The notes under the pieces: model-generated | What the model was told of the DNA's origin: nothing | Databases searched by the model: none | The model's input: the letters and a program-made list of their open reading frames with translations, nothing else | DNA from: an uncultured Acidimicrobiia bacterium | GTDB taxonomy: Bacteria; Actinomycetota; Acidimicrobiia; Spongiisociales; ZC4RG35 | Reading direction: 5' to 3' | Length of the DNA: 64,000 nucleotides | Assembly: GCA_963840175.1 (NCBI GenBank) | Contig: CAWIXU010000004.1 | Coordinates: 9,288 to 73,287, forward strand | Part shown: in pieces, positions 1-64,000 of the stretch | Layout of the letters: every line of letters starts with the position of its first letter | How positions within the stretch are numbered: position 1 is the first letter of the stretch | Position numbers and translations under genes: made by a program

Positions 1-1
1 A

Positions 2-400
2 CTCGACATCTCGATTGACAATGCACCCGGCACCGTGATCATCGCTATGACCCAGGCCGGCAACTCTGGTACGCCTGGTCTGTTGGATACAGGTGACATG
101 ATCCTCATCTACTTCTCTGAGGATGTCGTTGTCGCTCCCGGTGCCACGATCCAGCTTCTCGACCCTGACGGAACCACCGCCACGATCACATGTGGCGTCG
201 AGGCGACTTGCGCCTCCGGTCCTGCCGACCAACTGTTGATCACGATTACGGTTGCACTGCCCACCTCCGGCGGGACCACGCCCGGCATCGAGAATCAAGC
301 CGAGATAACAGCGGTAGGCGGCATCACCGCCTCTGACAACGGCGCTGCGGTCAACACTGCGGATTCGAGCGTTTTCGGCCGCACATTCTTCGACTTCTAG
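2..400 (+). CDS. 3' end of a secreted/surface protein of unknown function (5' part outside window)
   Basis: Frame open from nt 2 (LDISIDNAPGTVIIAMTQ...) to TAG 398-400. Thr/Gly/Ala/Ile-rich composition with no catalytic motif recognised. Directly upstream of two SLH proteins. Confidence 0.3.
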   Translation, partial: LDISIDNAPGTVIIAMTQAGNSGTPGLLDTGDMILIYFSEDVVVAPGATIQLLDPDGTTATITCGVEATCASGPADQLLITITVALPTSGGTTPGIENQAEITAVGGITASDNGAAVNTADSSVFGRTFFDF

Positions 401-441
401 CAGTTGACTCCAACGGGGAACGTGAGCGTCCCCGGCAACGT

Positions 442-1154
442 TTGACACCCATAGTGTCGAGGAAAATTTCGTTTGGGTTGGTGGTCGTTCTGATGGGCCT
501 TCTTGCGTCGCCGGCACAAGCTCATCCGGTTCCGATCGACACCTCGAGCGTCGTGCCCGGCGACCACCCCCAATGCGGGGTTCACCGACATTGGAACCTT
601 CGACGCCACTACTCGGACCGCCATCAACTGCCTGGCGGCCTTCGGGATCGCGCAGGGCACCACTGCTGCGACCTATTCGCCCAACGCCAACGTCGCCCGC
701 TGGCAGATGGCGCTCTTTCTCATTCGTCAGGCCGAGGACCATGGCCTGACCGTACCGGCGCCGGTCGATCAGGGTTTCACTGATATCGGCGGGCAGGCAG
801 CGGCGACGCAGAGACGCGATCAATCAGGTCGCGCAGATGGGGATCAGCAGCGGGACGACTTCGACCACCTTTTCGCCCAACGACACTGTTACTCGCTGGC
901 AGATGGCGCTTTTCCTCTATCGACTCGCCGTTCAGGCCGGGGTGACGGTCACCGACGATCCAACCAGCGATTCCTTTAGCGACATCGGCGGCTACGGCAG
1001 CGAGATTCAAACCGCGATCAACTTCCTCGCGGACGGGCACATCGCGCTCGGAACCAGCGAAGGAATCTTCTCGGGCAACGTAAATGTCACCCGCTGGCAG
1101 ATGGCTCTGTTCATCACCCGGGTGCTGGCGGCCGACGGCATCACGCAGTCGTGA
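442..1154 (+). CDS. SLH-domain cell-surface protein (3 SLH repeats), frameshifted
   Basis: TTG 442 plus signal peptide SRKISFGLVVVLMGLLASPAQA. Three SLH-type repeats: FTDIGTFDATTRTAINCLAAFGIAQG..VARWQMALFLIR; FTDIGG..GISSGTTSTTFSPNDTVTRWQMALFLYR; FSDIGGYGSEIQTAINFLADGHIALG..VTRWQMALFITR. Read-through needs 2 frame changes (ORFs 442-783 -> 503-979 -> 837-1154). Confidence 0.75.
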
Positions 1155-1163
1155 GAGCGTATC

Positions 1164-3255
1164 ATGCGCCGTTTGCTCATCGTTTCGGCAGTTCTTGCGC
1201 TGATTGCGGGCTGATGGCACTGCCCGCCGGAGCGTTGGTTTCGGAGGCCTGTCCTTCCAACCTGCCCGCCGGAGCGCTTCGGTGACCTGGCCGGTTTGAG
1301 CACGGATGCTCTGGATGCCATCGATTGCGTTGCCCATTACAAGATCGCCGCAGGGCACCTCGGCGACGACATTCAGCCCCAATTCTTCTGTGCTTCGCTG
1401 GCAGATGGCCCTGTTCCTCACCAGAACGGTGACGGCTCTGGGAGTCGCCCTTCCCAACGGAGCCGGCCAGGGGTTCACCGACATCGGATCTATGCCGGCG
1501 GCGACCCAGACCGCCATCAATCAGATCCGCCAACTCGGAATCAGCCTGGGGACCTCCGCTACCTCCTTCAATCCGTTGGGCGTGGTGCCTCGCTGGCAAA
1601 TGGCTCTGTTCCTGAGCCGGCTCCTCTCAAGCGGTCGGGGTCTCGCTTCCCAACGGCGCCAGCCAGGGCTTCACCGACATCTCGGCCATGCCGGTCGGCG
1701 ACGCAGGTCGCGATCAACCAACTTCGCCAGCTCGGCGTCGCGCTGGGGACAACCGCAACCAGACCTTCTCGCCGTTCAGCGACGTCTTGCGCTGGCAGAT
1801 GGCGCTCTTCCTGGCCCGGTCGACCGAAACCGCGGGTGGCCTTCCGTTCCGATTGGCGGCGGCGCTGCCAGTCGACCACTCCTCCGACCTCGGGCACTGT
1901 CCCCTTGACAGTCACCGTCCGCAATCCCGACGGAAGCCTGGCCAGCGAACCGGCGAGTGGACGTGTTCGTGGCGGCATCGCTCGACAGCAACGGGCGCTG
2001 CGTGCTCGACAACGATGCTCATGTCAACGGAGGCGATGCCGGCTACCAACAGCAACTGCGTGCTCGACAACAATGATCCGCTCACCAATGGCAGCGGTGT
2101 CGTTACGGTCAACCTCACCCACGATGCGACTCAGGAAGTCGACACGATTTACTCCTGGACCGGCGAGGTCGGTGAAACGTTCGATTTGCAGGACGTCCGA
2201 GGCGAAGCGGCGGTGCAGCTCACCTGGGGTGCGGCTCCAACCGGCCTGACCATTCCAGCAAACGTGAGCGCCGGATTTGCTACGTCAGCGCGCGGTCAGG
2301 GCCCAACTGATCGGGCCCGGGGGCGCGGCAGTGACCCTGTCGGGTCAGAACATCAGGTTCACGGTGCAGCGCGGCAACCAGACGATTCTCACCCAGACGG
2401 TGATGACGGGAGCCGACGGAAGCGCCACTCTGACCTATGTCGGTCCGGCCGATCCTTCGGGAGCAGACGACGCTGCGGTCATCGACAACGTCACGGCGTT
2501 CTGGGACAAGGACCGGGACAACGTCGACGACGGCGCGGCCGAGTTCGACGACAGCGGCACCGTTACTTGGGACGATCTGCTTGCCCCCGGTTACGACCGC
2601 CTCTCTCAGCCAGAGTTCCTTGACGCAATCTGCTCGGCGAGTTCGCTTCGATCTCGGTCACCGTCCGCGACAAGTTCAGTCAGCCGATCGCCAACGCCGA
2701 CGTGACGTTCCAAACCGGACAGGCCGGTCCGACCGTCGCCACCACCAACGCCTCTGGAGTGGCCACTTTCCAGTACACGGTCGTTGGCACGGGCTTGGCG
2801 GACTCCGTCGACGCCAGCGTGGATCTCAATCGAGATGGCGACACCAACGATCCCGGTGACCTGGGCTTTGGTGGCGTCACCAACCTCATTCACTACTGGG
2901 TCGCGACCGCGCCGACGCTGGCCGGGATTGACCGTCGTTCGATGTGATTGCGATCAATGCCGGCGCCAACACGGTCGACGTCGTCCAGATCGGCACCGCC
3001 AACTACTACCGGCTCACCTACGACGCGAATGACCAGTTCAATGTCAACGGGGGTGGCTCGGAGAGCCTGGACCAGTTCGAGTCGGCATTGGTCGGTATGC
3101 TGCTTCCGGATCTCGACGGTCCGGGAGGCCAGGAGCTGATCGACCAATCCCTACTCCACACCTGCCGGCGCCGCCAGCGCGTTCCTGCTGAATACCTAGA
3201 GCACGCTCTGGCTAGCGCCTCGAGCGATTTTTGGGACGCGGAGCCGTCGCCGTAG
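1164..3255 (+). CDS. Large surface protein: signal peptide + 3 SLH repeats + Ig-like beta-rich C-terminal region, heavily frameshifted
   Basis: ATG 1164 MRRLLIVSAVLALIAG. SLH repeats ..SVLRWQMALFLTR, ..VVPRWQMALFLSR, ..SDVLRWQMALFLAR in ORFs 1306-1908, 1296-2249 and 1688-2623. Later fragments (TVTVRNPDGS, GSGVVTVNLTHDATQEVDTIYSW, NIRFTVQRGNQTILTQTVMTGADGSATLTY, NASGVATFQYTVVGTG) look like bacterial Ig-like strands. At least 8 frame changes; 3' end uncertain (3199 or 3255). Confidence 0.55.
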
Positions 3256-4292
3256 GGGCTCGGGATGTCTCCGAGGTCGCTCCCATCCGACTTCGAGCAG
3301 GCGGCGCGCCTCGGCGCCGATCCCGGCACCGGCCGCGACTCGGACCGCGAACGTGCCCATGACCTCGGGGCGTTCGGTCGAGTTGCGGACCACCACCAAG
3401 GGTCGTTTCAAAACCGACACCTCTTCGGCGATCCCTCCCGAATCTGAAATCATCAACGCCGCCTCGGCCTCGAGAGCCAAGAAAGTCGCGATAGCCGATC
3501 GGTTCAACGACCATGAGCTTGTGCGAGCAGAGGCTCCGAGGCCGAACTCCTCGGCCCGGGCGACCGAGCGAGGATGCAACGGCAGCAGGACCGGCAGTGG
3601 CAGCGAGGCGAGCTCGATTCAGAATGGTCGAGTACGTGTCTCGCGTCGTCGACATTCTCGGGTCGATGAAAGGTCGAGAGGATGAAGCGGCCGCTTCCAC
3701 GCCGATACCGAGCCAGAATTTCTCCTACGATCCGTGGGAGCAAGGCGGCGACCGCTTCGACCACCGTGTTGCCTGTCAACGCCACCCGTCCGCCGCGATC
3801 CCCTCGGCGTGCGAGGTTGTCGACCGAAGTTGGCGTCGGGGCGCAACAGAGGTTGCTCAGGTGGTCGGTGACCACCCGGTTGTGCTCCTCGGGCATCCCC
3901 CAGTCGTGGCTCCGCAGCCCCGCCTCGATATGACAGAGGAAGACCGAGCGGGCGTTGGCGGCGAGGGCTCCGGCCGTCACCGAGTTGGTATCCCCTTGAA
4001 CGAGGACGGCACGAGGCTGCTGCTCGGCGAATAGTTCGTCGAGTGAAGCGATGGCCGAACCGATCTGTTGGCCGCGGCTGATCCCGCCGACTTCGAGGAA
4101 GGTGTCAGGGGTTGGGAGGCCGAGGTCGCGGAAGAAGACCTCAGAGAGGTTGGGGTCGTAGTGCTGGCCGGTATGGACGACGAAGGCGGCGTCGCCCAGC
4201 AGATGAATGATGTGGGAGAGCTTGACGATCTCGGGCCGGGTACCCAGCACGACCGCGATTGACTTGGGTGGGAATCCGTACTGGTTGGTCAT
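3196..4292 (-). CDS. wecB: UDP-N-acetylglucosamine 2-epimerase (non-hydrolysing), frameshifted
   Basis: IAVVLGTRPEIVKLSHII, HTGQHYDPNLSEVFF, VLVQGDTNS, IEAGLRS in ORF 3504-4292. C-terminal DSGGIAEEVSVLKRPLVVVRNSTERPE in ORF 3196-3579. Confidence 0.85.
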
Positions 4293-4306
4293 AACCTCGG
4301 CCGGGC

Positions 4307-5477
4307 ATGCTACGGGCTCTCCTCCTTGTTCTTGAGCTGGCCCTCATCGCCCTCATCGCCTACAACCTGCGTTGTCGCTCTGCTTTGGATGGAGAAATCC
4401 CGTGACGAGGGCCAGCGGCAGTCGCGCAGCCACCGCTTCGTCATCGTGATCCCCGCTTACAACGAGGAGCGCGTCGTTGTCGCCCGGCCGGTCGCCGATC
4501 TGACACCACAACTAAGGGAAGGTGACGAGTTGTGGGTGCTCGCCGACCGATGCACCGACGACACGGCCGAGGTGGCGCAGGCGGCCGGAGCGCGCGTCGA
4601 CCGAACGCTCCGAGCGGGCCCGACGGAAAAGGCACCGGCACTGGCATGGTTCGTTGCCAAGCGACCGCTAGTTAGCGACGAGGCGCTCGTCGTGATCGAC
4701 GCCGACAATCGGGTCCCCGGCAAGCTCCTCGATCGGTTCGGCGCCGAACTGACCGACGGGCACTCGGTGCTGCAGGCCTACCTCGATGTGGCCAACCCCG
4801 ACGAGTCGGCGTTGGCGACCGCCTCGGCACTCTCGTATTGGGCTTCGAACCGCATGGTCCAGCTGGCGCGGGCCAACCTGGGTTGGACAGCCGATCTCGG
4901 CGGCACCGGCATGTGTCTGACTTCTCGAGGCGCTGAACGCACGCGGGCGGATTCGGGACATCGTTGGTCGAGGACCAGGACCTCGGAGTTCGCTGCTTTC
5001 TCGCCGGACACCCGGTCCGTTGGCTGCACGACGTTCGAATCGCCGATGAGAAACCTCCCACGGCCACCGTCGCTGTACGCCAACGGTCACGCTGGACAAG
5101 TGGACGTCGTCAGGTCGCTCGCCGTTGGTTGGAGAAGGTTGTCAGCCGAGCGACAGCCGGCGTCGCTTGATCTCGCGCTTGCGTCTGGTGCAACCTTCGC
5201 GGATGGGGATGGCGTTGCTCAGCGCCGCGCTGGCCGTGGCCTCGGCTCTCGGCGCGTCCTCTGCTTGCCCTGGCCGTTGTGGACGGCGGTTGCGCTGGTC
5301 CAGTTGCTCGCCCCGATCCCGTTTCTGATCCGCGACCGGGTGCCGTCTCGCTATCTGAGGAAATATCCGCTGCTGGCGTTGCTCCCACTGCTCAAGATTC
5401 CGGGCACGCTTCGTCGCAACCGGGAGTGGTATCACACGCCCCACGGGTTATCGGACGGTTATCCGACTGGGCCCTGA
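4307..5477 (+). CDS. Membrane glycosyltransferase family 2, frameshifted
   Basis: ATG 4307 gives TM segment MLRALLLVLELALIALIAYNL (frame differs from ORF 4326-5477). GT2 core FVIVIPAYNEE..VVIDADN. EDQDLGVR and QRSRWTSG (Q/RxxRW) motif in ORF 4964-5170. C-terminal TM helices. Confidence 0.7.
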
Positions 5478-6432
5478 CGGCCCGGGGCGAGCGGAGTAGC
5501 CCGCGAACCAAGCCCGACGCCGTAACTCAGGTGCATGATCGCGATTGACCCAATACCTCGAGCAGCCGTCCCCGACTCGCCGAGGGCGAGCACCACGATC
5601 CAGACGACGATCAGGAGAAGCAGCGGCCACCAAATCGTGGTGAGCAGGCCGAAGGCGACCGCGACGACCAGGCCGAGAACCAGGGCTAGCGGAGCCAGCG
5701 GTCGCCATGACGGGAATTCGCCGTTGAGATAGAGCATGTCGGCCTTGCCCAGTCCGTATCGGTAGAACTGGCGCCACAGAGCTGCCGGTGTGGACCGGGG
5801 TCGATAGGTCGTACGGATACTAGGATCGATGAGGATCCGTCCTCCACGTTGGCGAAGTCGATAGAAGAAGTCGGCATCCTCGGCGACACGAGACGGCAGT
5901 GATCTCATCCCGCCGTTGGCGAGGAAAGTCTGCCCGGGTCATGGTTCCGAGATAGACGGTGTCACCTTCGGTTGGCTCCTCGGTGTGATGAAACGGCGCT
6001 GGTCCGATTCCGAACTTTCGAGCGGTAGGCCGCCGCGACCGCCCGGCCAAAAGCGTTGTCGCCTTGCGGACGCATCGGACCGCCGACCGCTGCGGCTCCC
6101 GAAGCGAGGAGTGCTTGCACCGAACGAGTTACGTAAGTCAGGGCCGTAGGTGGTGTGAGCATCGGCTCGGATCAAGACGTCGGCTGCGGTGTTGTCCGCG
6201 GCGAGGTTGAGCGCGTGCGATTGCAGGCGTCGGGGATTGTCGACGACGCGCAACCTTGGTAGGCGAACCAGCCAGCGGGCAAGATGTTCGGGAGTGGCAT
6301 CGGTGGAACCGCCGTCGGCGACAACGAGTTCCCACTCCCCGGCGTAGTCCTGTTCCTCAATGCTCTGCGAGGCATTCGTCGATACTCCCGGCCTCGTTGA
6401 AGACCGGAAGCAACACAGCGACCGAGGGCAGT
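5459..6432 (-). CDS. Glycosyltransferase family 2 with C-terminal TM region, frameshifted
   Basis: PSVAVLLPVFNEAGSIDECL (rc of ~6370-6420), LRVVDNPRRLQSHALNLAADNTAADVLIRADAHTTY (ORF 5939-6253), AEDADFFYRLRQRGGRILIDPSIRTTYRPRST followed by TM helices (ORF 5459-5908). Start codon not resolved. Confidence 0.7.
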
Positions 6433-6450
6433 TGATTACGTTCTATCGCA

Positions 6451-7802
6451 ATGACGGATTCGGCCTGGCGCCAGCGGTTGTTTCTGGCAATGGTGGCGGT
6501 GCTCCCGCTTCATACCGTTTATCTAAGCGCCTGGATTTCGTGGAAGCCGTTCATGGTCCTCCTGGCCGTCCTGGCCCTGTGGGACCTGGGCGACGGCATT
6601 CGGCTCCGGCAGTGGCCATGGCACAAGCGAATCACGCTCGCGTTCCTTCCCTTGATGGTGGCGGTTGCGATCGGGTTCCCAGGTCCTGAGCTATCGCGAA
6701 CGATTCATCCGGCTCGCCTTAGCGCTTGTCGTCGGGTTCGGGGTGCTGGCAGTTACCGAGCGACGACTGCGCGGCGTCAGGAATGGGAGCGCGCACCCTA
6801 CGGGTCATCTTCTGGTCCGCGGCCGCCATGGCGGTGACCGGCCTGATCTTCTCGGTGCTGCTTCTCGGCCTCGGGGGGGACGAAGGAATCGACTACCTCA
6901 CAGGGTCGCGCGGTTACGACCTTCCTCTCCTCGACAAAATTGGCAAGCCCGCCTATCTCTTGTCGGGTTTCCTCGCGCTTTCCAACTGGCATCAGGACCC
7001 GGGCTATGGAGCCGCTTGGGCGGTCCTCTGGGCGACATTGGCCCTCATCGCTTCCCTCCGCGGCCTCGGAACCAAAAGTCCTCTGATCGACGGAGCGATC
7101 ATCGGTGTTCTTTGGTCCGCAGTGGTGATGGGATTCTCCCGCACCGGGTGGGTGGCGCTGGCCGTGTCGTTGGTTCTCGTGGCCTGGAAGGTGACACGGC
7201 GAGGATTGGTCAAACGGATCGTCGCTGCAACCGTTGCCCTGATCTTGTCGATGGGGCTTCTCTTCGTCGCTGATGTCGAGAATGTCGGGGGGGAGCTGCC
7301 ACTTCAGTTCGCCTTTCGGCTCCGTCAGGGCTGGGACCTCCTGGCATCGATCACCGGGCTGTTCGAGTCATCCGCAGCCTTCGAGGACCAGTTCCAGCCA
7401 TCCGAGCAACGGGCCGACGTCTGGCCGGAGTACTGGCAACTGTTCCTCGACCACCCGGTCACCGGGGTGGGCTTCGGGGTTGGCTGGGAAACCAACTCCA
7501 TCGGCCAGGAACCGCACAACTTGTTTCTCGAGCTCGGAGCAGAAACCGGGATCATCGGTCTCGTCGCTTTTGCGTTGTTGTTGGGCTTGATCATTCGCGC
7601 CGGCAGCGGAGTTCTCGGGGCGGTGGCGCTGACCGTGTCGTTCTTGCCTGCGTTCACCCAGACAGTGCTCTTCGAACCAACCTGGTGGTTCGCCGCCGGC
7701 CTGTTCTTGGCCGCGGGAGGGAAGTTCGAGGATGCCGCGGAGATGCCTGTAGAGTCGTCTGACGAGTCAGGGGTTGTCACCCCAAAACAAGCTGCTGCCT
7801 AG
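6451..7802 (+). CDS. O-antigen ligase / polymerase-like (Wzy_C family) polytopic membrane protein, frameshifted near 6.7 kb
   Basis: About 10 hydrophobic segments. Characteristic loop GVGFGVGWETNSIGQEPHNLFLELGAETGIIGLVAFALLLG in ORF 6726-7802. N-terminal TM fragment in ORF 6451-6837. Confidence 0.65.
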
Positions 7803-7816
7803 GGTTTTGGCGCGCC

Positions 7817-9727
7817 TTGCGTCTGCCTGGAAAGCTGGAAGGAGCGATTTTGCGCTCGCCAATCAGACAACTCCTCGCTGTGATTTTGGCCTTCGGGCTT
7901 CTCGGCGCGAACCTGCCCGTCGCCCACGCGCAGACGACCGATCCGACGTTCACCGTCACCGGATCGGGATGGGGTCACATGGTGGGAATGTCCCAATACG
8001 GAGCGAGGGCGCTCGCCGCGAATGGATCTTCGGCTGCCGATATCACCGGCTTCTATTACGCCGGAACCACCGTGCGTCAAACCACGGACGTCGTTTCCAA
8101 CTTCATGGTCACCGATCCCGATCCGCTCTGGATCGGACTGTTGCAGAACCGGTCGACCTTCAACTTCCGCGTCGACGGCGCCGGACCGGTCGGCCTTTGC
8201 AAAGCCAACGACGGCGAGGGCGAATGTCCCACCCAATTCGCCCTCTCGGGAGAAACCTGGGAGTTCCGCGCGTTGGGCGGCGGTGCCTGCCAGTACTTCA
8301 AAGCCGGGGTGGCAGTTGGCAATCCCGGAACCTGTCGCGGGGCCCTGACCTGGGACTTTGGCACGGGAACGAAGATCTTCTCACCCGATAACGGGCGGAC
8401 ATATGCCCGGGGCATCATCCGCTTCCGTCCGGCCGGAGCCGGATTCCATGTGGTTCTCGAAATCAACATGGAGGGATATCTCTATGGGCTGGGGGAGATG
8501 CCCTCGAGCTGGCCGATGGCGGCGATGCAGGCCCAGGCGATCGCGGCGCGCACCTACGCCTTGCGACAGGCATTGCGATACGGGCCGGAAGAGACGCTTG
8601 ACGCCTCCCGGCAGGCGACCTGTTGGTGTCAGCTGGTCTCCACGGTGGCCGATCAGGCGTACGTGGGTTGGGGCAAGGAGGTGGAGTCGCAAGGAAACCG
8701 GTGGGTCGAGGCAGTCAACACCAGTGCCGGCCAAGTGATCACCCACCCCCAAGCACCGGACTCGACAGTGATCGTCGCCTACTACGCCTCCTCCACGGGA
8801 GGCCACACCGATAGGAATGTCGAGGGCTTGGGCCACACCAATCCCTTGCCTTATCTGGTGGCGACGCCCGACCCCTGGTCCGTGTCAGCCGCCGCGGCTA
8901 ACCCTTTCGCGACCTGGACGCGCACGCTGACCGCAGCCGAGATCGCCACGGCCTTCGGGCTGGAATCAGTCACAGGCGTGGAGGTGACCCGACGCAATGG
9001 CTCCGGTACGGTGGCAGAGGTCACCATTGCCGGCACGCTTGGCGGACAGTCGACACTTCTTGTGCGCAGCGGCCGTAGTTTTCGTGATGCGTTTGCGATG
9101 CGTTCCACTGCCTACGCGATCAGCGGCGGGAGCGGGATCGGGACCGCCATCTGTGACGGCGTACCGCCCCCGGCGGGGTTCACCGATGTCGCGGTCGGCA
9201 ACATCCATTCCGAGGGAATCAACTGCCTGGCCGCCCTGGAGATCACCACCGGGACCACCGCCACCACGTTCTCGCCCGCCCAGGCGGTGAGCAGGTGGCA
9301 GATGGCAGTCTTCTTGATCCGCACCGCTCACGCCCTCGGGATTGCGGTGCCGGCACCCGTGCCGCAGGGATTCACGGACCTAACCGGCATGGCTCTCACC
9401 ACCGTCGATGCGATCAACCAGCTCAAACAACTCGGGGTCACCTCGGGAACGACCCCGACGACCTTTGCCCCCAACGCCAGCGTGTCCCGCTGGCAAATGG
9501 CGCATTTCCTCACCCGTCTTTTCGCGATCGCCGGCGGCGCACCGGCCGGAGCTGGCGCAAGCTTCAGTGATCTCAACGGCCTGAGCCCCGAGACGATCGC
9601 GGCGATTGGCCAGCTGGCCGGTCTGGGGATCACGCTCGGGACGGGTCCCGGGACCTTCGGCCCCAACGACGTGGTCACCCGCGAACAGATGGCGACCTTC
9701 CTCACCCGCCTGATCCGGCTCCTTTAG
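7817..9727 (+). CDS. SpoIID/LytB-domain protein fused to 3 C-terminal SLH repeats (intact ORF, 636 aa)
   Basis: Signal sequence. GSGWGHMVGMSQYGARALAANG, EMPSSWPMAAMQAQAIAARTYAL and YYASSTGGHT are SpoIID-type motifs. C-terminal FTDVAVGNIHSEGINCLAALEITTG..VSRWQMAVFLIR, FTDLTG..VSRWQMAHFLTR, FSDLNG..VTREQMATFLTRL are SLH-type. Confidence 0.85.
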   Translation: MRLPGKLEGAILRSPIRQLLAVILAFGLLGANLPVAHAQTTDPTFTVTGSGWGHMVGMSQYGARALAANGSSAADITGFYYAGTTVRQTTDVVSNFMVTDPDPLWIGLLQNRSTFNFRVDGAGPVGLCKANDGEGECPTQFALSGETWEFRALGGGACQYFKAGVAVGNPGTCRGALTWDFGTGTKIFSPDNGRTYARGIIRFRPAGAGFHVVLEINMEGYLYGLGEMPSSWPMAAMQAQAIAARTYALRQALRYGPEETLDASRQATCWCQLVSTVADQAYVGWGKEVESQGNRWVEAVNTSAGQVITHPQAPDSTVIVAYYASSTGGHTDRNVEGLGHTNPLPYLVATPDPWSVSAAAANPFATWTRTLTAAEIATAFGLESVTGVEVTRRNGSGTVAEVTIAGTLGGQSTLLVRSGRSFRDAFAMRSTAYAISGGSGIGTAICDGVPPPAGFTDVAVGNIHSEGINCLAALEITTGTTATTFSPAQAVSRWQMAVFLIRTAHALGIAVPAPVPQGFTDLTGMALTTVDAINQLKQLGVTSGTTPTTFAPNASVSRWQMAHFLTRLFAIAGGAPAGAGASFSDLNGLSPETIAAIGQLAGLGITLGTGPGTFGPNDVVTREQMATFLTRLIRLL

Positions 9728-9775
9728 TCCTATTTCCTCTGTAGGGAGAGTTGGGCGCGGCCGATTGATGACAGG

Positions 9776-11045
9776 ATGGCGGTTGTTGGCAATGGACCCG
9801 AAACAGAGTGCAGGCGTGACGTCGAAGAGCTGGACTCACCGCGGGGCTTCAAGGCACCGGGCACTGCTCGCATGATCGCCGGCTCGCTGGTCGGCGCGGT
9901 GGCGGCCTACCTCTTCCAGGTGCGTCGGCGTGCGCAGCGTCTGGGGACGGAAGCCTTCGCGCCGATCGCCGTCCTGTGGACCGTCTTCTTCATCGTCGCC
10001 ACTGTGATCGTCTGATTCCTCTGGAGCATTTCGTGACCCGCGAGGTGGGGCGAGGACGACGGGTGCTGCGTTCGGATCGAGCGGCGATGATCCTCTGATC
10101 CTCCTCTCACCGGCAACGCTGATCGCGGCTGTTCGTATTATCTGATGCGGGACCGCCTCTTTGCCGGCGAGTCGATCTTTGCGTTCCAGGCCTTCCTTCT
10201 GACGATCGGGTTTGGATTGATGCAGGTCGGCAAAGGCATCCTGGCCGGACATCGGCAGTTTGCTCGTTACGGGGCGCGTCCTGGGCTCGAAGGAATCATA
10301 CGGCTCTTGGCGGCCGTCATCTTCCTCGCGCTGTCGGCCAGCGCCGTCTCGCTCGGTTGGGCCATGGTGGCCGCGCCTCTCGGCGATCTTCTTCGTCACG
10401 ACCCTGGAGCCACGATCGGGAGACCGTCGCCGGAGTCGTCGCGACGCCGGCCCGCGGGTTCTTGTCTTCTTACGTTGCGGGCGCGGCAGCTTCCCAGCTT
10501 CTACTGGCCGGAGCCCCGCTCGCGGTAGCAGCTCTCGGTGGCAACGAGCATCTGCGTAGCGTCATGTTCGTCACCTTCACTCTGTATCGGGCGCCGCTGA
10601 CGCTGATTTACAACCTGCAGGGCCGAGTTCTTTCACTCCTGGTCCGCCTCGAAAACGGCGACGCGATTCGACGTCTGGATCGACCAGGGTGGCGACCTTC
10701 GGAGTCGGCATGATCGCGGTCGCCGGTCTGGTCGGATGGTTGGTCGGGCCGGCCGTCGTCGAGCTGCTTTACGGGCAGGATGCTCGTCCGATCGCACTCG
10801 TCGCAGCTTGTGCGGCGGCCGGCGTTATCGCCGCCTCGATCACGCAGATCCTTTCGCAGGCGCTGGTGGCGGGAGGATCAACCGGCGAGTTGGCCGGCGC
10901 GTGGGTCGGCGGCCTCGTCGTCGGGCTGGGGACGATGGCGCTTCTGGAACGGGCCTCCCGACGTGCGAGTGGCGGTCGGCTTCCTCGCCGGCGGAGGTTG
11001 TTCGCCCTGGCTTTGGCGACTTGGCGCATTCTCCGTCCGCGTTGA
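9776..11045 (+). CDS. Polytopic membrane protein, probable polysaccharide flippase (Wzx/MOP-like), frameshifted
   Basis: Four consecutive hydrophobic fragments (9776-10015, 10145-10528, 10357-10713, 10689-11045), e.g. IFAFQAFLLTIGFGLMQVGKGILAGH, FVTFTLYRAPLTLIYNLQGRVLSLLVR, IAVAGLVGWLVGPAVVELLYGQDARP. Family assigned from composition and context only. Confidence 0.4.
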
Positions 11046-11450
11046 CATCCACTCGATATGCGCTCGCCGCAATGCCGGCGACATTCTCTTGATGGCCCCG
11101 TCATCGAGGGGTTGAATTCGGTCCCGAGCGATGATCACGTTCCCGTCGAGGTGAACGAGCCCGGCTGATAGCAAAGTCGAGAGGTGCAAGGGCCGCCGTA
11201 GGGAGTTGCCGCGGAAACCTGCTTGCACGATGCGCAACAGGTCAGCGATCGCTTCTACGCCCAGAACTGCGGACCAAAATCTCCGGACGTACAGATCGGT
11301 TGGGGCGAACCCGGACTCGCTTTTCATGATGGAGACGAGATAGAGCGGACGGCGGGCGACTGTCGGTCGGAGCGCCTCGTCCGGAAGCGGTGCGGCCAAT
11401 GTTGCATAGGGAGGACATGGCAACGGCTTCCGGGACGAGACACTCCTCAC
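10878..11450 (-). CDS. Hypothetical protein (small helical, possibly winged-helix-like)
   Basis: 190-aa ORF; internal start MKSESGF (11327) is more plausible. APTDLYVRRFWSAVLGVEAIADLLRIV..RRPLHLSTLLSAGLVHLDGNVIIARDRI. 3' end overlaps the preceding gene, so the true stop is uncertain. Confidence 0.3.
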   Translation of the reverse strand: MRSVSSRKPLPCPPYATLAAPLPDEALRPTVARRPLYLVSIMKSESGFAPTDLYVRRFWSAVLGVEAIADLLRIVQAGFRGNSLRRPLHLSTLLSAGLVHLDGNVIIARDRIQPLDDGAIKRMSPALRRAHIEWMSTRTENAPSRQSQGEQPPPARKPTATRTSGGPFQKRHRPQPDDEAADPRAGQLAG

Positions 11451-11561
11451 GCTTACGAAGTATCAAGAACCGTTAACTACCGTCAAGTCCCTTAGAAACC
11501 TTCTTTTCGCGACTTCTGGATGCTTCAGCTTCTCCCCGGAGCGGGGATAGCGCGCGATCGC

Positions 11562-12126
11562 GTTTTCTTCCCCCGGAGGGGGGAGTACCCGAGCGAAGCG
11601 AGGGGGTAGGGGGCGTTTTCTCGAGACCCAGGAGCTCAACCCTCTTCTATTCCCCTCGAAAAGGAACTACTCGTTCAACATGGCCCGACCCCGTCACACC
11701 GACCTCGCCGCGAACGAGAGCACGGGAGCTTCAGAAACGGGATGACCGTCTCAGAGGCGCGGGTGTGGCAGGTGATCCGCGGCGGACAATGCGGCGCCCG
11801 GTTCCGTCGGCAGGTTCCGATCGGACGGTGGATCGTCGACTTCGCCAGTCTGCAAGCCACGACTGGTGCTCGAAATCGATGACGAGTCACACGACTGGCG
11901 TGACGAAACGGAACGCATCGAGTACATCGAAGCGGAGGGTTTTCCGATTTTGCGGCTGACAAACAAATACGTCGCCGAGGACCTCGGCGCCGTTCAGCGA
12001 ACGGTGAGCTTGTGGGTGGCGGAGCTCAAGGCAGGGCGAAGGCCGGAGTAGGGATCGCGTCTGGAGAGAACGCCCCCCTCGTCTGCCTCCTTCGTCGGCA
12101 GACACTCCCCCCTCCGGGGGAGAAAC
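11562..12126 (+). mobile_element. DUF559-nuclease cassette copy 1, bounded by ~60-bp imperfect terminal inverted repeats
   Basis: Left terminus 11562-11622 GTTTTCTTCCCCCGGAGGGGGGAGTACCCGAGCGAAGCGAGGGGGTAGGGGGCGTTTTCTC. Right terminus 12064-12126 GAGAGAACGCCCCCCTCGTCTGCCTCCTTCGTCGGCAGACACTCCCCCCTCCGGGGGAGAAAC. Homologous end-to-end with 41552-42118. Degenerate solo termini at 11530-11550 and 12132-12153. Confidence 0.6.
11680..12051 (+). CDS. DUF559 (Vsr-like PD-(D/E)XK) endonuclease-domain protein, copy 1, two frame changes
   Basis: ATG 11680 MARPRHTDLAA.. Then MTVSEARVWQVIRGGQCGARFRRQVPIGRWIVDFAS.., then ..LEIDDESHDWRDETERIEYIEAEGFPILRLTNKYVAEDLGAVQRTVSLWVAELKAGRRPE (ORF 11866-12051). Paralog of the intact ORF 41675-42043. 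Confidence 0.75.
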
Positions 12127-12175
12127 GGGAGATCCCCTCCGGGGGGAGAAATTCAGGTCTGGGGATGAAACGGAT

Positions 12176-14752
12176 TTAGCCCGAGGGTGGCGCAGGGGCG
12201 GCGGCCTGGCCGACGGTGATGTACACCGGGCTCTTGTACGTCATCGCCGTTCCCGGCCCGGGGGTCTGAGCGAGAACGACATCGACCTGGGCGGGGTCGG
12301 TGACCGGCACGTAGGTCGCGTACACGTCGACCCAGGTCCCAGTTGAGTAGATGAATCGGTTGATCGTTCGGTAGGCCTCGCTGATCGGTAGGCCGATCAC
12401 ACTCGGCAACGCGCCGCCAGGGACCTGGCCGTTCGAGACATATATACGAATCGGAAGCCCGGCTTCGACTTCGGCTCCCGAACCGAGCGACTGGAAAACG
12501 ACGGTGCCCGCGGCCTGCAGCGAGGGAATCGGGGTTCACGTTGGGGATGAGTTTGGCCTCGGTCGCCAACGACACTGCCTCGGCTTCGGTCTTGCCGATG
12601 AGATAGGGAACGATGGTGGTCGGGGGCTTGAGGAACGGCTGGAGCTCCTCTTCGGTCAGGCGTGGAAAGTCGAGTGCTTCGACATCGGTCAGCACCATCC
12701 GCATGAACTCGGCCCAGATCGGAGCCGGGACCGAACCACCGAAGACCCGTTCGTAATACTCACCGTGGATGCGAACGTTGCGCAGGGGAACCTGATCTCG
12801 CTCGTACCCCACCCAGACCGCAGTCGTGTACTGCGGAACGAAACCGACGTACCAGGCGTCGCGATAGTCCTGGTGGGTGCCGGTCTTTCCACCCTGGGGC
12901 CGACCGATGGCGGCTCGCTCGGCCGTTCCTTCCGCGGTCGGCACTTCGAGCAGCGGGATTCGCGCTGCCTCGGCGATCGGCGCGGCGATCACCTGCTGCT
13001 GCTCGACCTGGTGCTGGTAGAGCACCTGGCCGTCCTCGTCGAGGATGCGGTCGATCAGATAGGGCTCGGCGTAGAGGCCGTTGGTGGCGAAGGACGAATA
13101 GGCGGAAGCCATCTCCAAGGTCGAAACTGCACCGGTCCCCAGCACGATCGAAGGCACCGGCTGGCAGCGGTGAGGTGATCCCCATTCGGTGCGCGGTCTC
13201 CACTACCTTCTCCGGCCCTACCTGCAAGGAGAGCTGGGCGTAGATCACATTGATCGATCGAGAGGTGGCTTCCTGGAGGGTGATGCGGCCGGCGCTGGCC
13301 CCGGCATTCGACACGGTCCACTTGTTGGGATCGGGCCCATCCGAGCAGATCGTCGGGCAGGTCAGGATGCGAGGGCTCGACCCGTCATATGTGTTGCCGA
13401 GCGTGATGCCGTTCTCGAGCGCCGCGACCAGACCAAACGGCTTGAACGCCGAACCGGGGTTACGTCGACCCTGGACGGCGAGGTCGAACTGGCTCTGTTC
13501 GAAGGGGAGCCCCGAAGCCATCACCTCGACCGCCCCGGTCTGGTTGTTGACCATCGTCAAAGCTCCAGTTGGTGAGCAAGAGTTGGCCTCGGCGTACGAG
13601 GTCAGGTTCTCGATCGGCTCGCTGGGAAAGATTCTCGTGCAGAGTTGCAGGTTCTCTTCGTAGGAATAGAAGGGGAGCCACTCGAGCAGCATCGCATTCG
13701 CCGCTTGCTGCAAATTGAGATCGATGGTCGTTTCGATGGTCAGGCCCCCGCCACCGACGCAGTTGACATCGTCGGATGGGCAACCGAAGACCGAGATGGC
13801 GCGCTCCTCCAGGGTCTGGCCGAGAAAATCGAACTCGTGACGCGAGAGGTCGGACAGCTGCCGCATCACCTCGGTGCGCACGTGTTCCGCCTCGCCGCGG
13901 AACTCGATGTGCTCGAGCACCCCAAGGGGTCTTGACTTGGCGATCTCCGCCTGAGATTCAGTGGTCCAGTCCTGTTCGAGCATGAGGTCGATGACGTCGT
14001 TGCGCCGATCGAGAACTACCTCTGGATTGTCGCCGAGGGTCGTAGAGCGAAGGGTTGCGGATGAGCACCGCGAGGGTGGCGGCCTGATCCAGGGTCAGCT
14101 CGGACATCTCGCGGTGGAAGAACTCACGGGCCGCGGTCTTGACCCCGTAGGCGCCGGCACCGAAGTAGACCGAGTTCATGTAGAACTCGAGGATCTTGTC
14201 CTTCGAGTGGCGACGCTCGAGCTCGGCGGCGATAAACGCCTCTTTGATCTTCCGCTCGATCGTGACCTCGTCGCCGACGAAGACGTTTTTCACGACCTGC
14301 TGGGTGATGGTCGAACCGCCGCGGGTGTTGCCGCTGCGGAAGTTGTCGAGGGCAGCCGAGGCGATGGCCGGGAACGAGACGCCCTGATGGTCGTAGAAGC
14401 CTTTGTCCTCCGCCGCCAGGATCGCGTGTTGAAGGAGCAACGGCACCTCGTCGATCGGGGCCGGCTCGGAGTTGCGCCCGTCGTGGAGCTCGCCGATGAT
14501 TTCTCCGCTTGCCCATATCCGCGACACCCGTGACAGGTCGGGGAGGGTCAGAGTCAACGTCTCGACTTCAGGGACGTACTCGGCTCTTACCTTGTCGATG
14601 GCGGCATAGGCGGAGTTGGCGCCGAGGAAAGTGAAGAGGCCAACCCAGGTGCTGCCCAGGAGCGCGATCGACAGCAGTCCCGCCAGAGCCGGGAACCAGC
14701 GGCCACGACGCTCGCGCGCTTCCAGTTGGTGGATGAGGGATCGATTGGCCAT
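12176..14752 (-). CDS. ponA: Class A penicillin-binding protein (PBP1A: transglycosylase + transpeptidase + 2 PASTA-like repeats), frameshifted
   Basis: GT51 motifs AILAAEDKGFYDHQGV and RGGSTITQQVVKN. Transpeptidase motifs GSAFKPF (SxxK), VSNAG (SxN) and GGKTGTHQD (KTG). C-terminal VPYLIGKTEAEAVSLATEAKL and MPSVIGLPISEAYRTI. ORFs 13958-14752, 12760-13983, 12153-13157, 12176-12409. Confidence 0.85.
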
Positions 14753-14826
14753 AAATCAACCGGAGCCAAAGTCGAATGGATAGTCCCCGGTAGCATCAAA
14801 GGTTACCTCTCGACGTCAGGTATTCC

Positions 14827-16377
14827 TTGCGCACTCCCAGCGGAATCGAAATCGAGGTTGTCTACGACCAACCCGCCGATCCCGACAAAATCGGCAGTCC
14901 GGGTGAGTATCCGTTCACCCGCGGCCCTCATCCCACGATGTATCGCGGACGGCTCTGGACGATGCGTCAGTACGCCGGCTACGGCACCGCCGACGCCACC
15001 AATCGCCGGTTTCGTGAGCTCCTCGCCGCCGGGCAGACCGGCCTATCGACTGCCTTCGACCTGCCGACGCAGATGGGACTCGACAGCGACCACCCGTTGG
15101 CCGAGGGAGAGGTCGGCAAGGTCGGAGTGGCGATCGACACCCTCGACGACATGCGCCGTCTCTTTCGGGAGATCCCTCTCTCCGAGGTGTCCACCTCGAT
15201 GACGATCAACGCCACGGCTCCGATCCTGCTCCTGCTCTATCAGCTGGTGGCGGAGGAGCAAGGCGTCGATGGCAAGGAAATCCGGGGCACCGTGCAGAAC
15301 GACATCCTCAAGGAGTACGTCGCCCGCGGCACCTACATCTACCCGCCGGGGCCGTCGATGCGGATCGTCACCGACGTCTTCTCGTACGCGGCCAAGGAGC
15401 TCCCGGCCTTCAACCCGATTTCGATCTCCGGCTATCACATCCGCGAAGCCGGCTCCACCGCCGCCCAGGAACTCGCGTTCACGATCGCCCATGGCCTCGC
15501 CTACGTGGATGCCGCCCTGAAAGCCGGCCTCGACATCGACGACTTTGCTCCCCGGCTCTCATTCTTCTGGAACAGCCACAACCTCTTCTTCGAGGAGGTA
15601 GCCAAGTTCCGTGCAGCCCGCCGATTGTGGGCCGACCTGATGCGGAATCGCTTCGGAGCCAAAGACGAGCGGTCGTGGGCGATGCGGTTCCACACCCAGA
15701 CCGCCGGTTCGACTCTGACCGCGCAGCAGACCGGAAACAACGTGGTGCGCACGACCGTCCAGGCCATGGCCGCCATCCTCGGAGGGACGCAATCGCTGCA
15801 CACCAACTCTTTCGACGAGGCCGTTGGACTGCCGACCGACGAATCGGCCCGTCTCGCCTTGCGGACCCAGCAGGTACTCGCCCACGAATCCGGCCTCGCG
15901 GATGACAGTCGATCCGCTGGCCGGCTCCTACTTCGTCGAGGAGCTCACCAACCAGCTCGAAGCCTCGGCCCGCTCACTGCTCGACGCAGATCGAAAGGAT
16001 GGGGGGCGCGGTGGCGGCAATCGAGAGCGGGGTGGACGCAACGTCAGATCGAAGAGGCGGCCTACGAAGAGGCCCGTCGCCAGGAGTCAGGCGAATCGAT
16101 CGTGCTCGGGGTGAACCGATATGTAGTCGGCGATGAGGCTGAGATTCCGGCGTTGAGAATCGACCCTGAGCTGGAGCGCGAGCAAAAGGCGCGCCTCGGC
16201 CAATGGAAGGCAGAGCGCTCGGCAACTGAAGTCGAATCCGCCCTCGACGCCGTCACCATCGCAGCCGGAGACGGGACCAATTTGCTTTATCCCATGAAGG
16301 AAGCGCTTGTCGCCGGTGCAACCTTGGGCGAGTGTTCCGAGGCGATGCGGGCCGTGTTCGGGAGCCACCGACCGTGA
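14827..16377 (+). CDS. Methylmalonyl-CoA mutase-family catalytic subunit (no B12-binding domain in this ORF); contains a hidden out-of-frame segment
   Basis: PGEYPFTRGPHPTMYRGRLWTMRQYAGYGTA, TGLSTAFDLPTQMG, NDILKEYVARGTYIYPP, ISISGYHIREAG. The conserved VDPLAGSYFVEELTNQLEASA lies in another frame (ORF 15824-16114) between ~15.90 and ~16.03 kb. Confidence 0.85.
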   Translation: MRTPSGIEIEVVYDQPADPDKIGSPGEYPFTRGPHPTMYRGRLWTMRQYAGYGTADATNRRFRELLAAGQTGLSTAFDLPTQMGLDSDHPLAEGEVGKVGVAIDTLDDMRRLFREIPLSEVSTSMTINATAPILLLLYQLVAEEQGVDGKEIRGTVQNDILKEYVARGTYIYPPGPSMRIVTDVFSYAAKELPAFNPISISGYHIREAGSTAAQELAFTIAHGLAYVDAALKAGLDIDDFAPRLSFFWNSHNLFFEEVAKFRAARRLWADLMRNRFGAKDERSWAMRFHTQTAGSTLTAQQTGNNVVRTTVQAMAAILGGTQSLHTNSFDEAVGLPTDESARLALRTQQVLAHESGLADDSRSAGRLLLRRGAHQPARSLGPLTARRRSKGWGARWRQSRAGWTQRQIEEAAYEEARRQESGESIVLGVNRYVVGDEAEIPALRIDPELEREQKARLGQWKAERSATEVESALDAVTIAAGDGTNLLYPMKEALVAGATLGECSEAMRAVFGSHRP

Positions 16378-17744
16378 CCACCGACCCCAAGCGAACCCGC
16401 TTTCTGATTATCGGCGCCGGCCCGGCCGGCACCGCCGCCGCCACCAACGCGGCCGCGCTAGGCGCAAAGGTCACTCTGGTCGAGGACCAGATCGTCGGTG
16501 GCGCGGCCCATCTTTGGGATTGCATTCCCTCCAAGACCATGATCGCCACCGCCGTGCGGATCGACTCGATGCGCAACGCCCCCCGGCTCGGGGTGACCGC
16601 CGCGCCCGGGCAGCGTCGACAGCGCCCAACTAGCCGAGCGAATCTCCATCATCTCCGGCGACATCAACCGCAGCTGGGTCGACCTCCTCAGCAGCCAGGC
16701 GGTCGAGATCATCAACGGGAAGGCCCGGCTGACCGGTCCAATCAGGCGATCGTCGAGGGAGATGACGGCGAACAGCACCGATCGAGCTTTGACGTCTGCC
16801 TGCTCTCGACCGGCTCGGCTCCCGCGTGTCCCGGCCTGGGCAGTCATCGACGGAGAACGAATCCTGACGACTCGCGACGCCTACGACCTCGAGCGAGGTG
16901 CCCGAACAGTTGATCGTGATCGGTTCGGGGGTCACCGGAGTCGAGTTCGTGCACATCTTCGAGTCGCTCGGTTCGGACGTCACCCTGGTGGTCAGCCGTC
17001 AGCAGATCCTTCCCCACCGCGATCCCGAGGTCGCAGCGGTGCTGGAAGAGAACTTCCTCGAAAGCGGGAGTGCGTCTGGTCATCGGCGCTCGCGCGATCG
17101 GGATTGATCGAACCGAAGACGGAGTCAGGGTTCGCTGCGACGACGGGCGGGTGGTCGAAGGCACCCACGCCTTGCTGGCGATCGGCTCGGTCCCGAACAC
17201 CGACTGATCTCGGACTGGGCGAGCTCGGCATCAAGGAGAGCGGCGGTTTCATCCAGGTCGACGAGCATCAGCGGACCTCGGTTCCCCACATCTATGCCGC
17301 AGGAGACTGCACCGGCCAGTTGCTGCTTTCCTCGGTGGCTGCAGTGCAGGGCCGGAAGATCGCCCGTCACGCGATGGGCTTGCCGGTCACACCGATCGAC
17401 TACTCCAAGGTGAGCCAGGCGATTTTCACTGAGCCCGAGATCGCCTCGGTCGGCCTTGAGGAGGCCGAGCTGGCCGCGGGAGGTCGCAAGGTGCGCACAA
17501 CCAAAGTGCCCTTTGCCGCCAACGCTCGGGCGGTGCTGCAAGGAAATCCCCGCGGCTTCGTCAAAGTCATGTCGGATCCCGCCACCGGAGTCGTCCTGGG
17601 CGGGAGCATCGTCGGCCACCGCGCCTCGGAGCTGATCGGGATCATGGCCCTCGCGGTCAAAGCGCGGGTCACGGTCAACGTCCTCGTCGACACCCTGATG
17701 GTGCACCCCTCCTCTCGGAAGCGATCAGCGAAGCAGCGGAGTGA
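16374..17744 (+). CDS. lpdA: LpdA-like flavoprotein (NAD(P)H-quinone / pyridine-nucleotide-disulfide oxidoreductase family), frameshifted
   Basis: GTG 16374 overlaps the mutase stop (GTGA). FLIIGAGPAGTAAATNAAALGAKVTLVE..GGAAHLWDCIPSK. Second Rossmann LIVIGSGVTGVEFVHIF (ORF 16898-17107). IYAAGDCTG. The restored C-terminus MVHPSLSEAISEAAE* ends at TGA 17742-17744. Confidence 0.75.
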
Positions 17745-17772
17745 GACGTCAGATCAGACGTCAGACATCAGA
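17743..17772. repeat. Left arm of split CAGACATCAGA-type hairpin element
   Basis: GAGACGTCAGATCAGACGTCAGACATCAGA. Near-identical to the left arm of the intact hairpin at 45427-45459 and complementary to 18622-18654. Confidence 0.8.
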
Positions 17773-18656
17773 ATGTCGTTGTAGCCAACGTTCGTGAACT
17801 GCCGACACACGGTTCCAGAGCGCATCTACGGCGCTCGGAGGTCCGTCGGGGCGAATGGCGAAGACATCTGCCAAGGCGGCGAACCAGTCGCCCGGATTAT
17901 CCAGCGTGGTTGAAGTCGACTCGTGCTCTCGACGTCGGGTGAGGACGCATCCCCGGAGAATGTCGGTCCCGTTCTCGAGTCGAAGCTGGGCGGTGACGAC
18001 TCCGGCAAAGCTCGATTCGGGGGACGTCGACAGGTGCTTGTGCCGTTCGCCGACACGCGTCCATCTCCACCTGGCCTGTCCGAAAGCTCATGCCCGAGAA
18101 GGAGCCGGTGGAATCGTGGGTGAAGTGCCAATCGCCAACCCCATCATCGGTCTCCTCGAAGCGAAAGGTCATTGGGTTCTGGGCATAAGTGCCCGAGATC
18201 ATTGGAAGCGGGTCGTATAGCCCGTCGCCAAGTCCCGCGTCCACCCACCAATCTCCATTCGGGTTCTCAGCCGTTGGGAGGTCATGGGCAACAAGCACCA
18301 GGTGATTCGACAACCACTTGACGTCGGGACCCTCGGGTCCATGTACGCCGCCGATGTGGCGGGTCACGTGATAGCCCAGCGAACCCAACACGAGGGATAA
18401 GGCTCCGTTCATCTGATAGCAGTAGCCGCCGCGGCTGTGGTTGGCGATTCGGTCCAGCGAGGCGGTCGGGTCGATGCTCCAGTTCTCGGACATATGAATC
18501 CACACGGATTCGTAAGGCACCCGTTCGACCCAAGCCCGATGGAGCCGGCTGCAGTGCCTCCGCGGAGGGAGGCTCCACCTCGACCCCGATGCGTCCTAGC
18601 GCCCGAACGACGTCCGGCTCTATCTGATGTCTGAAATCTGATGTCTGATGTCTCAC
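17761..18656 (-). CDS. Arylamine N-acetyltransferase (NAT family), two frame changes; both termini lie inside the inverted-repeat arms
   Basis: RGGYCYQMNGALSLVLGSLGY (catalytic Cys motif) in ORF 17897-18520. N-terminus ..VVRALGRIGVEVEPPSAEALQ then RLHRAWVERVPYESVWIHM. C-terminus in a third frame: ERHKHLSTSPESSFAGVVTAQLRLENGTDILRGCVL..ALWNRVSAVHERWLQRHSDV*. The only in-frame start candidate is GTG 18656-18654, overlapping the upstream TGA. Confidence 0.75.
18622..18654. repeat. Right arm of split CAGACATCAGA-type hairpin element
   Basis: ATCTGATGTCTGAAATCTGATGTCTGATGTCTC. Near-identical to 45470-45502, the right arm of the intact hairpin. Confidence 0.8.
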
Positions 18657-20154
18657 TGGTAGCTCACGTATACCGGTACGGGGTCGAGGGCTAGCACCTC
18701 CGCTGGAGTGGCTCCTCCCCGAGGGGTGTCTTCGTCGTAGAAGTTCTTCCAGCCCCAGAGGAAATTGTCGCCGTTTGCGGTTAGCGCGTCCCACGTGTCG
18801 TATTTGGTGCCGAGCGGTCCCTGTCCGTCCATCTGGATTACAGTCGCCAGCTCAGGATGAGTGACGATCTGGTCGCGGTTCTCGATCATGTCGAGACGGA
18901 ACTGATGGAGCAGGAAGAACTTCTGCGGGCAGCTTGTTCTCGCGGACGAGAGCGGCGAGCCACTCGGAAACCTGGTTGACCTCGGCGGCGTCGACCGATC
19001 CGATTTGGCGGAGATGGACCTGGTCGGGTTCCAGCCGCCACTCCGGGTCGAGGGCGAGACCGACGTGAGGCAAGCCGAGAAATTCTTCGTACGGCCTTGG
19101 CCTGGGTGAGGAAATCGGTGCGACCTGGTTGCAGATCGAGGATCACGTACACATCGTTGGCGGCGGCAACCTCGATCCACGGTCGGATGACGTCGAGGCT
19201 CATCTCTTCGGAGTAGTTGTTGTCGTCGCCCGGGAAGGCGGACGCGACGGTGGCGATGATTTCGAAGCCCAAGACGACTGGAGTCCCGTCGGCGTCATAG
19301 CCGGCGGCGATCTCAGCCGCCCTCGCGACGGCTTCCTCGGGACCCTGCTCGCCGAGGACCCCAAGCGCCGACGTGGTCGGGTTGCCATAGAGCGCCACCA
19401 ACCTTCGACCCGGGAACAGCTTGAGCCCGCCACCGGGGAGCTCTGGGGCGTTGACGAGCGCGCCGCTTTGCCATTCGATGAGCTCGGGATCAAAGCCCCC
19501 GGCGACGAACATCTCCTGCGCGGGGGTCGATCTCACCGACTCGAGCAACGCCTGGTCGCCGAGCATGTTGTGTGGATCGGCAAGGACGACCCGGTCACCC
19601 CGTAAGCCGGCGAGAGCGGTCACGGGAGCGACGAGGTCGGACCTGGTGGCGTCCGCCAGCCAGATATTTTCGCCTTCTGTGTCATCGGTTGGGTTTCTGC
19701 CGGCGGCCGCGATGGCTTCCTGTAGAGCGATCGAGTTGCTGGGAATTCCGGCCACCCCACTAGGGAGGGCGCCCCCAACGACCGAGATCGAGTGTGGTGC
19801 GAGGCGGCGTAGCTCATCTACGACCTCGGCGTCAGTCCCTGCGACCAAAAGCGGTGCCTTGATGGAGGCGGCGTAAGCGCCTGCTGCCTCGAGTTCCGGC
19901 GTCGAACCGCTCGCCACCACGACGTGGTCGGCGCACGCCAGGGTGGCCTTGGAGAGGGCGATCGAGAGCTCGACGGGGTCGGTGCTGGTGAAGATCTGCT
20001 GATCGGGTGCGATTCGACATTCCCGGGCCGTGGTTGTGGTTATCGCCTCAGTCGTGGTCGTCGCCGACGGTATTGACGAAGGCGTGCTCGTGCCACCGGC
20101 CGAAGTGCATGAAGCCAACACCAGCCAGACAATCACGGCCGATTTTTGGTTCAA
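18653..20154 (-). CDS. Secreted lipoprotein of unknown function (conserved block; glycoside-hydrolase-like fold only suspected), frameshifted
   Basis: TTG 20154 overlaps the accA stop (TTGA). [21 protein letters not shown] is lipobox-like, followed by a Thr-rich linker. Conserved C-terminal blocks: LVALYGNP..GFEIIATVASAFPGDDNNYS..VYVILDLQPGRTDFL, GLALDPEWRL, LLHQF..MDGQG. ORFs 18886-20343, 18852-19073, 18653-19180. Confidence 0.4.
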
Positions 20155-21909
20155 CGGATGACGGCCAGCACGGCTCCCAGCGAGACGGTGTCGCCGGCTT
20201 GCACCCGGAGGTCGACGACCTCGCCGGCGCTCGGGGAGCGCACCTCGTTCTCCATCTTCATCGCCTCGAGCACGCAGATCGGCTGGTTCGGCTTCGACCT
20301 TGTCGCCTGCCTTCACATGCACTTTGACGATCGTGCCCTGCATCGGCGCGCGTGACGACTCCGTCGTTGCGCACCCGACGCGGCGGGCCGGTCGAGCTTC
20401 GGCCGAGCTCTCCGCGTCATCCCGGGTCCAGTCGCGGGACCAGCGTCAGGTGACCAGTAGGTGACCGCAAACCGCCGTCCCACCGATCTCGACGGTCATG
20501 TCGCGGCGGGCGAGCTCCTCGTCCTCGGGCAGCGTTGGCTGCGACGAGCGGCGTGGCGTCGGGGAACTTGACCTGATCCTCGAGCCAGCGGGTGTAGTGA
20601 CGGCCTTCGAGAAAGTCGGGATGATCGAGCACAATGAGATGCGCAGGGATGGTTGTCGCCACCCCGGTGATCAGAAATTCCTCGAGGGCGCGACGGCCGC
20701 GTCGGATGGCTGGTCGCGATCGCTACCCCACACGACCAGCTTGGCCATCAGGTTGTCGTAGTACTGGCTCACCCTGGTGGTCGGGCTGGATCCAACCATC
20801 GACGCGCACGCCCGGCCCGGCCGGTTCGCGGTAGTCGGCGACCTGACCTGGCGTCGGCAGAAAGCCGCGCAGCGGATCCTCGGCGTTGATCCGGAATTCG
20901 ATGGCGTGGCCCCGCGGGCGTGACCGAGTCGAAGTCGAGCTTCTCGCCCTGCGGCGATCCGCAGCTGCCACTCCACGAGGTCGAGACCGGTGACCATCTC
21001 GGTGACCGTGTGTTCGACCTGGAGGCGGGTGTTCATCTCGAGGAAGTAGAACTCGCCCGATTCGGGATCGAAGAGAAACTCGACGGTGCCGGCGTTGACG
21101 TATCCGCACGAGCGCCCGGCGGCCAGGGCGGCTTCGCCCAAGAGCGTTGCGCTGTTCGGCGGTCATACCCGGGGACGGGGTTTCTTCGATCAGCTTCTGG
21201 TGTCGTCGTTGCACGGTGCAGTCGCGCTCGCCGAGGAAGACACCGTGGCCGGCTGGGTCGAAGAGGATCTGCGCTTCGACGTGACGCGGGCGCGGCAGGT
21301 ACTTCTCGACGTAGACCTCGGGGTTTCCGAAGTAGGCGTCGGCCTCGCGCCTGGCCCCGTCGAACGCCGCCACCGATCTCGCTCGCGCTGTTGACCACGC
21401 GCATTCCTTTGCCGCCGCCGCCGTGGGCGGCCTTGATCGCGATCGGATAGCCGAACTCTTCGGCGAGGGCGGCGACCGTCTCCACCGATTCGGCCGGTTC
21501 GGAGGTCCCTGGAACCGTCGGCAATCGCCGCCTCGGCGGCATGTCGCCGCGAGGTGATCTTGTCGCCCATCGCCTCGATGGCCGCGGGAGGAGGGCCGAC
21601 CCAGGTGATGCCGGCCCTGGTGACCGCCTCGGCGAACCCGGCGTTCTCGGCGAGAAAGCCGTAGCCGGGATGGATCGCATCGGCCCGAGCGGCCGCGGCG
21701 ACCTGGAGGATCTTTTGGGCGTTCAGATAGGACTCGGCCGCGGGCGCCGGTCCCACGTTCCAGGACTCGTCGGCCAACTGCACGTGCAGCGAGTCGCGAT
21801 CGAGGTCCGAATAGATGGCAATCGTGTGGATGCCCATCTCCTGGGCGGTGCGGATGACCCGCACCGCGATCTCTCCCCGGTTGGCGATGAGGAGGCGGGA
21901 AATGGTCAC
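20151..21909 (-). CDS. accA: Acetyl/propionyl-CoA carboxylase alpha subunit (biotin carboxylase + BCCP), heavily frameshifted
   Basis: GTG 21909 [105 protein letters not shown]. Biotinyl domain [19 protein letters not shown]..(MKM region out of frame). Confidence 0.85.
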
Positions 21910-23462
21910 TAGAGCGGCATGTTCCCATGCTTTTTCTGGGGGAGGTGCTCGCGTTTGGTGCGCAGCATCTCTAGCGCCCGGATGAGCTTGCCGCGGGTCT
22001 CGCGTGGCTCGATCACCTCATCGACCAGACCGAGTTCGGCTGCCCGATAGGGATTGTTGAATTGCTCCTCATAGTCGTGGATCAGCTCGGTTCGCTTTTC
22101 CTGGGCGATCGGTGGCCTCGGCGAGCTCGCGTCGGAAGATCACGTTGACCGCCCCCTGCGCACCCATCACGGCGATCTCGGCCGACGGCCAGGCAAAGAC
22201 CATGTCAGCACGAATGCCGCGGGCATTCATAACGAGGTAGGCCCCTCCGTAGGCCTTGCGCGTGATCACCGTCACCCGCGGCACGGTCGCTTCGCAGTAG
22301 GCGTAGAGGAGCTTGGCGCCGTGGCGAATGATGCCTCCGTGCTCCTGGCCGACGCCGGGAAGGAACCCGGGCACGTCGACGAAGGTGATCGAGAGGAATG
22401 TTGAACGAGTCGCAGAACCGCACGAAACGGGCCCCTTTCTCCGACGCCTCGATGTCGAGCGTCCCCGCCAGATGAGACGGCTGGTTGGCGACGATCCCGA
22501 CCGCCTGGCCATCGAGCCGTCCAAAACCGACGATGAGGTTGCGAGCCCAATGCTCGTGGACCTGAAAGAACTCGCCGTCGTCGACGACCAATTCGATCAG
22601 CGTGACCATGTCGTAGGGCTGGTTGGGCGAGTCGGGGATGATCGTGTCGAGGACATCTTCGAGCCGGTCGCGACTGTCGGTAGGGGGGAAGTAGGGCGGC
22701 ATCTCGAGGTTGTTCTGGGGGAAGAAGCTGAGCATGTAGCGCACCGCGTCGAGAGCGGTGCTTCCGTTCGGGAACACGAAGTGGGTCACGCCGGAAATGC
22801 TGGCGTGGGTGAAGGCACCACCGAGTTCTTCCATCGCTACCTCTTCGCCGGTGACGGCTTTGATGACATCGGGACCGGTGATGAACATGTGCGACGACCC
22901 GTCGACCTGGATGACGAAGTCCGTCATGGCCGGGGAGTACACGGCCCCGCCCGCGCACGGCCCCATGATCACCGAGATCTGCGGGATCACCCCCGAAGCG
23001 CGCACGTTGCGCTCGAAGATGCGGCCGTACCCGTCGAGGGAAGCAGACCCCCTCCTGAATGCGGGCGCCGCCGGAGTCCTTGAGACCGATGATCGGCGCT
23101 CCAACCTCCATCGCCAGATCCATCAGCTTGCAGATCTTGTCGGCCACCGCCCGGCCGAGTGATCCGCCGAAAACCGTGAAGTCCTCCGCGTAGACAAAGA
23201 CGGTCCGTCCGTCGATCGTGCCGTAGCCGGTGACCACCGCGTCCCCCGGGGGGCGCTTTTGCTCGATGCCGAACCCCGATGGACTGGTGACGGACAAACA
23301 TGTCCATCTCCTGAAAGCTGCCCTTGTCGAGCAGGTGGTCGATCCGCTCTCGAGCGGTGAGCTTGCCCTGCTCGTGCTGGCGGTCGACCGCTCGCCGGCT
23401 CCCGGCGTGATGGGCCTCATCTCGAGTTTGCGTAGTTGCTCGATGCGGGCTTCGGTGCCCAC
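21910..23462 (-). CDS. pccB: Acyl-CoA carboxylase beta (carboxyltransferase) subunit, frameshifted
   Basis: [141 protein letters not shown] at 21910-21912 abuts the accA GTG. Confidence 0.85.
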
Positions 23463-23475
23463 CAGCCTCCTCCGT

Positions 23476-24192
23476 ATGCTCTCCAGGGCCGGGATGTCTA
23501 CACCCTATTCGTCCCACGTTTACGAGGAAGTCACCTCGACCCAGGACGTTGCCCGTTCGCTCGGGATCGACAGGTCCGATCCTGGTGATTGCCGCCCGCC
23601 AGACCGAGGGTCGCGGACGGTCGGGCGCGAGCTGGGAAACGGCTCCGCGAGCCCTGGCCGCGAGCCTCCACTTCGCGCCGCGGAGCCTCGGGTGGCCCGC
23701 TGACCGTTGGACGCTGATTCCGCTGGCGACCGGCATCGCCGTCGCACGCTCTTTGCAGCTCAAATCTGAAGTGGCCCAACGATCTCCTGGTCGCGCCGGA
23801 AGAGAAGGTCGGAGGCATCCTGGTCGAGGCGACCGGTCAGACGATGACGATCGGCGTCGGGGTCAATCTCTGGTGGCCGGACCCTCCAGCCGAACGGGCT
23901 GCGACTATGGACCGACGATCCCGGTGCCTGAGGCTCTCACCGCGCCTCGGCGAGACCGTTGGCGAGGCGGTCTGGGAAGAGCTCGGTAACGGCGCCGAGG
24001 CTGGAGCTACGACGACTACTGCCGGGCCTGCTTGACACTCGGCAGCGAAATCACTTGGGGGCGAAAACCGAACGCGGCAACCGATCGCTTCGCGATCGAC
24101 CGCACGGATGGGTCACTCGTAGTCGAGGAATCCGCGTGCGCCGGCGCAAATCCGCAACTGCCGGCGAGTGTGACGCCTCAACCCGTCCGTTA
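23476..24192 (+). CDS. birA: Biotin--[acetyl-CoA-carboxylase] ligase, frameshifted; 3' end uncertain
   Basis: [50 protein letters not shown] (after a frame change) followed by [14 protein letters not shown]. Divergent from pccB-accA. Confidence 0.7.
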
Positions 24193-24940
24193 GCCCAGGT
24201 CCTCGGTGACGGCTGGCGGCAGAGGTGGATCGGAAGAACTCAAGCAAACGGGCGGACATGTCGGCGCCGGCTCCACTGTCGAACTCGGGAGATTCTTCGT
24301 TCCAGAAGTCGTGTCCGGCGCCTTCATAAAGGAGCCAGGTGCCATGCCCGTTGCGATTCTGCGCCTCGTCGACGGTGTCGTTGTCGATCAGCTGGTCGCT
24401 CTCGCCGTAGAGGCCGAGGACCGCGACCGGCAGACTTCCCAGGTAGGTCGGCCACCTGATGCTCGCGCTCCTCGTCGCCCGTAAGCGGGGTGGACGACCA
24501 CGGCCACCGAACCCACCCAGGGTCGCGTGGCGGCCGCGATCAAGGCCGGCCGACCACCGACGTCGATACCGAGCAGCCCAACCTTCTCCGGCAAGCGCCC
24601 AGAAGACGTCGTCGCTCTGGAGGAACTCGTATGTCTCCTCGAGCATCACCATCACCTCTCGATCGCTCGTTTCGGAGTAGGCAGCAAGGGCGTCGTCACC
24701 GGCTACCGCGAACAGTTCCACCACGACGGCTCGCGATCCCGTTGCGGGCCAGATCGCCGGGCAAGGGATTTCTCCCCGGAGGAGAGGCCCCCGAGCCCCG
24801 GGAAAGACGAGAACGACCGGAAAACGTCCCGGCTTCGTCGGGGCGGGAAAGGTACCCCGGCCGATAGCCGCGCTCCGATCGGCACCGCGCTGGGCGCCAT
24901 ACATGATTGAAAAAGTGCCCTCGTGGGGAAGTACTGCCAA
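24113..24940 (-). CDS. Dienelactone hydrolase-family alpha/beta hydrolase, frameshifted
   Basis: FPVVLVFPG. Nucleophile-elbow region KVGLLGIDVGGRPALIAAA sits in a second frame (ORF 24388-24594). LGLYGESDQLID, YEGAGHDFWNE. Confidence 0.6.
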   Translation of the reverse strand: MAVLPHEGTFSIMYGAQRGADRSAAIGRGTFPAPTKPGRFPVVLVFPGARGPLLRGEIPCPAIWPATGSRAVVVELFAVAGDDALAAYSETSDREVMVMLEETYEFLQSDDVFWALAGEGWAARYRRRWSAGLDRGRHATLGGFGGRGRPPRLRATRSASIRWPTYLGSLPVAVLGLYGESDQLIDNDTVDEAQNRNGHGTWLLYEGAGHDFWNEESPEFDSGAGADMSARLLEFFRSTSAASRHRGPGLTDGLRRHTRRQLRICAGARGFLDYE

Positions 24941-25054
24941 AGGTTCTCCGGGTTGGTTTGGAGGAGGCTAGCGATTGTCGAATCCCATTGTCGTGCGCTC
25001 TCCGGGTGCAGATGGAACCGGCGTACCCGTATCATGCGTTCTTAGGGGTATTCG

Positions 25055-26377
25055 ATGACCACTGATCCCGATTCCAGTCCCCGTTTCAACGCGTCCACCC
25101 GCTCCCAACGGCCGCTGGTGGAAGCGCCTGGTGATCGGACTTTCTGGTCCTCGCCAACCTGGCTGTTGGCCTGGTTCTCTTCGCCCTCCACTCGAGCCAG
25201 GCCGCATTTGTCGCCAACGCCACCCAGAACACGGACGTCACTCCCGAACTGACGTTCGGCCCACCGCCAAGTCAGAGCCGCTCACGTTTTTGGTGATCGG
25301 CTCCGACACCCGTGAGGGCCTCGACAGCCTGCAGAACTTCGGCGAGTCGGAGGGGGCGCGCGGCGACGTGATCATGCTGATCAAGCTCTACCCCGATGGC
25401 GGCCGCGCCCAGATCCTCTCGCTTCCCCGGGACCTCCTGGTCGACATTCCCGGCCAGGGCACCGATCGAATCAATGCCGCATACGCCTTCGGTGGCGCTC
25501 CGCTGATGGTCCGCACCGTCGGGCAAGCGACCGGTCTCCCCGATCCACCACTACGTCGAGATCGATTTCGTCGGCTTCCAGTCGCTGGTCGACGAGATCG
25601 GAGGCGTCTACATCGACTTTCCCTACGCGGCCCGTGACGCCAACAGCGGATTGTCCGTCGAAGCGGCCGGCAGCTGCTCGACGGCTCCCAGGCTCTCGCC
25701 TATCGCCCGGTCGCGCCACTACGAGGAATTGCAGGACGACACCTGGGTCAGGTCGACGCCGACGACATCGGCCGCACCCGGCGCCAGCAGAGCCTGATCC
25801 TGGCGATCCTCTCGGAGCGTCAAGACTCCTTCGACCCTGACCGAAGCAGGATCGATCGTGGCGTCTTTGCCCAGCACCTGACTGTCGACTCGGCATTCGC
25901 CCGATCGTCGCTGGTCGAGTTGGCCTTTCGGATGCGTTGCATCTCGGCCGCGACGATGGAGACGGCAACCTTGCCCGGTTTACATCGACGACTACGAAGG
26001 CATGTCAGTCGTGAGCATGAGCCATCCTGAGGCGGACAGCATGATCGTCGCCTTTGCCGAACGGGTCAGCCGCTGCAGCGCCGATGACCGAGGCGCTTCG
26101 TTTGCAGGTCCTCAACGGCAACGGAATCAAGGGCTCTGCCGGGCGATGGGCGACCTCCTCGAGGAACAGGGTTTCGAGGTTGCTTCGGTCGGCGATGCCG
26201 AGCGGAACGACTTCGAGACCACGACCGTCATCGTTCGTCCCGGAGGCCTTCGGCCGGCTCAAGCGCTCGTCGACGCCCTTGGGTTCGGCGAGGTTTCGAC
26301 TGGCAGTCTTGACCGACGGCATCGACGCCGTGGTCATCGTCGGATTGGATGCTGACAGGACGGCCCAGACCGGTTAG
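25055..26377 (+). CDS. LytR-CpsA-Psr (LCP) family glycopolymer transferase with LytR_C domain, frameshifted
   Basis: TM LVIGLLVLANLAVGLVLFAL. LCP core LTFLVIGSDTREG..RGDVIMLIKL..ILSLPRDLLVDIPGQGTDRINAAYAFGG..HHYVEIDFVGFQSLVDEIGGV. C-terminal LRLQVLNGNGIKGSAG..VASVGDAERNDFETTTVIVRPG. Confidence 0.75.
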
Positions 26378-26416
26378 CTTTTCCAAACGGGGCGGTATCG
26401 CAGGGGAGTCAATCGG

Positions 26417-27681
26417 ATGAAAATTTCTGTTATTGGGGCCGGTTACGTCGGTCTTGTGACCGCCGCCGGACTGGCCCGCCTCGGTCATGAAGTGGCTCTG
26501 GGAGAAGCCGATGCCCGATCGTGTGCGTCGTCTCGAGAACGGCGAGGTCCCGATATTCGAGAGTGGGCTTGACGAGCTGATCCACTGGGCCCGCGCGTCC
26601 CGCCGTCTCACCTTCCACGCATCCAATCGATGCAGTCAAAGGCGCCGATTTGGTCTTCCTGTGCCTTCCGACCCCGGCCGGCGAGGACGGCCGCGCCGAT
26701 CTGACGTTCGTCGAGGCGTCGTCGACGAACTGGCGCACTCGTCGAACCCGACACGGTCTTCGTCGTGAAGTCGACGGTCCCGCCGGGGACAGCCAGGTCG
26801 CTTCAGAAACGATCTCCAATCCTCGGAAGTGAGGCAGCGGTCGTCTCTCATCCGGAGTTTCTACGGGAAGGAAGTGCCGTCCGACTTCCTGGATCCGGAC
26901 CGGATCGTGATTGGAGCCGTCGATCCCACATGGCCAAGTCGGTCACCTCGCTCTACGACAGTCTCGACACCGAGGTCGTCACCACCGACCCGACGTCGGC
27001 GGAGATGATCAAATACGCCTCCAACTCCTACCTCGCCACGCGGCTGACGTTTGCCAACACGCTCGCCAATCTTTGCGAGGCGGTCGGGGCGGACATTCTC
27101 GACGTCCTCGAACGGCGTCGGTCTCGATCATCGGATCGGGCCCCACTTCCTCAAGCCCGGCCCTGGCTACGGAGGCTCGTGCTTCCCGAAGGACACGCTC
27201 GCGCTCATCGGCGTCGCCGAGGACGCCGGCTATGACTTCAAGCTCCTCAAGGCGGTAATCGACGCCGACGAGGAACAGCGTCGGCGGGTCGCCAACAAAG
27301 TCAAGGCTGCCGCCGGTGGGGTCTGCGGGGACGTCGGATCGCGATGTGGGGTGTTGCTTTCAAGGCCGGCACCGACGACGTCCGAGAATCACCCGCCACG
27401 CGGATTGCCGCTCCTGATCGAAGGAGGGGCCGAGGTCATGTCCTACGACCCTGAGGCTCACGCTCCGAACATTCGCCATGCCGACTCTGCGCTCGAGGCG
27501 GTCGACGGGGCCGATGTTCTGTTGATCGCCACGGAGTGGCCCGAGTTCGCCAAGGTCGATTTCGACGAGGTGGCAGCGCGGATGCGCGGCCACCGGATCG
27601 TCGATGCCCGCAATCTGCTCGACCCCGGCAGTGCGGGCCGCCGGTCTCGACTACTCGGGCCTGGGACGGCCCAACGCCTAG
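26417..27681 (+). CDS. ugd: UDP-glucose 6-dehydrogenase, frameshifted
   Basis: MKISVIGAGYVGLVTAAGLARLGHEV. GLDHRIGPHFLKPGPGYGGSCFPKDT (catalytic Cys). C-terminal IVDARNLLDP. Confidence 0.85.
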
Positions 27682-27730
27682 CGAACACATATCGGCGCTT
27701 GCCGGTCGCACCAGATCGGTAGCCCGGCCA

Positions 27731-28372
27731 TCACCCCGGGGTAGGAAACGCCCTTATCAACGCGGCCGGGGTGCCAGCAGCCTTGCCGATGGCGAGTTCG
27801 GCGGCCGCGGCCAGCTCGTCGGCGATCGCTATCTCGGTGACCTCGAGCACGCGGCCGTTCATGTCGGGCGTGCCACGAAGGTCGAGGATCGGCAGCATTC
27901 CTGAGACTCCAATCGCCACGTCGACCAGGCCCATGCGCCAGGCCCGACCGAAGGTGTCGGTGACGATGACGGCGATCTCAATCCCAAATTCCCGTTCGAC
28001 GCGGATGCGGATGCGGTGCGCGGACCGGTCGGGATCGGCCGGCAGCAACACCACCTGATCATCGAGCACGTTGGAACGATCGACGCCGGCATTCGCACAG
28101 ACGAATCCGTGCCGGGTCACAGTGATCACCATGGGCGCCCCGTCGACGAAGGATGGACACCGCTTCCCGTTCGACGACGTCCCGATAGTCCTCTTCGGTG
28201 GGGGCGTCGGCCACGGCTCCTTCGGCTTTGGAGACGACCTTTTGCGTTACGACCAGGACGTCGCCGTCGGCTGGACCGAGGGGTCGCAGAGCTTCGATCA
28301 GCAAGCCGGCGCAGGTCATCGCCGGGTCGAACCTCGCCGATGCCGGTCAGCGGGTGAGATCGTGATGATCAT
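27731..28372 (-). CDS. cofE: Coenzyme F420-0:L-glutamate ligase, frameshifted
   Basis: MIITISPLTGIGEVRPGDDL.. LVVTQKVVSKAEG, TRHGFVCANAGVDRSNV, IAVIVTDTFGRAWRMGLVDVAIG, EIAIADELAAAAEL. Confidence 0.8.
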
Positions 28373-29290
28373 CAAGCTTGGCGATCTCGAGGACCCGTGG
28401 GCCAACTTGGTGGAGGCGGCGACGTCATCCATTCGGGTGTTCGCCGTGTGGATCCGCGGCCGTTTGTCGGTGTTCATCCTCGCTGTCGCTTTCGTCGATG
28501 ACGAGGTCGGTGAGGAGTCCCGAGTAGGACGGAGATCGACGCCGGCAGTATCCGCACCGTGACCCATCGACACCAAGCACTCGGTGGGCCGGTCCTTTGA
28601 GCGCGTGCCTCCGATCAGGGGCTCACGCCGATCACCTGCTCATGGCGGCAATCGTGTCGGCCACACCGGGCACGGCCAGGATCGGCCAGATCGATAGGAC
28701 CGGGTTCGAGGGGCCGATGACGACTACGTCGCTCTGCCGGCCAAGGCCTCCATGACCCCGGGCGCCGGCCGGCAGAAACCCGCTCCGCGGAAGCGCACGT
28801 CGCTCACTTCGTCGGCGTGGCGACGGAAGTACGAAATACTCCTGGAAGGAGATCCAGCCTTCACCGGCGAATCCGGACTTCGGTCCGCAGCGGGTCGTCG
28901 GTCACGGGCAGGATGGTGGCCGCGATCCCAAAGGCCGAGGCCAGCGCGGTCGTCACCCAGGTCAGCGACCACCCCGCAAGAAGACGATCCGTGCGAAACA
29001 GGTTGGTGGCAAGGTCGCTGTCTCCGATCCGGAATGTCGTGTCGATCGGCAGAGCGATCGAGGGCCTTCATCGCCGCGAAGGGATCATCGGCCAGGCCCC
29101 AACCGTGCGGCCCCTCGCGCCCCGCCATGGTGTAGATGATCGTGTCGATGTCGGGCGAGACCGCCAAGCCGTAGATGCGGTCGTCGTCGCCGACGTTGGC
29201 GATCACGGTCAATTCGTGGTCGGGCAGAGCCGCAAATCCACGGGCGAGCTTCGCCCCGCCCACTCCTCCTGAAAGCATTGTCACCCGCAC
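28347..29290 (-). CDS. cofD: 2-phospho-L-lactate transferase (F420 biosynthesis), frameshifted
   Basis: VRVTMLSGGVGGAKLARGF, TVIANVGDDDRIYGLAVSPDIDTIIYTMAG, VVIGPSNPVLSIWPILAVPG, VIGVSPLIGG. The end overlaps the cofE start. Confidence 0.8.
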
Positions 29291-29440
29291 AGCGTGCCTC
29301 CCGACCTCGCTGAGAAGCTTGGCAGTCTCGAGAGAGATTGCAGTCGAAGTTAGGCTGCTCCACAATGATCCGGTCCATGAGCAGTCCGCCGCTTTCGTCG
29401 GCCGCTCCTTCCTCTGGCACATCGCAGGCTGTCGCCCGCG

Positions 29441-32039
29441 GTGGCCGTCGCGATCCTGGCCGCTGACGGCATCGATCCCCAGGGAACCCTGCAGGCCCTT
29501 CGCTCGCAAGTTTATGCGCCAACCCAGACTCTGGTCGTGGGCGGTGCCCACTGGTCGGAAAGGGTCGTGCGAGACAGCTCAGACGTGCTCGCGGCACTGG
29601 CACCTGACGTCTCCTTCGTGTGGTGGGTGCACGGCGATACGCGTCCGCGGCCGGACGCTCTGGGCGGGTTGGTCCGCGAGCTCGACCGCACGGAGGCCGC
29701 TGTCGCGGGGTCGAAGATTCTCATCGACGGCGGCAGCGATCGCCTGATTAGTCGGTCGGTGGGGCAACTGACGTCTACGGCGACGTCTACACCGGGCTCG
29801 ATCCCGACGAGCTCGACCTCGAGCAGTACGACGTGGTCCGTGAGGTCTCCTACGTCTCGGCTGTCTCGTTGTTGGTGCGACGCGATCTGTCTGCGCGGCC
29901 TCGGTGGATTCGACCCTGCCCTCGCTCCGCAAGCGTCGAGCATCGACTTTTGTCAGCGGGTGCGTCTCGCAGGAGGAAGAGTCGTCGTGGTTCCGTCCTC
30001 TGAGGTCTTCCACCAGTCTCCTTGCGCGGCCGAGGCTCCCGGGATGGAAGGAGCAAGGCGGTCGCAACAAGGCGATGCTGGTTGCCTATTCGCCGCTGAC
30101 CCTCGCCTGGGTGGTTCCGATCGGGCGCGCTTGTCGGCTTGCTCGATGGGCTGTCGCAACTCGTTCTCGGCAGGTTCCGACCATCTGCTGGCGACGATCG
30201 CCTCGTGGTTTTGGACCCTCGGCCAGGTGCCGTCGGTCATCGCGGCCCGGGCGCGCATGCGCCGGATCAGGGCGGTGGGAGATGAGGAGCTCTTTCGATT
30301 TCAGGTCAGCGGTTCGTCACGTCTGCGGCGCACTTTCTCCGAACTCGGTGATCGCTTCAACACGGCGATTGACGAGGAGGAGAGCGGGTCCTTGGCCGAA
30401 CGAGCTACGAGTGCTTGGCGGCGACCCATCGGCGGGTCTCTCGGCATTGTCTCCGGCCTTGGCGTCCTGGTTGCGTACTCGTTCGATCTGGTTCAGCGGT
30501 CCGCCTGAGGTGGGCTTCGCGCTGCCACCGTCGGGTTTGAGTGGGTTGGTCGCCTCCTACGGCGGCGGACCCAATCCGGCGGGTTTCGGGTCCGATTTGG
30601 TGGTCCCGCCGGTCGTCGGCCTCGGTTCGATCTGCCTATCCTCTTGCTCGGCCGCCGACCGAATCTGGCCTCCGCCCTTTTGCTTGCTGGCCGCGATCGC
30701 CCTCGCCCTCCTGGGCATGGCGCGACTGGCCCGACGGATGGGGGCAGGGTCGCTCGCGGGCGTTCGTCGCCGGCTGGGTCTACGTGGCCGGGGCGACGAC
30801 GGCCGCGGTCGATGCGACCGCCAACTGGCCCGCGCTGATGGCTGTCGGACCCTTGCCCTGGGCGATCGAGGCGATCGTTGCTCCTCCTGTCCAGGGTCGT
30901 CGACGGGTCGGCCGGTTGGCCGCGGCCGGGTTCGCCGCGGGCTTTGTGGCGATCGCTTTTCCGCCGCTTCTCTGGTCGTGGTCGCGCGAGCGGTTTGCTT
31001 TGGGCCGTCGTCGCCCGCCGTTTCGGGGCCGCTGGCCTCGGTCTCGCGGCGACTGCTCTCGGCTGCTCTCTGATCCTCCCCTATGTGTTGGGGGCCGATC
31101 TCAACGACGTGCTCTTTGCCGGCAAGCTCCGCCCCGATATCGCCAACGAGTGGCTCTGGCTGGCGGGGATCGGGCTCGGCTTCGCGGTCGCCGCCCTCTC
31201 TTCGCCGCGGACCCGGCTGCCTCGATCTGGTGGGCGGGAATCATGGCCGCGGCGGGTTATCTCGTTTCGCAGAGTCCCGACGTTGCCCCCGGGGTGGTGG
31301 TCGTGGCGTTGATGGCTGCGCGATTGGGGCCGGCGTGCTTGCGGCCAGTCTCATCGAAGTCGAGGCCGCGACCGAAGCTGCTCGGCGGTCTCGCGGCCGC
31401 GCTTCTCGCTATTGCCAGCCGTCCTCACCATCGCCCAGGGACGCTTTGGACTTCCCGGCCGATCGTTGGACCGACCGGCTCGACTTCGTGACCACGTTGA
31501 GCGCCGACGAGGCCCAGGCCGCGCCCTGCTCATCGGGCCCCGTGGATCTTTGCCTGGCCGTGCTCGGTCTCTGTTCGGGTTCGACTATCGCACGATCGAC
31601 GGGGGCCAGACAACACTGACCCAGGCGTATCTGTCGAGTCCCGGCCCCCTCGATGACGAGCTTGCTGGGTGATCAACGATCATCTACTGGCCGGAGTCGA
31701 TCTCCGACCGGGTGCCGCGCCTGGCCCGGCTCGGCATCGAGTGGCTTGTGCTCGTCCCCGGCTCCGAGTTCCCGACCGAGATCCTCAATCGGCAGATCGA
31801 TCTCGTGGCCCGACCGGTCGACACCGATCTCGCGGTTTATCAGAACCTCTCCTACCGGCCGGCGGACCTCGCTCCGGCGTGGGACGGGGTCGGAGCTGGC
31901 GCGCACGCGCCGGCTGGGGTCGGGGGCCTTGCTCGTCGTGCTCGTCGCGGTCGCCTACTGGGGACGCAACCGGGGCCGGCAAGTTCCGATCGTGGAGCCG
32001 GTCCCGAGCCAGTGGATCGGGCCGGTGAGCGTCGGATGA
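29441..32039 (+). CDS. Large GT2 glycosyltransferase fused to a ~600-codon polytopic membrane region, heavily frameshifted
   Basis: GT2 part: VAILAADG.., WWVHGDTRPRPDAL, AVSLLVRRDL..GGFDPALAPQASSIDFCQRVRLAGGRVVVVPSSEVFH. Then hydrophobic fragments across ORFs 29904-31073, 30541-31491, 30878-31312, 31083-31619, 31412-31672, 31653-32039. Confidence 0.55.
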
Positions 32040-33326
32040 GCGAGCGCGTAGCCCGCTGGGGCATCGTGTTGGTCGTCGTTCGCCGCACTGCTTTTCGGCT
32101 TCTTGCTTCCCGGCCGGCCCGGCGCCGGTCGTCGATCCAGCTGACGATCCCCGGTGACCCGCCCCTATGTGACCTGTGCCGCGGCTCTGGCCGGGTCGGG
32201 ATTCGAATCGACGGTGGGTGTGGTGACCGACTCATCCGTCAGCGGGACGCTCAGCGGGGTGGGGGTCGACAGCCCGGGCGACGACTTCGAACTGAGGGCG
32301 ACGAAAGCTTTCGCTTCGAGGTTGGGAGCGTGGCCGAGCTCGGCGTCACCCCGATCCTGGTTGAACGATTCACCGGTGGCGACCTGGGCGCGGGCGTTCT
32401 AGGGCGAGCAGGTGCGCAGGCGTCGACCGCCGGGTGCCAGCCGGCCAGTTCCGCTCCGGTCGCTTTGCTGGGCATGGCCACAAACGAGGGCGAGCAATCG
32501 ACGGTCGTGCTCGCCAATCCCTTCGCGGTCGAGGCCAGCGGCCGGTTGGTGGGGTCGTCGGAGTTTGGACTGGACATGGTCACCGAGCTCGAGTCCGTGC
32601 GGGTCCCGGCGCATTCGACGCTCACCTTGCCGCTCGGCCAGCTGATGGCCGGGCGTCAGCAGCTCGGCTTCACGCTCTACACCGACGGCGGAGCGATCGT
32701 GGCTGGCATGACCCGCTCGGGCGCAGACATCGCGACCTCGGAGGCGATCGCCGGCGCCCAGCAGTGGTTCGTTCCGCTTCCCGCCTTCGGTGTCCACGGA
32801 CAACTGATCGTTCGCAACCTCGCTTCGGTCGAGGCGACCTATCGCATCGACGCATTGAATCACGAAGGCGTGATCGAGGGCGTTGACAATGGCGCCCTTC
32901 CCCCCGACACCGAGTTCTGGCTTCAACTTCGAGGACCTTGGGGACAAGCGGCGGCTATCTCGTCACTGCCGACGAGCCGGTCGCGGTCGCGCTCGCTTAC
33001 GCGGGCGAGAACACCCGCATCGTTTCGACTGCATCTCCGACTGCCGACCGTCGCCTGGTTGGTACCCGTGTCGAGCAACGCCCCCGATTCCGAGACCGCG
33101 GTCTGGATCCTCAATCCCGAGGAGGCTGCGGTGACGGCGGAGGTGGCCGTCTTCGGCGGTGCCACCACCGAGTTCGAGGTTTCGACCGGGAACGACCTTT
33201 GGCCAGATCGTCCGCTTCAATGGCCGCGGCGGAATGATCACCGCCACCGGCGAGGTTGCGGTCTTCCACGGAGTCCTGAGCGACGGCGGCGCCGCGTCGA
33301 TGACTCTGGCTCATCCGCTCGAATGA
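32036..33326 (+). CDS. Membrane-anchored/secreted protein of unknown function (DUF5719-like by position only), frameshifted
   Basis: ATG 32036 overlaps the preceding stop (ATGA). MSERVARWGIVLVVV anchor. Beta-rich body STVVLANPFAVEASGRLVGSS..VRVPAHSTLTLPLGQL..LIVRNLASVEATYRIDAL..AVWILNPEEAAVTAEVAVFGG. Family name is inferred from synteny, not from a motif. Confidence 0.3.
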
Positions 33327-33680
33327 GCGAGTTCACCCTTCGGCTGCTGGTCCTGGTGGCGCTCGCCGCGCTGGTTGCGGTGGCGGTGTTCTGGCAACGC
33401 CGGATGAAACGAGCGTCGCCCGTACTCCGGTTTTGCGTCCCGATCTCGGTGCCGGGATCCACTTCTTCGCCTCCGCTACCTGCCGACCGTGTCTCGACGC
33501 CCGCAAGGTGTTGACTCAGGCGTACGGCGAGCGGTTCAGTCGAGATCTCCTACGAAGACGATCCGACCCGTTTCGGCGAGCTCGGAATCTCGTCGGTCCC
33601 GACGGTCATGGTCCTTGACGGCGACGGCAACGGCCTCCTCTGGGAGGGCGTTCCCCGCGCCCTCCGATCTCCCCCGCTGA
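33323..33680 (+). CDS. TM-anchored thioredoxin-fold protein (CxxC = CRPC), frameshifted
   Basis: ATG 33323 overlaps the preceding stop (ATGA). MSEFTLRLLVLVALAALVAVAVFW anchor. IHFFASATCRPCLDARKVL, then ISYEDDPTRFGELGISSVPTVMVLDGDGNGLLWEG. Confidence 0.5.
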
Positions 33681-33731
33681 CCGTACGGTCGCTGGTGGAA
33701 AGGCCACAACGAATCCTCCAAGCGTTCTACC

Positions 33732-33959
33732 GTGCTCACGGTGTTCCCCAGCTGTCTCCGCTGTCCGTCACCGGCCTCGGCCGTGATGATGTACTCGTAT
33801 CCCGACCAGCACATGTGGGTCGAGGACCTCGCTGTCACCGACGTTCCTTCCTACGCCCTGTGCAGCGACCATTCCGCCCGTCTCAGCCCGCCGCGCGGTT
33901 GGACCTTGACCGATCGCCGGACCGTCGCCCGGCTCTTCGCCCCGCTCGAAGTGGCCTAG
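33732..33959 (+). CDS. DUF3499-family protein
   Basis: SCLRCPSPASAVMMYSYPDQHMWVEDLA..SYALCSDHSARLSPPRGWTLTDRR has the Cys/His pattern and RGW tail typical of DUF3499 (the Rv3258c-type position next to manB). Confidence 0.55.
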   Translation: MLTVFPSCLRCPSPASAVMMYSYPDQHMWVEDLAVTDVPSYALCSDHSARLSPPRGWTLTDRRTVARLFAPLEVA

Positions 33960-33965
33960 CCGGCC

Positions 33966-34236
33966 TTGGCGCTCGACCGCGACCTGCTTGACGCGGTACG
34001 CGACCTCGATGCACACGATCTGCGCCGGTTGCTGATCCTCACCCAGGCCCAGCTCGAGACGCGACGGGGTCTTCAACTCGGCCAAACGGCCCAAGATCAG
34101 AATGCGGAGCCAAATGGTCAAATGCGGCAAGGCCAGTTGCGCCGCCTGCCCCCATGGCCCCTATTGGTACGCCGTTTGGTGGGAAGACGGCGTCCGCCGA
34201 ACCCGTTACGTCGGGCGCCTGCTCCAAGACGAATAG
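33966..34236 (+). CDS. Small protein: helical N-terminus + CGKxxCxxCxxGPYWY zinc-binding-like C-terminus, one frame change
   Basis: MALDRDLLDAVRDLDAHDLRRLLILTQAQLETRRG.. (ORF 33966-). Then, in the frame of ATG 34102, MRSQMVKCGKASCAACPHGPYWYAVWWEDGVRRTRYVGRLLQDE*. Confidence 0.4.
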
Positions 34237-34322
34237 AACGGCCGCCCAAGCGCACCAATCCAGGCCGGTCGCGGCAGCGAAAACCAGGTAGAAATCCGTC
34301 GTCCGATAGAATCCCCGCCTTC

Positions 34323-34535
34323 ATGGACTGCCCCCAATGTGGCGTCGTCGACGTCATCGAGATCAAGCATCGCCTGCCCGACGGCAGCGAGGTCCAGTTC
34401 TTCTCATGCCACAAGTGCGAGGAGAAGTGGTGGGACCGCTCCGGCGACCAGATCAATCTGACCCAGGTGCTCGAGCTGGTTCGCAAGGTCCCGGTCCTGA
34501 CGCACCTGATGCCGGGGAATCTGCGATGCAGCTAG
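34323..34535 (+). CDS. Small zinc-ribbon protein (CxxC...CxxC)
   Basis: MDCPQCGVVDVIEIKHRLPDGSEVQFFSCHKCEEKWWDRSGDQINLTQVLELV; ATG 34323. Confidence 0.5.
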   Translation: MDCPQCGVVDVIEIKHRLPDGSEVQFFSCHKCEEKWWDRSGDQINLTQVLELVRKVPVLTHLMPGNLRCS

Positions 34536-36923
34536 CCGGACCACCCTCCGGTACAACGCGCCGTTTCATCCCCTTGATCGTGGGCGTGGGTTGCGCTCTT
34601 GGCGATCCTCGCGGTGCTCAACCCCCGGCTCCTCCTCGACGGCCACCACGCCGTCGGGAGGCGACATGGCTGCCCATGTGGCAGTCCCCGCCTATCTCCG
34701 CGATGTTCTGCTCCCGCAGGGCCGAATCCTCGGCTGGTCGCAGGATTGGTTCGCCGGCTATCCGGTCTTCTACTTCTACTTCCCGCTGCCTTCGCTCGTC
34801 ATCGTCCTGCTCGACGTCGTCCTGCCCTACGGCGTCGCCTTCAAAGTCGCCACGATCTCGGGCCTCCTCGCCACCCCGCCAGCCGACTTACTACCTGGCT
34901 CGCAGCCTGCGATTCGGAAGAGCCGGTGTCGACGGTGGCCGCGGCGGGCGGTGCCGCCTTCATCTTCATGGAGAGCTTCACGATCTACGGAGCCAATGTT
35001 CTCTCGACCATGGCGGGCGAGTTCTCGTTCTCGTGGTCGTTGGCCCTCTCGTCTCTTGTATCTCGCTTTTCTGATCCGCTCGATCCGCGACGACCCGAGG
35101 TACGTCCCCTGGCCGGACTCTTTCTGGCCGGCGCGGTCCTCTGCCACATCATCACGATCATCGCTTTCATGGCGGCGAGCCTCGACGGTGCTCCTCTGGA
35201 AAGGGGCCTGCGGCAGGCGCTCAAGGTGTGGGCCATCGGATTCGCCATCAGCCGGGTTCTGGGTGGTCCCGCTGCTTGCCCGTCTCGGGTTCAGCTCCGA
35301 CATGGCGTGGATACCGCTTCGCAGCTGGGATCAGCTGTTCCCGCTCGAGATCTGGCTCCTGCTGCCCGCGCGATCGGCGGAGCCATCTGGGCACTGCGGC
35401 GCACCAACCGCAGGCTTGCCGTTGATGGCGCTGACCCTGCTGCCCGATCATCTACTACCCGCTGCCAATCGTCCTCCCGGACCTGCTCCCCGGGATCTTC
35501 AACGCCCGCTGGAAGCTGTGGAACGGCCGCCTGCTCCCGTTCTGGTATTTCGGGGTCACGTTCTTTGCCGCGATCGGCATCGGCGGCGTTTGCGATGTGG
35601 CTGACGAAGCGCTTCCCCGACCGGGTCTCCGGATTGCTGCCGCGGATCCTGTTCCTCGCAGCCGGGACGGTGGCGGTGATCCTGCTCGCCCGGGAAGAGA
35701 ATGTTCCCAATCCGGTGGTTTGGGCGTGTGGCGATCTGATGCTCGGGGCCTTAGTTGCCTCGATGCTCTGGATGCGAGCCGGTCGATACCCGGTCGTTCC
35801 TGGCCCTGAGCGCAGCCGGGATCCTGGCCTTTGGCGCGCTGGCCGGGATCACGATCATGAACGGATGGGCTCGCTGGAACTACACCGGCTACGAAGGCAA
35901 AGCCAAATGGCCCGAGTACGAGGCGCTGATGACGACAGCGGCCACGACTGGAACCGGGGCGGATTCATTGGGAATACGACGAAGACGATGAACGACTTCG
36001 GCTCGCCGATGGCCCTGATGCTGTTTCCGTACTGGACTCAGGAGGCTTTCGGGTCGATGGAAGGGCTGTTCTTCGAATCGTCGCTCTCGACTCCATTCCA
36101 CTTCCTCAACCAGGCGGAGATGAGCAAGGACCCATCGAGCCCCGATTCCGGGCCTCGACTATCACCGGTTCGACTTCGAACGCGGGCATCCCCCATCTGC
36201 AGATCTTCGGGGTCGACTACTACGTGACCTTCACCCCCGAAGCCACAGGATCTGGCCGACAGCTGGCCGGAACTGACCGAGATCGCCAGCTCACCGGACC
36301 GTTCACCTTCTACGAAGTGGCCGACTCCGCCCTGGTCGAGGCTGCGACTTCCAACCCGCCGTTTACGAAGGCCCCCACAACAGCCTGCCCGGCCCGACTG
36401 GGAGGAGTCGTCGGGATCGGTCCCGGACGAACAGGCGCAACCTTCGAGGAGGTCTCACTCGAGTGGTACGGATGGATGGATCTCCTCGATCGATGGATCA
36501 CCACCGACGGCCCCGCGGATTGGCCGCGGATCACGATCGTCGACCAACTCGGAGCCGGTCTGCTCCGCTGCGGATAACCGAAGCGAAGATCACCGACGTC
36601 GTGATGACCGACGATCGGATCTCGTTCCGCACCGACGCGATCGGGGTGCCCCACCTGGTGAAGGTCTCCTACTTTCCCAACTGGCAGGCCACGGGCGCCG
36701 AAGGGCCCTTCCACGCCGGGCCTTCGCTCATGATCGTGGTTCCGACCAGTCGACGGTGACCCTGCAGTTTGGCAACACGGCCGTCGAGAACCTCGGCTGG
36801 ATTCTGACCATCGCCGGACTGGCCGCCGGCCGGGCTCTGCTGCTGGTCAGGAGCCGGGCGAGCCGCAAGCCGCTCGGACGCGGGCTACGCCGTAGCCGAC
36901 GTCCGGCGGTATCCGCCCGCTGA
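34526..36923 (+). CDS. ~800-aa polytopic membrane protein, putative GT-C-type glycosyltransferase (PTPS-related/YfhO-like), frameshifted
   Basis: GGDMAAHVAVPAYLRDVLLPQGRILGWSQDWFAGYPVFYFYFPLPSLVIVLLDV. Many TM fragments (ORFs 34591-35604, 34599-36227). Extracytoplasmic C-terminus: SLSTPFHFLNQAEMS.., VKVSYFPNWQATGAEGPFHAGPSLMIVVPT, final TM LGWILTIAGLAAG. 3' end uncertain. Confidence 0.45.
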
Positions 36924-37634
36924 GCGTCCACCACCAGCAGTCGGAGCGTGTCGCGGGCCATCTGCCAGAGCATGCCGCCCCGCACCGGCGCCTGCGGAAG
37001 CGCCCGGTCCCAACTCCACCGGCAGTCTCTTTGATTGAAACCCGCCCGCTGGGCCCGAACCAGCATCTCGAGGTCGTAGGCATATCCATCGATCCGCATC
37101 TGGGGAAGACCTGATCGAGGATCGATCGCCGGAAGATCTTGAGCCCGGTCTGGGTCTCGGGCACGGGCAGCCGAAACAGACCCACCGTCGCCAGCGAAAA
37201 CAGCCGGCTCAGCACTCGCCGGATGAACGGGTAGCGGCCCGTCGCCCATCGAGTCGCGCTTGGCACCGACCAGCACGTCGGCTCGCCCATGTCTTCGAGC
37301 AAGGCCGGCAGCTGCTCGGGCGGAAGGTCGAGATCGGCGTCGAGAAAGACGATCAGGTTCGCCGCGTGGCCCGGGCGCCCGTGAACAGCGCCTGGCCTTT
37401 GCCCCGGTTGACCTCGTGACGGAGGACCCGAACTCCCTCGGCATGTCGCGGTGGCCCGCAGCGCTTCGAGCAGCGTGTTGTCGCGTGCTGCCGTCGTCGA
37501 CCACGACGATCTCCACGGGCCCCATCGCCGACAGGACGGACGCGCACCCGCTCGATGTTGGCGGCGATCACCTGCGAACCCAGGTTGGCAGGCGGCAGGA
37601 CGACGGCGACATCGGACGAGAGGACTGTAGCCAT
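36847..37634 (-). CDS. GT2 glycosyltransferase of the polyprenyl-phosphate-sugar synthase type, frameshifted
   Basis: MATVLSSDVAVVLPPANLG.., VEIVVVDDGSTDNT, VRVLRHEVNRGKGQAL, NLIVFLDADLDLPPEQL, PETQTGLKIFRRSILD, DGYAYDLEMLVRAQRAGF. 3' end uncertain. Confidence 0.65.
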
Positions 37635-37728
37635 CGAACGGCGTGGAGTGTAAGCATCGGGTCGAAGCCATACAATCACCGGCGACCTCGACCTCAATCC
37701 GCCGAGCCGCCCTGCAAGGCGGCGCACG

Positions 37729-39069
37729 ATGAGCGGAGTTTTCAAGGCCTACGACATCCGAGGGCGAACCGACATCGGTGAGCTCACCCCGGAGCTGGCC
37801 ACGGCGGTCGGAGCCGCTTTTGCCGACCTCACCGGCGCCGAACCAGATCGCGGTCGGGCGGGATTGTCGAGCGTCGTCACCGGCGATGTCGGAGGCACTG
37901 ATCGATGGGATCACCGGCCAGGGGAGCCTCGGTCCTCGCTCTCGGCGAGGTCGCGACCGACTTCGTCTACTACGTCTCCGGCAGCCGGTCGGTCCCCGGG
38001 GTGATGATCACGGCGTCGCACAACCCGGCCGAATACAACGGGATCAAGCTTTGCCGGGAAGGAGCGGCCCCGGTGGGCGAGGACACCGGCCTCAAGGAGA
38101 TCGAGAGGATGGTGGCCGAACCGTCCATGGCCGAGCGACCGTGCGGGGGCATCGGTCGAGACCCTCGATGCCCGCGAGGGCTACGTCAACCATCTGCTCG
38201 CGATCGTCGACGAAGCGGCAATGTCGCGCTGCGAGGTGGCGGTCGACGGCGGGCAACGGCATGGCCGGGGCGGTGGTCGAGGCAGTCTTCGAGCGCATTC
38301 CTCCCACCATCATCGGGCTCTATCTCGAACCCGATGGGACCTTTCCCAATCATCCCGCCGATCCGCTGCAGCCCGAGAACCTGGTCGATGTCATCGCGCT
38401 GGTCAAGCGCGGAGAATGCCGATCTCGGGGTTGCCTTCGACGGCGACGCCGATCGGGCGGTCTTCATCGACGATCAGGGCGAGCCGCTCTCGGGAAGCAC
38501 CACCACGGCCCTGATCGCCCGGTGGTTCCTGGCCCGCCAGCCCGGGGCCACGATCGTCCACAACCTCATCACCTCACGGGCCGTGCCGGAGATCGTCGAG
38601 CTCGCTCGGCGGCAAACCGGTCCGAACCCGGGTCGGTCACTCCTTCATCAAGCAGGTGATGGCCGAGACCGGAGCCGTCTTCGGTGGCGAGCACTCCGGT
38701 CACTACTACTTCGCCGACAACTTCCGGGCCGACTCCGGGATGCTGGCGATGCTGGTGCTCCTCCAGGTCATCTCCGAGTCGGGGAGGAAGCTGTCGGAGA
38801 TCCGGAGCGAAGTCGAGCCGTACTGCCGCCTCGGGCGAGATCAACATTCAGCGTGGCCGATCAGAAGGCTGCCATGGATCGGGTCGAGGAGGAGTTCGCG
38901 GACGCCGAGCTCGACGATCTCGACGGGCTGACGGTCTCGTGGCCCGACCGCTGGTTCAATCTGCGGGCTTCGAACACCGAACCGTTGCTGCGCCTCAACG
39001 TCGAAGGCCCGGACCGACACAGTCGGTCGAAGAGCTGAGCGCGAAGGTCCAAGCCGTGATCGGAGGTGA
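37729..39069 (+). CDS. manB: Phosphomannomutase/phosphoglucomutase, frameshifted
   Basis: MSGVFKAYDIRG, GVMITASHNPAEYNGIKL (phosphoserine loop), GVAFDGDADR (Mg site), GGEHSGHYYF, WFNLRASNTEPLLRLNVEG. At least 5 frame changes; stop not cleanly resolved. Confidence 0.85.
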
Positions 39070-39073
39070 GCCG

Positions 39074-39283
39074 ATGCCGCTCATTGACCCCGTGCTTGCT
39101 GCGATCATGGTCTGCCCGTTCGATCACGGCGACCTCTTCGAGGACGAGGCCACGTCCCGGCTCGTCTGCGCGGTCTGCGGCCGTGCCTACCCGGTTGACG
39201 ACGGGATACCGATCATGCTCATCGAGGAGGCCGAGCTCCCGGGGGACGGCCCAGCAGAACGGGACGGTCCCGATGCCGGCTGA
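39074..39283 (+). CDS. Trm112-family zinc-ribbon protein
   Basis: MPLIDPVLAAIMVCPFDHGDLFEDEATSRLVCAVCGRAYPVDDGIPIMLIEEA, preceded by GGAGG. Confidence 0.8.
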   Translation: MPLIDPVLAAIMVCPFDHGDLFEDEATSRLVCAVCGRAYPVDDGIPIMLIEEAELPGDGPAERDGPDAG

Positions 39284-40273
39284 GGAAATGGAGAAGATGA
39301 TCGCCGGTCTTGGCGGACAGCTGCGTTGGGCTGCCGAGCCTGACGCACCGCGACCCGATCCCGGTCCCGGGCGGGTCTGATTGTGGCCGGGATGGGCGGC
39401 TCGGGCATCTCGGGCGATTTGGTCGCGGTGCTGGCGGCGGTGCCCGGTAACCGTCCACAAGAGCTACGGGTTGCCAGCTTGGGCGCGAACCGGCCCCCGG
39501 CTCGTGGTCGCGATGTCCTACACCGGCAACACCGAGGAAACGCTGAGCGCCGTCGAAGCGGCGACCGGCCTTGGGCTGACTCCCGGCGGTGGTCACGCTC
39601 GGGAGGGAAGCTCGGGGAGATGGCCGCGGCCAACGGATGGCCGATCGTCACGGTGCCCGGCGGGCTCCAGCCGCGGGCCGCCCTCGGCTACATGCTCGGG
39701 TCGTCTGCTGCACCTGGTCGAGGATGCGGTCGATCTCAAGCCCGGCGATCTGGCGGCGGCGGCCGACCTGGTCGATCGATCACCGAGCGGGCTCGGGCAC
39801 GACCTGGCAGCCGACCTCGCCGCCGGACTCCACGACCGGATCGCGATCGTCTACGGGATCGGCGGTCTCACCGCTCCGATCGCGCAGCGTTGGAAGACCC
39901 AGATCAACGAGAACGCCAAATGGCCCGCGTGGTGCAACGCGATGCCAGAGCTCGATCACAACGAGATCGTTTCCTGGACCTCGTTGTCGGCGGTGACGAG
40001 CCGCCACGTCGGGATCATCAGCCTCAGCGACGACTCCGAGAGCCCCGGATCGATGGACGCTCGATTCCGCCACACCTCCCGGCTCACCGAGCACGATGTG
40101 CCCTGGGTCGGCGAGGTGTGGTCGCAGGGGGTCAGCCGTCTGGAACGGATGGTGAGCCTCTGCGCCATGGGAGACTTGGTCTCCTCGAGCTGGCCCAGGC
40201 CGGAGGCATCGATCCGGTGCCGCGATACCCGAGCTCGAATCGCTCGAAACAGCTACTCGCCAAGGAGTCCTGA
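39273..40273 (+). CDS. SIS-domain bifunctional phosphoglucose/phosphomannose isomerase-like protein, frameshifted
   Basis: VAGMGGSGISGDLVA, VVAMSYTGNTEETLSAVEAA, GGLQPRAALGYMLG, IAQRWKTQINENAKWPAWCNAMPELDHNEIV, GDLVSLELAQAGGIDPVP. Confidence 0.75.
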
Positions 40274-40274
40274 A

Positions 40275-41526
<1,252 letters not shown>

Positions 41527-41551
41527 GCCGAGGCCGGAAGACCAGAAGACC

Positions 41552-42118
41552 GTTTCTGTCTCTCCCCCGGAGGGGGGAGTACCGAAGCGAAGCGGAGGGG
41601 AGGGGGGCGTTATCTCTTAACGACGACGCTCAACCCTCTTCTATCCGGCCCGAAAAGGAACTAGTCGTGAGTGGATGCCAAGACCTGGTCACACCAACCT
41701 CGCCGCGACGAGAGCACGCGACCTTCGAAAGGAAATGACCGTCTCTGAGGCCCGGGTGTGGCAGGTGCTGAAAGGCAGGCAATGCGGGGCCCGGTTTCGC
41801 CGCCAGGTCCCGATCGGTTGTTGGATCGTGGACTTCGCCAGCCTGCGGCCTCGTCTTGTGCTCGAAATTGATGACCAATCACATGACTGGCGCGACGAAA
41901 CGGAGCGCATCGAGTACATCGAGGCGAGGGGCTTTCCGATTCTGCGCCTGACCAATGAATACGTAGCGAAGGATCTAGGTGCTGTTCAGCGAACGATCAG
42001 CTACTGGGTCGCAGACCTCAAAGCAGGACGACGACCGGAATAGGTTTCGAGCTAGAGAAAACGCCCCCCTCGTCTGCCTCCTTCGTCGGCAGCCACTCCC
42101 CCCTCCGGGGGGAGAAAC
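41552..42118 (+). mobile_element. DUF559-nuclease cassette copy 2, bounded by ~60-bp imperfect terminal inverted repeats
   Basis: Left terminus 41552-41616 GTTTCTGTCTCTCCCCCGGAGGGGGGAGTACCGAAGCGAAGCGGAGGGGAGGGGGGCGTTATCTC. Right terminus 42055-42118 GAGAAAACGCCCCCCTCGTCTGCCTCCTTCGTCGGCAGCCACTCCCCCCTCCGGGGGGAGAAAC. Homology with copy 1 stops at these ends. Confidence 0.6.
41675..42043 (+). CDS. DUF559 (Vsr-like PD-(D/E)XK) endonuclease-domain protein, copy 2 (intact, 122 aa)
   Basis: ARDLRKEMTVSEARVWQVLKGRQCGARFRRQVPIGCWIVDFAS..LVLEIDDQSHDWRDETERIEYIEARGFPILRLTNEYV matches the DUF559 pattern (LR..T.aE..LW..LR....FRRQ.piG.yIvDF...viE.DG..H). Confidence 0.8.
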   Translation: MPRPGHTNLAATRARDLRKEMTVSEARVWQVLKGRQCGARFRRQVPIGCWIVDFASLRPRLVLEIDDQSHDWRDETERIEYIEARGFPILRLTNEYVAKDLGAVQRTISYWVADLKAGRRPE

Positions 42119-42170
42119 CGAATTGGGAGACGTGGCCACTCCCCTGCAGGGAGAGCCGAAGGAGAGACAA

Positions 42171-42404
42171 CTAGGCGGTCGACCAGCAGGGGTCGTATTC
42201 GCAGCCGAACTCGAACGGCGGAAGAGTTTGCGGGATCGCCAGCGCCAGCACAACCGTGATTATCGCGAGCACGAGAAAAGCGGTTAAGTCAGTTTTTCGC
42301 GAAGATTGATGGGTGAAGGCACTGAGGTCAGTGCAGACCTTGTACGAAACCAGGGTGATCGCGACCAGATAGAGAACCGTCACCGTGCCCTGCCCCGAGC
42401 CCAC
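42171..42404 (-). CDS. Small two-TM hypothetical protein downstream of P450 (visibly lower GC)
   Basis: 77-aa ORF starting 17 nt after the P450 stop. Two hydrophobic helices (TVTVLYLVAITLVSY, LTAFLVLAIITVVLALAI). No homology recognised. Confidence 0.3.
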   Translation of the reverse strand: MGSGQGTVTVLYLVAITLVSYKVCTDLSAFTHQSSRKTDLTAFLVLAIITVVLALAIPQTLPPFEFGCEYDPCWSTA

Positions 42405-42421
42405 ATGGGGCGATCATAGAA

Positions 42422-43570
42422 CTACGCCTCCCATACAGCGGGAACCGAACGCGGCTTGCGGAACACCAGACCGGTTGGTCCGTCGACTTCCTGGGCCAGG
42501 CGCAGTCCCGGCCAGTGGTCGAGGGCCGCGTCGAGAGCCGCCAGAGTTTCAAGCTTGGCGAGATGGATGCCAATGCACGCATGCGGACCTTCCGCGAACG
42601 CAAGATGAGTTCGAGCGTTGGCGCGATGAATGTCGAATCGGTCGGGATCGACAAAGACGGACGGATCGCGATTCGCGGCTGTCAAAGAAACGATCACCAA
42701 GTCACCCCGGTTGATCTCTGCCCCGGCCAGCTGCACATCTCTTGTCGCATACCGGTCGACGCGTCCTGCCGCTGGCTCCAACCGAAGCGATTCCTCCATC
42801 GCTTGACGGCCGAGCGACCGATCTTCGATGATCATTTGCAGCTGTTCGGGATGGGTGAGGACATGCCAGAAAAGGCTCGTTGTCATTCCCTCGCTGGTCT
42901 CGATGCCACCGAACATCATCACGGCGGCGTTCGAGACCACCTCTTGCTCACCCAGCTGCCCACTCACTTCGGTCAGAAGCCCGTGCTGGCGGGTAGCGCT
43001 TTCCCGAACTGCGCGCCCGAGATCGCCCATTGCCTCGTGGCCAGCTCCAGTGACGTCTTGACCGGCTGAGATTCGATCGACGTCAGCCACGATCCGCTCG
43101 TACCAGCTGAGAACCGTGTCGACGTCCTCATCGACCAGATCGAGGGCTGCAGTCACCACGGCCACTGCCAGAGGACCGGCCAGCTCACGACGAATTTCGG
43201 CTTGGCCGGTGTCCGCCAAACGTTCGGTAAGGCGGCGCGCCTCTTGATGTACTCGATCAACGAATCGCTCCTTGACTTTTGCATGGACCAGCGCTGCCGC
43301 GAAAGGATCTCGATGTCGACGATGCTCTTCCCCGTCGAGTGACAACATGCTCGGACCGACCACCTGGCCAGTCGAGAAACGAGGGTCATCAACCGTGTAG
43401 GTCTGTGCGTCGCGCATCACTTCAACACAGAGGTCACGCCGGGTCACTAACCACCCATCGAGGGCCGGAACCCAACTCACCGGCTCGTGAGCGCGCAACG
43501 CCGCCAGATGCGGATAGGGGTCACCAGCCAGCTGTTCAAGCGTGACGGCCGCGCCGAGCGGGAATGCCAT
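42422..43570 (-). CDS. Cytochrome P450 (intact)
   Basis: Heme-thiolate loop FAEGPHACIGIHLA, EXXR ESLRLEP, I-helix AVMMFGGIETSEG. Homology starts at MAFPLGAAV (ATG 43570; alternative ATG 43600). The 559-aa ORF extension upstream is rejected. Confidence 0.85.
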   Translation of the reverse strand: MAFPLGAAVTLEQLAGDPYPHLAALRAHEPVSWVPALDGWLVTRRDLCVEVMRDAQTYTVDDPRFSTGQVVGPSMLSLDGEEHRRHRDPFAAALVHAKVKERFVDRVHQEARRLTERLADTGQAEIRRELAGPLAVAVVTAALDLVDEDVDTVLSWYERIVADVDRISAGQDVTGAGHEAMGDLGRAVRESATRQHGLLTEVSGQLGEQEVVSNAAVMMFGGIETSEGMTTSLFWHVLTHPEQLQMIIEDRSLGRQAMEESLRLEPAAGRVDRYATRDVQLAGAEINRGDLVIVSLTAANRDPSVFVDPDRFDIHRANARTHLAFAEGPHACIGIHLAKLETLAALDAALDHWPGLRLAQEVDGPTGLVFRKPRSVPAVWEA

Positions 43571-43609
43571 GAAGCCAATCTTGTCACACCGTTCCGTCAT
43601 GGTGAACCG

Positions 43610-44173
43610 ATGCTTTGTGTGGGCTGCGGAAGGTTGGGCGATGACCTCTGTCGCGCCTGCCGGCAAAATCTGGTGGAGGCGCCCGACCGTTTGCTGGCCT
43701 CCGGATTGCTGGTTCGCTCGTGCTTCGAGCACACGGGCGTCGCCAAAACAGTCGTGCACGCCTTCAAATATCAGGGAAGCGATCGCGCAGGGTGGCTGCT
43801 TGCTCGAGCCCTCGCCTGCCTGCTGCCGCCGACGTGGCACTCTGGTGCCGCTACCTCCGCGAGCTGGCGCACCGTCACTTACGGAGTCGACCCCGCTCGT
43901 GAGCTGGCCAAAAAAGTTTCGTTGCTGACCGGCAGACAGATTTGGATGGGTTTGGAGCCACCATTGCACAGCTCCGCCCAGGCCGGACGCGTACGAACCG
44001 AACGCGACCCTCCGGCGTTTACGGTCAGCGAGGAGCCTCCCACCGACTTGATCCTGATCGACGATGTTGTCACCACTGGCCGAACCCTGATGAGCGCCCA
44101 ACGTTCGCTCGGCCAGGGCGACCGTCCAAAACCGGTTCTTTTGGCCCTGTCCGCGACAGCTACCAGTGACTAG
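43610..44173 (+). CDS. comF: ComF-family phosphoribosyltransferase-like protein
   Basis: N-terminal Cys pairs MLCVGCGRLGDDLCRAC. HAFKYQG. PRTase loop LILIDDVVTTGRTL. Conserved position upstream of hpf-secA. Confidence 0.7.
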   Translation: MLCVGCGRLGDDLCRACRQNLVEAPDRLLASGLLVRSCFEHTGVAKTVVHAFKYQGSDRAGWLLARALACLLPPTWHSGAATSASWRTVTYGVDPARELAKKVSLLTGRQIWMGLEPPLHSSAQAGRVRTERDPPAFTVSEEPPTDLILIDDVVTTGRTLMSAQRSLGQGDRPKPVLLALSATATSD

Positions 44174-44228
44174 TCTTTTCTCGGGAGTGTCGATAGTCCA
44201 AGTGCCAAAAGCTCTATTGGGGGAGTGA

Positions 44229-44765
44229 ATGGAAGTTCGTGTTCATACGCGTAACACCAGCATCGACGATCGGGTCAGGGAACTAGCCGCCGAAAAGCTC
44301 GGCCACGCCGCGCGGGTGTTCGAAAGCCAGGTGGCCGACATGGATGTCGAGTTCTCCGAGGAGCACAACCCCCGCCTGGCAGCCGAGCGCTACCGCCTCG
44401 AGGTCACCACGGCGGCAGCTGGCAAGGTGATCCGGGTGGTTTCAACGGCGGCCTCGGCCGAAACGGCCGTTGATCAGGCCGTGGACCGCCTCAACCTCCA
44501 ACTACGGCGTCTTAAAGGGAAATTGATCGAAAAACACCGGAAACACGCCGTCCATGACGGTTTGGTCGAGCCTCCCACAGAACCCACGAACGAGATTGTT
44601 CGTATCAAGCAATTCGTTATGAAGCCGATGACCGTAGAGGAAGCAGTGCTGCAGATGGAGTTGCTTGGTCATGACTTTTTCTTCTTTCACAACGACGGCA
44701 CCCAGCGCCAGAGCGTGCTGTATCGCCGTCGGGACGGTCAATTGGGTTTGATCGAATCAGCGTGA
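44229..44765 (+). CDS. hpf: Ribosome hibernation-promoting factor (long form, intact)
   Basis: N-terminal RaiA/YfiA-type domain. C-terminal IVRIKQFVMKPMTVEEAVLQMELLGHDFFFFHN..SVLYRRRDGQLGLIE. GGGGAG precedes the ATG. Confidence 0.9.
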   Translation: MEVRVHTRNTSIDDRVRELAAEKLGHAARVFESQVADMDVEFSEEHNPRLAAERYRLEVTTAAAGKVIRVVSTAASAETAVDQAVDRLNLQLRRLKGKLIEKHRKHAVHDGLVEPPTEPTNEIVRIKQFVMKPMTVEEAVLQMELLGHDFFFFHNDGTQRQSVLYRRRDGQLGLIESA

Positions 44766-45418
44766 AGAATCCGACTGTTCTTGTTGTCGACGACGCGCCT
44801 ATTTTTCAGGCGGGTTTGGCGGCTGCCCTCAAAGTGGAGGGCTTCGACGTCGTGGCGATTGCCTCCGATGCCCTCACTGCAATTGCTGAAGCCCGCCGTC
44901 ACCGCCCGGCTCTGGTTGTTCTGGACGTGTTGATGCCGGGGATCTCGGGTCTCGATGTCGTTGACAAGATCACCGACGCCTCGCCGGGAACCAAGGTTGT
45001 GCTGCTGACGTCGAGCGACTCCGAGGAGGACTTGCTCACGGCGATCAAGGCAGGAGCTTCCGGCTACATCATCAAAGACACGCCATTCCCCAAGCTGGTG
45101 GCGGCGATGAATGAAGTCGTCAAAGGGGGAGCCGTAGTGTCGCCCAAGCTTGCGGCCCGGCTCTTTGATGTGGTGGCCCATCTGCTGCGCAATCGGGATC
45201 TCAACGCCACCCGCCGGCCCTCTCTCACCGGTCGCGAGGTGGAGATCCTGCAATGGATCGCCGATGGTCGAACCTCGCGCGAGATAGGCGAACAGCTCTA
45301 CATCTCCGAGAACACCGTCAAGAACCACGTCCGCAACATCTTGGACAAGCTGGGGATGCAGTCCCGGCACGAAGCGGTCCGCTACGCCGAACACGCGGGA
45401 CTTCTGAATCGCCGATAG
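44762..45418 (+). CDS. NarL/FixJ (LuxR-type) response regulator (intact), no kinase nearby
   Basis: REC domain VLVVDDAPIFQAGL..VVLDVLMPGISG..VVLLTSS. HTH LTGREVEILQWIADGRTSREIGEQLYISENTVKNHVRNIL. GTG overlaps the hpf stop (GTGA). Confidence 0.85.
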   Translation: MKNPTVLVVDDAPIFQAGLAAALKVEGFDVVAIASDALTAIAEARRHRPALVVLDVLMPGISGLDVVDKITDASPGTKVVLLTSSDSEEDLLTAIKAGASGYIIKDTPFPKLVAAMNEVVKGGAVVSPKLAARLFDVVAHLLRNRDLNATRRPSLTGREVEILQWIADGRTSREIGEQLYISENTVKNHVRNILDKLGMQSRHEAVRYAEHAGLLNRR

Positions 45419-45426
45419 GCGATTCA

Positions 45427-45504
45427 GAGACGTCAGACATCAGACGTCAGACATCAGACTGGGATTCCATCTGAAGTCTGAAATCTGATGTCTGATGTCT
45501 TCTC
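45427..45504. repeat. Intact long imperfect hairpin built from GTCAGACATCAGAC units (terminator-like, between the RR gene and secA)
   Basis: Left arm 45435-45459 pairs with right arm 45476-45500 (about 23 of 25 positions, counting G-T). The 16-nt loop contains TGGGATTCC. Starts 9 nt after TAG 45416-45418. Confidence 0.8.
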
Positions 45505-45528
45505 ACCCCCGATACCATTCCGGCCTGA

Positions 45529-48124
45529 ATGTCCATCTTTTCCAAGCTGCTCAAGGCCGGTGAAGGCAAGACCCTGCGCGAATTCGAGCGTCTCGTCGTC
45601 GAGGTCAATGCCCTCGAACCGACCATCTCAGCGCTGGATGACGCTCAACTAGCCAACCAGACCGTCGAGTTCCGGCGCCGGCTCGACGCCGGGGAGCCGC
45701 TCGATGACCTGGCCGTCGAGGCCTTCGCCACGGTCCGGGAGGCAGCGCAACGAGTCATCGGGGAGCGTCACTTCGACGTCCAGGTGATCGGCGCTTTGGC
45801 ACTCCATCGGGGGATGGTGGCCGAGATGAAGACCGGCGAGGGCAAAACCCTGGTTTCGTCGATGCCCGCCTATCTCAACGCCCTTCCTGGCACCGGCGTG
45901 CACATCGTCACCGTCAACGACTACCTCGCCTCCCGCGACGCCGACTGGATGGGCGCCATCCATCGTTTCCTCGGGCTCAACGTCGGGCTCATCCAAACCG
46001 GTATGGAACCCGGAAAGCGGCAATCCGGCCTACGCCGCCGACATCACCTACGGAACCAACAACGAGTTCGGGTTCGACTATCTGCGTGACAACATGGCGA
46101 TGCGGGCGAGCGACCGTGTCCAGCGCGGCCACGTTTATGCGATCGTCGATGAGGTCGACTCGATCCTGATCGACGAAGCCCGCACCCCGTTGATCATTAG
46201 CGGCCGGCTGTCGGATGCGGCCAAGTGGTATCGAGACTTCGCTCGAATTGCGAACCGGTTACGACGCGATGAGCACTACGAAGTCGATGAAGCCAAGCGA
46301 CAGGTATTGACCACCGAGGAAGGCGTCGGATTCGTCGAAGAGATACTCGGAGTCGAAAACCTCTATGACCACGCCGCGGTCGACTTCGTCCACCATCTCG
46401 AGTCATCGCTGCGAGCCAAGGAGCTCTACCAGCGGGACGTGGAATATCTCGTTGACCAGGGCGAAGTCAAGATCGTTGACGAATTCACCGGGCGCGTACT
46501 CGAAGGTCGTCGTTATTCAGAAGGGCTTCACCAGGCCATCGAGGCGAAGGAAGGGGTGAAGATCAAAGAAGAGAATCAGACCCTCGCCACGATCACTCTC
46601 CAGAACTACTTCCGGCTCTACCAGAAGCTTGCCGGGATGACCGGCACCGCCGAAACCGAAGCGGCCGAGCTGGCGCAGATTTATGGACTCGAAGTGCTGG
46701 TCATCCCGCCGAACCGGACCGTGGCGCGAGCCGACCAACCCGACCTGGTCTTTAAGTCAGAGGATGCCAAGTTCCAAGCAGTCGTCGATGACATCGTCGC
46801 GCGCCATGAGGCGCAACAGCCCATCCTGCTGGGCACCGTCTCGATCGAGAAGTCCGAGCGTCTCTCGAAGATGTTGCAAAAGCGGGGCATCGAGCATGAA
46901 GTGCTCAACGCCAAGAATCATGCCCGGGAGGCTGAAATCATCGCGCAGGCGGGGCGTCCCGGCGCGGTGACCGTGGCCACCAACATGGCCGGGCGGGGAG
47001 TCGACATCAGGCTGGGTGGGAATCCCGAAGGTCTGGCGCGCGTCGAGCTCAAGCGCCAGCAGGTGCCGGAAGAGGAGTTCGAGAAAAAGCTCGCCGAAAC
47101 CACTGCCCGCTACGCCGCCGAGATCGCTCCGATCAAGGAAAAGGTGATCGAAAGCGGTGGGCTTTACGTCGTGGGCACCGAGCGTCACGAATCCCGCCGG
47201 ATCGACAATCAGCTGCGTGGTCGTTCGGGCCGCCAGGGTGATCCGGGCGAGTCCCGGTTCTATTTGTCGCTGGGAGACGACCTGATGCGTCGTTTCTCTG
47301 GGGATCGAGTTTCGTCGTTGATGGATCGGATGAAGATTCCCGACGACGTACCCATCGAGGCCGGCATGGTGACCAAGGCCATCGAACGAGCGCAGAAAAC
47401 GGTGGAAGCACAGAACTTTGAGCTTCGCAAGAACGTCCTCAAATTCGATGAGGTGATGAACAAGCAAAGAGAAGTCATCTACGACTGGCGCGTGGATTTG
47501 CTCGAGGCGTCGGGTGAGGATCTGGTCACAGAATGGATCGAGGTCGTAGTCGCCGATACCGTCGAGGCGGTTTTTCCACCCGAGCTCGCACCGTCGGAAT
47601 GGGATTGGGAATTGCTCAACAAAGAGCTAGTTCAGATTTATCCGTCAACGCTCAAAGAGCCGGGACCGGAAGGATCCTCGCTGGAGGATGTCATCGACGC
47701 GGCCGTCGAAGAGGCCAACGCGGCCTATGCAGCGAAGAGCAAGGAATTGGGGCTCGAGAACATGCGCCAGGTCGAGCGCCAGGTGATTCTGTCGGTGATC
47801 GACAACAAGTGGCGCGAGCACCTATCCGAAATGGACTACCTGCGCGCTGGAATCGGCCTGCGCGCCATGGGCCAACGCGATCCGCTGGTCGAATATCAGC
47901 GCGAGGGCTACTCGATGTTCAGCGAACTGGTCGAATCGGTGAAGCGTGACACCGTTCGCTATTTGTTCCACGTCCAATTGGCGGAGCCCGCCGCCCCGGC
48001 TGCCCCCAAAGTCGTCAACGATGATCAGTCAAAGTCAATTCGAAGCAGCGGCGCCGTGGGCCGCAACGATCCCTGCCCATGTGGCAGTGGCAAGAAATAC
48101 AAACGCTGCCACGGTGCGGCGTAA
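45529..48124 (+). CDS. secA: Preprotein translocase ATPase SecA, one frame change near 46027
   Basis: [21 protein letters not shown], ..[24 protein letters not shown] across the junction, [30 protein letters not shown]-terminal zinc motif [14 protein letters not shown]. Confidence 0.95.
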
Positions 48125-48145
48125 CCAGGTGCTAGAAGTTCGCTC

Positions 48146-49284
48146 ATGACCGTAGAGACGACGGAACCGCACGCTTTGATCGCCGACATCCGCAACCGCC
48201 TGGCTGAGGCCCGGAGGTTTCTTTGACCTTGACCGCAAAGCCACCGAGCTCGCCGAGTTAAAGGAGCAGGCGGCCGATCCCGGCCTGTGGAACGACCCCG
48301 ACCAAGGGCGCCAGGTCACCCAGCGCCTGGCGGCGTTGGAGCGGACCATCGACAGCGTCGCCAAGCTCGAGCGAACTCTGGATGATTCGGAGGTCCTGCT
48401 CGAGCTCTCCGAAGAGGCCGCCGATCCCTCTGTGCGGGCGGAGGTCGTGTCCGAGCTGGCTGCTCTCTATCGCAGCCTGGCCGGTCTCGAACGCGAGTCG
48501 CTCTACTTCGACGAGTACGACGATCACAACGCCATCCTCTCGGTGCACGCCGGCGCCGGCGGCGTCGATGCGCAGGATTGGGCGGAGATCCTCGTCCGCA
48601 TGTACCAGCGCTTTCTCGAGGAGAACCGGTTCTCGGTAATCGTCGAGGAGATCAGCGAAGGGGAGGAGGCGGGCGTGAAGTCGGTGACCATGACGGTGCG
48701 GGGGGAACACGCCTATGGAACGCTCGAGTCCGAAAGGGGAACCCACCGCTTGGTGCGGATCAGTCCCTTCGACTCGAACTCCCGGCGGCACACCTCCTTT
48801 GCGGGTGTCGATGTGGTGCCCGAACTCGCCGACGAGGAGGGGATGGAGATCGATCCCGATGATCTCCGCATCGACACCTATCGGTCACAGGGAGCAGGCG
48901 GTCAGCATGTGAACAAGACCGACTCGGCCGTGCGGATCACCCACCTTCCCACGGGGATCGTGGTTCAGTGCCAGAACGAGCGGAGTCAACTGCAAAACCG
49001 GACCCGGGCCATGGCGATTCTGAAGGCGCGGCTCCACGAACTCGCTCGTCAGCAACGGATCACCGCAAATCGATGAGATCCGCGGTGAGCAAGGCGCAGC
49101 CGCCTGGGGCCAGCAGATTCGCAGCTATGTCATGCAGCCCTATCAAATGGTCAAAGACCTCCGCACCGATGTCGAGGTCGGCAACATCTCAGGCGTGCTC
49201 GACGGCGATCTCGACGAGTTCATCGACGGCTACCTCCGCTGGCGCCGCCTCCAGCACGAGGAATTGCGAACCCAGGGTTCGTAG
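48146..49284 (+). CDS. prfB: Peptide chain release factor 2 with programmed +1 frameshift at codon 27, plus one apparent error frameshift near 49067
   Basis: ORF0 [29 protein letters not shown]. The +1 frame continues [28 protein letters not shown]... SPF tripeptide (RISPFDS), GGQ motif ([17 protein letters not shown]). Tail [30 protein letters not shown] in a third frame, ending at TAG 49282-49284. Confidence 0.9.
48213..48227 (+). promoter_or_regulatory. prfB programmed +1 ribosomal frameshift site
   Basis: GGAGG (48213-17), TTT spacer, CTT TGA C (48221-27). Same architecture as the E. coli AGGGGG-UAU-CUU-UGA-C site. Confidence 0.85.
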
Positions 49285-49393
49285 GTGCGTTGGACGTCTC
49301 TAACGGCCCACAGAACGGACGGAAGTTCGGTTTCGCACTCTGAGCCGGTTACCCTGAACCGGCCATCCGGGCATTCACGATGGGTCAGGACCA

Positions 49394-50111
49394 ATGATTC
49401 GGCTGCGTGACGTCACCAAGGTTTATGAGGGCGGAGTTGTGGCCGTCCGTGACATCAATCTCGACATCCAAAAAGGGCGCTTTCGTCTTCCTGGTCGGCC
49501 CCTCGGGGTCGGGCAAGTCGACGCTGATCCGGCTGTTGCTCCGTCAGGACACCGTGACCCGGGGCACGATCTGGGTCGCAGGCAAAGACATCACCCAGCT
49601 GCCCGCCTGGAAGGTGCCATTCCTCCGTCGTTCGGTCGGCACCGTCTTCCAGGACTTCAAGCTCCTGCCCAATAAGACGGTGAGTGAGAACGTCGCTTTC
49701 GCTCTCGAAGTCCTCGGCAAGCCCCGGGCAGTGATCGGTCCACAGGTCCAGCAAGTGCTCGAACTGGTCGGGCTCAAGGACAAGGCCGATCGCTATCCCC
49801 GCCAGCTGTCCGGTGGCGAACAGCAGCGAGTCTCGATTGCTCGTGCTTTCGTCAACCGGCCACCGATCCTCCTCTGCGATGAGCCCACGGGCAACCTCGA
49901 CCCGGCGACGTCGGTGGGGATCATGCGTTTGCTCGATCGGATCAACCGCTCGGGGACGACGGTCGCGATGGCGACTCATGACCACGCCATCGTCGATGCC
50001 ATGCAACGACGAGTGGTGCAGCTGGAGAACGGACGGATCATCCGCGACGAGCAGGCCGGGCGTTATGAAGAGCAGGTCGCCGAAGTCAGCGACGGGAGTG
50101 TCGCCCCGTGA
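49394..50111 (+). CDS. ftsE: Cell-division ABC ATPase FtsE, one frame change at 49470-49477
   Basis: [14 protein letters not shown].. Walker [10 protein letters not shown], signature LSGGEQQRV, Walker [13 protein letters not shown]. Confidence 0.9.
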
Positions 50112-51050
50112 ATCGTTTCGGCTTCCTGGCGCGCGAGGCTTTCATCAACCTGCGTCGCAACCTTTTGGTGGTGATGGGAGCGGTGCTCGCGGTGTTCATC
50201 TCGCTGGCCCTTGCCTTCGGAGCCCTGGTCATCAACCAGATGCTGCGGATCAACACGCTCGCCTGGCAAGACGGAGTGCACATCATCGCCTTCCTTCATG
50301 ACGAAGGTCTGCCCGGAATCCCCACGGGCGCCCATGACGCACTTGTGGCCGAGGTTGCGAGTTGGGAGGAAGTCGCTCAACGTCAGCTACATCGACAAGG
50401 CCGAGGCTTACGTCGAGTTCCAGCAGATTTTCGCCGACCGTCCCGAGTATTTGGAGAATGTCGATCCGACTGTGTTGCCGGCGTCGGTTCGGATCGAGTT
50501 AACGGATCTCGAGCTCTACCGAGATGTTCAGTTCCGGCTGGCGAGCGAAAGCCAATTGATCTTTCGGGTAGCGACCTTCGGCGAGCAGATCGAACAACTC
50601 TCTTCACTGTCGACCGTACTCAATCTGCTCGGACTGGGTCTCGCCCTTGTGCTCGGCGTCTCGGCAGTGATCCTTATCGCCAACACCATCCGCATGGCCA
50701 TCTACGCCCGACGCGACGAGGTGGCGATCATGAAATTGGTTGGCGCCTCCAACTGGTTTGTCCGCGTCCCCTTCATCCTCGAAGGGATGATCGAAGGACT
50801 GATCGGGGCGGGTCTGGCGGTCGCCGCGGTGTGGGTGGCTTTCCGCAATCTTCGGTCCCTCGGTGACTCGATCGAGATCGTCTCGTTTGCGGTGCCCGAC
50901 CGGTTCTTCCTCACCTGGTCGATTGTGATTCTTCTCTTCGGAGCGGCAGCAGGAGTGCTGGGCAGCGTGCTGGGGCTCAGCCGATACCTGAAAGACGACG
51001 AGGGGAGCCGGCCGGTTGCGGTCGGTGCGCGGGTCTTAGAGCCGCTGTGA
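50108..51050 (+). CDS. ftsX: Cell-division permease FtsX, one frame change near 50370
   Basis: [29 protein letters not shown]. Periplasmic domain [16 protein letters not shown]-terminal [41 protein letters not shown]. Confidence 0.85.
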
Positions 51051-52243
51051 AGTCCGCACGGCTCGCCGTGCTTTTCGTCGCCCTCGTCCTCTTCTTTGGG
51101 GCGGCTTCACCTGTGGTGGCGCAAGATCCGGCGGCCGAGCTCCGCGAGGTCCAGAACGAGCTCAACCGGGTCGAACAGGCAATCAGAGCCGCTCGCACCG
51201 AAGCCAGTTCAGTCGGCCAGCAGGTTGTCGCCGCCCAAGCCGCCATGGCTGCTGCACTCGACACCTACAACGCCGCCCAGGCCCGGGTCGAGGAACTGAT
51301 TCGCGCCGTTCAACGGACAGCGGCGCAGGTGGTTTCCCTCAAGGGACAGGTGGCGACGCTCGAACGCCTCCTGGCGAAGACTGCGGTCGAGCTCTCGAAC
51401 ACCAAGGAACGACTCGAACAGACCGCGGTCAACCTCTATATGACCGCTAGCGCCGTGCCCGGAGCCGACCTCTTTAGTCGGGCATCCGTCGCCGAGGCCG
51501 CTACTGCTCTGGCTTATTCGTCGGTGCTCTTCGATCAGGACACCGATGTCTTCACTGCGTTCGAGCTACTCCAGCGCGAAGAGGAAAGGCAACGCACACA
51601 GATCGTCGGGATGAAGACTGAAACCGAAGGCGAACTGGCGCGTCTTGGTGAGGAACGAGCGAATCTCGAGATTGAGCGCGACCTTGCCGCCGCCGCCCTG
51701 GCGGAAGCGCAAACCCAAGCCGCCAAGGTGCAGACGCTGCTCGACTCGATCCGCAACCAGATCGCCGCGGCGGAAGAACACAAGGACGGTCTCGAAGCCG
51801 ATGCAGCGGCGCTTGAAGCTGAGATCGACCGACTCGCTACCAAAGAGGGAACTGCGCCCTCGGTCTTGTCGTGGCCGGTCAACGGCGCGGTGAGCTCGCC
51901 GTTCGGCTATCGGGTTCATCCCATTCTCGGAGTGAAAAAGCTTCATACCGGCGTCGACATCAACGGCGCGAGTGGCGCGCCGATCGTCGCGTCCGGTGCA
52001 GGCACCGTGATCCTCGCTCAGACTTATGGGGGTTACGGTCGTGCCGTCGTGATCGACCACGGCGGCGGGTTGACGACTCTTTACGCCCATCAGTCGCAGA
52101 TGGCGGTGTCGGTAGGGGAGGAGGTGAGCCGGGGCGAAGTTATCGGTTACGTCGGTTGCAGTGGAAGCTGCACCGGCCCGCATCTCCATTTCGAGGTTCG
52201 GGTGAGTGGCGTTCCGGTCGATCCGCTTGGCTATCTCCGATGA
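51047..52243 (+). CDS. M23 peptidase with N-terminal coiled coil (EnvC-like, intact)
   Basis: Signal peptide and a long Ala/Glu/Gln coiled coil. M23 core HTGVDINGASGAPIVASGAGTV..GGYGRAVVIDHGGGLTTLYAHQS..GPHLHFEV. Confidence 0.85.
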   Translation: MKSARLAVLFVALVLFFGAASPVVAQDPAAELREVQNELNRVEQAIRAARTEASSVGQQVVAAQAAMAAALDTYNAAQARVEELIRAVQRTAAQVVSLKGQVATLERLLAKTAVELSNTKERLEQTAVNLYMTASAVPGADLFSRASVAEAATALAYSSVLFDQDTDVFTAFELLQREEERQRTQIVGMKTETEGELARLGEERANLEIERDLAAAALAEAQTQAAKVQTLLDSIRNQIAAAEEHKDGLEADAAALEAEIDRLATKEGTAPSVLSWPVNGAVSSPFGYRVHPILGVKKLHTGVDINGASGAPIVASGAGTVILAQTYGGYGRAVVIDHGGGLTTLYAHQSQMAVSVGEEVSRGEVIGYVGCSGSCTGPHLHFEVRVSGVPVDPLGYLR

Positions 52244-52704
52244 AGAAACCCGAAGGCGTCAAGGTCATCGCCTCGAACCGGCGGGCGCGCCACGACTACG
52301 AGATCCTCGATACTTTCGAAGCCGGCCTCGTCCTCATCGGCTCGGAGGTAAAGAGCTTGCGGGAGGGCCAAGGGCAGCTCAAGGACAGCTTCGCCCATAT
52401 TCGCGACGGCGAGATCTTTTTGGTCGGTTGTTATATCGCTCCCTACGTCTTCTCCCGGGCTGGCGGCCATGAACCGGAGCGAACCCGGAAGCTTTTGATG
52501 CACCGTCGCCAGATCGATCGCCTGGCGTCCGAGCTGGCCGAAAAGGGGCTCACCCTGGTTCCGCTTCAGCTCTACTTCAAAGAGGGCAAGGCCAAGGTTG
52601 AGCTGGGGCTGGCACGGGGAAAGCGCACCATCGACAAGCGAGAGACCGTCAAGAAGAGGGAGCAGGAGCGAGAGATGGAGCGCGCGCTCCGGCGTCGGCC
52701 CTAG
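52240..52704 (+). CDS. smpB: SsrA-binding protein SmpB (intact)
   Basis: IASNRRARHDYEILDTFEAGLVLIGSEVKSLREG..LLMHRRQIDRL..GLTLVPLQLYFKEGKAKVELGLARGK. ATG overlaps the M23 stop (ATGA). Confidence 0.95.
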   Translation: MKKPEGVKVIASNRRARHDYEILDTFEAGLVLIGSEVKSLREGQGQLKDSFAHIRDGEIFLVGCYIAPYVFSRAGGHEPERTRKLLMHRRQIDRLASELAEKGLTLVPLQLYFKEGKAKVELGLARGKRTIDKRETVKKREQEREMERALRRRP

Positions 52705-52742
52705 GTCTTGGCAGCGAACAGGTGTTCGACTAGGCTGTCGGA

Positions 52743-53670
52743 GTGGCGGAGTTTCGGTGGAGCCAGCTGGCGACCTCGCAGGACGGTCTCTTCGAGCAAG
52801 TCACGCCGGGTCGTCGGTCGTGGCGAGTACAAGGGACTGACCTTCCACGAGATCGAGGCTCGCTCGATCATCAGCAAAGCCCCTCCCTCGACCCCGTGGT
52901 TCGGCTACTCGATCAACGCCTACAGGGGATGCTCCCATGCTTGTGAATTACTGCTTCGCTCGGCCTACCCATGAATACCTCGGGTTCAACATGGGCGAGG
53001 ACTTCGAACAGCAGATCGTCGTCAAGACCAATGCGGTCGAGTTGTGTCGCGCCGAGACCGAGCCTGCGCGCTGGGCTGGCGATTCGATCGCGATGGGAAC
53101 GAACACCGATCCGTATCAAGCCGCCGAGGGCAAGTACAAGCTCACCAAGGGGATCATCGAGGTGCTTGGCCGAGCGTGGCAACGGATTCTCGATCCTCAC
53201 CAAGTCACCGCTGGTCCTTCGGGATCTCGACCTGATCGCAGAGGCTGCCAAGACGAGCGCAGGTCTCGGTCTCGTTTTCGGTGGCGACTCTCGACGAGGA
53301 CGTCTGGCGTCGAACCGAGCCCGGTGCACCGCATCCCCGCAAACGACTCGATGCCCTCGCCAAGCTGCGGGAGGCGGGTGTCAGCGGAGGCGTCATGGTG
53401 GCGCCGGTTCTGCCCGGCATCTCTGACAGTCCAGAGCAGGTGGCCGCCGTGAAGAAAGCGGCGCGGGAGGCTGGCGCCGAATGGGTCAACGAGGTGCAAG
53501 CTCCACCTGCGCGGTGTCCGCCCACACTTCCTGAAATGGCTGGCCCAGGACAGCCCGAATCTGGTTGCCAATTATGAGGCAAGCTATCCAGAGCGGCGGC
53601 CCACGCGAGCCCAAGCGAGCCCGACGCAGCTTCTCTCCCCGACCAACTTCGGCTCGGCCGTTCTTCGTAA
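52743..53670 (+). CDS. Radical SAM protein of the Rv2578c/SplB-like (COG1533) family, frameshifted
   Basis: FHEIEARSIISKAP..WFGYSINAYRGCSHAC then (next frame) YCFARPTHEYLGFNMGEDFEQQIVVKTN. GTNTDPYQAAEGKYKLTKGII, FSILTKSPLVLRDL, VMVAPVLPGISDS. 3' end uncertain; it abuts the tmRNA 3' end. Confidence 0.7.
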
Positions 53671-53673
53671 TCG

Positions 53674-54023
53674 TGGAGGCGGCGGGAATCGGACCCGCGT
53701 CCCATGAGTCGTCAGCGCCGGCATCTCCGAGCGCAGCCGTCGGCGAGCTTGTCGGCAAGAAGGACCCCAACGGCGGGCTTCCCACTCGCTTATCCGGAGT
53801 TGATCTTTGCCCTCCGGTCCCGGATCCCGGAGGACGCATCCTGCATTGCGACGCCCGATTCCGGCGAGGCAGGCGCCCACCGGGCGGACGGGCTGCGTTA
53901 TTTAGGCAGCCAGTGCGAAGTTGTCTTCGGCACTTGTGTTTGTTTCCGGCTCTTTAACGAGGTTCCGGAGACCTCGGCTCGCTTCCGACGCATCAACACT
54001 CATGGTCGAAACCATTTCGCCCC
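53674..54023 (-). ncRNA. ssrA: tmRNA (SsrA), about 350 nt
   Basis: 5' GGGGGCGAAATGGTTTCGACC (rc of 54003-54023). 3' GGACGCGGGTCCGATTCCCGCCGCCTCCA (rc of 53674-53702). Internal tag ORF ..GCC GAA GAC AAC TTC GCA CTG GCT GCC TAA ATAA = (A)EDNFALAA*. Confidence 0.9.
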
Positions 54024-54085
54024 CATGGGCTGATCGCAATTCTACGGGTATTCAGAGAATCCGTGTTCGCCTATCTTCTGCGGAA

Positions 54086-55226
54086 ATGACGATCTACGAC
54101 AACGAGGATCTCGAGGCGATTCGCCAGCAAACCCGGCGCTTCGTCGAGGAGAAAGTCATTCCGGAGGCGGACAAATGGGAGGAGGCCGGTCGGGTCCCCC
54201 GTGAGATCCTCGACGAGATGGCCAGGATCGGCTTCTTCGGTCTGCGGGTCCCGGAGGAGTACGGGGGAGTCGGTTTCGGACCCCTCGCCACCGTCGCCTA
54301 TGCCGAGGAGCTCGGGCGTTCGACCTACGGCGGCTTCGCCATCACCGCCCTGGTCCACACCGAGCTCGCCATGCCGTACCTCTTCAACTTCGGCTCGGAA
54401 GAGCAGAAGCAGCGCTGGCTCCCGGCCATGGTCAACGGCGAGATCATCACCGCCATCGCGGTCACCGAGCCCGACGCCGGTTCGGATGTCGCCAACATTC
54501 GCACGAAGGCGGTGCGCGACGGTGACGGCTGGCGGATCAACGGCTCCAAACTCTTCATCACCAACGGGGGAATCGCCGACCTGGTCTTCGTCGCGGTCAA
54601 GACCAATCCCGAAGCGAAAGGGTCGAGGGGCATATCGATTCTCGCCGTCCCAAAGGACGCTGAGGGATTCAGTGTGAGCCGGGCGCTAACGAAGATGGGA
54701 TGGCACTCCTCGGACACAGCTGAGCTCTCGTTCAACGATTGCTGGGTTCCCGCCGACCACCTCGTCGGCGACGAGAACCGCGGCTTCTACTACATCATGA
54801 CCAACTTCCAGAACGAGCGGCTCGCCATCGCCGCGCAGGCAATCGGCGAGGCGAGCGAGAGCGATCGAGCTCACGCTCGAATACACAAAACAGCGCAAAG
54901 CGTTCGGCAAACCGCTTTTCGACAAGCAGGCCATTCGTCAGCGCCTGGCTATGGCCTCCACCGAGGTCGAGGCTGCCCGACTACTGGTCTATCACGCGGC
55001 ATGGTTGATGGAGCAGGGCGAGGATGCCGTCAAGGAAGTGTCGATGGTGAAGGCGCTAGTCGGCGAGCTCGTCAACGACGTGCTCTACGAATGCGTCCAG
55101 TTCCACGGGGGCATGGGATACATCGCTGAGACCGCGGTGGAACGCCTCTATCGCGACGTTCGCATCCACTCGATCGGCGGTGGTGCCACCGAGGTGATGC
55201 TCGACGAGGTCGCCAAGCGCCTCTAG
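54086..55226 (+). CDS. Acyl-CoA dehydrogenase, one frame change near 54860
   Basis: MTIYDNEDLEAIRQQTRRFVEEKVIP, AIAVTEPDAGSDVANIRT, WRINGSKLFITNG, then QRKAFGKPLFDKQAIRQRLA..FHGGMGYIAETAVERLYRDVRIHSIGGGATEVM. Confidence 0.85.
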
Positions 55227-56077
55227 CGGATCCACTGCGTCGACTCGATGCGAGCGGCCTCGACGGCAGATCCGGACTGCCGCCTCGACATGCGTCGGAG
55301 GACCCTTGGCGCGACCGCCATACCGATGACCGCCCAGCCGGCGAGGACAGCCACCGTCTGCAGGGTGCGCCAGGACCCGCCGATCTCCAAAGCGGCCGCC
55401 GCTTCCGGTAGGAACGCCGAGCGCATACCGAGCCCCAGCCAATACATCGGAAAGACCTGGGCCACCCCCTCCAGCCAATCCCACAGATCTTGGATTGGAT
55501 AGAAGATTCCCGATATGCCGAGGAGCACCAGGATCGGCAGCATTCCCCAGGTTCCGACCTTCTGCACGCCCGGAACCGTCGCCCCGATGATGATCCCGAT
55601 CGGCAGGGTCGCAAGCAGACCGAGCACGACAACCCAGGCGAACGTGAGCCAGCCGTTGAGACCGTTGTACATGAAGTTGTCGAACAAGAAAGAAGCGGGG
55701 ATCAGAATCACGGCGAGCGAGGGGAGCAAGCCAAGTGCGTTTCCGAAGATGTGGGCCGACATGTATCCGACGATTCCGTACGGTGCCGCCTTCGATCTCA
55801 GCACGGTTCCGTCCTCACGCTCCATTGCCAATGAATACGCGGGTCCGACGACCAGGCCGAAGGCGATCATGGCCCCCAGGAGGCTCGGCATGGCCAAGGT
55901 CGGGTAGGACAGAGTGGTTCCTTCCACTTCGGTGTTTCGACGAAGGAATAGGTAGCCCAGAGTTGCCAGGGCCATGAACAGGAAGAAACCCTGGTCCTGG
56001 GGACTCTTGAGGCTCAGGACGAATTCCGTCCAGCCTCGCTTGAGGCCGTTGCGAACCGCATGCAGACGGGGATTCAT
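55223..56077 (-). CDS. ABC-2 type exporter permease (intact)
   Basis: 284 aa with 6 predicted TM segments. ATG overlaps the ATPase stop (ATGA). Confidence 0.7.
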   Translation of the reverse strand: MNPRLHAVRNGLKRGWTEFVLSLKSPQDQGFFLFMALATLGYLFLRRNTEVEGTTLSYPTLAMPSLLGAMIAFGLVVGPAYSLAMEREDGTVLRSKAAPYGIVGYMSAHIFGNALGLLPSLAVILIPASFLFDNFMYNGLNGWLTFAWVVVLGLLATLPIGIIIGATVPGVQKVGTWGMLPILVLLGISGIFYPIQDLWDWLEGVAQVFPMYWLGLGMRSAFLPEAAAALEIGGSWRTLQTVAVLAGWAVIGMAVAPRVLRRMSRRQSGSAVEAARIESTQWIR

Positions 56078-56992
56078 TTCTCGACCTCCTCAAATCCGGT
56101 CGTACTCGCTTCACCAGCCACTTCGAATTGCTGGACCATCGCTAGATAGGTGTCTTCGAGAGTTGCCCGTCTTACCTCGAGTTCTTCGACCGCATCGCCA
56201 TGTTCGTTCAACAGCGACCGGACGAAACGGCGTCGCGTCCGGCGTGGTTTCGACATGGCGCTCACCGTCGAGCCGCCACCGGACCTCGGAATCGCGCGTC
56301 ACCCTTCGCGCCAGGTCCTCGACTGTGCCGTCCGCCACGATCCGGCCGCCGGCGAGGATCAGAATTCGATCGGCAAGCTTGTCGGCCTCGTCCAAATCGT
56401 GAGTGGTCAAGAGAATCGTTGTGTCCTCAAGCTGGGAGAGCTGAAGAACGAGCCCGTGAAAGTCGCGCTTGGCTTGCGGGTCGAATCCGGCGGTGGGCTC
56501 GTCGAGAAATAGCAGCTCGGGCCTTCCGACGATCCCGATGGCGACGTCGAGTCGACGTCGCTGTCCACCAGAAAGCGTGCGGATCTTCTGGTGGGCCTGC
56601 CCCTCGAGACCGATCATGGAGATCAGTTCCTCAGGCGGGTAGGGGCGGCGCCGTTCCGGTGTCGAGTAAGGCTCGTAGTAGCGGCCGAGATGCTCGAGCA
56701 AACCGAGCGGCGTCCAGCGGGCGTGGTCGCGCCAAGATTGCAGCACCACCCCCACCCGGGCTCGCCAATCCTCGGGGGCATCTTGCGGATTCGTGCCGAG
56801 CACATCGACCCGACCGGCCGAAGGAGATCGAAAACCTTCCAGGATCTCAATCGTGGTGGTCTTGCCCGCGCCATTGGGACCCAGCAACGTCACGACCTCG
56901 CCTCTGCGCACCTCGAAATCGACGCCGTTGAGTACATCGACGTCGCCGTAGCGCATCCGCAAGCCTTCGACTTCGATGACAGGCTGGTCCAT
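56074..56992 (-). CDS. ABC transporter ATP-binding protein (DrrA-like), one frame change near 56265
   Basis: Walker A GPNGAGKTT, signature LSGGQRRRL, Walker B LLFLDEPTAGFD. C-terminal tail in ORF 56074-56265. Confidence 0.85.
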
Positions 56993-57018
56993 GGGCGCAA
57001 ATATTCCTACGGGGCACT

Positions 57019-57420
57019 TTACGAAGCCGTTAGTCGGGACTGAGCGCGCCGGATCTCCTCCTCTTCGAGCGGGTGGACGTAGAGGTCATAAGCCATCCAC
57101 AACGACCGTGCCCAGGGGTAGAAGAACAGCGGCACCAGACCGGTGAACGAGACGACGACAATCGTGAGCCACGTCCATGGGACATCCGGCCAGGTCAAGG
57201 CGAGAAAGAGGCCGAAGGACAGAAACATCGCCAAGATGGCCAGGATCGTGTTGAAGATCACCGCGCCCACCCAGTAGCCCGGCTCGCGTTCGAAGCGATG
57301 CCCGCAGCGGGGGCAGAAATCAGCTAGCGCCCACCAGCGGAAGATTCCTCCCTGCCCGCAATGGGGGCACTGGCGGCGGAAGCCGCGGGCCAACTGAACA
57401 GTGAGCTTCGGCCGGGTCAT
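57019..57420 (-). CDS. DUF983-type zinc-ribbon membrane protein
   Basis: MTRPKLTVQLARGFRRQCPHCGQGGIFRWWALADFCPRCGHRFEREPGYWVGAVIF followed by 2 TM helices. Confidence 0.6.
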   Translation of the reverse strand: MTRPKLTVQLARGFRRQCPHCGQGGIFRWWALADFCPRCGHRFEREPGYWVGAVIFNTILAILAMFLSFGLFLALTWPDVPWTWLTIVVVSFTGLVPLFFYPWARSLWMAYDLYVHPLEEEEIRRAQSRLTAS

Positions 57421-57448
57421 GTCACTCAGGCTAAGTACCGTGCTGGAC

Positions 57449-58078
57449 ATGAGGCCGCCCCGAATCGAGTACGAGAGCGCCCCGCTCGATCTGATCGACC
57501 TTGACCCCGACCCTTTCGCCCAGTTCTCCCGCTGGCTCGACGACGCCTTCGCCGCCGAAGTGCCCGAACCGGAGGCCTTCGTCCTCTCGACAGTCAGTGC
57601 AGGCGGCAGTCCTTCCTCGCGCACTGTTCTCCTGAAGCAATTCGATCAGGACGGCATCGTGTTCTACTCGAACTACCGCAGTGCCAAAGCAGTCGACCTC
57701 AGCGGCGAGCCGCGAGTGGCCGCTTTGTTCCTGTGGCTGCCAATCCACCGCCAGGTCCGGGTCGAGGGCCGGGCGGAAAAGGTCGAGGCGGAACTCTCCG
57801 ATGCATACTTTGCCACTCGCCCTCCCGAGGCCCGGCTGGCCTCGGCCGCTTCCCCGCAAAGCCAGGTGGTCGTTAGTCGGGAGGAGCTCGATGGAATGCT
57901 CGAGCTCCTAACCCGCCAATATCCCGACGGCAATGTTCCCCGCCCCGCCCATTGGGGCGGCTACCGCATCAAGCCCACGCTGTTCGAGTTCTGGCAGGGG
58001 AGGCGGGCACGATTTCACGACCGTTTCCGCTTCCGACTCGACAAGGAGCGCTGGCTGATCGATCGGTTGGCGCCATGA
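57449..58078 (+). CDS. pdxH: Pyridoxamine 5'-phosphate oxidase
   Basis: DPFAQFSRWLDDA..PEAFVLSTV..PSSRTVLLKQFDQDGIVFYSNYRSAK..RQVRVEGRAEKV..YFATRP..HWGGYRI..FEFWQGR..R.HDRFRF. Confidence 0.9.
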   Translation: MRPPRIEYESAPLDLIDLDPDPFAQFSRWLDDAFAAEVPEPEAFVLSTVSAGGSPSSRTVLLKQFDQDGIVFYSNYRSAKAVDLSGEPRVAALFLWLPIHRQVRVEGRAEKVEAELSDAYFATRPPEARLASAASPQSQVVVSREELDGMLELLTRQYPDGNVPRPAHWGGYRIKPTLFEFWQGRRARFHDRFRFRLDKERWLIDRLAP

Positions 58079-58809
58079 AGCTGGATGTCGTCGGTTCCTC
58101 GGGCACCTATCCCACCCGTGGCCGCCCCGCCGCCGGCTATCTGATTTCTCAGGGCGAAACTCGGATCTGGTGCGACACCGGGCCTGGAACTTTCGTCACG
58201 TTGCCACTCGAGATCGACCTCGTGAGCGCGATCGTGATCTCACACGAACATCCCGATCACTGGCTCGACCTGGTCACCGCCTATCACGCGATTTGCTACG
58301 GACCGAACCCCCGCCAGGGGATCCCAGTCTTCGCTCCCCAGGCGACAATCGAGCACATGTTGAAGATCGGCGGGGAAGACGAATACGAAGGAACCTTCGA
58401 CTTCAAAGCGGTGGCAGGAGGCGACTCGATCGAGATCGGCGGGATCGACGTCACTTTCGCCTGGTCGGATCACTCGGTTCCCACCGTCGCTTCGCGCTGG
58501 GAAGCCAACGGTCGGGTCCTCGCCTACAGCGCTGACACCGGCCCCGGCGGTGACTGGGAGAAAGTGGCCGCGGAAGCTGACCTTTTTCTCTGCGAGGCGA
58601 GCTATCAGGGCGACATCGCCGACTATGCCTATCAGCACCATCTCACCGCGTCTCTCGCCGGATCGATTGCCCGCCGCCAGGGAGCCAAAAAGCTGATGCT
58701 CACTCACATCCCCCCACATCTCGATCCGACGCTTTCCATCAATGAAGCCGAGACTTCCTTCGATCGACCGGTGGAGCTTGCCGTCCCCGGGCTGAGCCGG
58801 AAGATCTAG
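58075..58809 (+). CDS. MBL-fold metallo-hydrolase
   Basis: MKLDVVGSSG..ISHEHPDHWLDL (HxHxDH motif). ATG overlaps the pdxH stop (ATGA). Conserved position upstream of rph-rdgB. Confidence 0.75.
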   Translation: MKLDVVGSSGTYPTRGRPAAGYLISQGETRIWCDTGPGTFVTLPLEIDLVSAIVISHEHPDHWLDLVTAYHAICYGPNPRQGIPVFAPQATIEHMLKIGGEDEYEGTFDFKAVAGGDSIEIGGIDVTFAWSDHSVPTVASRWEANGRVLAYSADTGPGGDWEKVAAEADLFLCEASYQGDIADYAYQHHLTASLAGSIARRQGAKKLMLTHIPPHLDPTLSINEAETSFDRPVELAVPGLSRKI

Positions 58810-58814
58810 CGCGC

Positions 58815-59519
58815 ATGCCCCGGGCCCGGCCGTTCGACGAGATCCGTCCCCTGCGGATGCATCTGGGGTTCACCGACATGACCCCGGGGTCGGTGCTGAT
58901 CGAGATGGGCCGCACCCGGGTCCTTTGCACCGCGGTCATCGAGCTCGAGGTTCCGCGCTGGATGCGCGACAGCGGCAAAGGCTGGGTGACCGCCGAGTAC
59001 GGGATGCTGCCCGGATCGTCATCCGAAAGAATCGGGCGCGACCAGTACCAGAAAGGTCGCGCGCTCGAAATCTCCCGCCTCATCGGGCGAGCTTTGCGCT
59101 CGGTCGTCGACCCCACGGCGATGGGGGAGCTGATGGTGCGAGTCGATTGCGATGTCATCCAGGCTGACGGCGGCACCCGCACCGCGGCGATCACGGGTGC
59201 CTGGGTCGCTCTCCACCAGGCTTTCAGCGAGGCAATCGCCAAGGGTCGACTGGCCAGGAATCCGATCGTCGATCAAGTTGCCGCCATCTCGGTGGGGCTG
59301 GTCGAGGGGGAACTGTTGCTCGACCTCGAATACGAGGATGACGCCCGCGCCGAGGTCGATTTCAACGTGGTGATGTCGGGCCGGGGACTCCTCGTCGAAG
59401 TGCAGGGTTCCGCCGAAGGCGCCCCCTACACGCGGGAGGATCTCGACCGCATCCTCGATCTCTCCACTCTCGGCATCAACGTGTTGCTCGATGCCCAGAA
59501 ACAGGCGGTTGCCGAATAG
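58815..59519 (+). CDS. rph: Ribonuclease PH (intact)
   Basis: GSVLIEMGRTRVLCTA..GWVTAEYGMLPGSS..GRALEISRLIGRALR..DCDVIQADGGTRTAAITGAWVAL. Confidence 0.9.
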   Translation: MPRARPFDEIRPLRMHLGFTDMTPGSVLIEMGRTRVLCTAVIELEVPRWMRDSGKGWVTAEYGMLPGSSSERIGRDQYQKGRALEISRLIGRALRSVVDPTAMGELMVRVDCDVIQADGGTRTAAITGAWVALHQAFSEAIAKGRLARNPIVDQVAAISVGLVEGELLLDLEYEDDARAEVDFNVVMSGRGLLVEVQGSAEGAPYTREDLDRILDLSTLGINVLLDAQKQAVAE

Positions 59520-59529
59520 GGATCGACCA

Positions 59530-60112
59530 GTGATCGAGCGGCTCAAAATCGATCGAGCTGGTCGTCGCTTCGAAGAACCCCGACAAGATCGCCGAGATCG
59601 AAGCCGTGCTGGTTGCCACTGGCGCGGTGGGCGAGATCGTGCAGGGTCTCGACTGGCCCGACGTCGAGGAGACCGAGGACACTCTCGAAGGCAATGCGCG
59701 CCTGAAGGCACAAGCGGTCTACGACGCGACCGGCTTGCCGGCGTTGGCCGACGACACCGGTCTTTTCGTCGACGCCCTCGGCGGTCTGCCCGGAGTGAAC
59801 ACCGCTCGTTACGCCGGTCCCCACGCGAGCTATACCGACAACGTCGCCCTCCTGCTCCAGACTTTGGGCGACCGGGACGACCGTCAAGCAGTCTTTCGCA
59901 CGGTGATGGTGATAGTCGGAGCCGGCAGGAGCCTGGTCGCCACCGGCGAGCTCAACGGCCAGATTGCGTTCGGACCGAGAGGCGCCAACGGGTTTGGCTA
60001 CGACCCGATCTTCGAAGTCGAGGGCCGCACCCTCGCCGAGATGTCCGAAGATGAGAAGAACGAGATGTCGCACCGCGCCCGCGCTATTCGGGCACTGGTC
60101 GCGCTGCTCTAG
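59530..60112 (+). CDS. rdgB: Non-canonical purine NTP pyrophosphatase (RdgB/HAM1), one frame change near 59555
   Basis: LVVASKNPDKIAEIEAVL, EETEDTLEGNARLKA, ALADDTGLFVDALGGLPGVNTARYAG, GANGFGYDPIF, EKNEMSHRARA. Confidence 0.85.
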
Positions 60113-61039
60113 CCCTTGGTCGCTCCGGCGGTGAGGGCGCCGATGATCTGTTTCTGGGCGATCAGGAACACCGCCACGATCGGGAGCGCACCCAGCAGCG
60201 CCGTCGCCGCCAGCAGACCCCACTTGGCGTTGTAGCCCTCACCGAGGAAGGCCTGCAGGCCGACCGGGAGCGTGAACTGCTCGGTTCCCTGCAAGAGGAA
60301 CGACGCCAGGATGAACTCGTTGAAGATTCCGACGAAGCTGATGATGAAGATCACCGCGAGCATCGGGCGAGCCAGGGGCAGGATGATGCGCGAGAAGATT
60401 CCGAACTCGGTCGCACCGTCGATCACCGCCGCCTCGTCGAGGGAGGCCGGGATCGAGTCCAGGTAACCCTTGATCAAGAAGGCGTTGAAGCCGGCCGCGC
60501 CACCGAGATAGACCAGGATCAGGTAAAGGTGGGTGTTGAGCCCGACGGCGGGGACGATGCCGCCGATCTGCTGCGCCAGACACAAAGAAGGCGATGAATC
60601 CCAGGAATTGCGGGAAGATCTGCAGCACCAGGAGCAACGTCAGCAATCCCCGCCGTCCTCGGAACCGAAGGCGAGAGAAGGCGTACGCGGCGAACGACGC
60701 GATGATCACGTTGAGCCCGGCCGCGACCAGCGCCACCTTGAAGCTGTTGAAGAGCCACGTCGGGACTGGGGCGACCGTGCTGCGGAAGAGCTGGACGAAG
60801 TTGTCGAGCGTGACCTGCTGGGGGATGAGCCGCGAGGCACCCAGGTTGTCGACGGCGTTGAACGAGGCCGAGATGATCCACACCACCGGAAACAGCGCGA
60901 ACAGGGCGGCAATGATGGCGACCAGGTGCCGCCAGCCGCGCAGCTGGAACCCGCGCTTGTAGTGCGCCCAGCGAGCCTCCCGGGTTGTCTCCGCTGGCCT
61001 GGAGGCGGTGCCGACGACAACGCTCGAATCACCCGCCAT
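60109..61039 (-). CDS. Carbohydrate ABC transporter permease (MalG-like), one frame change near 60580
   Basis: EAA loop DEAAVIDGATEFGIFSRIILPLARP with 6 TM segments. ORFs 60239-61039 and 60109-60585. Confidence 0.8.
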
Positions 61040-62679
61040 AGATCTCCTCCAGTCGCTTGGTGAGTCGGAAGCTCGTGGCCGACGAGACGGCGAGGATCAC
61101 GAAGATGATCACGATGACCGCCGAGGCGAGGGCGAATTGATTGCCGCGTCCCGCTCCTTGGGCCAGGTTGAAGGTGAAGGAGATCAGCAGGTCCGACGCC
61201 CCCACCGGGACGTCGTAGCCGCTCAGAGGCGGCCCACCTCCGGAGAGCAAGAAGATCAGGACGAAGTTGTTGAAGTTGAAGGCGAAGGCCCCGATCAGAA
61301 GCGGCGCAGTCGACACCAGCAGAAGCGGCAACGTGACCGATCGAAACACCTTGAACGGGTTGGCACCGTCCACCCGAGCTGCTTCCTGCAATTCGACCGG
61401 AACTGAGGTCAGAGCGCCGGATGAGATCAAGAACATATAGGGGAAACCGAGCCACAAGTTGACAATGAAGATGGCAACGAGGACCCACCATGGGTTCCCG
61501 AGCCAGTCGACTCCCGGTATCCCGAACGTTTCGAGGATGCCGTTGACCTTTCCAAACCGATCATTGAGCAAGCCGCGCCAGATCAGGATCGAGAGGAAAC
61601 CCTGGGATGGCATAGGGGATGATGTAGATCGACCGGTAAAACGCCCGGCCCTTCATCGCCTTCGTCTTGGAGGGCAATGGCCAGGACAAGACCCAAACGC
61701 GAAGTTGAGGATCACCGAGCCGAATGCGAAGACGATGTTCCACGTAAAGACTCGTAGAAAGGGGCCGCGGATTCGTTCGTTGGTGAGAATGTTGGCGTAG
61801 TTGTCAAAGCCAACCACCGAGCGCCAGCCGATGAAGCGGCTCTCGATCGCCGAGGTGGGAACCTGATTGCACACCCCACCAGAACAGGTGATGCTCGTCT
61901 CCGTTGCCGCGATCGCGGTTCGGGCAACGTCCTCTTCGGGCACTCCGTCGCAGAGGAAGTTGCCCGTGCCGGCCACACAGACGCGTTGGGTCTGGTTATC
62001 GGTGAGGGTGTCGGTGGCCGGGTCATAGCTAAAGCGCTGCCCGACGTTGCGGACATTGACGCTGGAAAGCGTCTCGAGAGCTGCCTGCCGGCCATCGGGC
62101 AAGTCGAGGATCAGGTCCTGCAAGGTCCCTGACATCCCGGCCAGACGCAAACGGGGAATCAACGTGTAATCGCCCAGCGTTTCGGGGGGAGCGGCAGGAT
62201 CGATCGCGGCGTCCCCGGTGTTGAGGTGCGAATCGGTTATCGGATCAGAATCGCTCGGCCGCGGAGTGCCAAAGAACGGCTCGGCTTCGCCGCCACCGAT
62301 CAGGAAGGCGAGCTGGCCGTCGTCAGTGGTGTAGACGGACAGCGGCAGAGTTTGATCGGTGCCGTCGCTTGCCATCGGGATCGCCTCGAGGGCGCTGATG
62401 GCCTGCGGCTTGGAGAGGAAGTTGCCAGTTCGCCAGTTGGTCAGCGAAACGTAGAAGGTATAGAAGACCGGGTAGACGACGAAGATCGCCATCAGGATCA
62501 GGCCGGGAGTCAACCAACGCGAAGCCGAGGCTCGCGGGCTCAGATAGGCCCAGTTGACGAGCACCGCGGCCCCAATCAGAAATCCGAACAAGGGTCCAGG
62601 ATTGATTGGCAACGAGCTGGGGGATCGCAAAGATGATCAGCGCGTCGAAGATCGCGACCGCGATGGTGCGAATCCACAT
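61029..62679 (-). CDS. Carbohydrate ABC transporter permease (MalF-like) with a ~240-aa extracytoplasmic insert, frameshifted
   Basis: ATG 62679 (AAGGA upstream) MWIRTIAVAIFDALIIFAIPQLV. Large loop in ORF 61653-62630. EAA loop QEAARVDGANPFKVFRSVTLPLL in ORF 61029-61613. Confidence 0.8.
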
Positions 62680-62755
62680 TCCTTTCGCGGTTCGCTGCAA
62701 ACCGCGGTCCCACGCCACCTGTTCCTCCTCCCACCAGGCGTTCGAGTTGTGGAGC

Positions 62756-62781
62756 GAGCCCACCACCGAAGTGGTGGGCTC
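62756..62781 (-). promoter_or_regulatory. Intercistronic stem-loop with UUCG tetraloop between the binding-protein and permease genes
   Basis: Transcript sense is GAGCCCACCAC-UUCG-GUGGUGGGCUC, a perfect 11-bp stem. It lies 12 nt after the binding-protein stop and has no U-tract. Confidence 0.6.
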
Positions 62782-62792
62782 ACTCGGATGGA

Positions 62793-64000
62793 TCAGCCTC
62801 CGGCGATAGCCGAGCGGACTGCTTCGGCCGCCGTCGTCATCGCTTCGTCCGCGGCGATTTCGCCGTTGCGAATCAGCAGCATGTTGTCGCCAAGGGGACC
62901 CCACACCGAGGCCATCTCGGGCACGTTGGGCATCGGAATCCCGTTGCCTGCCGCCTCGGCGAAGGTCTGCGACTTGTGGATCGGAGCTCAAGCCGTCCTG
63001 CACCGCCTGCCAGGCCGTCCCGCGGGGATCGGCGTCGTACATTGCCTGCATGACTTCATCGGTGGCGATGAAATCGAGCAGGAAGGTCTGGGCCAGGAGC
63101 TTCTGCTCGGAGAAGGCCGAGATGAAGAAACCCTGTGCTCCCACGAACGGCTGGGTCGGCTGGTCACCGATCTGGGGAATCACCGCCACATCCCAGTTGA
63201 CCGTGGTCTGCTCGCGCAGGGCGCCGAGTTCCCAGGGCCCGGTGATCCAGAACGCCGAGGACCCCTCGAGGAAGAGGTTCTTGGCGGTGTCATAGTCGGT
63301 CGACGCAACAACTCCCGCCGACACCTGGTCGGCCAGATATTGCGCTCCCTGGATCGCCTCGGGAGTGTCGAGACGGACTTCGCTCGGGTCGTAGCTCCCG
63401 GTCTCAGGGTCGTAGGCGAAGATCGAGCCGCCATAGGCGGAGACGAACGGGTAGTTGTGGTAGGCGTCGGTGGCTGCGCCGCCGCCGGGGATGCCGAGGC
63501 AGGTATCGACCGCGGCGGCTTCGCAGGCTGCCGCCACCTCGTCGAAGGTCGCCGGGGCCGTGGGGACCAGGTCGGTGTTGTAGTAGAGGGCGATGGTTTC
63601 GGTGACATAGGGCACCGCATAGGTCTGACCCTCGAAACCGAAGGCATTGACCGCAACGGGTACGAAGCTGTCGGCCTTGGCGCCGAGATCGATCGGATCG
63701 ATGACGCCGTTGGCGACGAGCTCGCCGGTCCAGTCGTGGGCACCGACGAAGATGTCCGGACCCTCACCGGCGGGGCCGGCGGTCGAGACCTGGTCACGGA
63801 TCTCGCCGAACGGCACCAACTCGACGATTACCTCGACTCCGGTCGCCTCGGTGAAGGCGGGAGCGATGGCCTGGAGCGGCTCGACCCGCCGTTCGTCCGC
63901 CCAGATCACCAGCGCTTCACCGGCCGCGGCCGCGGTGGTTTCGGCGGCCGCAGAGGTAGTCGTTTCCTCGACCCCGGCGGTAGTGGTCGTTGCCAGATCG
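62793..64000 (-). CDS. Carbohydrate ABC transporter substrate-binding protein (MalE-like), 5' end beyond window, frameshifted near 62.95 kb
   Basis: LVIWADERRVEPLQAIAPAFTEATGVEVIVELVPFGEIRDQV, FVGAHDWTGELVANG, FWITGPWELGAL. The Thr/Ala-rich linker at the window edge implies an upstream lipoprotein signal. Confidence 0.8.

Follow-up and report, generated by a model that had tools for sequence, protein, structure and literature searches.

Results

The region studied here is a stretch of the chromosome of an uncultured Acidimicrobiia bacterium, and the whole 64,000-nt stretch of DNA that was analysed is referred to as the window. The locus comprises a GT2-membrane fusion gene (A), the genes of an exported DUF5719 protein (B) and a thioredoxin-like protein (C), three small genes, a polytopic membrane protein gene (G), a small GT2 gene and manB. 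The gene chain of the original prediction is real: frame-corrected alignment to an intact relative recovered every gene at, or very near, the coordinates first proposed.

In the window as given, none of the described genes is an intact ORF. A GC3 frame plot switched frame every few hundred bases, and all tested genes, those for housekeeping too, contained indels at a rate of about one in 100–130 nt. Reconstruction by a codon-usage Viterbi procedure gave too few frameshifts and was replaced by homologue-guided protein-to-DNA alignment that allows for frameshifts, with the intact relative L002 (an Acidimicrobiia MAG) as reference; Pfam searches of the window used stop-to-stop fragments as queries. 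All relatives compared are uncultured organisms. The frame corrections against L002 numbered 23 in A, 8 in B, 3 in C, 25 in G, 12 in the small GT2 gene and 12 in manB (PMM), and 10, 11, 11 and 6 in UGDH, cofD, PGI and AHCY, respectively. After correction, all genes were collinear with those of L002, with identities of 62–89%. The same algorithm made no correction in A and G of another relative (L005), indicating that the indels are real features of the window sequence, while their even spread over housekeeping genes speaks for errors of assembly or reads and against pseudogenes. The frameshifts are thus sequencing noise, not gene decay. With 3 to 25 frame disruptions apiece, most genes of the module could be decaying pseudogenes with biological frameshifts, but this is highly improbable and was dropped, because UGDH, cofD, PGI, AHCY and PMM have an equal frameshift density, premature stops are almost absent once corrected, the corrected proteins retain the invariant motifs and 62–89% identity, the control on L005 shows that the method invents no shifts, and the nearest relatives are long-read metagenome assemblies.

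Gene A (29377..32039, + strand) encodes a protein of about 880 aa after correction. That it fuses a GT2 to a polytopic region, as predicted, is borne out by family members that match PF13641/PF13632; the predicted end at 32039 stands, whereas the start lies not at the GTG at 29441 but at an ATG 64 nt upstream (29377). The fold calls for A and G come from AlphaFold models of the orthologues P0004 and P0121, not from the noisy window sequence. In the model of A, an N-terminal GT-A domain, which also matches a GT2 family profile, is joined to a second, unrelated membrane domain with a putative GT-C fold, and the C-terminal part consists of an extracytoplasmic alpha/beta domain and a final TM helix. 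The modelled GT-A domain bears the closest resemblance to GlfT2 and GalNAc-T, not to dolichol-phosphate mannose synthase (DPMS), and so may not make a lipid-phosphate sugar. Sequence searches of the PDB with the A profile and with the A N-domain gave no match. Comparison of the G and A profiles by hhalign revealed no relationship, suggesting that their GT-C domains do not stem from a recent duplication. The QRVRL of A was considered as a processive QxxRW motif and rejected, its position apparently being that of the ordinary ED..R region of PF13641-type GT2s.

The ATGA start/stop overlaps of A with B and of B with C were confirmed in both the window and L002. Gene B (32036..33326, + strand) encodes an N-terminally anchored exported protein, with basic residues before the TM helix. 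Its identification as such agrees with a match to Pfam DUF5719 (1.5e-6 for the window fragment, 2.7e-7 for L002), both scores (28.0 and 30.5 bits, respectively) lying above the PF18986 gathering score of 26.2; identity to L002 is 75%. We found no functional literature on DUF5719. Gene C (33323..33680, + strand; ~118 aa; 62% identity to L002) had been described as a TM-anchored CxxC (CRPC) thioredoxin-fold protein of the periplasm. Single C sequences did not match a Pfam thioredoxin domain; a profile of 22 orthologues matched thioredoxins in the PDB (2l6c, 3.2e-7; 1fo5, 8.7e-6), in keeping with the fold assignment. Invariant residues comprise a Ser, the C53-x-x-C56 pair and two prolines, including P92 of the VPT motif. 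The periplasmic location is not supported: an acidic N-tail and an RRxxRxRP stretch after the single TM helix predict a cytoplasmic domain. C is therefore probably a membrane-tethered, cytoplasmic thioredoxin-like protein, as judged from its charge distribution. The redox-dependent glycosylation step suggested for it found no support. Of 56 loci, no more than 36 yielded a C gene.

Three small genes, all on the + strand, separate C from G, and each is present in 55 of 56 loci. The first (33786..33959; Pfam DUF3499, 2.3e-9; 77% identity to L002, no frameshift) is probably a conserved neighbour outside the glycosylation chemistry. The second (33966..34233) encodes a Cys/His protein with a weak match to DUF6788 and 86% identity to L002. 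The third (34323..~34490), directly upstream of G, encodes a CxxC...CxxC zinc-ribbon protein with weak Pfam matches to TFIIS, Elf1 and FdhE_central; in the relative L004, its stop overlaps the start of G.

Gene G (34526..36923, + strand; ~790 aa) encodes a 13-TM domain, an acidic outside domain of about 300 aa and a C-terminal TM helix. The basic N-tail, the acidic 308-aa domain between the last two TM helices (17 K/R vs 45 D/E) and the basic C-tail form a topology that fits a GT-C enzyme. The suggestion that G is GT-C-like was upheld by structure prediction of an orthologue, which gave the polytopic fold common to solved GT-C enzymes (8–13 TM helices); in Foldseek comparisons, AftD and ArnT were preferred over AglB/PglB/STT3 (GT66). 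The impression that G is not Pmt-like was likewise correct: six intact orthologues searched against Pfam gave no match at E <= 1 to PMT, PMT_2, MIR, STT3 or YfhO (PF09586). Neither the full-length nor the C-domain profile of G matched a PDB sequence at E <= 10. In the family alignments, the motifs first noted, GGDMAAHV..GWSQDWFAGYPVFYFYFPLP in G and CRPC in C, occupy columns that vary little or not at all. Directly behind TM1, in the first outside loop, lies the acidic GGD45M motif, with a conservation of 90% or more; D58 is invariant, and the window protein keeps SGGDMAAHV. The invariant or near-invariant Asp of GGDMxAHV is the putative catalytic acidic residue. G carries W-x-x-W-N-[YF]-x-G-Y-E, not WWDYG.

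The small GT2 gene (36847..37634, − strand) converges on G, and the 3′ ends overlap. Its product, predicted to be soluble or peripheral, has a DxD motif (FLDADLD) and no TM segment, and the L002 orthologue matches PF00535 (3.2e-26). The best PDB match is P. furiosus DPMS (5mlz, 7.6e-19, residues 17–244 of 263), followed by ArnC and GtrB, and the similarity reaches the C-terminal interface region of DPMS-type synthases. PpgS is the best NCBIfam match (4.9e-22; 78.5 bits vs an equivalog cut-off of 370), with ArnC, PgfS, AglJ and a Dol-P-hexose transferase also ranking high. These similarities to DPMS and to PpgS/ArnC-type enzymes support the predicted polyprenyl-phosphate-sugar synthase type; all the NCBIfam scores, those for PpgS, ArnC, PgfS and AglJ included, are far below the equivalog cut-offs, so NCBIfam does not fix the sugar specificity. 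Divergent from this gene lies manB (37729..39084, + strand), encoding a phosphomannomutase/phosphoglucomutase (PMM) with 81% identity to L002, whose orthologue matches NCBIfam PRK09542 at 1e-172.

Natural fusions connect these three genes. P0326 consists of G with a C-terminal PF00535 domain (G+GT2), and P0312 and P0382 consist of G with complete PGM_PMM domains I–IV at the C-terminus (G+PMM). Each fusion occurs in several independent assemblies of other Acidimicrobiia, at the syntenic locus. They place both partners on the cytoplasmic side of the last TM helix of G and suggest that G, the small GT2 and manB are functionally tied.

Gene order is kept in most of 80 species-level loci. The small GT2 gene directly neighbours G in convergent orientation in 61 of 67 loci, and in 64 of 67, PMM is no more than 5 kb away from G. 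The 3′ overlap of G and the small GT2 gene is conserved. A occurs near G in 55 of 56 loci, and B upstream of G in 53 of 56. The co-occurrence across loci, together with the fusions of G to GT2 and PMM, demonstrates that the genes are co-conserved outside this genome, and the corrected proteins did not match well-characterised families with known substrates. The region had been read as one module; A-B-C and G/GT2/PMM look instead like two separable units, with unrelated small genes between them and, in the loci L085 and L086, also FtsH and an Rce1-like gene. In nearly all loci, the whole 17-kb block (UGDH-cofE-cofD-...-PMM-Trm112-PGI-AHCY) keeps its gene order, and since it also holds F420 and central-metabolism genes, adjacency alone is weak evidence. 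In L086, G and PMM occur without a small GT2 within 10 kb, and in L069, none of A, B, small GT2 and PMM lies close to G. The genes called up to 10 kb to either side in L001, L002, L004, L085 and L086 include no flippase of the GtrA (PF04138) or Wzx-like kind, nor was an NDP-sugar pyrophosphorylase found in the cluster.

Discussion

The region likely comprises two adjacent units that glycosylate the cell envelope outside the membrane, and steps can be proposed for each. The unit of G, small GT2 and manB is better supported than that of A, B and C. The original logic of sugar-1-phosphate supply, synthesis of a lipid-linked donor and transfer by an extracytoplasmic GT-C-like enzyme has largely been sustained. 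In the G unit, PMM and the downstream bifunctional PGI/PMI would feed hexose-1-phosphate into a nucleotide sugar, from which the peripheral small GT2 would move the sugar, most likely mannose and less likely glucose or HexNAc, to polyprenyl phosphate at the inner membrane face. The lipid-linked sugar would then be flipped by a flippase, and G may pass it to an extracytoplasmic acceptor by means of the GGDMxAHV Asp and the ~300-aa outside domain.

In the other unit, A, B and C would form a translationally coupled operon, in which the single polypeptide A may unite an NDP-sugar-dependent GT-A domain on the cytoplasmic side with an independent domain of GT-C fold, and the DUF5719 protein B may be the anchored extracytoplasmic partner. 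The membrane domain of A could alternatively lack GT-C catalysis and serve as a scaffold, or as a channel that exports a polymer made by the GT2 domain of A, in the style of synthase-dependent polysaccharide systems, with DUF5719 as the outer partner; we regard that as possible but doubtful.

An unlikely extension of the two-unit proposal is that the locus encodes a pathway for an envelope glycopolymer or glycoprotein which has not been described before and is confined to Acidimicrobiia. In it, G would be the founder of a new GT-C family with its own lipid-sugar synthase and sugar-phosphate mutase docked at the cytoplasmic tail, a picture suggested by the natural fusions, and may act like an oligosaccharyltransferase on S-layer/SLH proteins; A, as a single polypeptide, would catalyse a GT-A step in the cytoplasm and a GT-C step outside the membrane, and DUF5719 would be its obligatory outside partner.

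Rather improbable is that the gene order, ancient and stable in Actinomycetota, was inherited without functional coupling, the small GT2 serving another pathway, for example in the cytoplasm, as a glycosyl-phosphoglycerate or compatible-solute synthase fed by the PMM product. The collinearity of the entire block in nearly all loci, genes of unrelated function included, speaks for such inheritance, as does M. tuberculosis Rv3248c-Rv3267, which has a similar backbone and is not known to carry A or G. The small GT2 also matches glucosyl-3-phosphoglycerate synthase (1.2e-18 in NCBIfam, 2.7e-11 in the PDB), but over only the N-terminal ~100 residues, whereas the DPMS match spans the whole catalytic domain; the G+GT2 and G+PMM fusions in independent assemblies and the conserved convergent overlap of G and GT2 also argue against uncoupled inheritance. 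It is quite improbable that G is a divergent oligosaccharyltransferase-like enzyme that, in the mode of AglB/PglB/STT3, transfers a lipid-linked glycan en bloc, and not single sugars, to proteins, for example S-layer/SLH proteins; it resembles these GT66 enzymes at the level of the fold but, unlike them, has no WWDYG, STT3 match or sequence similarity.

The two-unit proposal describes a familiar type of envelope glycosylation system, here built from uncharacterised protein families. As in CsbB/YfhO and GtlA/GtlB (Bacillus/Listeria teichoic-acid glycosylation) and in GtrB/GtrC-type systems, the gene of a cytoplasmic GT2 lies beside that of a GT-C protein, and the proposed logic, from NDP-sugar via polyprenyl-P-sugar to transfer outside the membrane, is that of all these systems. 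YfhO has 13 TM helices, the last of which is preceded by a large outside loop (PMC5836110), and in G, with about 13 TM helices, a large outside domain likewise separates the last two. However, G lacks PF09586 at E <= 1, the small GT2 lacks TM helices, the two genes converge, unlike those of the CsbB/YfhO operon, the host is an actinobacterium, and the locus has no GtrA-type flippase, unlike CsbB/YfhO and the three-component GtrA/GtrB/GtrC systems.

Ppm1/Pmt (protein O-mannosylation) and PpgS/Rv3779 (GalN modification of mycobacterial arabinogalactan) also pair a polyprenyl-phosphate sugar synthase with a GT-C transferase in actinobacteria. The small GT2, with DPMS as best PDB and PpgS as best NCBIfam match and linked to PMM and PMI, resembles their synthases, and the catalytic domain of Ppm1 is likewise TM-less. 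Unlike Pmt, G has no PMT, PMT_2 or MIR domain, and unlike PpgS itself, the small GT2 scores 78 bits against a cut-off of 370. To our knowledge, G-type fusions to PMM or GT2 are not a feature of Ppm1/Pmt or PpgS/Rv3779. A differs from mycobacterial GlfT2, a cytoplasmic GT2 polymerase, and AftA/AftD, GT-C arabinosyltransferases, in holding both modelled folds in one polypeptide; sequence identity is only 12–15%, and the DUF5719 and thioredoxin-like proteins that follow it have no counterpart in the mycobacterial pathway.

Acidimicrobiia abound in soils, sediments and waters. We know of almost nothing on their cell envelope, to which the locus offers a concrete, testable entry point. The main gain is better annotation and a guide for biochemistry; no concept is overturned. 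The predicted GT-A/GT-C fusion A, followed by DUF5719, would give that domain a context, and the G fusion proteins identify cytoplasmic partners of a large GT-C family. No Pfam or NCBIfam model covers this family, which at E <= 1e-30 counts 1,316 clusters (50% identity). PF10131 (PTPS_related), listed in the GT-C clan CL0111 with function unknown (PMC7801869), had no match at E <= 1 in six orthologues of the window G, and we found no functional literature on PF10131/PTPS-related membrane proteins or on GT-C enzymes of Acidimicrobiia. It is matched by members of the wider G family, namely P0382 (2e-5) and the more distant P0390 (1e-36) and P0250 (7e-10), which were retrieved with the G profile, and one relative is named '6-pyruvoyl-tetrahydropterin synthase-related protein' at NCBI.

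Results and discussion

The genes between cofD and manB probably make up an uncharacterised envelope glycosylation machinery of a well-known kind, and the glycosylation interpretation of the original prediction was largely right, as fold models, family searches, synteny and gene fusions indicate. Two features are unusual: the fusions of a GT-C protein to a phosphomannomutase or to a GT2, and the pairing of a predicted GT-A/GT-C fusion protein (A) with a DUF5719 protein (B).

Sequence quality and gene layout

The window has a G+C content of about 66%, and in the region of the glycosylation genes the frame with the highest GC3 switches every few hundred bases; none of the large genes is an intact ORF as given. 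Frames were corrected by a frameshift-aware dynamic programme that aligned the intact proteins of a reference relative (L002, Acidimicrobiia MAG, NCBI GCA_013812505.1) with the window DNA. The corrections numbered 23 for A, 8 for B, 3 for C, 25 for G, 12 for the small GT2 and 12 for the phosphomannomutase (PMM, manB), and 10, 4, 11, 11 and 6 for the housekeeping neighbours UGDH, cofE, cofD, PGI and AHCY. The fact that the same programme needed no correction for A and G on the DNA of the related locus L005 indicates that the indels are real in the window sequence. Their density is about 1 per 100-130 nt in all genes tested (25000-42000), housekeeping genes included, and most are single extra bases. 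We read them as long-read assembly noise; the even spread and the equally affected housekeeping genes make gene decay very unlikely as their source. Overlapping ORF pairs at other places (e.g., 12153-13983, 22205-23763, 50108-52704, and 60239-63909) make it likely that the noise extends over the whole window. After correction, protein identity to L002 is 62-89%, and L001 and L005 are collinear with the window over 16.8 kb at about 83% DNA identity.

Once corrected, the noisy sequence contained every element of the predicted gene chain. A (29377-32039) has an ATG start 64 nt upstream of the GTG first proposed, and is followed by B (32036-33326) and the thioredoxin-fold gene C (33323-33680), each joined to its predecessor by an ATGA overlap. 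Genes for DUF3499 (33786-33959), DUF6788 (33966-34233) and a Zn-ribbon protein (from 34323) lead to G (34526-36923), all on the forward strand. The small GT2 gene (36847-37634, reverse strand) overlaps the 3′ end of G, and PMM starts at 37729 on the forward strand. Directly upstream of A, the stretch 25698-29290 carries reverse-strand cofD and cofE as well as genes for a UDP-glucose dehydrogenase and a LytR-CpsA-Psr (LCP) glycopolymer ligase, and the downstream flank carries those for Trm112, a bifunctional PGI/PMI and AdoHcy hydrolase. The backbone LCP, cofD, DUF3499, PMM, PMI and AHCY is similar to the Rv3248c-Rv3267 region of M. tuberculosis, with A-B-C at the position that whiB2 has in mycobacteria; no WhiB gene was seen at the window locus.

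Conservation of the locus

When each GTDB species was represented by one genome, scanning with the G alignment gave at least 568 G loci, the best 80 of which are all from MAGs, nearly all labelled Acidimicrobiia. Among loci with enough flanking sequence, the small GT2 is convergent with and adjacent to G in 61 of 67, and PMM lies within 5 kb of G in 64 of 67. A is present in 55 of 56 loci and B in 53, DUF3499, DUF6788 and the Zn-ribbon gene are each present in 55, and C was found in 36; being short and divergent, C is undercounted. Since the housekeeping genes around them are just as syntenic, adjacency alone is no proof of function, and the argument is carried by the fusions described below. 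The pairing of G with the small GT2 and PMM is also not universal: in L069 (CP070681.1, a 1.7-Mb MAG chromosome), G keeps DUF3499, DUF6788 and the Zn-ribbon gene as neighbours, but A, B, the small GT2 and PMM are all missing within 10 kb of it.

The original prediction treated the whole chain as a single module. In two loci of more distant Acidimicrobiia, genes for an FtsH protease and an Rce1-like CAAX protease separate the A-B pair from G (L085:6346-8768 and L086:6636-8561), which is why we count A-B-C and G/GT2/PMM as two adjacent units instead of a single module. Next to the DUF5719-like gene of L085, the opposite strand carries a thioredoxin gene that Pfam recognises; thus a thioredoxin-type neighbour recurs in different form.

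In 55 of 56 loci, the gene directly 5′ of G encodes the Zn-ribbon protein (58 aa, CxxC...CxxC, 34323-34535); in L004 (9828-10004), an ATGA joins the stop codon of this gene to the start codon of G. The protein might serve G as a regulator or as a small partner in the cytoplasm.

Gene G encodes a predicted GT-C-type membrane protein

Searching with corrected G revealed over 2,900 homologues with lengths near 780 aa. Nearly all come from Acidimicrobiia MAGs and are annotated as hypothetical, no homologue has a precomputed Pfam domain, and six intact orthologues matched no Pfam or NCBIfam family at E <= 1. Conservation is strong (mean column identity 60%, 42 sequences); among the invariant motifs are TPTGGDMxAHV (directly behind TM1), FYFYFPLPS, RWKLWNGRLLP, GWxxWN[YF]xGYExK, and KVSYFPNW. 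The AlphaFold model of the orthologue P0004 (pLDDT 80, pTM 0.82) comprises about 13 TM helices, a mixed alpha/beta domain of about 300 aa and a last TM helix, and its best Foldseek matches are AftD (1e-7) and ArnT (2e-6), followed by STT3 and DPY19. On the basis of the model and these matches, a GT-C fold for G is well supported. From the charge distribution, both tails are predicted to be cytoplasmic and the acidic 308-aa domain to lie outside. The same layout has been described for YfhO, in which a large outside loop and a last TM helix complete a set of 13 TM helices (PMC5836110). By sequence, G belongs to none of the PMT, YfhO and STT3 families.

Searched with a G profile, 1.84 billion cluster representatives yielded 3,835 related clusters at E <= 1e-3, and 1,316 at the stricter limit of E <= 1e-30. 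Some of the more distant relatives match PF10131 (PTPS_related; e.g., P0390, 1e-36), a GT-C-clan family of unknown function (PMC7801869), and one relative takes its NCBI name from it; G itself appears to be only remotely connected to this family. In P0390 (1191 aa), PF10131 is fused to DUF2079, another predicted polytopic family, and a separate DUF2079 gene lies in L086 (15656-17149) near a fusion of G with PMM.

The small GT2, manB and natural fusions

In L002 the small GT2 has 264 aa and no TM segment. It matches PF00535 (3e-26), and its top match among solved structures is the dolichol-phosphate mannose synthase (DPMS) of Pyrococcus furiosus (7.6e-19, residues 17-244), with ArnC and GtrB lower in the list. 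The top NCBIfam matches are PpgS, ArnC, PgfS, AglJ and Dol-P-hexose transferase, and a match to glucosyl-3-phosphoglycerate synthase is confined to the N-terminal third. All NCBIfam matches lie far below the equivalog cut-offs. Taken together, the matches support assignment to the polyprenyl-phosphate-sugar synthase type but do not define the sugar. Given the adjacent PGI/PMI and PMM and the DPMS-like GT2, the sugar is most likely mannose.

The profile search also recovered natural fusions. In P0326 (1,248 aa, six cluster members, NCBI MCQ3813658.1), G is followed by a PF00535 GT2 domain, and in P0312 (1,358 aa) and P0382 (1,284 aa) by a complete four-domain phosphomannomutase/phosphoglucomutase. 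Both kinds occur at the syntenic locus, the GT2 fusion (1,248 aa) at L085:10001-13747 and the phosphomannomutase fusion (1,358 aa) at L086:10001-14077. The fused domains follow the last TM helix of G and are thereby predicted to face the cytoplasm, which is where lipid-sugar synthases and sugar-phosphate mutases have to act. We regard these fusions as the strongest functional evidence for the G/GT2/PMM unit, and are aware of no further case of a GT-C enzyme joined to a sugar-phosphate mutase.

The proposed working logic of this unit is that of CsbB/YfhO, GtlA/GtlB, GtrB/GtrC, ArnC/ArnT, Ppm1/Pmt, and PpgS/Rv3779, in which a cytoplasmic GT2 loads polyprenyl phosphate to give a product that a GT-C enzyme uses on the outer side of the membrane. 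No flippase or nucleotidyltransferase gene was seen in the locus.

The A-B-C unit

Orthologues of A have 860-980 aa, and many match PF13641/PF13632 and are named GT2-family glycosyltransferases; the closest ones match these families below threshold only. The model of the orthologue P0121 (pLDDT 86) has a GT-A domain (20-235), a polytopic region (about 238-682), an alpha/beta domain (697-830) and a last TM helix. The putative GT-C part of A has no profile-level similarity to G. An invariant D300-E301-E302 cluster in A could be the GT-C acidic motif. B has an N-in signal anchor, and no mention of DUF5719 was found in the literature searched.

C (118 aa) has one TM helix and an invariant CxxC, and a profile of 22 orthologues matches solved thioredoxins at 3e-7. 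Its short acidic N-tail and the RRxxRxRP following the TM helix, taken with the positive-inside rule, predict a cytoplasmic thioredoxin domain rather than the periplasmic one originally proposed, and the redox-dependent step suggested with it is wrong or unproven.

In L002 (8611-8913, minus strand) and in L003, an extra gene for a 100-aa membrane protein matching NCBIfam PRK10457 (9e-8) lies between C and DUF3499 on the opposite strand; it was found neither in the window nor in the other loci.

Elsewhere in the window, the sole RNA family found is a tmRNA gene (53671-54024, minus strand) with the tag peptide AEDNFALAA (ARAGORN; Rfam RF00023, 157.7 bits). An ORF at 7817-9724 (forward strand) encodes SpoIID and C-terminal S-layer-homology (SLH) domains, which may point to a secondary cell-wall polymer bound by SLH domains, or to an S-layer, in this organism; each of them could be a glycosylation acceptor.
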